From Lysobacterales bacterium (lineage in GTDB: Bacteria > Pseudomonadota > Gammaproteobacteria > Xanthomonadales > Ahniellaceae): a stretch of DNA of 41,950 nucleotides. The notes under the pieces are model-generated. The model saw only the letters and a program-made list of their open reading frames with translations, did not search any database and had not been told where the DNA came from. The stretch is taken from assembly GCA_038249585.1 (NCBI GenBank), contig JBBSDI010000001.1, positions 1 through 41,950 on the forward strand. Reading direction: 5' to 3'. The position numbers were made by a program, and so were the translations under genes. Below are positions 1 to 41,950 of the stretch, one piece after another; position 1 is the stretch's first letter, and the number at the start of each line of letters is the position of its first letter.

Positions 1-2
1 CA

Positions 3-215
3 TTGGGTGGGTGGGCACTGAGCGGGCTCTTCGCGCTGTCGCTGGCCAGCGGTGCATTGTTTGCGCGATTCGTGCCGTGGCTGATGATTCGTCGCGGCTA
101 CCGCCCGGGCGCGCCGTCGAACTCCTCGATGGCGTTCATGTGGGCGGCCATCGTGCTCGGCGTGTGCGCGGGGGCGATCGGCTACGCCGTCGCCGCACGC
201 TGGTTCGCAGCCTGA
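3..215 (+). CDS. small hydrophobic membrane protein, possibly the 3-prime end of a gene that starts upstream of the window
   Basis: The frame is open from the window edge to TGA at 213-215. G/C dominates third codon positions. Two hydrophobic helices are visible (WALSGLFALSLASGALFARFVPWL and MAFMWAAIVLGVCAGAIGYAVAA). No recognisable family motif. Confidence 0.35.
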   Translation: MGGWALSGLFALSLASGALFARFVPWLMIRRGYRPGAPSNSSMAFMWAAIVLGVCAGAIGYAVAARWFAA

Positions 216-439
216 TCCGCGGCGCTGGCCGAAGTCAGGGTTGGCGCGCCGGCGGGAGTGCAAACAGACACACTTTTCTGGAGCCCCGAAGACTGCAACC
301 GATGATGGATGCATCCGAACCCCGAGTCGCTGTACGGATTCGAGCACCGGGCACCTGCCGCACTTCGATATCGGTCACGACAAACACCGCATGTCGAAGG
401 AATTCATTCAGATACGCATCGGCACGCCGATTGCTTTGG

Positions 440-2878
440 GTGCTGGAACCAGCGGACACGCCGATCAACGAATTCCGCATCGCTGTACGCAACCTGCAGC
501 GCCAGCCCGGGTTCCTGCTCACCACGGTGTTGAGCCTGGCGCTCGGCATCGGCCTGGTCGCGACCCAATACAGCCTGATCGACGGCGTGCTGCTGCGTCC
601 ACTGCCGTTTCCGGATGGCGAGCGCATCTGGCATGTGGCCCGTGCCCTGAACAATCTCGATCGCGGTTGGCGACCGGTGATGCTCGATGAGTTCGTGGCC
701 CAGCGCGAGCAGCAGGTTTCATTCGACAAGCTTGCCGCGTTCCGCGCCGGGTCCTACAACCTGGTCAGTGGCAGCGGCGCGCCGCAGCGGATGTGGGGAT
801 CAGCGGTGGACCAGGCATTCTTCGACCTGCTGGGTGTGCGTCCGCTGCTGGGTCGCAGTTTTCTCAGAGGCGAAGACAGCGCGGGCCAACCACTGCGGGC
901 GGTGATCGGCTTCGCGCTCTGGCGCGACGGGTTCGGCTCGGATCCTGCGGTGCTGGGCCGCAGCGTGCAGCTCAACGGCGAGAGCGCCGAGATCATCGGC
1001 GTGATGCCCGAGGGCTTTGTGTTTCCATCGACCGAGAGTGTGTGGGTGAACTTGCGACTGCCCGCGCCCGGTGCCGCGGTCGGGCCGGACAACAGCGTGG
1101 AAGGACTCGGGCTCCTCAAGTCCGGCGTCGCGGTCGACGCTGCAGGCACTGAGCTCGAGCTTGCCGCGCAGCGCTTTCGCGCAGCGCAAGGACTGCCTGT
1201 CGACGATGTTCCGCGCTTGCGGGTGCAGCGCATGCAGCGCGCCTACAACGGTGGCGCGACCCAGACCCTGTTCGGCGCGATGCTGGCGATGACCGTGTTC
1301 GTACTGCTGCTGGCGTGCATCAACGTGGCCAACCTGCTGTTCGTGCGCGGCGCAGACCGCGCGCGCGAGCTTGCCGTGCGCGCAGCGCTGGGTGCCGGGC
1401 GTGGCCGCATCGTGCGCCAGCTGCTGGTCGAAAGCCTGGTCATCGCGGCACTCGGCGCACTGGCCGGCATCGCGCTGGCGGCTGTCGGTGTGAGCTTGCT
1501 GCAGTCGCAGGTCAGCGCGCGCGTCGACGTGGCGGGCTGGATGTACTTCGATCTCAATCCGCGCGTGCTGGCTGTAGCGATAGGCGCTTCTGCGCTGGCC
1601 GGCGTGCTGGCGGGCGGGCTGCCCGCACTGCGCGCCGCGCGGATCGATCTCGCCCAGGTACTGCGCGCCGACGGTCGCGGCAGCGTCGGCGGCGGCCCCG
1701 GTCGCACGCGTGGCTGGCTGGCTGCCGGCCAGCTCGCGTTCGCCTGTACTGCATTGGTCATCGCCACCCTGCTCGCCACCAGCGTCGCGCGCACCGGCAA
1801 GCTGACCCTGGCCTACGATCCAGAATCGCTGCTGATCGGGCGGATCGAACTGCAGGGTCCGGCCTATGCCGACGCCGCCAGTCGCGGGCGCTTCTATGCG
1901 CAGTTGGTCGAGCGCGTGGCCGCGACCCCTGGCGTGGCCGCTGCCGCTGCCAGCAGTCGCGATCTGGTGCAACCCGGGGTGCTGTCGTCGCTGCGCATCG
2001 CGGGCGAGACCTATCCACGCGCGCAGGATATGCCCGAGGCCCAACTCGAAGTGGTCACTCGCGATTATTTCGCGGTGGTCGGCCAGCGCGCGATCGCCGG
2101 CCGCATGTTCGACACCCGCGACCGCGTCGACAGCGCGCCGGTGGCACTGGTGAACCAGAGCTTCGCGGCACGCCATTTCGACGGCCGCGACCCGCTCGGC
2201 ATGCGCATCCAGCGCGGCACGCCGGATGCGCCATGGGCGACGGTGATCGGCGTGGTGCCCGATCTGAACATGCAGGGCGTGGGCAACGGCGGCAGTGGTG
2301 CGGGCTGGTACCTGCTGCACGACCAGGTCGGCTGGGGCTGGATGGAGTTGCTGGTGCGCGCGACCGACGGCCACGCGGCCGCGCTCGGCGACGCGGTGCG
2401 AACCGCGGTTGCCGCGGTCGATTCCGAGCAGCCGGTGCACACCATCCGCACCTTGTCCGAGCGCGCCGATCGCGGCCTCGCGGGTCTGTCGATCATGAGC
2501 GGGATGGCGAGCGTGTTCGGCGCCGCCGCGCTGCTGCTGGCGGCCATCGGCGTGTTTGGCGTGGTCGCCTACGGCGCGCGCATGCGCGGCCGCGAGTTCG
2601 GGCTGCGCATCGCGCTGGGTGCCAGTCGCCGCGGCGTGATCGGCCTGCTGCTGCGGCAGAACGCCGCGGTGGCGCTGGCCGGCATCGCTACCGGCATCGG
2701 CGGCGGCTTCGTGCTCAGCCGTCCACTGGCGCCATTACTGCCGGCGGTTTCGGCGGATGACCCGTGGATCTATTGCGCGGTCGCCGCCGTGTTGGTCGCC
2801 ACTACCGCGTTGGCCTGCTGGCTGCCCGCGCGGCGCGCAGCGTCGGTCGATCCGCTGAGCGCTTTGCGTGGCGATTGA
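440..2878 (+). CDS. ADOP-family / MacB-like ABC transporter permease with duplicated FtsX domains
   Basis: The N-terminus FRIAVRNLQRQPGFLLTTVLSLALGIGLVATQYSLIDGVLLRPLPF is the typical ADOP/MacB start. Periplasmic MacB_PCD-like stretches each precede an FtsX 4-TM block, and the arrangement occurs twice (LAVRAALGAGRGRIVRQLLVESLVIAALG and LRIALGASRRGVIGLLLRQNAAVALAG). Length is about 812 aa. The start is uncertain: GTG 440 was chosen because it sits about 13 codons before the conserved N-terminal motif. The ORF is open back to 11, and ATG 302 is an alternative. Confidence 0.8.
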   Translation: MLEPADTPINEFRIAVRNLQRQPGFLLTTVLSLALGIGLVATQYSLIDGVLLRPLPFPDGERIWHVARALNNLDRGWRPVMLDEFVAQREQQVSFDKLAAFRAGSYNLVSGSGAPQRMWGSAVDQAFFDLLGVRPLLGRSFLRGEDSAGQPLRAVIGFALWRDGFGSDPAVLGRSVQLNGESAEIIGVMPEGFVFPSTESVWVNLRLPAPGAAVGPDNSVEGLGLLKSGVAVDAAGTELELAAQRFRAAQGLPVDDVPRLRVQRMQRAYNGGATQTLFGAMLAMTVFVLLLACINVANLLFVRGADRARELAVRAALGAGRGRIVRQLLVESLVIAALGALAGIALAAVGVSLLQSQVSARVDVAGWMYFDLNPRVLAVAIGASALAGVLAGGLPALRAARIDLAQVLRADGRGSVGGGPGRTRGWLAAGQLAFACTALVIATLLATSVARTGKLTLAYDPESLLIGRIELQGPAYADAASRGRFYAQLVERVAATPGVAAAAASSRDLVQPGVLSSLRIAGETYPRAQDMPEAQLEVVTRDYFAVVGQRAIAGRMFDTRDRVDSAPVALVNQSFAARHFDGRDPLGMRIQRGTPDAPWATVIGVVPDLNMQGVGNGGSGAGWYLLHDQVGWGWMELLVRATDGHAAALGDAVRTAVAAVDSEQPVHTIRTLSERADRGLAGLSIMSGMASVFGAAALLLAAIGVFGVVAYGARMRGREFGLRIALGASRRGVIGLLLRQNAAVALAGIATGIGGGFVLSRPLAPLLPAVSADDPWIYCAVAAVLVATTALACWLPARRAASVDPLSALRGD

Positions 2879-2885
2879 CCCCGGC

Positions 2886-2917
2886 GCCGCGGATTCGCGC
2901 GGCATCGGTCTTGTTTT
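2886..2917 (+). terminator. candidate intrinsic terminator downstream of the permease
   Basis: A GCCGCG-gattcg-CGCGGC hairpin (2886-2903) starts 8 nt after the stop. It is followed by atcggtCTTGTTTT. The stem is short and the T-tract is displaced, so this is weak. Confidence 0.3.
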
Positions 2918-3020
2918 GGGAGATGCCGTTGTCGGGGCCGTGAACCATGCACCGTGCGCGGCTGGATAACTGCCAACCGGCACACAACACCGGCGGGCGG
3001 TCGAATCCGACCATAACGAC

Positions 3021-4763
3021 ATGAACAGGCCCATCCGCGCTTTTCCCCACTTCTGCTTCCGCCTCGCCAGCATTGTGTGCATGGCTATCGGCCTGCTTGC
3101 CGTCATGCCTGCGCGCCCGGCCTTGGCCGCCATCAACACCGACCTCAGCTATGTCGATCCCGCCTCGGCGCGGTTCACGCGATTCAAGGCCTTCGTAGAC
3201 CAGGCGCTCAACGGCAGCCCAGGCTATGACTTCAAGGCCATCGACGCCGTGTACGCGTGGCGTATCACCAACAACGCCGCGTACTGCAATCTGGCCGTGA
3301 GCAAGGTCGAGGCACAGGTGGCAACCGCCGAGGCCGAAATCGCAGCAGGCCGCCGCCCGGCGGTGGCCGCCGACTCCTATCTGGAGGTCGGCGTGATGAT
3401 CCGCGACGTCGCGATCACCTATGACTGGTGTGCGGCGTTCACCACCGGCAGCCAGCGCACACGTTGGGCCGCATACGCCGAGCAGGCGATCTGGAACATC
3501 TGGAACTACCAGCAGGCGCGCTGGGGCAGCGTCACCTTCCCCTGGTCGGGCTGGTCGGTGAACGATCCGGGCAACAACTACCACTTCAGTTTTCTCGAAG
3601 CGACGATGTACTGGGCGCTGGCGTCCAACAGCGCGACGTGGCGCAATTTCATCGTCAACCAGAAGTTTCCAGCACTGCAGCAGTACTACGCCAACCTGCC
3701 GGGCGGCGGCTCGGGCGAAGGCACCGGCTACGGGCTGGCGCAGGGTCGTCTGTTCGAGATCTACAGGATCTGGCGCGACGCCACTGGCACCGATCTGTCG
3801 GCGAGCAACGTGCACCTCGACGATTCGCTCGACTACTGGATTCACGCCACCGTGCCGACGCTCGACCGGGTCGCACCGATCGGCGACCAGTCGCGGGTGT
3901 CGTACCCGCAGCTGTGGGACTACCACCGCAACGTGCAGCTGCAGGCGCATGCGATGGGGCACGACAGCGCAGGTCGCGCGCGAGCCCAGTGGTGGCTGTC
4001 GTCGATTTCGATTCCGCAGATGACCAGCGGGTTCAACTTCCGTAACGATCTGCTCTCGCCAGCCATCGGCGGCGCCCCGCCAACCGTGCTGCACCACCAC
4101 GCCACCGGACCGGGACATCTGTTTGCGCGCAGCGACTGGAGCAGCAGCGCGATGTGGCTGTCGTTCGTGGCCGGCCGCTACAACCAGTCGCATGCGCACA
4201 AGGACCAAGGCGCCTTCAGCCTGTTCCAGGGCGATTTTCTGGCAGTCACCGAAAACGTCTTCAGCCGCAGCGGCATCCAGCAGGGCTCGGACGTGCACAA
4301 CGTGGTGCGCTTCGTATCCGGCGGGCAGCCCGTACTGCAGCGCGAGGGAACCACATCCACGATGGTCGTCACCCAGGGTGCCGGTGGCGCGATCGAAGTG
4401 GACGCCAACCTGACGCCGTCGTTTGCCGGCAATGCTGCGGTCACCAACTGGCGGCGTCAGCTGTCATTCGCCAATCGCGCGCTGCGGGTGCGCGACACCT
4501 TCGTCAAGGGCGCCGGCGTTGAGGCCATGTTCCAGGTCAACACGCCCGTGATCCCGGTGGTCAGCGGCCGCAGCGCGCGCGCCGGCAACCTCACCATCAC
4601 GGTAGTCAGTCCTGCCGATGCGACGCTCAGCGTGCTGGAGTGGCGCGGCGTGGACCCAGCCGAGTTCACCCGCGGCTACCGTCTCGACGTGCGCGGCAGC
4701 GGCGCCGAATTCGTGGTCGATTTCAGCACCGGCGACAGCGTGTTCGGCAACAGCTTCGAGTGA
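3021..4763 (+). CDS. secreted heparinase II/III-like (alginate-lyase-fold) polysaccharide lyase family protein
   Basis: Sec signal peptide (MNRPIRAFPHFCFRLASIVCMAIGLLAVMPARPALA|AI). It shares the ITYDW and NDPGNNYH motifs with the paralogue at 27461-29740. The C-terminal block YNQSHAHKDQGAFSLFQGDFLAV is typical of the heparinase II/III domain. Confidence 0.8.
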   Translation: MNRPIRAFPHFCFRLASIVCMAIGLLAVMPARPALAAINTDLSYVDPASARFTRFKAFVDQALNGSPGYDFKAIDAVYAWRITNNAAYCNLAVSKVEAQVATAEAEIAAGRRPAVAADSYLEVGVMIRDVAITYDWCAAFTTGSQRTRWAAYAEQAIWNIWNYQQARWGSVTFPWSGWSVNDPGNNYHFSFLEATMYWALASNSATWRNFIVNQKFPALQQYYANLPGGGSGEGTGYGLAQGRLFEIYRIWRDATGTDLSASNVHLDDSLDYWIHATVPTLDRVAPIGDQSRVSYPQLWDYHRNVQLQAHAMGHDSAGRARAQWWLSSISIPQMTSGFNFRNDLLSPAIGGAPPTVLHHHATGPGHLFARSDWSSSAMWLSFVAGRYNQSHAHKDQGAFSLFQGDFLAVTENVFSRSGIQQGSDVHNVVRFVSGGQPVLQREGTTSTMVVTQGAGGAIEVDANLTPSFAGNAAVTNWRRQLSFANRALRVRDTFVKGAGVEAMFQVNTPVIPVVSGRSARAGNLTITVVSPADATLSVLEWRGVDPAEFTRGYRLDVRGSGAEFVVDFSTGDSVFGNSFE

Positions 4764-4805
4764 TCGGCTGCGACGGATCCGCGGCTGGCGAGCTGGTGCA
4801 AACGA

Positions 4806-5918
4806 TCAGCTGCGCGTGGAGCGCGGCCGGTTACCGAACAGCTCCGGCATCGCCAGCTGTGCGGCGAACATCGCGGCACTGGTATCGCGCTCGACCGCGA
4901 TCCGACGCAGCGCGTACCAGTCGGCGCTGGCCAGCGGATTGACGCCCGCAATGTAGCTGCACGCGATGCGATAACCCAGCGTGCGGGCGATATCGATCAC
5001 GCGCGCATCATAGGCATCGCTACCGCCGACCGGATAGGCCAAGGCAAGCGGTGCGGCGCCGAGCTCGTGCGCGATGCGGTCGCGGGAGGTCGCCAGTTCG
5101 TACTCGATCCCAGACGCATCGAGCTTGGCCAGCATCCGATGATGCACGCCGTGCGATCCGACCTCCATGCCGGCCGCGTGCAGCGCGCGCACCTGGTCCC
5201 ACGACATCGGGCGGCAGTTGACCGATGCGCGCGCTGGCCCGACACCACAATCCGACTCGATCGCGACGATAGCTTCCTGTTGCGCGCGACCATCGAGCGC
5301 CTTGAGCCGGTCCAGGACCGTGGCAACCACCGCGCGGCGCGAAGCGCGCGATTCGCCCAGTTCGAGGCTCAGCTCCTGCTTGTGCAGTTGCAGGCGCCCG
5401 ACCGCTGCGCTGAGGATCGCATGCGCAACCCAATCGAATGCGTACGGCAAACCGCTGTCGATGTGCCCGGTGGAGACAAAGAACGTGGCCGGCACGCCCA
5501 ACTCGCGCAGGATCGGCAGGGCCACGTCGTGGTTGTCGTCGTAGCCATCGTCGAAAGTCACGATCACCGCATTGCGCGGCGGTTCATGGCCTGCGTCGCG
5601 CAAGGCCAGCACGTCGCGGAAGCGCAACGGCCTGTAGCGGTCGCGCAGGTGACGCATCTGCGCACGAAAGCCCTCGGCATCGGCGCTCAGCAATTCGACG
5701 TCGAAATCGAAATGTTCGGCATCGATGCGCGGGGCGATGCGGTGATAGGCCAGGATGCGCAGGTCGTGGCGGAAACCGGCGCGCACGCGGCGCAGCAGCG
5801 GCAGCACTCGCCAGCGGTCGCACAGCGCTGCAAGGCGCTCCCGGCGACCGGGCGTGGACTGCCGTTGCGCGCCGGCACCGGCGCTGCGGGTGTCAAACAA
5901 TGTGGCGGACCGATCCAT
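4806..5918 (-). CDS. polysaccharide deacetylase (CE4/NodB-homology) family protein
   Basis: AVIVTFDDGYDDNHDVALPILRELGVPATFFVSTG (Asp-Asp metal/catalytic motif) plus GMEVGSHGVHH (His-His motif). ATG at 5918 is preceded by GGGGAGAG. The long upstream extension of the ORF (to 6401) is Arg/Pro-rich and was discarded. Confidence 0.85.
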   Translation of the reverse strand: MDRSATLFDTRSAGAGAQRQSTPGRRERLAALCDRWRVLPLLRRVRAGFRHDLRILAYHRIAPRIDAEHFDFDVELLSADAEGFRAQMRHLRDRYRPLRFRDVLALRDAGHEPPRNAVIVTFDDGYDDNHDVALPILRELGVPATFFVSTGHIDSGLPYAFDWVAHAILSAAVGRLQLHKQELSLELGESRASRRAVVATVLDRLKALDGRAQQEAIVAIESDCGVGPARASVNCRPMSWDQVRALHAAGMEVGSHGVHHRMLAKLDASGIEYELATSRDRIAHELGAAPLALAYPVGGSDAYDARVIDIARTLGYRIACSYIAGVNPLASADWYALRRIAVERDTSAAMFAAQLAMPELFGNRPRSTRS

Positions 5919-5923
5919 GCTCT

Positions 5924-5949
5924 CCCCAGCACTTCGCCCCAGCACTTCG
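5924..5949. repeat. perfect tandem duplication of the 13-nt unit CCCCAGCACTTCG
   Basis: Read directly: 5924-5936 and 5937-5949 are identical. The repeat lies 5 nt upstream of the deacetylase ATG (minus strand), in the divergent intergenic region 5919-6111. Confidence 0.9.
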
Positions 5950-6111
5950 CTCCGGCGCGCAGCAGTCTCGAAAACCGTGCTGGTGCGGGCAACCGTTTTG
6001 GCCCGCTCACGGGTTGACGCTGCGAGGCCGAGTGTGGGGCAATAGTGGCATATCCCGCCTCCACTCCATGAGGGCGGGCGGGTTTCGCCATCAGGGAGCG
6101 TCCACAACGGC

Positions 6112-7059
6112 ATGGCGATCGCAAACCGCCTCTGGCGCCACTGGCGCATCAAAGGCCTGGTGCAGGGGGCGCTTGGTCGCTTGCCCGGCGGTGTCGGGCT
6201 GAACAGCACCTTGCAGCGCAAGCTTGGTGAACTGCGCAATCCGCAGGCCAACTTTGATGCCAAGGTGGGCGACTGGCAGGGTCTGATGGGACTACTGCAG
6301 ACGGCCGGTCGAGCCTCGGTGGAGGGACTGACCCTGGTCGAGGTCGGTACCGGCTGGTACCCGACCAATCCGCTGCTGTTCGCGCTGGCCGGTGCGCGCA
6401 CCTGTCACACCTACGACATCGTGCGCCACCTCGATGCGGCGATGTGCGAGCGCCTGCTGGCGCACCTGGAGTCGAAGCTGCCACTGGTGTGCGCGCTATC
6501 GGGGCGCGCAGCCGACGCGGTCGATGCGCACTACCGCCGGATGCGCGCCGCGCGCGGCATACACGCGCTGTTGCGAGCCGCAGGCATCGTCTACCACGCG
6601 CCGGGCGATGCCAGCGCCACCGGTCTGGCGGAAGGCTCGGTCGACCTGGTGTTCTCCAACAGCGTGCTCGAGCACGTGGAGCCTGTGCTGCTGCCGAGCC
6701 TGATGGGCGAGTCGCGACGCCTGATCGGCAGTCGCGGCGTGGTCCTGCATGCAGTGGCGTGCAACGACCACTACGCGCACTTCGACCGCGCGATCTCGTT
6801 CGTCAACTACCTGCGTTACGACGATCAGGCGTGGTCGCGCTGGAACAACCCGCTGAACTACCAGAACCGCCTGCGAGCACCGGACTTCATCGACGCCGCG
6901 CGCGCTGCCGGGCTCGAGATCGTGCATGAGGCGCGCGCGGTGCGCGCCGGCACGCTCGAGGCCCTGGCCGGAATGCGCGTGGCGCAGCGCTTCGCCCACT
7001 ATGCGCCGGATGATCTGGCGGCGACCACGGTCAACTTCGTCGCGCACACGCCTGCCTGA
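6112..7059 (+). CDS. class I SAM-dependent methyltransferase
   Basis: Motif I-like LVEVGTGWYP and the type-11 methyltransferase block VDLVFSNSVLEHV. High GC3. Confidence 0.75.
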   Translation: MAIANRLWRHWRIKGLVQGALGRLPGGVGLNSTLQRKLGELRNPQANFDAKVGDWQGLMGLLQTAGRASVEGLTLVEVGTGWYPTNPLLFALAGARTCHTYDIVRHLDAAMCERLLAHLESKLPLVCALSGRAADAVDAHYRRMRAARGIHALLRAAGIVYHAPGDASATGLAEGSVDLVFSNSVLEHVEPVLLPSLMGESRRLIGSRGVVLHAVACNDHYAHFDRAISFVNYLRYDDQAWSRWNNPLNYQNRLRAPDFIDAARAAGLEIVHEARAVRAGTLEALAGMRVAQRFAHYAPDDLAATTVNFVAHTPA

Positions 7060-7087
7060 GCCCGCAGCGCACGCTGCGCGGACGACC

Positions 7088-8209
7088 TCAGGGACGCGAT
7101 CGGGTGTAGTGGTTCAGGTAACACCGCGCCATTGCCGCCAGCGAGCCGTGCGCCTCGACCCAGGCGCGCCCCGCGGCGCCCATGGCCGCCGCGCGCGCCG
7201 GATCGTCCAGCAGTGAACCCAGCGCGGTCGCCAGCGCAGCCGGATCGCCCGCCGGAACCAGCCGGCCATTGATCCGGTCGGCGACGATCTCGCAGTTGCC
7301 GCCAACATTGGTGGCCACGATCGGAAGACCCGCGGCACAGGCTTCCAGCAGGGCGATCGAATAGCCCTCGGTGCGCGAGGACATGGCGTAGACGTCGAAG
7401 CCGCGCAGCAGGCGCGGCACGTCGCTGCGGTCGCCGAGGGCGAGCACGCGCGCAGCCACGCCGGCGTCGCGCGCGGCGGCCTCGAAGGCAGCGCGCAGCG
7501 CACCATCGCCGACCCACGCCAGCGCGGTGTCGGGCCGGGCGGCGTGCAGGATGCGGAAGGCCTCGACCATGCCCGCCGGGTCCTTGGCCCAGTTCAGGCG
7601 ACCCACCGCGCCGACGATGCGGGTGCCCGGCGGCAGGCCCAGTTCGGCCGCCAGCGCGGCGCGCGCGCGCGCGCCGCCAGGCACGAATGCGTCGAGGCGG
7701 ATACCGTTGGGCACCGCGACCAGCTTCGCCGCCGGCACCAGTCCGGCGGCGGCGACCTGGGCGCGCGCGGCCTCGCACACGGTGGCGACCACATCGGTGC
7801 GCGTCAGCGCACGGCGGAACAGCCACTCGCGGCGACCCCCGGCCTGCTGCACGCCCATGCCGTGGCGGGTGTTGACCGTGCAGCGAGGGCGCTGGCCGAG
7901 CGCGGCCAGCACACCATGGTAGTGCGCAACGGCGTTGTGGGTATGCAGCACTTCGGGGTGCTGCGCGCGCAGCACCCCGCGCAGCCGGCCGATCGCAGCG
8001 ACATCCAGCCCGGCACGCTTGCCGCATGCATGGACTGGCACGCCCGCGGCCTCCAGCTCGCCGGCCAGCGACCCGCGCTCGAACAGGCAGGCCACCTGCA
8101 CCGCGCAACCGCTCTCATGCTGCGCGCGCGCGAGGTCGATCACCACCCGCTCGAGCCCGCCGCGGTTGAGATTCTCGACCACGTGGGTGATGCGCAGGCC
8201 CGCGATCAT
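7088..8209 (-). CDS. GT4-family (GT-B) glycosyltransferase, resembling the PEP-CTERM/EpsH1-associated sugar transferases
   Basis: N-terminus LRITHVVENLNRGGLERVVIDLA. EX7E-type C-terminal motif SSRTEGYSIALLEACAAGLPIVATNVGGNCEIV. ATGA start/stop overlap with the upstream gene at 8206-8209. Confidence 0.9.
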   Translation of the reverse strand: MIAGLRITHVVENLNRGGLERVVIDLARAQHESGCAVQVACLFERGSLAGELEAAGVPVHACGKRAGLDVAAIGRLRGVLRAQHPEVLHTHNAVAHYHGVLAALGQRPRCTVNTRHGMGVQQAGGRREWLFRRALTRTDVVATVCEAARAQVAAAGLVPAAKLVAVPNGIRLDAFVPGGARARAALAAELGLPPGTRIVGAVGRLNWAKDPAGMVEAFRILHAARPDTALAWVGDGALRAAFEAAARDAGVAARVLALGDRSDVPRLLRGFDVYAMSSRTEGYSIALLEACAAGLPIVATNVGGNCEIVADRINGRLVPAGDPAALATALGSLLDDPARAAAMGAAGRAWVEAHGSLAAMARCYLNHYTRSRP

Positions 8210-9561
8210 CCGAGGTCCGACATCGTCACGCGCACCTTGCCGGACGGCCCCAGCGGCAGTTCATCGACCAGCACGAAGTGGATCGCCATCGCCTCGCCAA
8301 ACACCCGCGCGATCTGCTCGCGGGCGCGCTGCTCGCCGGCCGTACCCCAGCCAGCGTCGACCACCAGACTGATCTCGAGGCGGTCGGCCGCACGCTGGTT
8401 CACGCGGAATCCGAGCACGCCCGGAGTATCGTTGAACACGAACGGGATGAACTCGCCTGGCACCACGCGGCCGTCGGGCGTGCGCAGGGCGTCGAGGGTG
8501 CGCCCGACCACCTTGGCCAGCCGCGTCAGCCCGCGCCCGCAGGTGCATGAGCCTTCGGCCGGCACCGCGGTGTCGCCGTTGAGATAGCGCACGAAGGGCA
8601 TGCCCAGGTTGTGCAGGTCGGTAATCGCCAGTTGGCCGATCTCGCTGCCGTCGGTGACCGGCTGACGGTCGACGACCTCGACCACCAGGTGATCGGCGTT
8701 GGTGTGCAGGCCGTCCTGCGCCTCGCACTCCGAGGCGACCAGCATGAACTCGCGGCATCCATAGGTGTTGTAGGCCTTGCAGCCGAAGGCGCGCTCGATC
8801 AGCTCGCGCTGGAAGCCGTGCATGGCCTCGGCTGCGCCAAGGATCGATTGCGGTGCGTGCACGCGGCGCTTGTTGTCGATGAGCCACTGCGCCAACCGCA
8901 CGATGGGATTGACGTAGCCGACGATGACCTCCGGCCGATAGCGGTCGATCTGATCGGCATACACCGTCATGTTGGCGTCGGCCATCAGGTAAGTGTTGAG
9001 CATGCGGCGGTTGAAGGCGCTGTGGTAGAGGCGGTCCTTGAGTTTGTGCGCGGTGATCCCGCCATCGACCGGCGCGCCCCACAGGTAGAGCGTGCGCCGA
9101 CCCATGCGCGAGCCGGCCCAGCGATAGCCGCGCCACATCACCGCGATGCGCCGCTCGAAGCTCTCGCGCGTATAGCCGAGCTTGAGCGGCTCGCCGGTCG
9201 AGCCGCTGGTCGATTTGTACAGCATGCTGCCGCGCCGGCTGCGCGCGTGCATGTCGTCGTAGTGAGCGCGGATGTCGGCCTTGGTCAGCAGCGGCAGGCG
9301 CGCGAAGTCGTTCAGACTGCGGATGTCATCGGGGCAGGCGCCGACAGCCGACCATGCGCGCCGATAGTACGGGACCTCGTCCCAACAGTGGCGCAGCAGG
9401 CGGCTGAGCTTGTCCCACTGCAGGGCCGCAATCTGCTCAGGGCTCAGCCACTGATTGCGCTCGTACTCGGCCAGATAGCGCAGGGTCTCGCGCCGCCGCA
9501 ACCCGCGCTCGTAGAACGGGAACAGCACTCGGCGGAAAACGGCTTCGTACGCCGAGCTCAC
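8206..9561 (-). CDS. phenylacetate-CoA-ligase-like (PaaK/CapK family) adenylate-forming enzyme
   Basis: LAEYERNQWLSPEQIAALQWDKLSRLLRHCWDEVPYYRRAW is the typical PaaK/CapK N-terminus. The adenylation motif YKSTSGSTGEPLK is present. GTG start at 9561 overlaps the flippase stop (GTGA). No in-frame ATG exists further upstream short of a heavy overlap. Confidence 0.85.
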   Translation of the reverse strand: MSSAYEAVFRRVLFPFYERGLRRRETLRYLAEYERNQWLSPEQIAALQWDKLSRLLRHCWDEVPYYRRAWSAVGACPDDIRSLNDFARLPLLTKADIRAHYDDMHARSRRGSMLYKSTSGSTGEPLKLGYTRESFERRIAVMWRGYRWAGSRMGRRTLYLWGAPVDGGITAHKLKDRLYHSAFNRRMLNTYLMADANMTVYADQIDRYRPEVIVGYVNPIVRLAQWLIDNKRRVHAPQSILGAAEAMHGFQRELIERAFGCKAYNTYGCREFMLVASECEAQDGLHTNADHLVVEVVDRQPVTDGSEIGQLAITDLHNLGMPFVRYLNGDTAVPAEGSCTCGRGLTRLAKVVGRTLDALRTPDGRVVPGEFIPFVFNDTPGVLGFRVNQRAADRLEISLVVDAGWGTAGEQRAREQIARVFGEAMAIHFVLVDELPLGPSGKVRVTMSDLG

Positions 9562-11111
9562 GCGGCCTCCCGCGCCGCGCGGCGTTCGGCCCAGTCGAGC
9601 AGCCGCACGGCGACCGCCGGCCGCGAGCGTGCGAAGCGCTGATGCAACGTCTTGAGGTAGTCGATGTCGCGCGCGGTCCAGCAGCCCAGCAGCAGAGTCG
9701 CAGGTGCATAGATGCCGACCACCACGACGCCGCCGGCGGCGGCAGCGACCAGCGGGTGCCCGGCCCAGTGCAGGGGTGCAGCGCAGGCGGCGGCCACGCC
9801 GCCGGCGAGGAACACCCGCGCCATCCGCCCCCACGGCAGGCGCGCGCCGCTGGCATGGATCGCTGCCCCCACGTAGGCGCAGGCGGTGACCGAGGTCGCG
9901 ATCGTATAGGCGACCACCGCGCCATCGAGGCCGTGGCTGCGGATCAGGAGCACGTCCAGCGCCAGCTTGAGCACACCGCAGCCCAGCGACACCCACAGCA
10001 CGGTGTGTTGACGATCGGCGCTCATCAGCAGGCTCGACGCGCCCTGCGACATCACCGCCATCGCCTTGCCGATCAGGATCACCGCGAAGGCGCCGCCGGC
10101 CGCGAGGTAGGCCTGGCCATACAGCACGGCCATGATCGGCTGCGCGAACAGCACACCGAAGGCCAGCAGTGGCGCGGCCAGCATCGCGAGGTAAACAGTC
10201 GCACTGGCGAAGCGCTGCTTGGCGATGTCCGCGCCCTCGCCCAGCGCCTTGGCCATCATCGGCAGCAGCAGGATGCCGAACACGCCCGGCACTAGCAGGG
10301 TGGCGCCGTCGGCGATCTGGTAGGCGACCTTGAAGATGCCGGCCGCCTCGGGCGCACCGAACAGGTTGAGGAACATGACCTCCACCTCGCTGGCGGTGAG
10401 GTAGGTCACGGTCACGATCGCCGCGGTGATCCGCATGTGGCGCAGCACCCGCGCGCGCAGCACAGGCGGCAGCACCGTGCCGGCCGGCGACGGCGGCACG
10501 AGGCCGGCGACCTGTCGCGACGAAACCAAATAGAAAACCGCGCTGCTGATGGCGAACACCGCCAGGAAACCCTCCACCGGCGCGTGCAGGAAAAAGGCCG
10601 CCGCCACCAGCGCGAGGTTGATCGGGGTGGCCACCGCAGCGATCACCGCGTTGGCGCGGAAGTGCTCGAAGCCCTTGGCCACGCCGACGTTGAGCATGTA
10701 GGTCGCGCGCAGCGCGGTGGAAATCGCCATGATGGCGAACAGCAGGCCGTGGTTGAAGCCCGCCATCAGGCGATCGCCGGCACTGAAGAACACCGCCGCG
10801 CCAATCACCAGCACTACCGCGAGGAAGATCCGTTGCGCACGGCGCAGGTACGCCAACAGCGGCGCGATCAGCTCCGGCGTGCCCGCGCCGCGCAGCTCGG
10901 CGATGAACTTGATCACCCCGCCGGCGGTGCCGGAGTTGGCGGCAGTCATGCTCACGGCGATGAACCAGATCACCAGGCCGTAGGTGCCGAAATCGCCCGG
11001 CCCCAAGTCGCGCGCGATCAGGATCGAAGTCAGCATGCCGAGGAAATACTCGATGTAGACCGCCACCGTGGCGAAGCCGGTGTTGCGCAGGGTGGCGCTA
11101 CGGGTGCTCAT
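9558..11111 (-). CDS. Wzx-type oligosaccharide/polysaccharide flippase (MOP superfamily)
   Basis: Polytopic membrane protein of about 517 aa. The N-terminus LRNTGFATVAVYIEYFLGMLTSILIARDLGPGDFGTYGLV is typical of polysaccharide biosynthesis/flippase proteins. ATGA overlap with the upstream gene at 11108-11111. Confidence 0.85.
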   Translation of the reverse strand: MSTRSATLRNTGFATVAVYIEYFLGMLTSILIARDLGPGDFGTYGLVIWFIAVSMTAANSGTAGGVIKFIAELRGAGTPELIAPLLAYLRRAQRIFLAVVLVIGAAVFFSAGDRLMAGFNHGLLFAIMAISTALRATYMLNVGVAKGFEHFRANAVIAAVATPINLALVAAAFFLHAPVEGFLAVFAISSAVFYLVSSRQVAGLVPPSPAGTVLPPVLRARVLRHMRITAAIVTVTYLTASEVEVMFLNLFGAPEAAGIFKVAYQIADGATLLVPGVFGILLLPMMAKALGEGADIAKQRFASATVYLAMLAAPLLAFGVLFAQPIMAVLYGQAYLAAGGAFAVILIGKAMAVMSQGASSLLMSADRQHTVLWVSLGCGVLKLALDVLLIRSHGLDGAVVAYTIATSVTACAYVGAAIHASGARLPWGRMARVFLAGGVAAACAAPLHWAGHPLVAAAAGGVVVVGIYAPATLLLGCWTARDIDYLKTLHQRFARSRPAVAVRLLDWAERRAAREAA

Positions 11112-12370
11112 ACGAGGGCGAGCAGGACCTTGACCACAATATAGAGGCCGACCACGCCGATGCAGCCCACCACCGGCCACAAGACCAGATCGCGCGAGAG
11201 CGGGAAGGCGGGCAGGTCCGGCGCGCGGCGGCGCGCCTCCATGTACGTGCCGACCATCAGCGCGGCCAGCAGATAGATCACCACCACGTAGGTGCGGCTG
11301 AGGAAGAACGCGCAGACCATGCAGCCGGCAAACGACAGAAGCAGAGTCAGCGCCACCCGGCGGTCGTCGGCAACCAGACCCGTCGCGCCGTCGGCGGCCA
11401 GCGGATGGCGCAGCATCGCCAGCAGCATGAGCACGCAGTAGGTGAGGAACGCGACCCAGATCGTGAAGCCGACGATCCCGTTTTCGGCCAGCACCAGCAC
11501 GAAGGAGTTGTGCGCGGTCAACCGGTAAAGATCGCTGAACTGATTGGTGCCGACGCCGAACACCGGGCTGGACAGGAACATTTGCAGGCCTTCGTACCAG
11601 GCCTCGACGCGGCCATGGGCGGAGGCCTCGCTGACATCGAGCTCCTGCAGACGCGAGGGCAGCACCAGCATCGCCACGAAGCCCACGGCACCGAAGAGCC
11701 CGGCCACGAAGGCGCCGTAGCGCCGCCAGGCGAACAGCCCCGCCACTGCCGCAGTGGCGAGCAGGGTGCCGCGCGAGTCGGTGAGGAAGATCGCGTACAG
11801 CAGCACCCCGGCTGCGGCCAGCCAGAACAGCCTGCGCAGACCCATCAGGCCACCGCGGCTGCCGAGGTAGAACACCATCGGCAGCACGATCACGAACAGC
11901 ATGCCGAGGTCGTTGGGGTCGTTGAAGATGCCGAGATACTGGATGCGGCCGTCCTGGATCAGCGGCACGCCGGTCCAGCCGATGCCACTGGCCTTCTGGT
12001 CGATGCCGTGGACCGCCGGCACCAAGGTCAGCAGCGCCAGGGCCACCATCAGCGAGCGCACGCGCTCGCGGCGGGTGATCGCGTTGGCGACCACCACGAA
12101 CAAGGCCACCGCCGGGCCGAAGCGCTCAAGCACTTCCAGCGAGCCGCCTACCCATCCGGTCAGCGCGATCGACAGCATCGCCACACCGAGGAAGCAGAAC
12201 AGCAGTGGAAACTGCGGCGCGGCGAAGTTGCGGGTGCCGTTGAACAACCAGGCCACAAGCGCGCCACCAAGCGCGATCTGCAGCCATGGGATGCCCGAGT
12301 CCACATATGCCGGATATTCGTGCGGACGCACGATCACCAGCGCCAGGTAGAGCAGGATGAACAGGAACAT
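11108..12370 (-). CDS. Wzy / O-antigen-ligase family membrane protein (EPS polymerase, or exosortase-A-type O-glycosylation-ligase-like)
   Basis: Polytopic, with the Wzy_C-type loop FLTDSRGTLLATAAV and the blocks GIFNDPNDLGM and HNSFVLVLAENGIVG. Start ATG 12370 (MFLFILLYLALVIVRPHEY). Confidence 0.85.
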   Translation of the reverse strand: MFLFILLYLALVIVRPHEYPAYVDSGIPWLQIALGGALVAWLFNGTRNFAAPQFPLLFCFLGVAMLSIALTGWVGGSLEVLERFGPAVALFVVVANAITRRERVRSLMVALALLTLVPAVHGIDQKASGIGWTGVPLIQDGRIQYLGIFNDPNDLGMLFVIVLPMVFYLGSRGGLMGLRRLFWLAAAGVLLYAIFLTDSRGTLLATAAVAGLFAWRRYGAFVAGLFGAVGFVAMLVLPSRLQELDVSEASAHGRVEAWYEGLQMFLSSPVFGVGTNQFSDLYRLTAHNSFVLVLAENGIVGFTIWVAFLTYCVLMLLAMLRHPLAADGATGLVADDRRVALTLLLSFAGCMVCAFFLSRTYVVVIYLLAALMVGTYMEARRRAPDLPAFPLSRDLVLWPVVGCIGVVGLYIVVKVLLALV

Positions 12371-12614
12371 GCGGCTGGCTGCGGACTTCGGGTTGCGCGG
12401 TGGCCAGGCGGTGATCGATGCAGGCGCCCTGACCCGAGCGCGAACGGTATCACTTCGTGACGGCAGCCTGTGGGGCGGTTCGCGGGCGTGCCACGCACGG
12501 GTCGGACGGTCATAATGGCGGGCGCGCCCGAAAGCGGCTGTCCACACTGCAAATGCGCGACCGCGAACGACAGGGATCACTGATGCAACAGGCGACTTCT
12601 TCGAGTGGCGCCGG

Positions 12615-13309
12615 ATGCCCCGCGCTCGACGCGGCGCGCGCGGGCCAACCGCAGTGACGGTCGGCCTGCGCCCGCGGCCGCGCAGTCTGCTGCTGCTGCG
12701 CTGTTTGCCGCAGCGCTTGATCGCGTCGACGGCCAGTGCGGCTGGTGGCTCGATCTATCTGACCTTCGACGACGGTCCGCACCCGCAGCACACCGCGCCG
12801 TTGCTCGACGTGCTCGGCCGGCACGGCGCCAAGGCAACGTTTTTCCTGATCGGCGAGTCGGCGCGTCGGCGCCCGGATCTGGTGCGCCGGATCGCCGCCG
12901 AGGGGCATGCAATCGGCAACCATTCGCACACGCATCCGGAGTTCCGCAAGCTTGGCCTCGCCGCGCAGCTGGCCGAGTTCGATATGGCAGAGCGCGCCCT
13001 GCGTGAGATTGTCGGCGAGGTCCCGATTCCCTTGCGCACGCCACGTGGTGCGCTGCCGCCGCGGCTGGTAGCCACCGTTGCCGCTCAGGGCCGCCCGATC
13101 GTGTTCTGGTCGTACAATTCGCTCGACTACCGTCGGGGCGACCCCGCCGACGTGCTGAGCATGATGCGCGCCAAGCCCCCGCGCGCGGGGGACATCGTGC
13201 TCATGCACGATGACGGTCCCGCCGCCGGCATCGTTCTCGACGCACTGCTGCCCGAGTGGCACGCCGTCGGATTGGTCGCGCGCGCGCTGCCGCCGACATT
13301 GGGGCGTGC

Positions 13310-13313
<4 letters not shown>
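12615..13313 (+). CDS. polysaccharide deacetylase (CE4 NodB-homology domain)
   Basis: IYLTFDDGPHPQHTAPLLDVLGRHGAKATFFLIG and GHAIGNHSHTHP are canonical CE4 motifs 1 and 2. The Arg-rich N-terminal leader is followed by a hydrophobic stretch. The exact start is uncertain. Confidence 0.85.
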
Positions 13314-14484
<1,171 letters not shown>

Positions 14485-14488
<4 letters not shown>

Positions 14489-15255
14489 GCGCCGCCCAGG
14501 GCGCCAAGGACGGATTGGTCAGCGTGGTCATGCCCGTGTACAACGCGGGCGTCTGGCTCGCAGATTCGATCGGCAGCCTGCTCGCGCAGCAGTTCGGCGA
14601 CTGGGAGCTGCTGGCGGTCGACGACTGCTCGACCGACGATTCGCTCGCGCGGCTGCGCCAGTGGGCCGCACAGGACAGCCGCATCCGCCCGCTTGCGTTG
14701 CCCTGCAACGGCGGTGTGGCGGCAGCGCGCAATGCCGGCATCGATGCCGCGCGCGGGCGCTGGATCGCGTTCCTCGATGCCGACGACCGCTGGGCGCCGG
14801 CCAAGCTCGAACTGCAGGTGGCCGACATGCGTGCGCGCGATCTGGAGATCAGCTACACCGCCTACCAGCGCGTGCGCGAGGACGGCAGCGCGCTCTCGCA
14901 CGTCGACCCACCCGCCGAGGTCGACTATGCGCGCATGCTGCGCAGCAACCACATCGGCAATCTGACCGGCATGTACGACCGCCGCCTCGGCGTGGCGCAC
15001 TTCCGCAAGGTCGGTCATGAGGACTATGTGTTCTGGCTCGAAATGGTACGCCGCGCCGGGCGCGCCGCACGGGTGCCGCACGCACAGCCATTGGCGTACT
15101 ACACCGTGCGCGGTGGATCGGTGTCGTCGAACAAACTGCGCGCGGCTGGCTGGCAATGGCGCATCTACCGCGAGATCGAAGGCCTCGGTCTGGTGCGCTC
15201 CAGCGGGCTGATGCTGCACTACCTAACGCACGCCCTGCGCAAGCGCCGCAGTTGA
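14485..15255 (+). CDS. GT2-family glycosyltransferase
   Basis: VSVVMPVYNAGVWLADSIGSLLAQQFGDWELLAVDDCSTDDS and IAFLDADD (DXD). GTG start overlaps the preceding stop. Confidence 0.9.
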
Positions 15256-15260
15256 GTGCG

Positions 15261-16340
15261 ATGGGCGCAGCAACTACTTCCGCCGGCAAGATCCCCTCGC
15301 TCGATGGCCTGCGCGGCATCGCGATCATGCTGGTCCTGATCGGGCATCTGCATGCAACGCCGAATTTTCCCGAGCTGGGCCTGGAACATCTGCTGGGCGA
15401 CTACGGCCTGCTCGGCGTGCGGGTGTTTTTCGTCATCTCGGGCTATCTGATCACCACCCTGCTGCTGCGCGAACTCGCGCAGCACGGCAACATCTCGCTG
15501 CGTGCCTTCTATGCGCGCCGTGCTCTGCGCATCCTGCCCGCGTCGCTGGCTTTCCTGCTCGCACTGGTCGCCGCCGATCTGCTCGGCTGGATCGATCTCG
15601 CCGCAGTCGACTTTTTGGCCGCATTCACCTGGACGGTGAACTACCTGCCGGTTCCCGCGTGGGAAATCGGCCACCTGTGGTCGCTGTCGGTGGAAGAGCA
15701 GTTCTATCTGGTCTGGCCGCTGGCCATCGCACGCCTGGGCGTGCGTCGCGCCACACTGCTGGCGCTCGGATTCTTCCTCATCGCGCCACTGTTGCGGGTG
15801 GCGATGCGGGTGTTCATCGACGACACCGCGGTCGAGGACCTGCCGGTGTTCCCGGCGGTCGCCGACGGACTCGCAATCGGCTGCCTGTTCGCGATCTGGC
15901 GCGATCGATTGCGCGAGATGGCGTGGTATCGCGCCGCCGCCGAGCCTGTGTGGCTGCTCATCCAGGTGCCGACGATCTTCGTGATCCATCACCTGAGCCA
16001 ATCTTGGGCGGTGTTCGATCTGTTCGGCTATCCGCTGCTGCTGGTGCTGATCGCGATGATCGTCGAGGCCAGTACGCGCTGGGATCCGCAGCGGCTTGCG
16101 GTGCGCATACTTAACTTCAAGCCACTGGTGTGGGTCGGATTGCTGAGCTATTCGCTGTACCTGTGGCAGCAGCCGTTCCTGCACCACCGGCTGCACGCCA
16201 CGCACACCACGTTTCCGCTCAACCTGCTGCTGACGCTGGCCTTCGCGATGCTCTCGTACTACCTGCTGGAACGGCCGCTGCTGCGCCTGCGCAGCCGCTT
16301 TGCGCGGGTCGCCCCCAGCGCCGAACAGGCGGGTCGCTGA
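15261..16340 (+). CDS. acyltransferase family 3 membrane protein (probable O-acetyltransferase)
   Basis: IPSLDGLRGIAIMLVLIGHL and VRVFFVISGYLIT are signature acyltransferase-3 motifs. Polytopic. ATG 15261 lies 6 nt after the preceding stop. Confidence 0.85.
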   Translation: MGAATTSAGKIPSLDGLRGIAIMLVLIGHLHATPNFPELGLEHLLGDYGLLGVRVFFVISGYLITTLLLRELAQHGNISLRAFYARRALRILPASLAFLLALVAADLLGWIDLAAVDFLAAFTWTVNYLPVPAWEIGHLWSLSVEEQFYLVWPLAIARLGVRRATLLALGFFLIAPLLRVAMRVFIDDTAVEDLPVFPAVADGLAIGCLFAIWRDRLREMAWYRAAAEPVWLLIQVPTIFVIHHLSQSWAVFDLFGYPLLLVLIAMIVEASTRWDPQRLAVRILNFKPLVWVGLLSYSLYLWQQPFLHHRLHATHTTFPLNLLLTLAFAMLSYYLLERPLLRLRSRFARVAPSAEQAGR

Positions 16341-16390
16341 GCCATGGCAGCGATCGCATTCCACTGTGTCCACGACGCTGCGAGCTTCCG

Positions 16391-16996
16391 ATGACGATCA
16401 AGGGCAAGATCGAAAAAGCCGTCCGCCGCAGCTGGATGAAATACGCCATGCGCGGCGTCGGTGGCGCCGACAATCATGCGCGACTGGATCTGGCCTACAG
16501 TGTCGCCGATCCATGGCACATGGACTCGCCCACCGAACAGGCGCGTTTTGCCGGCACCAACCGCCTGATCGAGCGCGACATCGGCCGCGTCGGCTCGCTG
16601 CTGGAGATCGGCTGCGGCGAGGGCCACCAGACCGAACACCTGGCCAAACTGAGTGACCGGATCTACGGCATCGACGTCAGCGCCAAGGCGATCGAGCGCG
16701 CCACGGCGCGACTGCCGCACGCGCAGTTCGCCGCGACCGACATCTACGGCCAGCCGTGGGGCGATGCGCGCGGACGCTTCGCGCTGGTGACCGCCTGCGA
16801 GGTGCTGTACTACGTCAAGGACATCCCGGCCACCATCGAGCGCATGTCGCAGCTCGGCCAGGTCTGCCTCGTCACGATCTTCGCGCCGGCGCTGCAGCGG
16901 GTCGGCCCGCATCTGGAGCGGTTGCCCGGACTGCACAAGGATTGGATCGGCCACGGCAGCACCGTGTGGCTGACCTGCTGGTGGCGCAATGACTGA
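16391..16996 (+). CDS. small class I SAM-dependent methyltransferase (NodS-like)
   Basis: PWHMDSPTEQARF, then motif I LLEIGCGEGHQTEHL, then IYGIDVS and LVTACEVLYYV. About 201 aa. Confidence 0.8.
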   Translation: MTIKGKIEKAVRRSWMKYAMRGVGGADNHARLDLAYSVADPWHMDSPTEQARFAGTNRLIERDIGRVGSLLEIGCGEGHQTEHLAKLSDRIYGIDVSAKAIERATARLPHAQFAATDIYGQPWGDARGRFALVTACEVLYYVKDIPATIERMSQLGQVCLVTIFAPALQRVGPHLERLPGLHKDWIGHGSTVWLTCWWRND

Positions 16997-18170
16997 GGCA
17001 AACGACCCCTTGGCCGGTTTCGGCGTGGTGTATTTCGGCAACGCCTGGAATGCCGAGAACCGCACCAGCAGCCACCATGTCGCGCTGCGCTTGGCGCAAC
17101 GCATGCCGGTGCTGTACGTCGAATCGCCGGGATTGCGGCGGGTGCAGGCATCCGGCAGTGACTTCAAGCGCGCGCTGCGCAAGCTCGCACAAACCCTGCG
17201 TCGCCCGCGCGAAGTGGCGCCAGGCCTGTGGCACTGCACGGTGCCGCAGCTGCCGTTCCGACGCGTGCCGGGCATCGAGCGGCTGAATCGCTGGTTCGGC
17301 CGCTTTGCCGTGCGTCGTGCACTGCGCGTGCTGCCGGCCAGGCGCCTGCTGTCATGGTTCGTGGTGCCGCATCCGGGCTTCATGGCCGGCACGCTCGGCG
17401 AAGCGCTGTGCGTGTACTACTGCATCGACGACTACGCCGCGCATCCGGGCGTCGATAGCGCATTGATCGGCGAGCGCGACGCGCAGCTCAGCCAGCGCGC
17501 CGACCTGCTGTTCGTGGCACCACCGGCCCTGCTGGATGCCAAGCGCGCGCTCAATCCGCGCACTGTCGCGGCACCCCACGGGGTGGATGTGGCGCTGTTC
17601 GCGCTGGCAGCCGATTCTGCCACGCCGATCGCCTCGGGTGCCGCCGACCTGCCGCATCCGGTCATCGGCTACATCGGCTCGCTGCACGAGTGGATCGATC
17701 TGGAGCTGCTGGAATATCTGGCCCGAGCGCGGCCGCAGTGGAGCTTCCTGCTGGTGGGCCATGCCGCAGTGCCGGTCGATGCACTGCGCGCGCTGCCCAA
17801 CGTGCGTCTGGTCGGCGCGCAGCCGTATGCGCAGCTGCCGCAGTGGGCGCGGGCCTTCGATGCCGCCATCATTCCCTACCGCCTCAATCGCCAGGTTGCC
17901 AACGCCAATCCGCTGAAGCTGCGCGAATACCTCGCCGCCGGCAAGCCGGTAGTCAGCGTACACAATGCCGAGATCGAGAAGTTCGCGCGCTGGGTGCGTA
18001 TCGTCGATGGCCATCCGGCGTTCCTCGCCGCACTCGATGCGGCACTCGCCGAGGACAGCCCGCAGGCCGCGCGCGAACGCATGGCCACGGTCGCAGACCA
18101 GACCTGGGATCGCCGCGTGACCGAGGTGCTCGGTCACGTGCAGGCAGCCCTTACCCATCAGCATTCCTGA
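16989..18170 (+). CDS. GT-B fold glycosyltransferase (GT1/GT4-like)
   Basis: 8-nt overlap with the methyltransferase gene. IGYIGSLHEWIDLELLEYLARARPQWSFLLVG and NPLKLREYLAAGKPVVS are typical of the C-terminal GT-B half. Confidence 0.8.
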   Translation: MTEANDPLAGFGVVYFGNAWNAENRTSSHHVALRLAQRMPVLYVESPGLRRVQASGSDFKRALRKLAQTLRRPREVAPGLWHCTVPQLPFRRVPGIERLNRWFGRFAVRRALRVLPARRLLSWFVVPHPGFMAGTLGEALCVYYCIDDYAAHPGVDSALIGERDAQLSQRADLLFVAPPALLDAKRALNPRTVAAPHGVDVALFALAADSATPIASGAADLPHPVIGYIGSLHEWIDLELLEYLARARPQWSFLLVGHAAVPVDALRALPNVRLVGAQPYAQLPQWARAFDAAIIPYRLNRQVANANPLKLREYLAAGKPVVSVHNAEIEKFARWVRIVDGHPAFLAALDAALAEDSPQAARERMATVADQTWDRRVTEVLGHVQAALTHQHS

Positions 18171-18185
18171 AACGAGTCCACCAGC

Positions 18186-20249
18186 ATGAGTACCCGTAAC
18201 ACGCTGCGGATCGCCATCGTCGGCGCCGGCTACGTATCGCAACACCATATCGCCGCACTGCGCGCGCTGGACTTCGTCGAACTGGTCGCGGTGTGCGATC
18301 TGGACCTTGCCGCGGCGCGCGCACGCGCGCAAGCCAACGGTATCGGCCGCGCGGCGACCACCCTGGCCGAGATCGCCGATCTCAAGCCCGATGCGGTCTA
18401 CGTGCTGACCCCGCCGGCCAGTCACGCCACGCTGTCGCACCAGGCGCTCGACATGGGCTGCCATGTGTTTGTCGAAAAGCCGATGGCCGACACGCTGGAA
18501 GAATGCGATGCGCTGATCGCCAAGGCGCGCGAACGCGGCCTGCAGATCTCGGTCAACCATTCGGACCGCTTCGATCCGGTGGTGATGGAAGCCCTGCGCA
18601 TCGCCGGCTCCGGCCGCTGCGGCGATATCGTGTCGGTCGACGTGCTGCGCAGTTCCGAGTACCCGCCGTTCGCCGGCGGCCCGCTGACCGCACAGGTGCG
18701 CCAGGGTTCATATCCGTTCCGCGACCTCGGCGTGCATGCGATCTACACCCTGGAAGCGTTCCTCGGCCCGCTGGAGAACTTAGAGGTCGAGCACGCCGCC
18801 AGCGGACGCGATCCGAACCTGCGCTTCGACGAGTGGCGCGCGCAGGTGCGCTGCGCGCGCGGCAGCGGTCGCATGCTGCTGTCATGGAACGCGCGCCCGA
18901 TGGAGAACCGCCTCGTGGTGCGCTGCACGCGCGGTCGCATCGAGGCCGACCGCTTCGTGCAGGTGTGCCGGGTCACGCGCGTGCTGCCGGGTCCGAAGTT
19001 CATCGGCATCCTGATCGAGGCCTGGCGCAACGCGCTGCTGGATGTGTTCCGGGTCCCGTGGAGCGTGTTGCGCTTTGCCACCGGCATACTCAAGCCCTCG
19101 CCCGGCATCCACCGCGCAGCGGCCGATTTCGCGCGCGCGGTGCACGCCGGCCTGCAGGCACCGATCGATCCGGTCGAAGGTCGGCGCGCGATCGCGGCCT
19201 TGGTGCCGGCATGCGCGCAGGCCGATGTCGAGCGCACGCGCGAGCTCGAGGCGCGCTTCGCGCCGTTGGAAGACGTCGATGCGCTGGTCACCGGTGCGGG
19301 CGGTTTTCTCGGTCGCGCGCTGGTCGCAGCCCTCCGCGCGCGTGGCCTGCGGGTGCGCGTGCTGCTGCGCCGAGCGTCGACCAGCTACAGCGCGGACAGC
19401 GGCATCCAGACCGTGCTCGGCGATCTTGGTGAACCGGCCATCGTCGACCACGCGGTCGCCGGTGCGGCGGTGGTTTATCACCTGGGTGCGGCGATGAAGG
19501 GCTGGCCGCAGGAATTCGAGTCGGGCACGGTGTGGGGCACGCGCAACGTGATCGCCAGCTGTCGCAAGCACGCGACCCGCCGCCTGGTGTACGTCAGTTC
19601 GATGAGCGTCTACGACCACGCCGGTCGCGACCCTGCCGCACCGATGAACGAGAGCTCCGCATTCGAACCGCATCCGCAGTGGCGCGGCGCCTACACTCGC
19701 ACCAAACTGATCGCCGAGCAGATGGTCAGTGCGGCGATCCGCGAGCAGCAACTGCCGGCGGTGATCATCCGCCCCGGACAGATCTTCGGGCCCGGCGCCG
19801 AGCAGGTAGCCCCCAATGGCGTGATCGGACTCGCCGGCCGCTGGGTTGCGGTGGGCAGTGGCGAGGTCAGCCTGCCGCTGGTCTATCGCGACGACGTGGT
19901 CGACGCCCTGCTGCGCGCGGCCGAATCCGAGCAGGCCGTCGGCGGCACCTTCAATATCGTCGACCCCGAACCGTGCACGCAAAGCGAGTATCTGGCGCGC
20001 GCCAAGCGCCGGCTCGGCGACGGGCTGAAGCTGGTACGGGTGCCGCAGCAGGCATTCATGGTGCTCGCCTGGGGGGTGGAACAGCTGGGCCGCGTGCTCA
20101 AGCGCGACATGCCGCTGACCCGCTACCGCGTGCGCTCACTGCGCCCGCTGTCGAACTTCGAACAGCACGCGGCCCGCGAACGCCTGCAATGGCAGCCGCG
20201 GGTGGGACTGCGCAAGGGCCTGGAGATCACCTTCGGCGCGGAACACTGA
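18186..20249 (+). CDS. two-domain oxidoreductase: N-terminal Gfo/Idh/MocA dehydrogenase fused to a C-terminal NAD-dependent epimerase/dehydratase (extended SDR)
   Basis: LRIAIVGAGYVSQHHIAALRAL and HVFVEKPMA (the EKP motif of Gfo/Idh/MocA) lie in residues 1 to about 345. ALVTGAGGFLGRALVAAL (Rossmann GxxGxxG) starts at about residue 365 (nt about 19275). YTRTK (YxxxK) lies in the C-terminal half. Single uninterrupted ORF. Confidence 0.85.
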   Translation: MSTRNTLRIAIVGAGYVSQHHIAALRALDFVELVAVCDLDLAAARARAQANGIGRAATTLAEIADLKPDAVYVLTPPASHATLSHQALDMGCHVFVEKPMADTLEECDALIAKARERGLQISVNHSDRFDPVVMEALRIAGSGRCGDIVSVDVLRSSEYPPFAGGPLTAQVRQGSYPFRDLGVHAIYTLEAFLGPLENLEVEHAASGRDPNLRFDEWRAQVRCARGSGRMLLSWNARPMENRLVVRCTRGRIEADRFVQVCRVTRVLPGPKFIGILIEAWRNALLDVFRVPWSVLRFATGILKPSPGIHRAAADFARAVHAGLQAPIDPVEGRRAIAALVPACAQADVERTRELEARFAPLEDVDALVTGAGGFLGRALVAALRARGLRVRVLLRRASTSYSADSGIQTVLGDLGEPAIVDHAVAGAAVVYHLGAAMKGWPQEFESGTVWGTRNVIASCRKHATRRLVYVSSMSVYDHAGRDPAAPMNESSAFEPHPQWRGAYTRTKLIAEQMVSAAIREQQLPAVIIRPGQIFGPGAEQVAPNGVIGLAGRWVAVGSGEVSLPLVYRDDVVDALLRAAESEQAVGGTFNIVDPEPCTQSEYLARAKRRLGDGLKLVRVPQQAFMVLAWGVEQLGRVLKRDMPLTRYRVRSLRPLSNFEQHAARERLQWQPRVGLRKGLEITFGAEH

Positions 20250-20260
20250 CGCGCAGCCCG

Positions 20261-21436
20261 ATGCGCCTGCTCATCGTCACCTCGCAGTTCCCGATCGACG
20301 GCGAGCCCAACCGCGGCCGGCCGGTGTTCCAGACCGTGCGTGAGCTGGCCAGGCGCGCCACCGTGCGCGTGATCAATCCGATCGCGGTGTATCCGGCCGC
20401 ACTACAGCCCAACAGCTATCTCGCGCGCAAACCCGGCGCCAATCCGGTCGCCGCCGAACTGGATGCAGTCTACGTGCCCTATCGCGCGATCCCCGCGCTG
20501 AGCCGGCCGTTCAACGGCTGGCTCGCAGCGCGCGCGATCGCCGCTGAGGCGGCACGCTTCGCACCCGACGTTATTCTCGCGTACTGGCTCTACCCGGATG
20601 CATTCGCCGCGCAAATCGTGGCACAGCGGCTGGGTATTTCCTTCGTGGCCGGCGCGCGTGGCAGCGACATCCGCGTGCGCGATGCCATCAGTCGCATGTT
20701 GACCGGCCGTGTGGTGCGCGGCGCCTCCAGACTGTTGGTGGTCAGCGCCGACCTCGGACGACTCGCGGTCAGCGACTACGGTGGCGATCCCGCGCGCGTG
20801 CACGTGATCCCCAACGGCTGCGACGCGGCGATCTTCCATCCGCGCGCGCGTGCGCCGGCGCGCGCAGCACTCGGCATCGCCGACGATTGCGAGCTGGTGC
20901 TGTATGTCGGGCGTCTGGTGCCGGAGAAGGGACTGCGGGAGCTTTTCGATGCGTGTGCGCTGCTTCGAAATGATCGCCCGCGTCTTTCGCTCGTATTGGT
21001 CGGCGACGGCCCGATGCGTGCGGAACTTGCGATGCGCATCGCCAACAACGCAGCATGGGCAAGCCTCGCCGGCGCGCAGCCGCCACAGGCCGTCGCGCAG
21101 TGCTTCGCCGCGTGCAACCTGCTCGCCTTGCCGAGCTATTCCGAAGGCCATCCGAACGTGCTGGTCGAGGCGCTCGCCTGCGGTCGCCCGGTCGTGACCA
21201 CGCCGGTTGGCGGCATTCCCGAGGTGGTGGACGATGCAGTCGCCATCCTGGTGCCACCACGCACGGTTGCACCGCTCAGGGACGCCCTCGCGCAGGCGCT
21301 CGACCGTCACTGGGATGCGGACGCGCTCGGCGCGCGCTTCTCGCGCGACTGGTCGCAGGTCGCCGCCGATACACTGAAGGCCTGCACGCAGGCCCTCGCC
21401 GAGCATCGCAGCAACTCCAACCGAGCGAAGGACTGA
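20261..21436 (+). CDS. GT4-family glycosyltransferase
   Basis: MRLLIVTSQFPIDGEPNRGRPVF N-terminus. LVLYVGRLVPEKG and SYSEGHPNVLVEALACGRPVVTTPVGGIPEVV (EX7E). Confidence 0.9.
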   Translation: MRLLIVTSQFPIDGEPNRGRPVFQTVRELARRATVRVINPIAVYPAALQPNSYLARKPGANPVAAELDAVYVPYRAIPALSRPFNGWLAARAIAAEAARFAPDVILAYWLYPDAFAAQIVAQRLGISFVAGARGSDIRVRDAISRMLTGRVVRGASRLLVVSADLGRLAVSDYGGDPARVHVIPNGCDAAIFHPRARAPARAALGIADDCELVLYVGRLVPEKGLRELFDACALLRNDRPRLSLVLVGDGPMRAELAMRIANNAAWASLAGAQPPQAVAQCFAACNLLALPSYSEGHPNVLVEALACGRPVVTTPVGGIPEVVDDAVAILVPPRTVAPLRDALAQALDRHWDADALGARFSRDWSQVAADTLKACTQALAEHRSNSNRAKD

Positions 21437-21444
21437 CCCCCACC

Positions 21445-23424
21445 ATGTGCGGCATCGCCGGTTTCTTCGGTCCCTCCGCCGCGCCCGCGGACGACCACGC
21501 CACCCTGCAGGCAATGATCGGCACCCTCAAGCACCGCGGCCCCGACGGTTTCGGCTATCTGGTCGAAGACGGCGTCGGCCTCGCGCACGCGCGGCTGTCG
21601 ATCATCGACCTCAACACCGGCGACCAGCCGATCCACAACCCCGCGCGCACCGCGTGGACGGTGTTCAACGGCGAGATCTTCAACTACGTCGAGCTGCGCG
21701 CCGAACTCGAGCGCGAGGGCCGGCGCTTCTATACGCAGTCCGACACCGAAGTGATCGTGCACCTGTACGACCGCGACGGCGATCGCTTCGTGGAGCATCT
21801 CAACGGCCAGTTCGCCATCGCGATCTGGGACAACCAGCGCCGCCGCCTGCTGCTGGCGCGCGACCGCGCCGGCATCCGCCCGCTGTACCTCGCGCGCGAA
21901 CGCGGCCGGCTGTGGTTCGGCTCCGAGGTCAAGGCCCTGCTCGCAGCACTGCCGCAGTGCGCGCGTCTGGATCCGCTGGGTCTGATCGAGGCGCTCAGCC
22001 TGTGGGCGCCGTTCGACCCGGATACCGTATTCAGTGGGGTGGCAAGCCTGCCGCCCGGCCACGTGCTCGCCATCGAGCACGACGGCCGCGAGACGCTCAC
22101 CCGCTACTGGGACTGGCACTTCCCGATCCGCGGCGACGGCGAGCATTACGCCGACTACGACTCGATCGACGCGGCTGCCGCCGATTTGCGCGCGCTGCTG
22201 ATCGACGCGGTGCGCCTGCAGCTGCGCGCCGACGTGCCAGTGGGCGCGTACCTGAGCGGCGGACTGGATTCATCCGGCATCGTCGCCCTGATCCGCGGCT
22301 TCACCAACACGCCGGTGCGCACGTTCTCGGTCGCCTTCGCCGATGCCGAGTTCGACGAGAGCGCGCACCAGATGGCGATGGTGCGGCATCTGCACACCGA
22401 CCACACCACGCTGCGCTGCGAGCGTGGCGACATTGGTCGCTTGTTCCCCGAACTGATCCGCCACACCGAAGTGCCGATCCTGCGCACCGGACCGCTGCCA
22501 ATGATGATGCTGGCGCAAAAGGTGCGCGAGAGCGGCTACAAGGTGGTGCTCACCGGCGAGGGCGCCGACGAAGTATTCGGCGGCTACGATCTGTTCAAGG
22601 AAGCCAAGGTGCGCCGCTTCTGGGCGCGCCAGCCCCACTCGCGATTCCGCCCCCTTCTGCTGCGAAGACTGTACGGCTACCTCGGCAACTCGCCGGTCGC
22701 CAACGACGCCTTCGCCCAGCAATTCTTCGGCAGCGGCCGCGAACACCTGCAGCGGCCGGTATTCGCCCACGTACCACGCTTCGCCACCGCACGCCGCGCC
22801 CTCGCCTTCCTCTCCAGCGAGATGAAAGCCGCAGTCGGCAACTTCGACGCACTCGACTTCGTCGAATCGCGCCTGCCGCCTGAGGTCGCACGCTTCGCCC
22901 CGCTCGCCCGCGACCAGTACGTCGAAGCCAAAACCCTGCTCGCGGGGTACCTGTTGTCGTCGCAAGGCGACCGCGTCGGCATGGCGCACAGCATCGAAGG
23001 CCGCTACCCCTACCTCGACCATCGCCTGATCGAATTCGCCAACCGCCTGCCGGAGCGATTCAAGATCACCGGCCTGCGCGAGAAGAACGTCCTGCGCCGC
23101 GCACTCGCCGGGCTGTTGCCCGACGATATTCTCAAGCGCACCAAGCAGCCCTACCGCGCACCCGACAGCACGAGTTTCTTCCACGACGGCAAGGCGCTGG
23201 ACTACGTCGAGGACCTGCTCTCGGGCGATGCGATCCGCAAGGCGGGCTACTTCGATGCCGGCGCGGTCGGCAAGCTGCTCGACAAGTGCCGCGCAGGCAA
23301 GGCGACGGGGTTTGCGGACAACCAGGCGTTCGTGGGGGTGTTGTCGACGATGTTGCTGGACGGCATGCGCGCCACGGGATTGCGTGACTCCAGGCCCGCC
23401 GCGGCGAAAACTCCGCTGCCGTAG
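21445..23424 (+). CDS. asparagine synthase (glutamine-hydrolysing) family amidotransferase, EpsI / exosortase-A-associated-amidotransferase-like
   Basis: N-terminal nucleophile MCGIAGFF (class II GATase). HRGPDG. PP-loop YLSGGLDSSGIVAL. About 659 aa. Confidence 0.95.
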   Translation: MCGIAGFFGPSAAPADDHATLQAMIGTLKHRGPDGFGYLVEDGVGLAHARLSIIDLNTGDQPIHNPARTAWTVFNGEIFNYVELRAELEREGRRFYTQSDTEVIVHLYDRDGDRFVEHLNGQFAIAIWDNQRRRLLLARDRAGIRPLYLARERGRLWFGSEVKALLAALPQCARLDPLGLIEALSLWAPFDPDTVFSGVASLPPGHVLAIEHDGRETLTRYWDWHFPIRGDGEHYADYDSIDAAAADLRALLIDAVRLQLRADVPVGAYLSGGLDSSGIVALIRGFTNTPVRTFSVAFADAEFDESAHQMAMVRHLHTDHTTLRCERGDIGRLFPELIRHTEVPILRTGPLPMMMLAQKVRESGYKVVLTGEGADEVFGGYDLFKEAKVRRFWARQPHSRFRPLLLRRLYGYLGNSPVANDAFAQQFFGSGREHLQRPVFAHVPRFATARRALAFLSSEMKAAVGNFDALDFVESRLPPEVARFAPLARDQYVEAKTLLAGYLLSSQGDRVGMAHSIEGRYPYLDHRLIEFANRLPERFKITGLREKNVLRRALAGLLPDDILKRTKQPYRAPDSTSFFHDGKALDYVEDLLSGDAIRKAGYFDAGAVGKLLDKCRAGKATGFADNQAFVGVLSTMLLDGMRATGLRDSRPAAAKTPLP

Positions 23425-23828
23425 TTCCGACGCCTGCTACGGCGTTGACGGCGTCACAGCCGCCGTGGCACTGCGCAGGCTGTCGCCGACAACGCGCGCG
23501 CGACATGTTCAGAGGTCCCTCAGGCGCGAAACTCGTAAACGACATCGGTGATGCGAAACCCCGTGGTGGCTACCGTTCACTGGCGCCTGCGCGTGAGCGA
23601 TAGCGTTTCTGGCCAGTTCAAAGCCATCTACGCACCCACCTCGGCCGACTCAGCCCATCGACGATGCGTGGCGCTTTCTGCAGTGTCGCGCTCGAACACC
23701 CTCGGAGCCCAGCAGCCCACGACGCTGCACGCGACCACACGTGGACCACTGCGCGAAATCCGGATAGTGCGTTGCGGGCCGCGCAGGCGATCTGCGCGCC
23801 GAATCTGAAAGCCGCGAGGTTGAAGTAG

Positions 23829-23853
23829 GCTCGCGCGTCCTCCACGCGCGAGC
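23829..23853 (-). terminator. GC-rich hairpin immediately downstream of the M23 peptidase gene
   Basis: GCTCGCGCG-tcctcca-CGCGCGAGC is a perfect 9-bp stem with a 7-nt loop, 13 nt past the stop at 23866. There is no clean U-tract (minus strand continues CCTACTTCAA). Confidence 0.45.
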
Positions 23854-23865
23854 GCACCGCAGCTA

Positions 23866-25233
23866 TCAGCGGCCTGCCGCGATCTCTGCGCCGAGCTGTT
23901 CGATCGATCGCCCAAGCTCCGCGGACTTGTGCGGATCCTGCGCATGCTCGGTCAGCGACACCAGCGCGGCGAGCAGTTTGAATCGCGGCGTGCGCGGCGG
24001 AACCCTGTGCAGCTTGCCACCGATGATCACGAAACCATCGCCGCCCCGGGATACGCCGCCGAACACCTCGGCCACCAGTTCGTCCAGTTCCGCCTCAAGC
24101 TGCGGTCCGGCGAGTGGCCCCAGCCGCCAGCCGGGCCGAATCGCGACCGTGTCCTGGCAGATGCCGTCTGCGGTCAGCCGCACCCACGGTCCACTCTGGT
24201 CGGGATTGATCCGCTCGCGCTCGAGCACCGAGGCGCGGCTGAACGGAAGTCCACGCAGGGTATTGGTATCCGAATCGCGCCCTTCCAGATGCAGGTGCGG
24301 GTTAGTCGATCGACCGGAGTTTCCCGCCCGTCCGATCACCTGGCCCACCCGTACTGCCGCGTTGGGAAGCTTGAATTCTTCCGGGATACTGCCCTTGAGC
24401 AGGTGCGCGTAGATCACCGTGATCTCGCCATGCCGGATTCGCAGGAAGTTGCCGCTGCCCGGCGTGCCCTCGGGGCGTGCCGCACCTGGGGTTGCGTTGT
24501 TCTCGTAGTGATCGGCGAACTCCTCGACGATGCCGTCGGCCACCGCACGCAACCGCTTGCCCCAGATCCGGTAGTCGGCATTGCTGCTCTTGGTCGCGCC
24601 GTCGTTGAGCTGGGTCCAGTCGCCGCGCACGCGCTTTTGCACGCTGATGTCGTGCGCGTAGATCTGGGTGCCATTGGCCCCGCCGTTTGCCCAGTGGCGC
24701 GCTGATGTCACCAGGTACTCGCCATCGTCGAGATCGAACTGACTCATGGGCAAACGCAGTGCGGCGCCACTCGCAGGCTTGGTGTAGGCCACCAGATCCA
24801 TCGACAGTGTCTTCGGGCTGGCGAATCCATGACACGACACCTTGATCACGATCGACTGCGGCAACGGCAATGGAAGGTAGACCTCATTGCGGTGGTGGTT
24901 CTCCCCGGCTTTGCTGACATCCAGATCCACGACACCGTTCGACCAGGTTGCGGTGGTGCCGGCCTTGATCACGCCATCATCGGGATCGTCGTCGCCGGCG
25001 GGATCGACCGCAATCTTGACGCCTTGCATCTGCGAGTCGGCATGCGGCGAGTTGGGGTAGGAGAACTTGATCCCGCTGAGGGTCAAGTCGCTATCGCCGG
25101 TGTTCTGCAAGTGCAAGCGCAGGGCGATCTTCGCGTACGCCGGTTCGCCTTGCGCTTTTGCCGCGATCGGCAAATAGAACAGGCTCGTTCCGTCGGTCGG
25201 TTGAACAAAGAGTTCCAGACTGGGTATCGACAT
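23866..25233 (-). CDS. M23 (LytM/lysostaphin-type) metallopeptidase domain protein with unknown N- and C-terminal extensions and no signal peptide
   Basis: GNFLRIRHGEITVIYAHLLKGS and VGQVIGRAGNSGRSTNPHLHLEGRD (the HxH zinc motif). ATG 25233 is preceded by GGAG at a 6-nt spacing. The N-terminus MSIPSLELFVQPTDGTSLFYLP has no hydrophobic leader. Confidence 0.85.
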   Translation of the reverse strand: MSIPSLELFVQPTDGTSLFYLPIAAKAQGEPAYAKIALRLHLQNTGDSDLTLSGIKFSYPNSPHADSQMQGVKIAVDPAGDDDPDDGVIKAGTTATWSNGVVDLDVSKAGENHHRNEVYLPLPLPQSIVIKVSCHGFASPKTLSMDLVAYTKPASGAALRLPMSQFDLDDGEYLVTSARHWANGGANGTQIYAHDISVQKRVRGDWTQLNDGATKSSNADYRIWGKRLRAVADGIVEEFADHYENNATPGAARPEGTPGSGNFLRIRHGEITVIYAHLLKGSIPEEFKLPNAAVRVGQVIGRAGNSGRSTNPHLHLEGRDSDTNTLRGLPFSRASVLERERINPDQSGPWVRLTADGICQDTVAIRPGWRLGPLAGPQLEAELDELVAEVFGGVSRGGDGFVIIGGKLHRVPPRTPRFKLLAALVSLTEHAQDPHKSAELGRSIEQLGAEIAAGR

Positions 25234-25516
25234 GGTCAGCTCCAAATGTTGGGTTCGCAATGTTTGCGTCGTGAGCATCGCCCGCGGTGCGATGAGAACT
25301 GCAGCGGGCAATTGCCGTGTGCGCGTCGCGATCTCCAGACACCGCATATCGTTTGATGCTGAAAAGCGACGCGTATTCCAACGAACGCGAAATCCGTCGC
25401 TTGGAGGTCAGCACCCTGCGCGTTGTCATCGATGCCCGCTTTCCCTGTATTCGAAAGCGACGCAGCCCGCATAGTGGTGCCGCAGTCGATACTTTCGACA
25501 GGAATTTTGCGTGATT

Positions 25517-25556
25517 CTGCAGCGGTCAGTGCTGCTAACTGACTGACGGACTGCAG
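25517..25556 (-). terminator. compound hairpin downstream of the GT2 gene
   Basis: CTGCAG..GTCAGT-gctgcta-ACTGAC..CTGCAG, located 25 nt past the stop at 25581. No U-tract. Confidence 0.35.
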
Positions 25557-25580
25557 CGAGCGCGCGAGCGTGCCGCGTCG

Positions 25581-26501
25581 CTAGTCGCCGCGGCCGCGAC
25601 CCAAAATGCCACCGATCATGCGCTTGAGCGCCATCGGCAACAGCGCGAGCACTTCGCCGCGTCGTGCGGGATCGAGCCTCCATGCGTCGCGCGCGAGACG
25701 CCATGCCTGTGCCCAGCGGCGCTGGAACAGCATGCCGCGCGCGGTACGACGGTAGGCGATGGCGAGTGCGCTGTTGCGCTCGTCGGCATCGACCAGTGGG
25801 GTGGCGTCGGCGACTGCGCGGCGCATGACGCCGAGGTAGTCGTCGTAGGTGCGCGCTAGACTCGACAGGCCGTCGTGGCAGCGCAGCGCGCGCACCAATG
25901 GCTGCGCGATCACGCCGATCGGAAATTCGCGCGCAACGCGCAGATGGAAGTCCAGGTCTTCGCCGGTAGCAAGGCTCTCGTCGAAGCCGCCGATACGTTC
26001 ATACACCGTGCGGCGCATGAGCACCGATGCCGGTACCAGCGCGGGATCGCGCAGCACGTGTCCGAGGATGAATCCGTCGACAGGCAACGCCGCCCGGCGC
26101 GACAGCACGTCGATTACGCGGCCTGCCGCATCGACCCGTTCGACGTCGCAAAGGACCATGCCGAAGTCAAGGTTGGCGTCGAGGAATTCGCACTGCAGGC
26201 GGGTTTTCTCCGGCAGCCAATCGTCGTCGCTGTCGAGCAGGGCGAGGTAGCGGCCACGGGCCAGCGCAAGGCCACGATTGCGCGCGGCCGATACGCCGGC
26301 ATTGGACTGGCGCAGGTACACGATGCGATCGCCGAACGCGGCGGCCAGCGCCTCGCCGGTGCCATCGGTCGAGCCGTCGTCGACCACGATCACCTCGTCG
26401 ACGCGGCGGGTCTGCGCCAGCACCGAGCGCAACGCGCGCTGCACCAGCTCGCGGCGGTTGTAGGTTGGTATGATCACCGAAACTTCGATGCTGCCCGCCA
26501 T
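25581..26501 (-). CDS. GT2-family glycosyltransferase
   Basis: VSVIIPTYNRRELVQRALRSVLAQTRRVDEVIVVDDGSTDGT and ALLDSDDDW (DXD). ATG 26501 is preferred over the TTG at 26519. Confidence 0.9.
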   Translation of the reverse strand: MAGSIEVSVIIPTYNRRELVQRALRSVLAQTRRVDEVIVVDDGSTDGTGEALAAAFGDRIVYLRQSNAGVSAARNRGLALARGRYLALLDSDDDWLPEKTRLQCEFLDANLDFGMVLCDVERVDAAGRVIDVLSRRAALPVDGFILGHVLRDPALVPASVLMRRTVYERIGGFDESLATGEDLDFHLRVAREFPIGVIAQPLVRALRCHDGLSSLARTYDDYLGVMRRAVADATPLVDADERNSALAIAYRRTARGMLFQRRWAQAWRLARDAWRLDPARRGEVLALLPMALKRMIGGILGRGRGD

Positions 26502-27519
26502 GCTGCCGGACCTGTTCAAGAAAGTGCTTTATGGTAGCGGTCTGCTCGGGCTGGTCCATCGCCTGCGCAATCGACGCACGCTGACGGTGATCATGTTCCA
26601 CCGGATCCTGGCGCCCAGCGACCCGCGCTGGGCCAGTTGCGATCCCGACTACACCCTGGCGCAGGACCTTTTTGCGCAGGTGCTGGCGTTTTTCGGCCGC
26701 CACTACCATGTGGTCAGCTGTCAGCAGGTGCTTGAAGCGCGGCGCGGCGGTGCGGCACTGCCAGCGCGTGCGCTGCTGATCACCTTCGACGACGGCTGGC
26801 AGGACAATTTCGAATACGCGCTGCCGGCGCTGCGCGCTGCCGGCATGCCTGCACTGCTGTTCGCCGTCGCCGATGCGATCGACCGCGCACAGCCGTTCTA
26901 CCAGGAGCGAATAGTCGCGGCGTGGCGACGCAATGCGCTGGGCACGGTCGATCTGGCCCGTGCGCTGGTAGCGCAGGGGCAACCGGTGGCGGTCGCCGCG
27001 GACAACGGTATCGCGGCACTGCGCGGCCTGATCGCCGCGCTCGAACAGCTGCCGATCAACACCCGACGTGCGCTGCTTGCCACGCTGGAGCCGCGTCTGG
27101 GCGATGGCCTGCGTCATATGCTCAACCGCGACGAACTGGCCAGCTTGCGCCGCGGCGCGGTGGAGATCGGTCTGCACGGCAAGAGCCACGAGCCACTGAC
27201 CCGCGTGGACGATCTGGAAGCCGAGCTCGGCGGCGCGCGCGCGGCGATGACACAACATCTGGGCGGCGATGCACAGCCGAACACGATGTCGTTTCCGCAT
27301 GGGAAGTTCGACCCGGGCATCGCACAGCGCGCGCTGCAGTCCGGCTACGAGCTGGTATTCACCAGCATGCCAACGCTCAATCCACTGCAGCCGGCACCCG
27401 GCTGGCTGCTGGGCAGGCTCGGCTTCGAGACCGCCGCGGTCGCCGAGAGCGGCGGACGCTTCAGGCCGGACTGGCTGGCTTTGTACCTGTTCCGCCGGCC
27501 GCCGCGCCTGCTCGCTTGA
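26470..27519 (+). CDS. polysaccharide deacetylase (CE4) family protein, paralogue of 4806-5918
   Basis: TVIMFHRI, ALLITFDDGWQDNFEYALPALRAAGMPALLF and VEIGLHGKSHE. Alternative in-frame ATGs lie at 26488 and 26500. Every option overlaps the start of the divergent GT2 gene. Confidence 0.85.
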   Translation: MITETSMLPAMLPDLFKKVLYGSGLLGLVHRLRNRRTLTVIMFHRILAPSDPRWASCDPDYTLAQDLFAQVLAFFGRHYHVVSCQQVLEARRGGAALPARALLITFDDGWQDNFEYALPALRAAGMPALLFAVADAIDRAQPFYQERIVAAWRRNALGTVDLARALVAQGQPVAVAADNGIAALRGLIAALEQLPINTRRALLATLEPRLGDGLRHMLNRDELASLRRGAVEIGLHGKSHEPLTRVDDLEAELGGARAAMTQHLGGDAQPNTMSFPHGKFDPGIAQRALQSGYELVFTSMPTLNPLQPAPGWLLGRLGFETAAVAESGGRFRPDWLALYLFRRPPRLLA

Positions 27520-29740
27520 TGCCCTCGAAATCGCTGGGCACCTCGCCGCGCGGCAGTTCGCGCGGCGCGCACTGCGCATCCACGGCGAACACCAGCGGTG
27601 CGCCGGCTACCTCGATGCCTTCGCTGCCGCCGACCGCGTACCGGCAATCATCGAGTACCAGCCCGCCGTCGATCCGGGTCTTCGGCGCACCGCTGGTTTT
27701 TGCCGGCAGCACGATATGGGTCGCGGCACCCGGCGGCAGCTGGTACACCAGCGGCTCGCTGCCGTCGGCGCTGGCCACCACCCAACGCTGCGTGCCGCGT
27801 TCGATCAGCCACGCGTGGCCACCGCGCGCGACCAGCTCGCGCGGCTTGGCCGGTTGGGTTCCGGTCAGCGGTGCAACCTCGATCGCAAACGCGGCGGATG
27901 CGGCAGTGCCGGGCACCAGCAGGCGCACCTCGCTGGCCGCGAAGCGCGAAGCGTCGCAGTTGCCGCGCGTATAGCGATCGTTGAAGCAGTCGCCTGCCGG
28001 CAGACGGCGTACTTCGGTCTCGCCACCGGAAGCGGCCAGGCGCAACACGCTCAGTCGCGTATCGCGCAGCTTCGCATCGCCGCCGTGCCCGATCTGGTCG
28101 AGATCGACGCGACTGCGAAAGCGCAGGTGGAGCGCGTTCTCGGGTTTTTCGGTGCGCGCGCGGTCGAGCACCAGCAAGGTGGCCGAATCGCGACCATCCG
28201 CGTCGGTCCACGGCAACAGCACGAAGTCGCGATAGGCCAGTTTGATCGGACTGGCCACCTCGCGAAAGCGGTACTGGTCGGCATAGTCGCAGCGCGCCAG
28301 CAGTACGCCATCGGCGAGCGTGTGCTTCCAGCGGAAGCCGGTGTCGACGCTCCAGAAGGTCTGGCTGGGCACATAGCCCTCGGGCTGACCGCTGGCGGCT
28401 ACGGTCGGCGCATTGCTGGTCAGGGTCGACAGACTGCCGTAGGGCGCGGGGTCGACGATCGCGTGATCGCGTCCACGCGAGAGCACGAAGTTGCCCGCGT
28501 GCGGCGGCAGGTGGTCGACATCGATCGTCGATGAACAGAATGCCGCGAACCACACCGCGTGCTTGTCCCAGCGGGTTCGCGCATACAGGATGGAAGTGCC
28601 GCGCGCGAAGAAGGTGTTGCCGGAGTTCTCGCGCGGGAAGGCCTGCGGTGGCTCGGACGTGGCCTCGGCCAGTGCGCTGAACAGCACATAGCCCAGATCG
28701 TCGGACGCGAAGTCGTCGATGCGTTCGATTTCCGCAAGAGCCCAGGATTTTGCACGCCCGGGTGCCGGTCCGAGTGCGACCGCTTCGAGCGTTTCGCGAC
28801 GCACGTGGATGTGCGGCACATGCGACTGCGTATCGCCCACCACCAGGGTGCGTTTGCCGGTGGGCGTCATCGCATACACGTGACGCAGGACAACGTCTTC
28901 CAGCCACTGGCCCAGCGCTGCAACGTCGACGCCGTAAGGCGCGACCGCACGCGCGGCGATCGCATAGTTGGCAAGACTCAGCGGCGCGTACTGCCAGCCC
29001 TCGCCCCAGTCGCCGCCGGTCAATACCCCATCGCGCGCGGCCGGCAGCAGTTCATTGGCGAAGGTGTCTTCGACCACCGTGCGCCACAGGCGCGCACCGT
29101 CTTCACCCGCCTCGCTGCCTTGCGCCACCGCCATCAGGGTCGCAGCCGCGACATAGCCCGCGTGGTAGTTGTTGCCCGGATCGTGCGCGCGGTAGCCGCT
29201 TTTGGTGTACCAGCGCGTCCATGCATCGAAGCGCTGGCGCGCTTTGGCGCGCAGCGCTTCGTCCATCTGCGGATGATCGTGCAGCCAGTCGTAGGCGAGC
29301 GCGGTGTAGGGACCCAGTGCGCGGATCGCGTAGCCGCTATCGCGCCGCGCAGAGTTGTCGCCGCCTTTGCCGTCGCCGATTTCCGTCACATCGTCGAGCA
29401 GTGCGCGGAAGTAGATCAACGCGGTCTGCGCGTGGCGGTCTTCGCCCGTTGCGCGCCAGGCGATTAGACACGTCTGCAGCGAACGCGCCCAGTCCAATCC
29501 CATGTAGCCATCGCGCGCGAATTGCGCAGGCGCGCCGGCGATGCGCTTGCAGTTGGCGATCGCACCGGCGGTAGCCGTGCCGCGCGTCGCACCGAGCTCG
29601 CGCAGGCGTTCGGCCACGCCCGGTTCGTTGAACAGGCGCGGATGCGGGCCGCTGGGTTCAGGTGGCAGCTGGGCAGCGACTGGAGCGATCCAGGCGATGG
29701 CCAACAGGGCGACGAGGGCGACGATGCTGCGGATGTTCAT
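27461..29740 (-). CDS. secreted heparinase II/III-like polysaccharide lyase family protein, paralogue of 3021-4763
   Basis: Signal peptide MNIRSIVALVALLAIAWIAPVAA|Q. LAYDW and HDPGNNYH are shared with the first copy. The DVDHLPPHAGNFVLSRGRDHAIVD block is heparinase II/III-like. ATG 29740 is preceded by GGGGAAG. Confidence 0.8.
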   Translation of the reverse strand: MNIRSIVALVALLAIAWIAPVAAQLPPEPSGPHPRLFNEPGVAERLRELGATRGTATAGAIANCKRIAGAPAQFARDGYMGLDWARSLQTCLIAWRATGEDRHAQTALIYFRALLDDVTEIGDGKGGDNSARRDSGYAIRALGPYTALAYDWLHDHPQMDEALRAKARQRFDAWTRWYTKSGYRAHDPGNNYHAGYVAAATLMAVAQGSEAGEDGARLWRTVVEDTFANELLPAARDGVLTGGDWGEGWQYAPLSLANYAIAARAVAPYGVDVAALGQWLEDVVLRHVYAMTPTGKRTLVVGDTQSHVPHIHVRRETLEAVALGPAPGRAKSWALAEIERIDDFASDDLGYVLFSALAEATSEPPQAFPRENSGNTFFARGTSILYARTRWDKHAVWFAAFCSSTIDVDHLPPHAGNFVLSRGRDHAIVDPAPYGSLSTLTSNAPTVAASGQPEGYVPSQTFWSVDTGFRWKHTLADGVLLARCDYADQYRFREVASPIKLAYRDFVLLPWTDADGRDSATLLVLDRARTEKPENALHLRFRSRVDLDQIGHGGDAKLRDTRLSVLRLAASGGETEVRRLPAGDCFNDRYTRGNCDASRFAASEVRLLVPGTAASAAFAIEVAPLTGTQPAKPRELVARGGHAWLIERGTQRWVVASADGSEPLVYQLPPGAATHIVLPAKTSGAPKTRIDGGLVLDDCRYAVGGSEGIEVAGAPLVFAVDAQCAPRELPRGEVPSDFEGIKRAGAAAGGTGTKPASPA

Positions 29741-29776
29741 GCGCTTCCCCAAATAGTTTTGCAGACGCCGCGGAGA

Positions 29777-30832
29777 CTATTCATCCTCGTCGGCGGCGGT
29801 GAGGTAGTAGTGATCCGGTTGCGGCCCATTGCCGAACCAGCGGCCGAAGATCGGGCGCGCGCTGCGTTGCACGAAACCGCAGTTTTGCCATGCGGCGAGC
29901 GAGTCCGGCGGCGCGGCCAATTGCATGGACACGCTGCGGCAGCCGGCTGCGCGCGCCGCGCTCACCAGCGCATCCACCTGCGCCCGCGCTACGCCGAGCT
30001 GCTGCGTCGCTGAACCGCAATCGTCAACGTGCAGGTCGCACTCGCTGTGGTGGCAGACGAACCACGCCTGCACTTGGCCGCTGTCTGGGTCGAGCAGCTG
30101 CAAGGTGCGCGTGGCGCCGACTGGACGCGGGTCGAAACGCCAGCCGAGGAACTGCCGATCGTGCACGCCATGCAGCACCTCGCGATCCAGCACCTCGTCA
30201 TCGATCTGATGTGCATCACCGGTGGTGGCGGTCGAATCCACCCACAGCGTGCGCCAGCGTGAATCGCTGCGGCTACGCCAGCTGTCGCGCAGGCGCACAC
30301 CCAGATCGACCACCGGCCCGGCCAGCGCTGCGAGCAGCCGCGGCATGCGCAGCGCCAGGTACTCACGATGCCGCAGCACGCGCGCATGCCGCACCAGCTC
30401 GCCGAGCGACGCGTAGCCGACGCGCTTGAACACCGGCACGGCCTTGCGATTGGGAAAGCCGTAGATCAAATCGAAGCGGATTGAAGCGGCGTCCAGCAGA
30501 GCCTGCTGCAGCTGCAGTGCGGGACCCAGAGTGCGGTGTGCGGGCAGCACGGCCAGATCGACCAGCACGCCAGCGCGGATCTCGCGCGCGCCGATCCGCA
30601 TTCGGCGCGGTGCGGCTGTAGCCACGCCGACCGCCTCGCCGCTGGCCAGGTGATGCAGGATCATGGTCAGCGGCGCACCGAGCGGACTGTCGCGATACAC
30701 CCAGTCGAACTTGGCCTGCATCCGCGCCGGCTCACCGAGATTGTCGTGCCAGATCCCGAGCACGGTCTGGCGATCGCGGGCGGGGTCGGCCGCTGCGGTT
30801 GCGTAGACGGGCGCGGGCGCTGCTGCGTTCAA
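29777..30832 (-). CDS. GNAT-superfamily / FemAB-like acyl(aminoacyl)transferase
   Basis: About 351 aa. VLVDLAVLPAHRTLGPALQLQQALLDAA and GFPNRKAVPVFKRVGY resemble the GNAT acyl-CoA-binding core. The second half, ending WQNCGFV, suggests a duplicated GNAT fold as in FemAB/CelD-type proteins. The TTG start overlaps the upstream stop (TTGA), so the start is uncertain. Confidence 0.65.
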   Translation of the reverse strand: MNAAAPAPVYATAAADPARDRQTVLGIWHDNLGEPARMQAKFDWVYRDSPLGAPLTMILHHLASGEAVGVATAAPRRMRIGAREIRAGVLVDLAVLPAHRTLGPALQLQQALLDAASIRFDLIYGFPNRKAVPVFKRVGYASLGELVRHARVLRHREYLALRMPRLLAALAGPVVDLGVRLRDSWRSRSDSRWRTLWVDSTATTGDAHQIDDEVLDREVLHGVHDRQFLGWRFDPRPVGATRTLQLLDPDSGQVQAWFVCHHSECDLHVDDCGSATQQLGVARAQVDALVSAARAAGCRSVSMQLAAPPDSLAAWQNCGFVQRSARPIFGRWFGNGPQPDHYYLTAADEDE

Positions 30833-31815
30833 TGGCCCAGATCCAGCTCCGGCACGTCGCCAACCAGCACCGGCGACAGGTGCAGGTAGCGCGTGGTGCG
30901 GCGCTTGGCGTGGATATCGGCATACACCGCTTCGGCTTCGGCGTGGGTGATGCCGAGCACGTGGGCGACTTCAAGTGCGGGCGCCCCGTGGTTGAGCGCC
31001 CACAAGGCCAGATCCATCGCGCGATACGGCAGCGCGAAATAGAACTCGTCCTGGCCCTGCGCGAGGCTGTAGGTGTCGGTGGTCGGCACCGCCACGCAGA
31101 CCCGTTCCGGCAGATCGAGATGGCGGGCCATGCCGTAGACTTGACTCTTGTACAGATGGGCGATCGGCTTGACGTCGGCGGCACCATCGCCGTTCTTGAC
31201 GAAAAACCCCTGGTCGTACTCAACGCGGTTCGGCGTGCCGGTGACCGCATAGTTCAGGCGATCGGCGTGGAAGTACTCCAGCGACTTGCGCAGGCGCTGC
31301 TTGAAGTTGGTGGCAGCGACAATGGTCAGGTATTCGTTGAGCGGCAGTGCCACATCGTGGTCGGCGCCATCGGGCGCCTTCGCCACCAGACGAAAGTAGT
31401 TGATCCGGCCTTCCTTGCCGCCAGCGATCACGATCTTGAAGCGCCAACCCGGCCCATACTCAGACAGCACGCGGCGCACGGCGGCATCGCGCTGCTCATA
31501 GCAGCCGATGGCGGCGAGCGCGGGCTGCATATCGTGGGTCTGTGTGCGTACGCCCAGGTGGTCGGCCAGGATCGTTGCGCGCGCGGCACTGTCGTCGCTG
31601 GAATCGCGCTCGGGCAGGATCAGCGCGAACACCTTGTCCGCGCCCAGCGCGCGCACCGCCAGCCCGAGGCAGGTCGAGCTGTCGATGCCGCCGGAGATCG
31701 CCACCACCAGGCCACGCCGATGCAGGGTGCGCGAGACGATCTCGCGTAGACGCTGCGCGATGCGGGTGGCTTCCTGCTCGTAATCGATGTCCAGTACGTT
31801 CCAATCCAGTTGCAT
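30829..31815 (-). CDS. NAD(+) synthetase (NadE) family PP-loop ATP-pyrophosphatase paralogue
   Basis: LVVAISGGIDSSTCLGLAV (the SGGxDS PP-loop) and GDGAADVKPIAHLYKSQVYGMARHLDLPERV (the NadE C-terminal signature). The ATG overlaps the ligase stop by 1 nt (TGATG). Confidence 0.85.
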   Translation of the reverse strand: MQLDWNVLDIDYEQEATRIAQRLREIVSRTLHRRGLVVAISGGIDSSTCLGLAVRALGADKVFALILPERDSSDDSAARATILADHLGVRTQTHDMQPALAAIGCYEQRDAAVRRVLSEYGPGWRFKIVIAGGKEGRINYFRLVAKAPDGADHDVALPLNEYLTIVAATNFKQRLRKSLEYFHADRLNYAVTGTPNRVEYDQGFFVKNGDGAADVKPIAHLYKSQVYGMARHLDLPERVCVAVPTTDTYSLAQGQDEFYFALPYRAMDLALWALNHGAPALEVAHVLGITHAEAEAVYADIHAKRRTTRYLHLSPVLVGDVPELDLGH

Positions 31816-33332
31816 CAGTTTGCCCCTGTCGATGCCGCCTGCGCGGCGACTTCCGCCCGTTTGATCTTGCCCGAGGCGGTTTTTGGCAGCGCCTCGACGA
31901 ACACCACCTGTTTCGGGATCTTGTATGCGGCAAGGCGCGCGCGGCAGTGCGCGCGGACCGTGTTCTCATCGAGGTTGCCGCGGCGCACGATGCAGGCGCG
32001 GATCACCTGGCCCAGCACCGCATCGTCGATGCCGACCACCGCGACTTCGACCACGCCGCCGAGTTCTGCGATCGCCTCTTCGACATCGATCGGATGCACG
32101 CGATGCGCCCCGGTCTTGATCATGTCGCTACGCCGCCCGACCAACCACAGCACGCCGTCGGCATCCATGCGTCCCAGATCGCCGGTCTTGAGCCAGCCGT
32201 CGTGGAGCACGGCGGCAGTGGCCTCTTGATTGCGCCAGTAGCCGCGCATCACGTTCGCGCCCTGTGCCCAGACTTCACCGACTTCATCGGTGGCGGCGGC
32301 CGATCCGTCCTCGCGGCGGATCGTTATGCGCACGCCGACGATCGGCCGGCCGACCGAGCCCAGCTTGGCCTCGAGCTGTTCCGGCGGCAGCCAGGTCAGG
32401 CGCGCGGTGGCCTCGGTCTGTCCATACATCACGAACAGGCGCGCATGCGGCAATGCCAGGCGCAGGCGCGCGGTAGTGGCCGCAGGCATCGCACCACCGG
32501 CTTGGGTCAGATAGCGCAGTGCGCTCAGGTCGTGGGCGGCCAGCGAGACCCGGTCGAGCAGCAACGCATAGGTCGATGGCACGCCGGAGAAGCCAGTCGC
32601 ACGCTCGCGCGCGAGGCGCTCGACGAGCACCTGCGGGAACACCACGTTGGCCTCCAGGCACACTCGCGCGCCGACTGCGAGGTGCGTGTGCAGCACCGAC
32701 GCGCCATAGGAGTAGTAGAACGGCAGCACACTGACGATGCTGTCGGCGTCGCTCAGCTGCAGGTAGTCGAGGATCGATGCCACGTTGGCTGCAAGGTTGG
32801 CGTGGCTGAGCATCACGCCCTTGGGGCTGCCGGTGGTGCCTGAGGTGTACAGGATCAGGGCCAGGTCGGTCGCATGCGCGGCACTGGCAGGTGCGACTGC
32901 CGCGCAGGCGTCGACGACCGCTGCCCAGCTGTGGGCATGCGCGCTGTCCGCGCCGGCGGCGATGGTGAGCGGCGGGAATTCCAGCGCGGCCAGCGCTTCA
33001 TCGACGTCGGCGCTCGCGGTTTGATGCACCAGCAGCCGCGGTTCGGCATGGCGCAACCAGACCGTGTGGTCGCGTGCGCGCGCCTGCACGTTCAGCGGAA
33101 CTACGGCCGCGCCGGCAATCCAGCTGCCGTAACAGGCGACGACAGCTTCGATCGAATTGGGCAGCAGCAGCGCGACGCGATCGCCGCTGCCAATGCCGCG
33201 TTGCGCAAGTGCGCCCGCAAATCGCAGAACCGCCGCCCACAGCGCGTTGTAGCTTATCGAGCGCGTCGACTCCGCGATCGCGACACGCTGCGATTGCGCG
33301 TGGGCGGCGAGCCGTGCAGGTAGCAGCGACAT
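31815..33332 (-). CDS. AMP-dependent synthetase/ligase (acyl-CoA/acyl-ACP ligase, exosortase-A-system-associated type)
   Basis: LILYTSGTTGSPKGVMLSH (AMP-binding motif), YGQTEA, GWLKTGDLG, and a C-terminal LPKTASGKIKR. Confidence 0.9.
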   Translation of the reverse strand: MSLLPARLAAHAQSQRVAIAESTRSISYNALWAAVLRFAGALAQRGIGSGDRVALLLPNSIEAVVACYGSWIAGAAVVPLNVQARARDHTVWLRHAEPRLLVHQTASADVDEALAALEFPPLTIAAGADSAHAHSWAAVVDACAAVAPASAAHATDLALILYTSGTTGSPKGVMLSHANLAANVASILDYLQLSDADSIVSVLPFYYSYGASVLHTHLAVGARVCLEANVVFPQVLVERLARERATGFSGVPSTYALLLDRVSLAAHDLSALRYLTQAGGAMPAATTARLRLALPHARLFVMYGQTEATARLTWLPPEQLEAKLGSVGRPIVGVRITIRREDGSAAATDEVGEVWAQGANVMRGYWRNQEATAAVLHDGWLKTGDLGRMDADGVLWLVGRRSDMIKTGAHRVHPIDVEEAIAELGGVVEVAVVGIDDAVLGQVIRACIVRRGNLDENTVRAHCRARLAAYKIPKQVVFVEALPKTASGKIKRAEVAAQAASTGAN

Positions 33333-33348
33333 CGCCGGTCGCCGCGTT

Positions 33349-33603
33349 TCAGCTTGCGGTCTTGCGCGCGAGATAGGCGCAGATCGCGTCGACCGAATCG
33401 AAGTTCTGCGGCACCATGTCCTCTGGCGGGACGCGGATCGACAGCGCCTCCTCCAAGTGCGTGATCAGCTCCAGCACGCCGGTCGAGTCGACCACGCCGG
33501 TAGTGATCAGCGAGCCGCTGTCGGTCATCGCGGACTGATCATCGGTGAACAGGAAATTACCGAGGATGAAATTCCGCACCAGCGGGCGATGCGCGATGGC
33601 CAT
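33349..33603 (-). CDS. acyl carrier protein
   Basis: 84 aa. GVVDSTGVLELITHLEE contains the DS(x)GxLE phosphopantetheine-attachment motif. Ends 17 nt upstream of the ligase start. Confidence 0.85.
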   Translation of the reverse strand: MAIAHRPLVRNFILGNFLFTDDQSAMTDSGSLITTGVVDSTGVLELITHLEEALSIRVPPEDMVPQNFDSVDAICAYLARKTAS

Positions 33604-33740
33604 GCGATTGGGATCCACTGGAAAGGCGGCGATTATGCCGCAAGCGTGAGAACTGCGTGATGTCGGATGCGAAGGTTGACGGTTCACGACGGCGATCCTT
33701 GGCGCTATCGTGCGCCGCAGATCGATGGAGGATGTCGCCG

Positions 33741-34931
33741 ATGTGGGCCCGAAGCACCCAGCTGCTCGTTGTGATTGTTCTTCTGATGTCGCTGGCGGCC
33801 TGCCAGCGCCATGCACCGCAACCGCCGAGTGCGCCGCAGCCGGCCGCTGGTAGTAGCAGCGCCGAGTACGCCAGCGAACGCGGTCGCGTGCGGGTCACCG
33901 AACTGGTTACGGGCCTCGCCCATCCGTGGGGCCTCGCGTTCTTGCCCGACGGTTCGATGCTGGTCACCGAGCGCCCCGGATTCCTGCGCCGCATCGGTGC
34001 CGATGGCGCGGTGTCGGCGCCATTGGCGGGGGTGCCGCAGCCTTATGTCGACGGCCAAGCCGGGCTGCTCGACGTGGCAGTCTCGCCCGACTTTGCCAGC
34101 GACGGACTGGTCTATCTCGCGTTCGCCGAGCCGAGCCTGCGCGGCAATCTGTGCGGTACGGCGGTAGCGCGCGGCGTGCTCGCTGACGGCGCACTCACCG
34201 GAGTCGAGGTGATCTATCGGCAGGAACCCAAGCTGTCGGCTGGCACGCACGTGGGCGCGCGGCTGGTGTTCGATCGTGGCGGCCACCTGTTCGTGACCCA
34301 CGGCGACAACCGTCAGGCGCTGCTGGCGCAGGAGCTGGACAAGCTGCAGGGCAAGCTGGTGCGGATATTTCCCGATGGCAAGGTTCCGCCGGACAATCCC
34401 TTCGTGGGACGCGACGACGCGCGAGCGGAGGTGTGGTCCTACGGCCATCGCAACATGCAGGGCGCGGCGCTGCATCCGGACACCGGCGCCCTGTGGACCA
34501 CCGAACACGGCCCGATGGGCGGCGATGAGCTCAACTTGCCGCAGGCGGGACGCAACTACGGCTGGCCGCTGATCACCCACGGCATCGAATACTCCGGCCA
34601 GCCGGTGTCCGGCTCGCTCGGCAAGGCGGCGCCCGACATGGAGCCGCCGCACCACGTGTGGGTGCCTTCGCCGGGGCTCAGTGGCATGGCGTTCTATACC
34701 GACGCGCGGATGCCGGCATGGCGCGGCAATCTGTTCCTCGGCGCGTTGGCGGCAACGTCGCTGATCCGGCTGGAGCTCGATGGCGACCGCATCGTGCACG
34801 AGGAACGACTGCTCGGCGCGCGCGGCGAACGCATCCGCGATGTGCGACAGGGTCCGGACGGCACGCTGTACGTGCTCACCGATGCGGTGTCGGGCAAGCT
34901 GCTGCGGATCGAGCTGCTCGCCGATTCCTGA
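33741..34931 (+). CDS. PQQ-dependent sugar dehydrogenase (soluble aldose/sorbosone dehydrogenase family) lipoprotein
   Basis: Lipobox LMSLAAC. GLAHPWGLAFLPDGSMLVTER and WSYGHRNMQGAALHPDTGALWTTEHGPMGGDELNLPQAGRNYGWP are signature beta-propeller GSDH blocks. GGAGGA lies 9 nt upstream of ATG 33741. Confidence 0.9.
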   Translation: MWARSTQLLVVIVLLMSLAACQRHAPQPPSAPQPAAGSSSAEYASERGRVRVTELVTGLAHPWGLAFLPDGSMLVTERPGFLRRIGADGAVSAPLAGVPQPYVDGQAGLLDVAVSPDFASDGLVYLAFAEPSLRGNLCGTAVARGVLADGALTGVEVIYRQEPKLSAGTHVGARLVFDRGGHLFVTHGDNRQALLAQELDKLQGKLVRIFPDGKVPPDNPFVGRDDARAEVWSYGHRNMQGAALHPDTGALWTTEHGPMGGDELNLPQAGRNYGWPLITHGIEYSGQPVSGSLGKAAPDMEPPHHVWVPSPGLSGMAFYTDARMPAWRGNLFLGALAATSLIRLELDGDRIVHEERLLGARGERIRDVRQGPDGTLYVLTDAVSGKLLRIELLADS

Positions 34932-34945
34932 GCGACGGTTGCGCT

Positions 34946-36256
34946 TCACTGGCTGCGCCAGATGATCGCGGCGTAGATGCGGTTTTCGTCGAAGCCACCC
35001 GTCGGATCGCTGCTGTCGCGCTGCGCGTGGGTGGCCTCGAGACTGAAGTCCAGATCGCGCCGCAGACGCGTACGCAGCCGCAGTCCGAACTCGTCCTCGC
35101 GACTGTCGAAATCCGTATCCACGAAACGCAGCCAGTCGGCGATTGCAAATGCGCCCAATGAGGTGCGCGGCGACAGCGCGTAGTCGACGGTCAGGCTGAC
35201 ACCGCGGTTGCGCTGCTCGAGCGTCGAAGCATTCTGGTAGTCCTGGCCGGAGTAGTACGCGCCGGCACGCAGGGTGAACAACTCACCAAGGCGGCTATAG
35301 CCGATGTCGATGCGGTCGAGCTCGTAGACCTCGGAGTTGAGGGTGGCCGCGCCACCGACGCCAGCGACGCTGTCGGGCAGCAGCAGGGCATCGACGTTGG
35401 GCGCACTGCCGGCCAGATCGGTGGCGCTGTCTGACAGCTCGTGGCGCAGGCCAAGATCAAGACGGGAGATATCGCTCAGCGCGAACGTGCCCGAGGCGCG
35501 CGCGAGCAATCCGTTACGGTTGTCCAGTCCGCTGTCGAGATCGACCCAGTTCCAGCCCAGCTCGGCGCGCAGTGTGGTGCGCGACGAACGCCAGTCGTAG
35601 CCGCCAAATAGCCCCAGGCGCTCGAAGTCGCTCGCCGTGGCGGTGGGGTTGTCCAGCTGCACGGATTCCAGCGAGGCATTGCCGGACAGCGTCGCGACCG
35701 GACTTACGGTGCGCAACAGGCGTGAAGTCAGGATCAGGCGATCGCTGTTGAATGCGTCGGTGGATTGGGCATAGCTGTTGACGTAGCGCAACTCAGTGCG
35801 CCCGGCCATCGCCGCGGAGAAGCGGTACAGCAGGGTCGGGCCGGTGGAGAACACGTTGCTGTTCTGCACGTTGTCGGGCGCGGCGCTGGCGAAGATATCG
35901 ATCGGCTGCTGGGCGGCCGAATCGGTCACCGTCCACAGCAGGCGCTCGGGACGGATCGACCATACCGCCTCGGCAGCAAGGCGGATATTGAAGTTGGGGT
36001 CGAAGTCGACGCCGGAGTAGCGGCTGTAGCTGAGCGAGCCGGTGAAGTTTGCGCGCAGGGTCTCACCATCTTCGCTGGCCGAGATGTCGGCGAACGGCGA
36101 CAGCCGGCTGCCCGACTGCGGATCGACCACGCGACGGCCGAGGTTGTCGCTGTACTCCAAGCCCAGACCCAGCGCCCAGTCGATATCCCACGCGTGGGCG
36201 GGCGCGGCGAACGCCGCCGCTGCCGCTGCAAGGACCCGCAACACCGGTGACTTCAT
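34946..36256 (-). CDS. predicted outer-membrane beta-barrel protein of PEP-CTERM-type EPS loci
   Basis: Signal peptide MKSPVLRVLAAAAAAFAAPAHA|W. The composition is Ser/Gly/Tyr/Asp/Leu-rich with alternating hydrophobicity throughout (LGLGLEYSDNLGR, LYRFSAAMAGRTELRYVNSY). Sits directly downstream of the EpsG-like gene. ATG 36256 is preceded by GGGGAGAA. Confidence 0.7.
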   Translation of the reverse strand: MKSPVLRVLAAAAAAFAAPAHAWDIDWALGLGLEYSDNLGRRVVDPQSGSRLSPFADISASEDGETLRANFTGSLSYSRYSGVDFDPNFNIRLAAEAVWSIRPERLLWTVTDSAAQQPIDIFASAAPDNVQNSNVFSTGPTLLYRFSAAMAGRTELRYVNSYAQSTDAFNSDRLILTSRLLRTVSPVATLSGNASLESVQLDNPTATASDFERLGLFGGYDWRSSRTTLRAELGWNWVDLDSGLDNRNGLLARASGTFALSDISRLDLGLRHELSDSATDLAGSAPNVDALLLPDSVAGVGGAATLNSEVYELDRIDIGYSRLGELFTLRAGAYYSGQDYQNASTLEQRNRGVSLTVDYALSPRTSLGAFAIADWLRFVDTDFDSREDEFGLRLRTRLRRDLDFSLEATHAQRDSSDPTGGFDENRIYAAIIWRSQ

Positions 36257-36319
36257 CGCGTCGTTCTCCCCTGCAAACACCTACCAATCAAGGCATCCCT
36301 CGATTCAGCGACGTTCCGA

Positions 36320-37120
36320 TCACGGAACGCCGTTGAAAACCACGCCTGCCAATCGCGCCGGATCGAGCACCGCCACCGAATCCTTGATCTGCGGCAGCGT
36401 ATCGACGCCGTGACCGGCCACCACCACCGCGATGTCGGCAAGATCACTCAAGATGCGCGCGTCGGGTGAACTGCCGATGGGCGGTGCGTCGAGGATCAAA
36501 TAGCGATCCGGATAGCGTGCCCGCAGATTGCTGATCAGTCCCATCATGCGATAGGACGTGAAGTACTCGCCGCTGCCTTCGCGGCGCTCGCCGGCCGGGA
36601 TCAGGCGCAGGCGCCGCACGCCAGTCGGGTAGATCACCTTGTCCAGTCCGATCGCGGGATTGTCGAGGAAATCGGTCAGCCCGCCGTTCAACATGCGTAC
36701 ACCGAGGCGCTCATGCAGGGACGGCGTGCGCAGGTTGCAGTCGACCAGCAGGGCGGTCTTGCTCTCGTCGAAGGCGAATGCGGCTGCCAGGTTGGCGGCG
36801 ACGAAGCTGGCACCGCTGCCGGCGCTGACCGGTGCGACAAGGGTCACGAAGTTGCGTCCGCGCCCGTGCGCGAGCAGCTGCGTGCGCAGGTCGCGGAACA
36901 CATCGGCATGGCGTCGATCGGCCATGTCGTGGCGGATCAGTCCACGCGCATCGAGATCGCGCGCCGGCTTCGGCGCGGGCTCGTCCATGCGCAGGATCAT
37001 CTCGCGCGAGGCCTGTTGCGACTGCAGCGCGTGCGCGTTGTCGCCCGGCGGCCCGGTCAGGGCGCCTGCAGTACCGGCGTCGATGCGCTGCGGAGTTGGG
37101 AATTCGCGCGGCATACTCAT
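36320..37120 (-). CDS. EpsG / BY-kinase-like P-loop (MinD/ParA fold) protein with a degenerate Walker A
   Basis: Overall BY-kinase layout: FVTLVAPVSAGSGASFVAANLAAAFA (Walker A position), ALLVDCNLRTPSLH (Walker A-prime position) and YLILDAPPIG (Walker B). ATGA overlap with the EpsF-like gene at 37117-37120. Confidence 0.8.
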   Translation of the reverse strand: MSMPREFPTPQRIDAGTAGALTGPPGDNAHALQSQQASREMILRMDEPAPKPARDLDARGLIRHDMADRRHADVFRDLRTQLLAHGRGRNFVTLVAPVSAGSGASFVAANLAAAFAFDESKTALLVDCNLRTPSLHERLGVRMLNGGLTDFLDNPAIGLDKVIYPTGVRRLRLIPAGERREGSGEYFTSYRMMGLISNLRARYPDRYLILDAPPIGSSPDARILSDLADIAVVVAGHGVDTLPQIKDSVAVLDPARLAGVVFNGVP

Positions 37121-38664
37121 AACGTCCTGCTGAAACGGAGCCAACCAACCACGGCGTAGGCAGACAAGGTACCGACCACGATAAGCACGGTGAAGGCACT
37201 GCGCCAACGCTCGCGCCGCAGCTGTCGCGCATCCAGATGGCGCGGCACGCTGACCAGCAGCGGCACGCCCAGACCATGGCTGAGGTCGGTGGCCGAGCGC
37301 ACGCGCGGATCGAATTTGCTGCTGGCAAACAGCAGGCCGGCCGGCACCGCCAGCCCAAGCCCCAACCCCGCGAGCACGAAGTGCATGAAGCGCAGGCCGG
37401 AGGGAATCTGCGGCAACACCGCAGGCTCCTGGATACGCAGGCTCAGGCCGCGACCTTCGGAATCCAGGCTCATCGAAACCCGCGCGTTTTCGCGGCGGCG
37501 CAGCAGGTCCTGGTACAGATCGCGGTTGACTTCATAGTCGCGGGTGAGCTCTGCAAGTGCAGCTTCGGAATCGGCCACGCGGCGCCCACGCTCGAGCTCG
37601 GCCTCCAGCAGCGCGGTGTTCTCGTCGACCCGTGCACCCAGGGCCGAGGCGCTGGTGCGCACGCCGGACAGTTCGCTGCGCAGCTGCTGGTACAGCGGAT
37701 TGAGGGTCATCGCGTCGCTGCCTGCCGAACTGCCGCGGGCCGATTCGCGGCGCACGCCTTCGGCCGCGATCTCGCTCTGCAGGTCTTCCAGCTGGTGGCG
37801 CACGCGCACCACATCGGGATAGTCGTCGGTGTACGACAGCAACAAGGCATCGAGTTCGGACTGCAGCTCGGCTGCACGCTGGCGGTATTGGCTTTCGCGG
37901 TTCTGGCTGGCGCTGAGCGCGGCTTCGCCGGTGAGCTGGTTGTTGAGCTCGCGCTCGCGCATCTGCAACTCGGACAGCTCGGTTTGCGCCTGCTCGATCC
38001 GCTGGCGCAACTCGCCGATGCGCGTATTGACGTCGGTCGCGGTGCCGGGGCGGGCGTCCTGGTTGTCGGAGCGGAACTCCTTGAGACGGTCCTCGGCGGT
38101 GGTGAGCTTGAGGTGGTATTCCTCGACCCGCGCGGCGATGAACTCGTACGCCTCGCGACTTTCGCGCTCTTTCGCCGCGAGGCTCTCGGCGATGAACATG
38201 TCGGCCAGCATGCGGGTGACGCGAAAGGTTCGATCCGGATCGGAGTCGCGATACGAGATCTCGATCAGGTTCTCGCCCCCGCCACGGACCTGGATCGAAC
38301 TCTTTAGATCCTCCGCCAGTCGCTCCTGCTCGGCCGGTCCCGGCTTGGCGGCGAGCCAGCCGCCCTCTTCGAGCACCGCGGCCAGGATGCGCCGGCTGTG
38401 GATGACCTCGCGGGCGATGCGCGAATGATCGACCACGCCGGTGGCGACCGCGCGCCCCTCCATCAGGGGCTGGATGATGTTGTCTTCCTGCACCAGGACG
38501 GTAGTGTGCGAGACATAGGTCTTGGGCCAGACCGCACCCAGTCCCAGTGCAATCAGCGCAAACACGGCAAACAACGCAGCCATCGGCATGCGCAGACGGC
38601 GCGCCTCACCGGCCACCACCGGCAGCTGCTGCAGGACATCCAGTGCAACTGATTTCTGTTCCAC
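37117..38664 (-). CDS. polysaccharide chain-length determinant (Wzz/PCP, EpsF-like)
   Basis: N-terminal TM (MAALFAVFALIALGLGAVW). Long coiled-coil region (ELRQRIEQAQTELSELQMRERELNNQL). The LYQDLLRRRENARV motif. C-terminal TM (FMHFVLAGLGLGLAVPAGLLFA). GTG 38664 is preceded by GAGG at a 5-nt spacing and is preferred. ATG 38703 is an alternative but overlaps the upstream gene by 32 nt. Confidence 0.85.
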   Translation of the reverse strand: MEQKSVALDVLQQLPVVAGEARRLRMPMAALFAVFALIALGLGAVWPKTYVSHTTVLVQEDNIIQPLMEGRAVATGVVDHSRIAREVIHSRRILAAVLEEGGWLAAKPGPAEQERLAEDLKSSIQVRGGGENLIEISYRDSDPDRTFRVTRMLADMFIAESLAAKERESREAYEFIAARVEEYHLKLTTAEDRLKEFRSDNQDARPGTATDVNTRIGELRQRIEQAQTELSELQMRERELNNQLTGEAALSASQNRESQYRQRAAELQSELDALLLSYTDDYPDVVRVRHQLEDLQSEIAAEGVRRESARGSSAGSDAMTLNPLYQQLRSELSGVRTSASALGARVDENTALLEAELERGRRVADSEAALAELTRDYEVNRDLYQDLLRRRENARVSMSLDSEGRGLSLRIQEPAVLPQIPSGLRFMHFVLAGLGLGLAVPAGLLFASSKFDPRVRSATDLSHGLGVPLLVSVPRHLDARQLRRERWRSAFTVLIVVGTLSAYAVVGWLRFSRTL

Positions 38665-38671
38665 GCGCGCC

Positions 38672-39328
38672 TCAGAATGCCCGTTCGGGGACGGTGATGA
38701 CATCGCCCGGAAGAACCGGGAAGTTGGTTTGCAAGTCGCCCGACTTGAGGATCCGTCCCAGCCGCACGTCGAGCGTGCTGGTGGCAGCAGAGCCCTGCGC
38801 GCGCCGATACAGGCGGGTGCGATCGGCCGCGGCGAACTCGGTGATGCCGCCCGCGGCGAGCACCGCATCGAGCACCGTCATGCCTTGCCGGTAGGGTACC
38901 GATACCGGCTGCTGCACCGCGCCAGTCACACGCACGCGCGAGAGGTACTCATGGCTGCGCAGATCGGTCAGGATCACCGCGACCTTGGTGTCGCGGATGT
39001 ACTTCGACAGTTTCAGTTCGATCTCGGCAGAAACCTCCTGCGGCGTTCGCCCGCCGGCCATCACATCGCCGATCAGCGGTACCGAGATGCGCCCGTCGGG
39101 GCGCACCGGCACGGTCACGCCGAGATCCGGATTGCGCCAAACGGTGACCTGCATGATGTCGTCCACGCCGATCCGGTACTCCTCGGTGAATGCCGACGGC
39201 GACGGAACTCCCGGCACGTCCTGCGCATGCGCGCAGGCCGCTGCGGCGAGTGCGAGCAGCATGCTGCACAGGCAGCGACGCAGCGCGCCTTTCGCGTATC
39301 GGTTGAACGTGTTTCGGAATCCGATCAT
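38672..39328 (-). CDS. polysaccharide export lipoprotein (short Wza / EpsE-like: Poly_export + SLBB)
   Basis: Lipobox LALAAAAC. YRIGVDDIMQVTVWRNPDLGVTVPVRPDGRISVPLIGDVMAGGRTPQEV is the canonical PES/Poly_export motif. About 218 aa. Confidence 0.9.
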   Translation of the reverse strand: MIGFRNTFNRYAKGALRRCLCSMLLALAAAACAHAQDVPGVPSPSAFTEEYRIGVDDIMQVTVWRNPDLGVTVPVRPDGRISVPLIGDVMAGGRTPQEVSAEIELKLSKYIRDTKVAVILTDLRSHEYLSRVRVTGAVQQPVSVPYRQGMTVLDAVLAAGGITEFAAADRTRLYRRAQGSAATSTLDVRLGRILKSGDLQTNFPVLPGDVITVPERAF

Positions 39329-39380
39329 GGTCGAGGTTCGTGTTAGTGTGATTGGATCGAGCGACAACGGATCACTGCCG

Positions 39381-40088
39381 ATGGGACAGCCTGAGCCCGG
39401 CGATTTCGTCGCCGACTATGCGCGCCTCGGTGCACGCATCGGCTGCGACTTCGAGGAACTCAAGCGCAGCTATCGGCGTGCGGTGCGCGAGCTGCATCCC
39501 GACCTCAACCCCGACCTCGCCGACGACGCGCACGCGCAGGGAAATCTGCGCGAATTGCTGTCGGCCTTTCGCCGACTCAACGATTACTACCGCCACTTTG
39601 GCCGCCTGCCCGGCGAACCGCGCGCACCGGGCGCGAACCCGCCGCGCCCGGCACAGCCGTCGGGCACCATCACCATCCAGCCGCGTCGCAGCACGATCGG
39701 GCCGGCACTCGTGCTGCTGCTCGCCGGCGTCGGCACCTGGCTGCTTATCGACCATCAACCACCATCGCAAGCGACGTTGCCGACGATCGCCGTGCCCGCT
39801 CACCAACCCGACCTGCGGGCCTCGCGGCCACTGCACGCCGACGGCCGAACCCGCAGCTTCGCAAGCACAGGGCCTGGTGCCAGCGCGGTTCGCATCGGCG
39901 ACAACAAGCAGCGCGTGCGCCAGATACTCGGTGCGCCGATCGTCGCCAGTGCCGAAACGTGGGACTACGGTCCTTCGCATGTGCGTTTCAAGGATGGCCG
40001 GGTGGTGGACTGGTACAGCTCGCCGCTGAAGCCTATTGCGGTCGACGACAGCTCGCGAAGGTCTGCGGCCGACAGCAGCTCGCACTGA
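39381..40088 (+). CDS. membrane-anchored J-domain (DnaJ-like) protein with a C-terminal extracytoplasmic domain
   Basis: DYARLGARIGCDFEELKRSYRRAVRELHPDLNPD contains the HPD tripeptide. There is a Pro-rich linker and a single TM (IGPALVLLLAGVGTWLLI). The C-terminal block IGDNKQRVRQILGAPIVASAETWDYGPSHVRFKDGRVVDWY resembles SmpA/OmlA (BamE-like) small domains. Confidence 0.8.
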   Translation: MGQPEPGDFVADYARLGARIGCDFEELKRSYRRAVRELHPDLNPDLADDAHAQGNLRELLSAFRRLNDYYRHFGRLPGEPRAPGANPPRPAQPSGTITIQPRRSTIGPALVLLLAGVGTWLLIDHQPPSQATLPTIAVPAHQPDLRASRPLHADGRTRSFASTGPGASAVRIGDNKQRVRQILGAPIVASAETWDYGPSHVRFKDGRVVDWYSSPLKPIAVDDSSRRSAADSSSH

Positions 40089-40091
40089 GAT

Positions 40092-41546
40092 TCAGCGCGC
40101 GCCCTTGCCAAACAGCACTACCTCCACGGTCTGCAGCAGGATCGCAATGTCGAACAACATCGAGTTGTGCTTGACGTAGTACAGATCGTATTTGAGCTTC
40201 TCGGCCGCATCTTCGACCGACGCGCCGTAGGCGTAGCGCAGCTGCGCCCAGCCGGTGATGCCGGGCTTGACGCAGTGGCGCAGGCCGAAATACGGAATCT
40301 CGCGGGTCAGCTGCTCGACGAACTGCGGCCGCTCCGGGCGCGGGCCGACGAAGCTCATGTCGCCGCGCAGCACGTTGAAGATCTGCGGCAGCTCGTCGAT
40401 GCGCACCTTGCGGATGAAACGACCCACGCGGGTGATGCGATCGTCGTTGCTGGTCGCCCAGCGGGCCACGCCGTCTTTTTCGGCATCGGTGCGCATGCTG
40501 CGGAACTTCAGTACCGGAAAGTTGTGGCCGCGCTCACCGACGCGCTCCTGTTGATACAGGATCGGCTGGCCGAAGCCGGACTCGATGAGGATTGCCAATG
40601 CGGTGAGGATCATGAGCGGTGCGGCCAGCACCAGCAGCACGCCGGAAGAGACCACATCGAACAGCCGCTTGGTCGCTTGCCGCATGCTGTTGCACTTGAA
40701 GCCCTCGCCGAACACGAGCACTGAGGGGTCCAGCACGCCGAGCTTGATCTTGCCCGCCTCGCGCTCGAAGAAATCGGCCAGGCTCACGATATTGGTGCCC
40801 GCTACGCGACACTGCAGCAGTTCTTTCATCGGCAGCACACCACGGCGGTCATCGACCGCCACCACGATCTCGTCGACATCGTGCTCATCGACGAGCGCTG
40901 CCAGGCCGGGGCTGCGATCGATATGGAGTGCTGCGTCGACCATCTCGACGTTCTCGCCCATTGGCACGAAGCCGACCAGCTGGAACCCGCGCCGATCGGT
41001 CTGGCGGCGCATCCGGCTGACCAGCAGATTGGCATGGCGACCGGTACCGATCACCAGCACGCGCTGGCGCAGCGCTTCGCGACTGACCACCAGCGACACC
41101 AGCAAGCGACCGAGTGCGGTCGCGATGAAGCCCAGCAACAAGGCGAGCAGCAGTACGCCGCGACCGACATGCGCCTGCGGGATGGCATAGAAGGCCACTG
41201 CGAGTGCAACGCCCGCCAGCCCGGTGCCGGTCAGCATGCGCGCCCACTGGCCCACGATGCCTTCGCGAGAGTGGGTCTGGTACAGGCCCATGGCCACGAA
41301 ACACAGGCCGACCACGGTGGCGAACAGCAGCGCGAACGGCAGCACCGTCGGAAACTGCACCTTGACCCACTCGGGCTGGTAGAGGAAGCGCAGATCGATT
41401 GCAGCCGTGAAGGCGCCCACCAGCAGTGCGAACTCGACCACCGCGATCAGCGCCAGCCAGCGTCGCGCAGGAAACACCCGGCCACGAACGCGGTTGCGGC
41501 CCCGGGTTGCTACCGCACTGGGTGCACCATCGATTTGAGCGCTCAT
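40092..41546 (-). CDS. undecaprenyl-phosphate sugar phosphotransferase (polyisoprenyl-phosphate hexose-1-P priming transferase, EpsB / PEP-CTERM-associated type)
   Basis: N-terminal TM bundle, then a central Rossmann-like VLVIGTGRHANLL. The C-terminal bacterial sugar transferase domain reads KRLFDVVSSGVLLVLAAPLMILTALAI...VLKFRSMRTDAE...DDRITRVGRFIRKVRIDELPQIFNVLRGDMSFVGPRPERP. Confidence 0.95.
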   Translation of the reverse strand: MSAQIDGAPSAVATRGRNRVRGRVFPARRWLALIAVVEFALLVGAFTAAIDLRFLYQPEWVKVQFPTVLPFALLFATVVGLCFVAMGLYQTHSREGIVGQWARMLTGTGLAGVALAVAFYAIPQAHVGRGVLLLALLLGFIATALGRLLVSLVVSREALRQRVLVIGTGRHANLLVSRMRRQTDRRGFQLVGFVPMGENVEMVDAALHIDRSPGLAALVDEHDVDEIVVAVDDRRGVLPMKELLQCRVAGTNIVSLADFFEREAGKIKLGVLDPSVLVFGEGFKCNSMRQATKRLFDVVSSGVLLVLAAPLMILTALAILIESGFGQPILYQQERVGERGHNFPVLKFRSMRTDAEKDGVARWATSNDDRITRVGRFIRKVRIDELPQIFNVLRGDMSFVGPRPERPQFVEQLTREIPYFGLRHCVKPGITGWAQLRYAYGASVEDAAEKLKYDLYYVKHNSMLFDIAILLQTVEVVLFGKGAR

Positions 41547-41633
41547 TGAAACCTGACCCCTATCGCTCGGGCGGCGAGCATGCGCGCCCGGTGTGAATGG
41601 CACAAGACGTTTTGTCAAAAAACCATGAATAAC

Positions 41634-41661
41634 TGTCACGGATTCACGGAGATCTGTGACA
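41634..41661. promoter_or_regulatory. candidate operator in the divergent region: inverted hexamers flanking tandem heptamers
   Basis: TGTCAC (41634-41639) and GTGACA (41656-41661) are reverse complements. Between them TCACGGA occurs twice (41636-41642 and 41644-41650). The site sits in the 275-nt, visibly A/T-richer gap between the priming transferase and the nucleotide-sugar dehydrogenase gene. Confidence 0.25.
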
Positions 41662-41821
41662 TGCCTGAGAGGATTACGGGAAAGAACGCTGCACTCCCTC
41701 ATGCAGTAGAACGAGATTGCGCGGCGAAACGGATCATCGGTGCGTTTTGCGGCGCGACCGCCACCGCGACTAGACTCGGCGCCCGATTGAGCCGCCAGCA
41801 CCGAAACCAGTGGAGATTGCA

Positions 41822-41950
41822 GTGCGCAAGTCATTGAAAGACAGCCGTGTGGCGGTGATCGGCCTGGGCTACGTGGGCTTGCCGCTGGCGGTGGAGTTCG
41901 GGCGTCAGATTCCGACGCTGGGCTTCGATATCGCCAAGCCCCGGATCGCC
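41822..41950 (+). CDS. nucleotide-sugar dehydrogenase (UDP-glucose/GDP-mannose dehydrogenase family), 5-prime fragment running off the window
   Basis: VRKSLKDSRVAVIGLGYVGLPLAVEFGRQIPTLGFDI is the typical N-terminal Rossmann GxGYVG motif of TviB/WbpO/Ugd-type enzymes. GTG 41822 is preceded by GGAG at a 6-nt spacing. Confidence 0.85.
   Translation, partial: MRKSLKDSRVAVIGLGYVGLPLAVEFGRQIPTLGFDIAKPRIA

Follow-up and report, generated by a model that had tools for sequence, protein, structure and literature searches.

The window (the whole analysed stretch of 41,950 nucleotides) encodes a real, widespread carrier-protein-dependent pathway, which probably involves the formation of carboxamides and is a variant of a gene cassette described in 2009. 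The balance is even as to whether the ACP, the ligase, the NadE-like protein, the double GNAT and a displaced AsnB act in one single pathway, delivering a carboxamide-bearing acyl group to an amine acceptor, with the NadE-like protein not being the NAD synthetase of the cell. The localization of the relevant features is reported in Table 1.

Table 1. Localization of the cassette genes and of their neighbours in the window
Feature	Position	Strand	Evidence
ACP, 84 aa	33349..33603	-	PP-binding match, DSTG motif, ATG start
Adenylating ligase, 505 aa	31815..33332	-	AMP-binding and AMP-binding_C
NadE-like protein, 328 aa	30829..31815	-	NAD_synthase 145 bits, SGGIDSS PP-loop
Tandem GNAT, 351 aa	29777..30832	-	Acetyltransf_1; TTG start
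Secreted 759-aa lyase-fold protein	27461..29740	-	Signal peptide, ribosome-binding site, fold match
AsnB-type glutamine-dependent amidotransferase, 659 aa from MCGIAG	21445..23424	+	TIGR01536 482 bits
PgaB/NodB-type polysaccharide deacetylase	26470..27519	+	Polysacc_deac_1 53.5 bits; conserved neighbour in Xanthomonadales loci
Family-2 glycosyltransferase	25581..26519	-	Glycos_transf_2 109 bits; conserved neighbour of deacetylase
XrtA/PEP-CTERM-type exopolysaccharide export and priming genes	34946..41834	-	NCBIfam matches

Organization of the locus and identity of its products

All five minus-strand ORFs were found, with a third-position GC of 0.80–0.86, as is typical of coding sequence in this genome (67% GC). 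Their packing was read from the sequence: the original prediction is correct for the ligase/NadE-like (TGATG, 1-nt overlap), NadE-like/GNAT (TTGA, 4-nt overlap) and GNAT/759-aa protein (TAG, 36 nt, ATG) junctions, while the spacer between ACP and ligase (TGA, 16 nt, ATG) is one nucleotide shorter than the 17 nt claimed. Related loci were surveyed in a set of 80, one per species, taken from at least 592 species with a NadE-like gene; denominators given throughout refer to informative loci. The commonest form of the ligase/NadE-like junction in these loci is a 4-nt overlap, and the NadE-like/GNAT gaps mostly range from -4 to +8 nt: being recurrent across species, the tight packing exceeds what would be expected by chance.

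The free-standing 84-aa protein is identified as an acyl carrier protein by a PP-binding domain (PF00550, 22.9 bits; cut-off 20.8), together with the serine of the DS motif, within the phosphopantetheine attachment sequence DSTG. Its modification by a phosphopantetheinyl transferase is predicted from Sinorhizobium meliloti SMb20651, 41% identical to it, for which phosphopantetheinylation is known (PMC7232532). The ligase, marked by AMP-binding (275 bits) and AMP-binding_C domains, belongs to the ANL superfamily and is probably the acyl-ACP synthetase for the adjacent ACP. The loading of the carrier by the ligase, as originally predicted, is established for the orthologous pair of S. meliloti: in vivo, SMb20650, 37% identical to the window ligase, acylates holo-SMb20651 (Pech-Canul et al. 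2020, PMC7232532). The same would apply to the window proteins. SMb20650 makes no oleoyl-CoA and does not replace FadD (PMC7232532).

The NadE-like protein scores 463 bits on NF002048 (cut-off 313) and 145 bits on PF02540 (cut-off 21), the latter matching in two stretches, separated by an insert of about 65 aa. Its identity to E. coli NadE (b1740) is 24%, with all the catalytic motifs (SGGxDS, N-x-K-x-R-x-R, GFFxKxGDGxxD and PTxD) kept: SGGIDSS, NFKQRLRK, GFFVKNGDGAAD and PTTD align with those of the E. coli enzyme, and a chemistry of adenylation followed by ammonia is therefore expected. The protein is assigned to the NadE-family PP-loop ATP pyrophosphatases, as a pathway paralogue of NH3-dependent NAD synthetase.

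In the 351-aa GNAT, Pfam Acetyltransf_1 covers only residues 55–140. Its AlphaFold2 model (pLDDT 92) finds its best PDB matches in the Eis-like 2hv2 and 4my0 and in N-myristoyltransferases, with TM about 0.6; the modelled fold identifies the fourth protein as a tandem (double) GNAT acyltransferase, matching amine-acylating tandem GNATs. Of the "double-GNAT/FemAB-like" description, the first half is supported and the second was rejected: FemAB (PF02388) finds no Pfam or NCBIfam match in this protein, no Fem proteins occur among its top 50 PDB fold matches, and FemAB shares with it only the tandem-GNAT architecture.

The 759-aa protein, preceded by GGGGAAG and starting at ATG with a signal peptide, finds no match in Pfam, even with E relaxed to 0.1, and none by sequence in NCBIfam or PDB. 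Its AlphaFold2 model (pLDDT 88) is matched by Foldseek to 2fuq at E 1.5e-23 (TM 0.64–0.66), with further matches to PL15, PL17, PL33 and DS-epimerase. The alpha/alpha-toroid and beta-sandwich architecture is the one found in heparinase II, PL15 and PL17 alginate lyases and dermatan sulfate epimerase (TM 0.6–0.66), at an identity of only 10–15% and with no match to a Pfam lyase family. In the family alignment, His410, Tyr434 and Tyr456 are invariant and would be candidates for the catalytic His/Tyr of such lyases. The lyase-like nature attributed to the fifth gene is supported by the polysaccharide-lyase fold of the model, whereas its membership of the conserved unit was rejected: of the surveyed loci, only those of the two closest relatives, L004 and L005, have it next to the cassette, and it is to be seen as a lineage-specific neighbour. 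As part of the best explanation, and with equal weight for and against, the protein would be a separate secreted enzyme, processing a uronic-acid polymer.

The window AsnB, whose best match is TIGR01536, the general model for asparagine synthases, keeps Cys1, when the start is set at MCG, and SGGLDSS. It lies 6 kb from the contiguous ACP, ligase and NadE-like genes, on the opposite strand, because of an inversion. In most loci (47 out of 57) the AsnB gene is directly upstream of ACP or ligase. Among the closest relatives, L001, L003 and L004 have it ahead of ACP and in the same orientation, with a GSDH gene in between in L001 and L004. This amidotransferase, absent from the original prediction, is a more constant partner of the cassette than the GNAT.

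The deacetylase is found downstream of GNAT in 28 loci, and the glycosyltransferase is co-located in 24. The products of the export and priming genes are an outer-membrane protein, a tyrosine kinase, a chain-length determinant, an export protein and EpsB_2. Three XrtA-type families score over their cut-offs (TIGR03007, 382 against 279; TIGR03027, 195.5 against 180; TIGR03013, 570 against 393), while TIGR03018 and TIGR03016 remain under theirs. The large ORFs of the 42-kb window contain no exosortase family match and no PEP-CTERM tail, so that the designation as an exosortase-A locus does not hold within it, XrtA-type export genes being there but neither an exosortase gene nor a PEP-CTERM protein; the exosortase gene may lie outside the window. 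The cassette is also found outside polysaccharide loci, as in S. meliloti and in L060, where it stands alone.

Conserved linkage and the NAD synthetase question

Conserved linkage around the NadE-like gene, the check proposed for the pathway, was found: the ligase is beside it in 64 out of 69 loci, ACP lies within 3.7 kb in 62 out of 68, and the 351-aa double GNAT is nearby in 35 out of 58. A HemK-like gene is present in 17 of 65. The cassette genes are nearly all on the same strand, typically with a 4-nt stop/start overlap. Fusions join NadE to the ligase (P0127), to a 4'-phosphopantetheinyl transferase (P0123), to AMP-binding_C and PP-binding domains (P0134) and to GNAT (L068); a HemK-methyltransferase-like domain is fused to GNAT in L079. 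The loci span Gamma- and Betaproteobacteria and Myxococcota, with plasmid copies in Alphaproteobacteria. The GNAT is missing from S. meliloti and from many Burkholderiales, where transfer would occur by other means. A FabH-like KAS III and a second ACP are found in some cassette loci.

The NadE-like protein could be a genuine NH3-dependent NAD synthetase, supplying NAD redundantly or under specific conditions, with no chemical part in the carrier-protein pathway. Since its catalytic and nicotinate-side motifs are essentially complete, and the NF002048 cut-off, which goes with the database naming, is passed, NaAD amidation is possible. Its very high conservation also favours such a role (75–96% identity across Xanthomonadales, 75–80% across families), as does a sister clade, about 60% identical, whose neighbours are Rrf2 and Pta in non-cassette contexts; in four related species, a copy sharing about 60% identity with the window protein stands free of any cassette. 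We consider this role unlikely. In about 93% of the informative loci, from several classes, the gene is coupled and adjacent, on the same strand, to ligase or ACP, there are multiple independent fusions to ligase, PPTase, ACP and GNAT, and a NAD synthetase would have no rationale to be co-translated with an ACP. Cassette-linked proteins cluster tightly in the tree, in addition, and a very long branch separates them from E. coli NadE; the clade is also set apart by the insert and by having lost the residue that aligns with B. subtilis Tyr32. This tyrosine stacks on nicotinate in the B. subtilis enzyme; the NadE-like protein has no Tyr at the aligned position.

A further argument comes from S. 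meliloti, where an asnB-ACP-ligase-nadE operon is located on pSymB. M9 minimal medium supports the growth of cells cured of pSymB, a replicon whose only essential genes are engA and one for tRNA-Arg: the loss being non-lethal, the NadE-like gene is not an essential NAD synthetase, at least in S. meliloti. To this extent, the view that it is not the sole housekeeping copy is upheld and a housekeeping role was rejected, as judged through the orthologue.

Proposed pathway and alternative readings

In the preferred reading, the ligase would adenylate a carboxylic acid and thioesterify it onto holo-ACP, the step which its S. meliloti orthologue performs in vivo. The NadE-like protein would then adenylate the second, free carboxylate of the same molecule, to be replaced by NH3 to give a carboxamide, while the AsnB-type enzyme would make a second, glutamine-dependent amidation. 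Both amidations are proposed on three grounds: the chemistry of the families, the intactness of the catalytic motifs and the gene fusions. In some lineages, the amide may be N-methylated by a HemK/PrmC-like methyltransferase, the usual target of which is a glutamine side-chain amide. Finally, the Eis/NMT-like double GNAT would take the acyl group off the carrier and attach it to an amine; here, the acceptor would probably be an amino sugar that the neighbouring deacetylase has freed. The specific proposal that the NadE paralogue amidates the free carboxylate of acyl-ACP, with N-methylation by the fused or adjacent HemK-type enzyme in some lineages and transfer of the resulting carbamoyl-acyl group by the double GNAT to exopolysaccharide or lipid, is offered tentatively, as possible rather than probable. 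If true, the paralogue would be the first NadE-family enzyme acting on a carrier-protein-tethered substrate, and hundreds of genomes would contain a misnamed "NAD synthase" and "release-factor methyltransferase", and an unrecognised surface-decoration chemistry.

The nature of the loaded acid weighs against the preferred reading. In the 2009 study, C12:0 or C18:0 was reportedly the acyl group carried by SMb20651 in E. coli. Both acids are monocarboxylic and fit poorly with a dicarboxylate substrate, unless the ligase is promiscuous. The loading of ordinary fatty acids, the acylation itself being confirmed (PMC7232532), would agree with a different reading, somewhat doubtful in our judgement, in which the carboxylates amidated by the NadE-like and AsnB-like enzymes belong to the acceptor or to the final product, not to the carrier-bound species, the outcome being a uronamide or a lipo-amino-acid amide. 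One candidate is a polysaccharide uronic acid; the others are the carboxyls of an N-acyl amino acid that the GNAT would produce from a fatty acyl-ACP. The similarity of the GNAT to long-chain N-myristoyltransferases, and the lyase fold, implying a uronic-acid polymer at the locus, point in this direction; AsnB-type enzymes elsewhere amidate free peptide or sugar carboxylates, and the NAGGN enzyme AsnO is a family neighbour (TIGR03104, 353 bits). The NadE-like fusions to ligase, PPTase and ACP domains suggest, on the contrary, that the same acid or the carrier is involved, and the S. meliloti four-gene operon and the stand-alone L060 feature no polysaccharide context, the former also lacking a GNAT.

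Fusions to ACP and PPTase domains would also suit a LarE-like activity, in which the NadE-like protein adenylates a carboxylate for attack by the phosphopantetheine thiol of ACP, thus being a second, PP-loop-type loading enzyme that does not amidate. Weak family similarity exists (TIGR00268, E 4.9e-10; PDB 5udq). However, similarity to NadE is far stronger and a standard ANL ligase is already available for ACP acylation, which makes this activity highly improbable.

Comparison with known systems

The closest counterpart of the preferred pathway is the S. meliloti operon, composed of the same four families in the same order, all found in the window; window identities are 51% for AsnB, 41% for ACP, 37% for the ligase and 55% for the NadE-like protein. 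The 2009 paper reportedly lists the four-gene operon as well. The window adds the translationally coupled double GNAT and the downstream lyase-fold gene, lies within an XrtA-type polysaccharide locus, and has its AsnB split from the rest by the inversion, unlike S. meliloti. The ligases differ in sequence subtype (YGQTEATARL in the window, YGLTECKR in S. meliloti). The S. meliloti cassette ACP has been characterised (Ramos-Vega et al. 2009, Microbiology 155:257).

With the XrtA-associated cassette (TIGR03108 amidotransferase, TIGR03098 ligase, ACP, TIGR03099 decarboxylase, hydrolases), the window cassette shares an AsnB-type enzyme, an ANL ligase, a small ACP and the location within PEP-CTERM-type polysaccharide loci. 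It differs in having a NadE paralogue instead of the decarboxylase/hydrolase partner, TIGR03099 finding no match among window proteins. This replacement, taken originally as the mark of a distinct variant, is real; its novelty is not, since the S. meliloti cassette was already on record in 2009. Membership of the XrtA cassette was rejected: TIGR03098, the best NCBIfam match of the ligase, gives 372 bits against 592, and TIGR03108, the second-best match of AsnB, 429 against 817, both far under cut-off. Cassette ligases from other loci (335–484 bits) and three other cassette AsnBs (420–466 bits) score similarly on the same models. The window cassette is classed as a sister system of the XrtA cassette, not as a member.

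NadE itself (E. coli b1740; B. subtilis 1KQP; P. horikoshii 2E18) has the PP-loop fold and motifs in common with the NadE-like protein, which differs in having carrier-protein enzymes as operon or fusion partners and in being dispensable in S. meliloti. D-alanylation by DltA/DltC likewise employs a free-standing carrier and a dedicated adenylating loader to decorate a cell-surface polymer, and the window ACP is weakly similar to DltC (E 1e-6); however, the ligase belongs to the FadD/MenE/MatB type rather than to that of DltA, DltB and DltD are absent, and the amidating enzymes of the cassette have no counterpart in the Dlt system. In the formation of the malonamyl starter unit of tetracycline, the AsnB homologue OxyD converts the free carboxylate of a thioester-bound dicarboxylate to a carboxamide. 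The cassette features no polyketide synthase, and may be likened to the OxyD system by analogy of mechanism only.

Layout of the operon and of the surrounding locus

The five minus-strand ORFs, with the domains and close spacing of the original prediction, are listed in the table below. The only correction concerns the ACP and ligase genes, which are separated by 16 nt, instead of 17. The ligase and NadE-like genes overlap by 1 nt (TGATG), the NadE-like and GNAT genes by 4 nt (TTGA), the GNAT start codon being TTG, and 36 nt separate the latter gene from that for the 759-aa protein. Third-position GC, at 0.80–0.86 in all five ORFs (67% GC for the window), represents the local coding signature. 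A search for promoters and terminators of the operon gave nothing above chance. For the ACP, the best NCBIfam match was "ACP_for_OlsHI", but the score (50, against a cut-off of 130) is low, and the partner enzymes differ from those of the GH3-type ornithine-lipid pathway: the likeness is therefore considered generic, and both an OlsHI-type carrier and that pathway were discarded.

Features of the operon and of the surrounding locus within the window
Feature	Position	Strand	Length	Description
ACP	33349-33603	-	84 aa	PP-binding domain above cut-off; DSTG site
Ligase	31815-33332	-	505 aa	AMP-binding ligase
NadE-like	30829-31815	-	328 aa	PP-loop protein of the NAD_synthase family
GNAT	29777-30832	-	351 aa	sequence search detects a single GNAT domain
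Large protein	27461-29740	-	759 aa	carries a signal peptide; matches no family
AsnB	start 21445	+		true start (MCGIAG); an ORF opened at 21055 extends it upstream
GT2-to-GSDH block	25581-34931			includes the cassette; inverted relative to flanks
Second adenylating enzyme	8206-9996	-		PaaK/F390-synthetase-like; N-terminal extension of ~180 aa
M23 protein	23866-25347	-	493 aa	C-terminal M23 peptidase domain
Oxidoreductase fusion	18186-20249	+	687 aa	GFO/IDH/MocA oxidoreductase fused to SDR epimerase/reductase (OleD/HpnA-like)

On the upstream side of the operon (higher coordinates), polysaccharide genes of the XrtA/PEP-CTERM type are found: the chain-length determinant, the export protein and the EpsB_2 priming transferase score above the NCBIfam cut-offs, the tyrosine kinase and the outer-membrane protein below them. 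The rest of the window contains glycosyltransferases, three deacetylases, a flippase, a Wzy-like polymerase, an acyltransferase, methyltransferases, a second adenylating enzyme and the AsnB-type amidotransferase. Neither an exosortase gene nor a PEP-CTERM protein was found within the 42 kb, so that "exosortase-A locus" only denotes here a type of locus. No literature tying NadE to PEP-CTERM or exosortase was found.

When compared to L004, the closest relative among the loci fetched from other species, the block extending from GT2 to GSDH is inverted with respect to its flanks; as a consequence, AsnB lies 6 kb away from the rest of the cassette, on the opposite strand. A search for inverted repeats flanking the block found none above chance.

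Three other ORFs of the locus may be described. The second adenylating enzyme, located among the polysaccharide genes, reaches 154 bits with the DVU_1553 family, below the cut-off, and has no match in a Pfam search at E 0.1. The M23 protein, encoded between the cassette block and AsnB, features a long N-terminal region without family match, and found no match in any fetched relative. The oxidoreductase fusion gene is kept upstream of AsnB in D. koreensis and in two fetched loci, L004 and L005.

Conservation of the cassette

Homologues of the NadE-like protein number in the thousands. When one genome per species was scanned with a 10-sequence NadE-like alignment as the query, a relative was found in at least 592 species, and 80 loci were fetched; their genes were identified by six-frame ORF clustering and by HMMs built from those clusters, and partners were counted only in loci with enough flank. 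As the original prediction had envisaged, the neighbourhood of NadE-like homologues repeatedly features the other genes: the ligase is present within 2.6 kb in 64 of 69 loci (co-oriented in 63), the ACP within 3.7 kb in 62 of 68, and the 351-aa GNAT within 7 kb in 35 of 58. The AsnB-type amidotransferase is found within 6 kb in 47 out of 57 loci, and a HemK/PrmC-type N5-glutamine methyltransferase within 3 kb in 17 out of 65. Fixed partners are AsnB, ACP, ligase and NadE-like protein, while GNAT, HemK, KAS III and PPTase are optional.

The cassette spans from Alphaproteobacteria to Myxococcota. The genes follow one another as AsnB-ACP-ligase-NadE or, in Burkholderiales, as AsnB-ligase-ACP-NadE, and a 4-nt overlap is the commonest ligase/NadE junction. 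NadE-like proteins 75–96% identical to that of the window are found in Dokdonella, Pseudoxanthomonas, Luteimonas and Rhodanobacter; in P. mexicana and D. koreensis, AsnB is followed by adjacent ACP, ligase, NadE and 351-aa genes. The HemK-like gene, part of the cassette in roughly one locus out of four, is located between ligase and NadE-like genes in L025, L026, L030, L032, L043, L044, L053, L061, L075, L082 and others; its product scores 210.6 bits, above the NCBIfam PrmC equivalog cut-off (199.1), and is accordingly annotated by automatic procedures as a release-factor methyltransferase. In four Burkholderiales loci (L056, L057, L060, L062) a second small ACP and a FabH-like KAS III precede AsnB-ligase-ACP-NadE; L060 has this module between housekeeping genes (pyruvate kinase, aldolase), indicating that the cassette is not confined to polysaccharide loci. 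One Rhodanobacter locus features a nearby Sfp-like PPTase, as judged by reading the VGVDIER motif in the sequence.

By sequence, the cassette ligases form two subtypes, only about 37% identical to each other (window ligase compared to L085 8415-9962): YGQTEATARL is found in the window, Xanthomonadaceae and Chromatiales, YGLTECKR in S. meliloti, Burkholderiales and Rhodanobacter. The two subtypes may load different acids.

Several partners are also found fused. Among representatives at 50% identity, P0127 joins ligase and NadE, P0123 NadE and a 4'-phosphopantetheinyl transferase, and P0134 NadE, AMP-binding_C and PP-binding domains. Within the fetched loci, single ORFs encode NadE-like protein and double GNAT (L068 7377-9971), or HemK-like methyltransferase and double GNAT (L079 8632-11022). 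Some of these fusions may be artefacts of metagenome assembly or gene calling; they are nevertheless independent signs that the fused proteins act in one pathway. The chemistry to which they point is the formation of a carboxamide, either on an acyl-ACP or beside it.

Predicted functions and proposed chemistry

The NadE-like protein scores above the cut-off of the NCBI model NF002048, but shares only 24% identity with E. coli NadE, and an insert of about 65 aa separates its two Pfam-matched halves. The motifs SGGxDS, N-x-K-x-R-x-R, GFFxKxGDGxxD and PTxD are kept, predicting an active adenylating and amidating enzyme: judging from sequence, a carboxylate is almost certainly adenylated, with subsequent replacement by ammonia. 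NaAD may be the substrate, being compatible with the sequence. In a neighbour-joining tree the family forms a compact clade, separated from E. coli NadE by a long branch, and the cassette-linked copy of S. meliloti occupies the basal position. A sub-clade of its own is formed by four cassette-less copies (L059, L067, L073, L078, from Krumholzibacteriia and Gemmatimonadales), which are about 60% identical to the window protein and share their neighbours, a PP2C/SpoIIE phosphatase upstream and an Rrf2 regulator and phosphate acetyltransferase (Pta) downstream. These copies, which represent the main caveat, may be true NAD synthetases, or their separation from the cassette may be secondary. The terminal amidation domain of PKS/NRPS, also considered, is an acyl-ACP-reductase-like NAD-binding domain (bioRxiv 2024.10.28.620694), unrelated to NadE, and was dropped.

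For the GNAT and 759-aa proteins a PDB sequence search gave no significant match, and structure prediction alone was informative. The model of the former (pLDDT 92) shows two GNAT domains, as expected for a double GNAT. The additional likeness to FemAB does not hold: no Fem protein is among the top 50 structural matches, the best being instead Eis-like acetyltransferases and N-myristoyltransferases (TM ~0.6). An invariant R-x-x-G-x-A is read as a predicted pantetheine-phosphate binding motif.

The 759-aa protein, secreted by means of a signal peptide, is indeed lyase-like: its model (pLDDT 88) features the heparinase II / PL15-PL17 alginate lyase / dermatan-sulfate epimerase architecture (E 1.5e-23, TM 0.64–0.66). 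Its gene, originally included in the pathway unit, adjoins the cassette in the two closest relatives only, and the product is better read as an enzyme that processes a polymer containing uronic acids than as a step of the carrier pathway. Homologues, all hypothetical proteins, occur in Betaproteobacteria and Myxococcota; four of the latter (P0456, P0464, P0494, P0509), of about 800 aa, are annotated with MYXO-CTERM / TIGR03382 sorting tails, absent from the window protein.

In the proposed mechanism, the first step, loading of the ACP by the ligase, is established through experiments on orthologues. For the next ones, the chemistry of the families, the fusions and the context suggest that the NadE-like protein, using NH3, and AsnB, using glutamine, would each convert a carboxylate into a carboxamide; the HemK-type enzyme, where present, would methylate that amide nitrogen, and the double GNAT would transfer the acyl group to an amine. 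The conserved presence, next to the cassette, of a PgaB/NodB-type deacetylase and a GT2 suggests, for Xanthomonadales, a de-N-acetylated amino sugar as the acceptor. The ligase-NadE fusion favours a substrate in which one carboxyl group is thioesterified and another is amidated; against it, fatty acids were reportedly loaded in E. coli in a 2009 study.

The S. meliloti precedent and the exosortase-A set

A protein search of plasmids identified an asnB-ACP-ligase-nadE operon on S. meliloti pSymB (NC_003078.1 1450582-1455388), and the same four genes on replicons of S. medicae, Ensifer, Shinella and Mesorhizobium. Ramos-Vega et al. originally described the operon in 2009; they are reported to have listed it as AsnB, SMb20651, SMb20650 and "NadE1", and to have found SMb20651 acylated with C12:0 or C18:0 in E. 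coli. The window cassette belongs to this type, with identities of 51% (AsnB), 41% (ACP), 37% (ligase) and 55% (NadE); the rhizobial operon, however, adjoins minCDE and is not surrounded by a polysaccharide cluster, while the window cassette lies in a polysaccharide locus.

The ligase gene smb20650 and the ACP gene smb20651 are co-transcribed; SMb20650 acylates SMb20651 in an E. coli strain producing the holo form, and cannot substitute for FadD in growth on oleate (PMC7232532). SMb20650 is therefore an acyl-ACP synthetase, not a CoA ligase, which substantiates the predicted loading of a free-standing ACP. Furthermore, cells can be cured of pSymB after transfer of engA and a tRNA-Arg gene to the chromosome, and grow in M9 without it (PMC4207669): the NadE-like gene of the operon is thus not the essential NAD synthetase in S. 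meliloti. The original view of a non-housekeeping copy is supported to this extent, for that species only.

The NadE-like and HemK-like genes, named by NCBI models "NAD(+) synthase" and "release factor N5-glutamine methyltransferase", probably both owe a wrong name to automatic annotation. Should they act in a carrier-protein pathway, the metabolic reconstructions of hundreds of species count a possibly false NAD synthetase. The finding is real, but concerns an old pathway, now better defined, rather than a categorically new one. New are the breadth of the cassette, in at least 592 species of several phyla, the list of fixed and optional partners, which provides testable predictions on its chemistry, the fusions, and the GNAT-extended, polysaccharide-embedded form found in the window. 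The cassette is a sister of the XrtA-associated amidotransferase/ligase/ACP set, from which it differs by failing both family cut-offs, for ligase and amidotransferase, and by lacking the decarboxylase; solving either system would probably inform the other.
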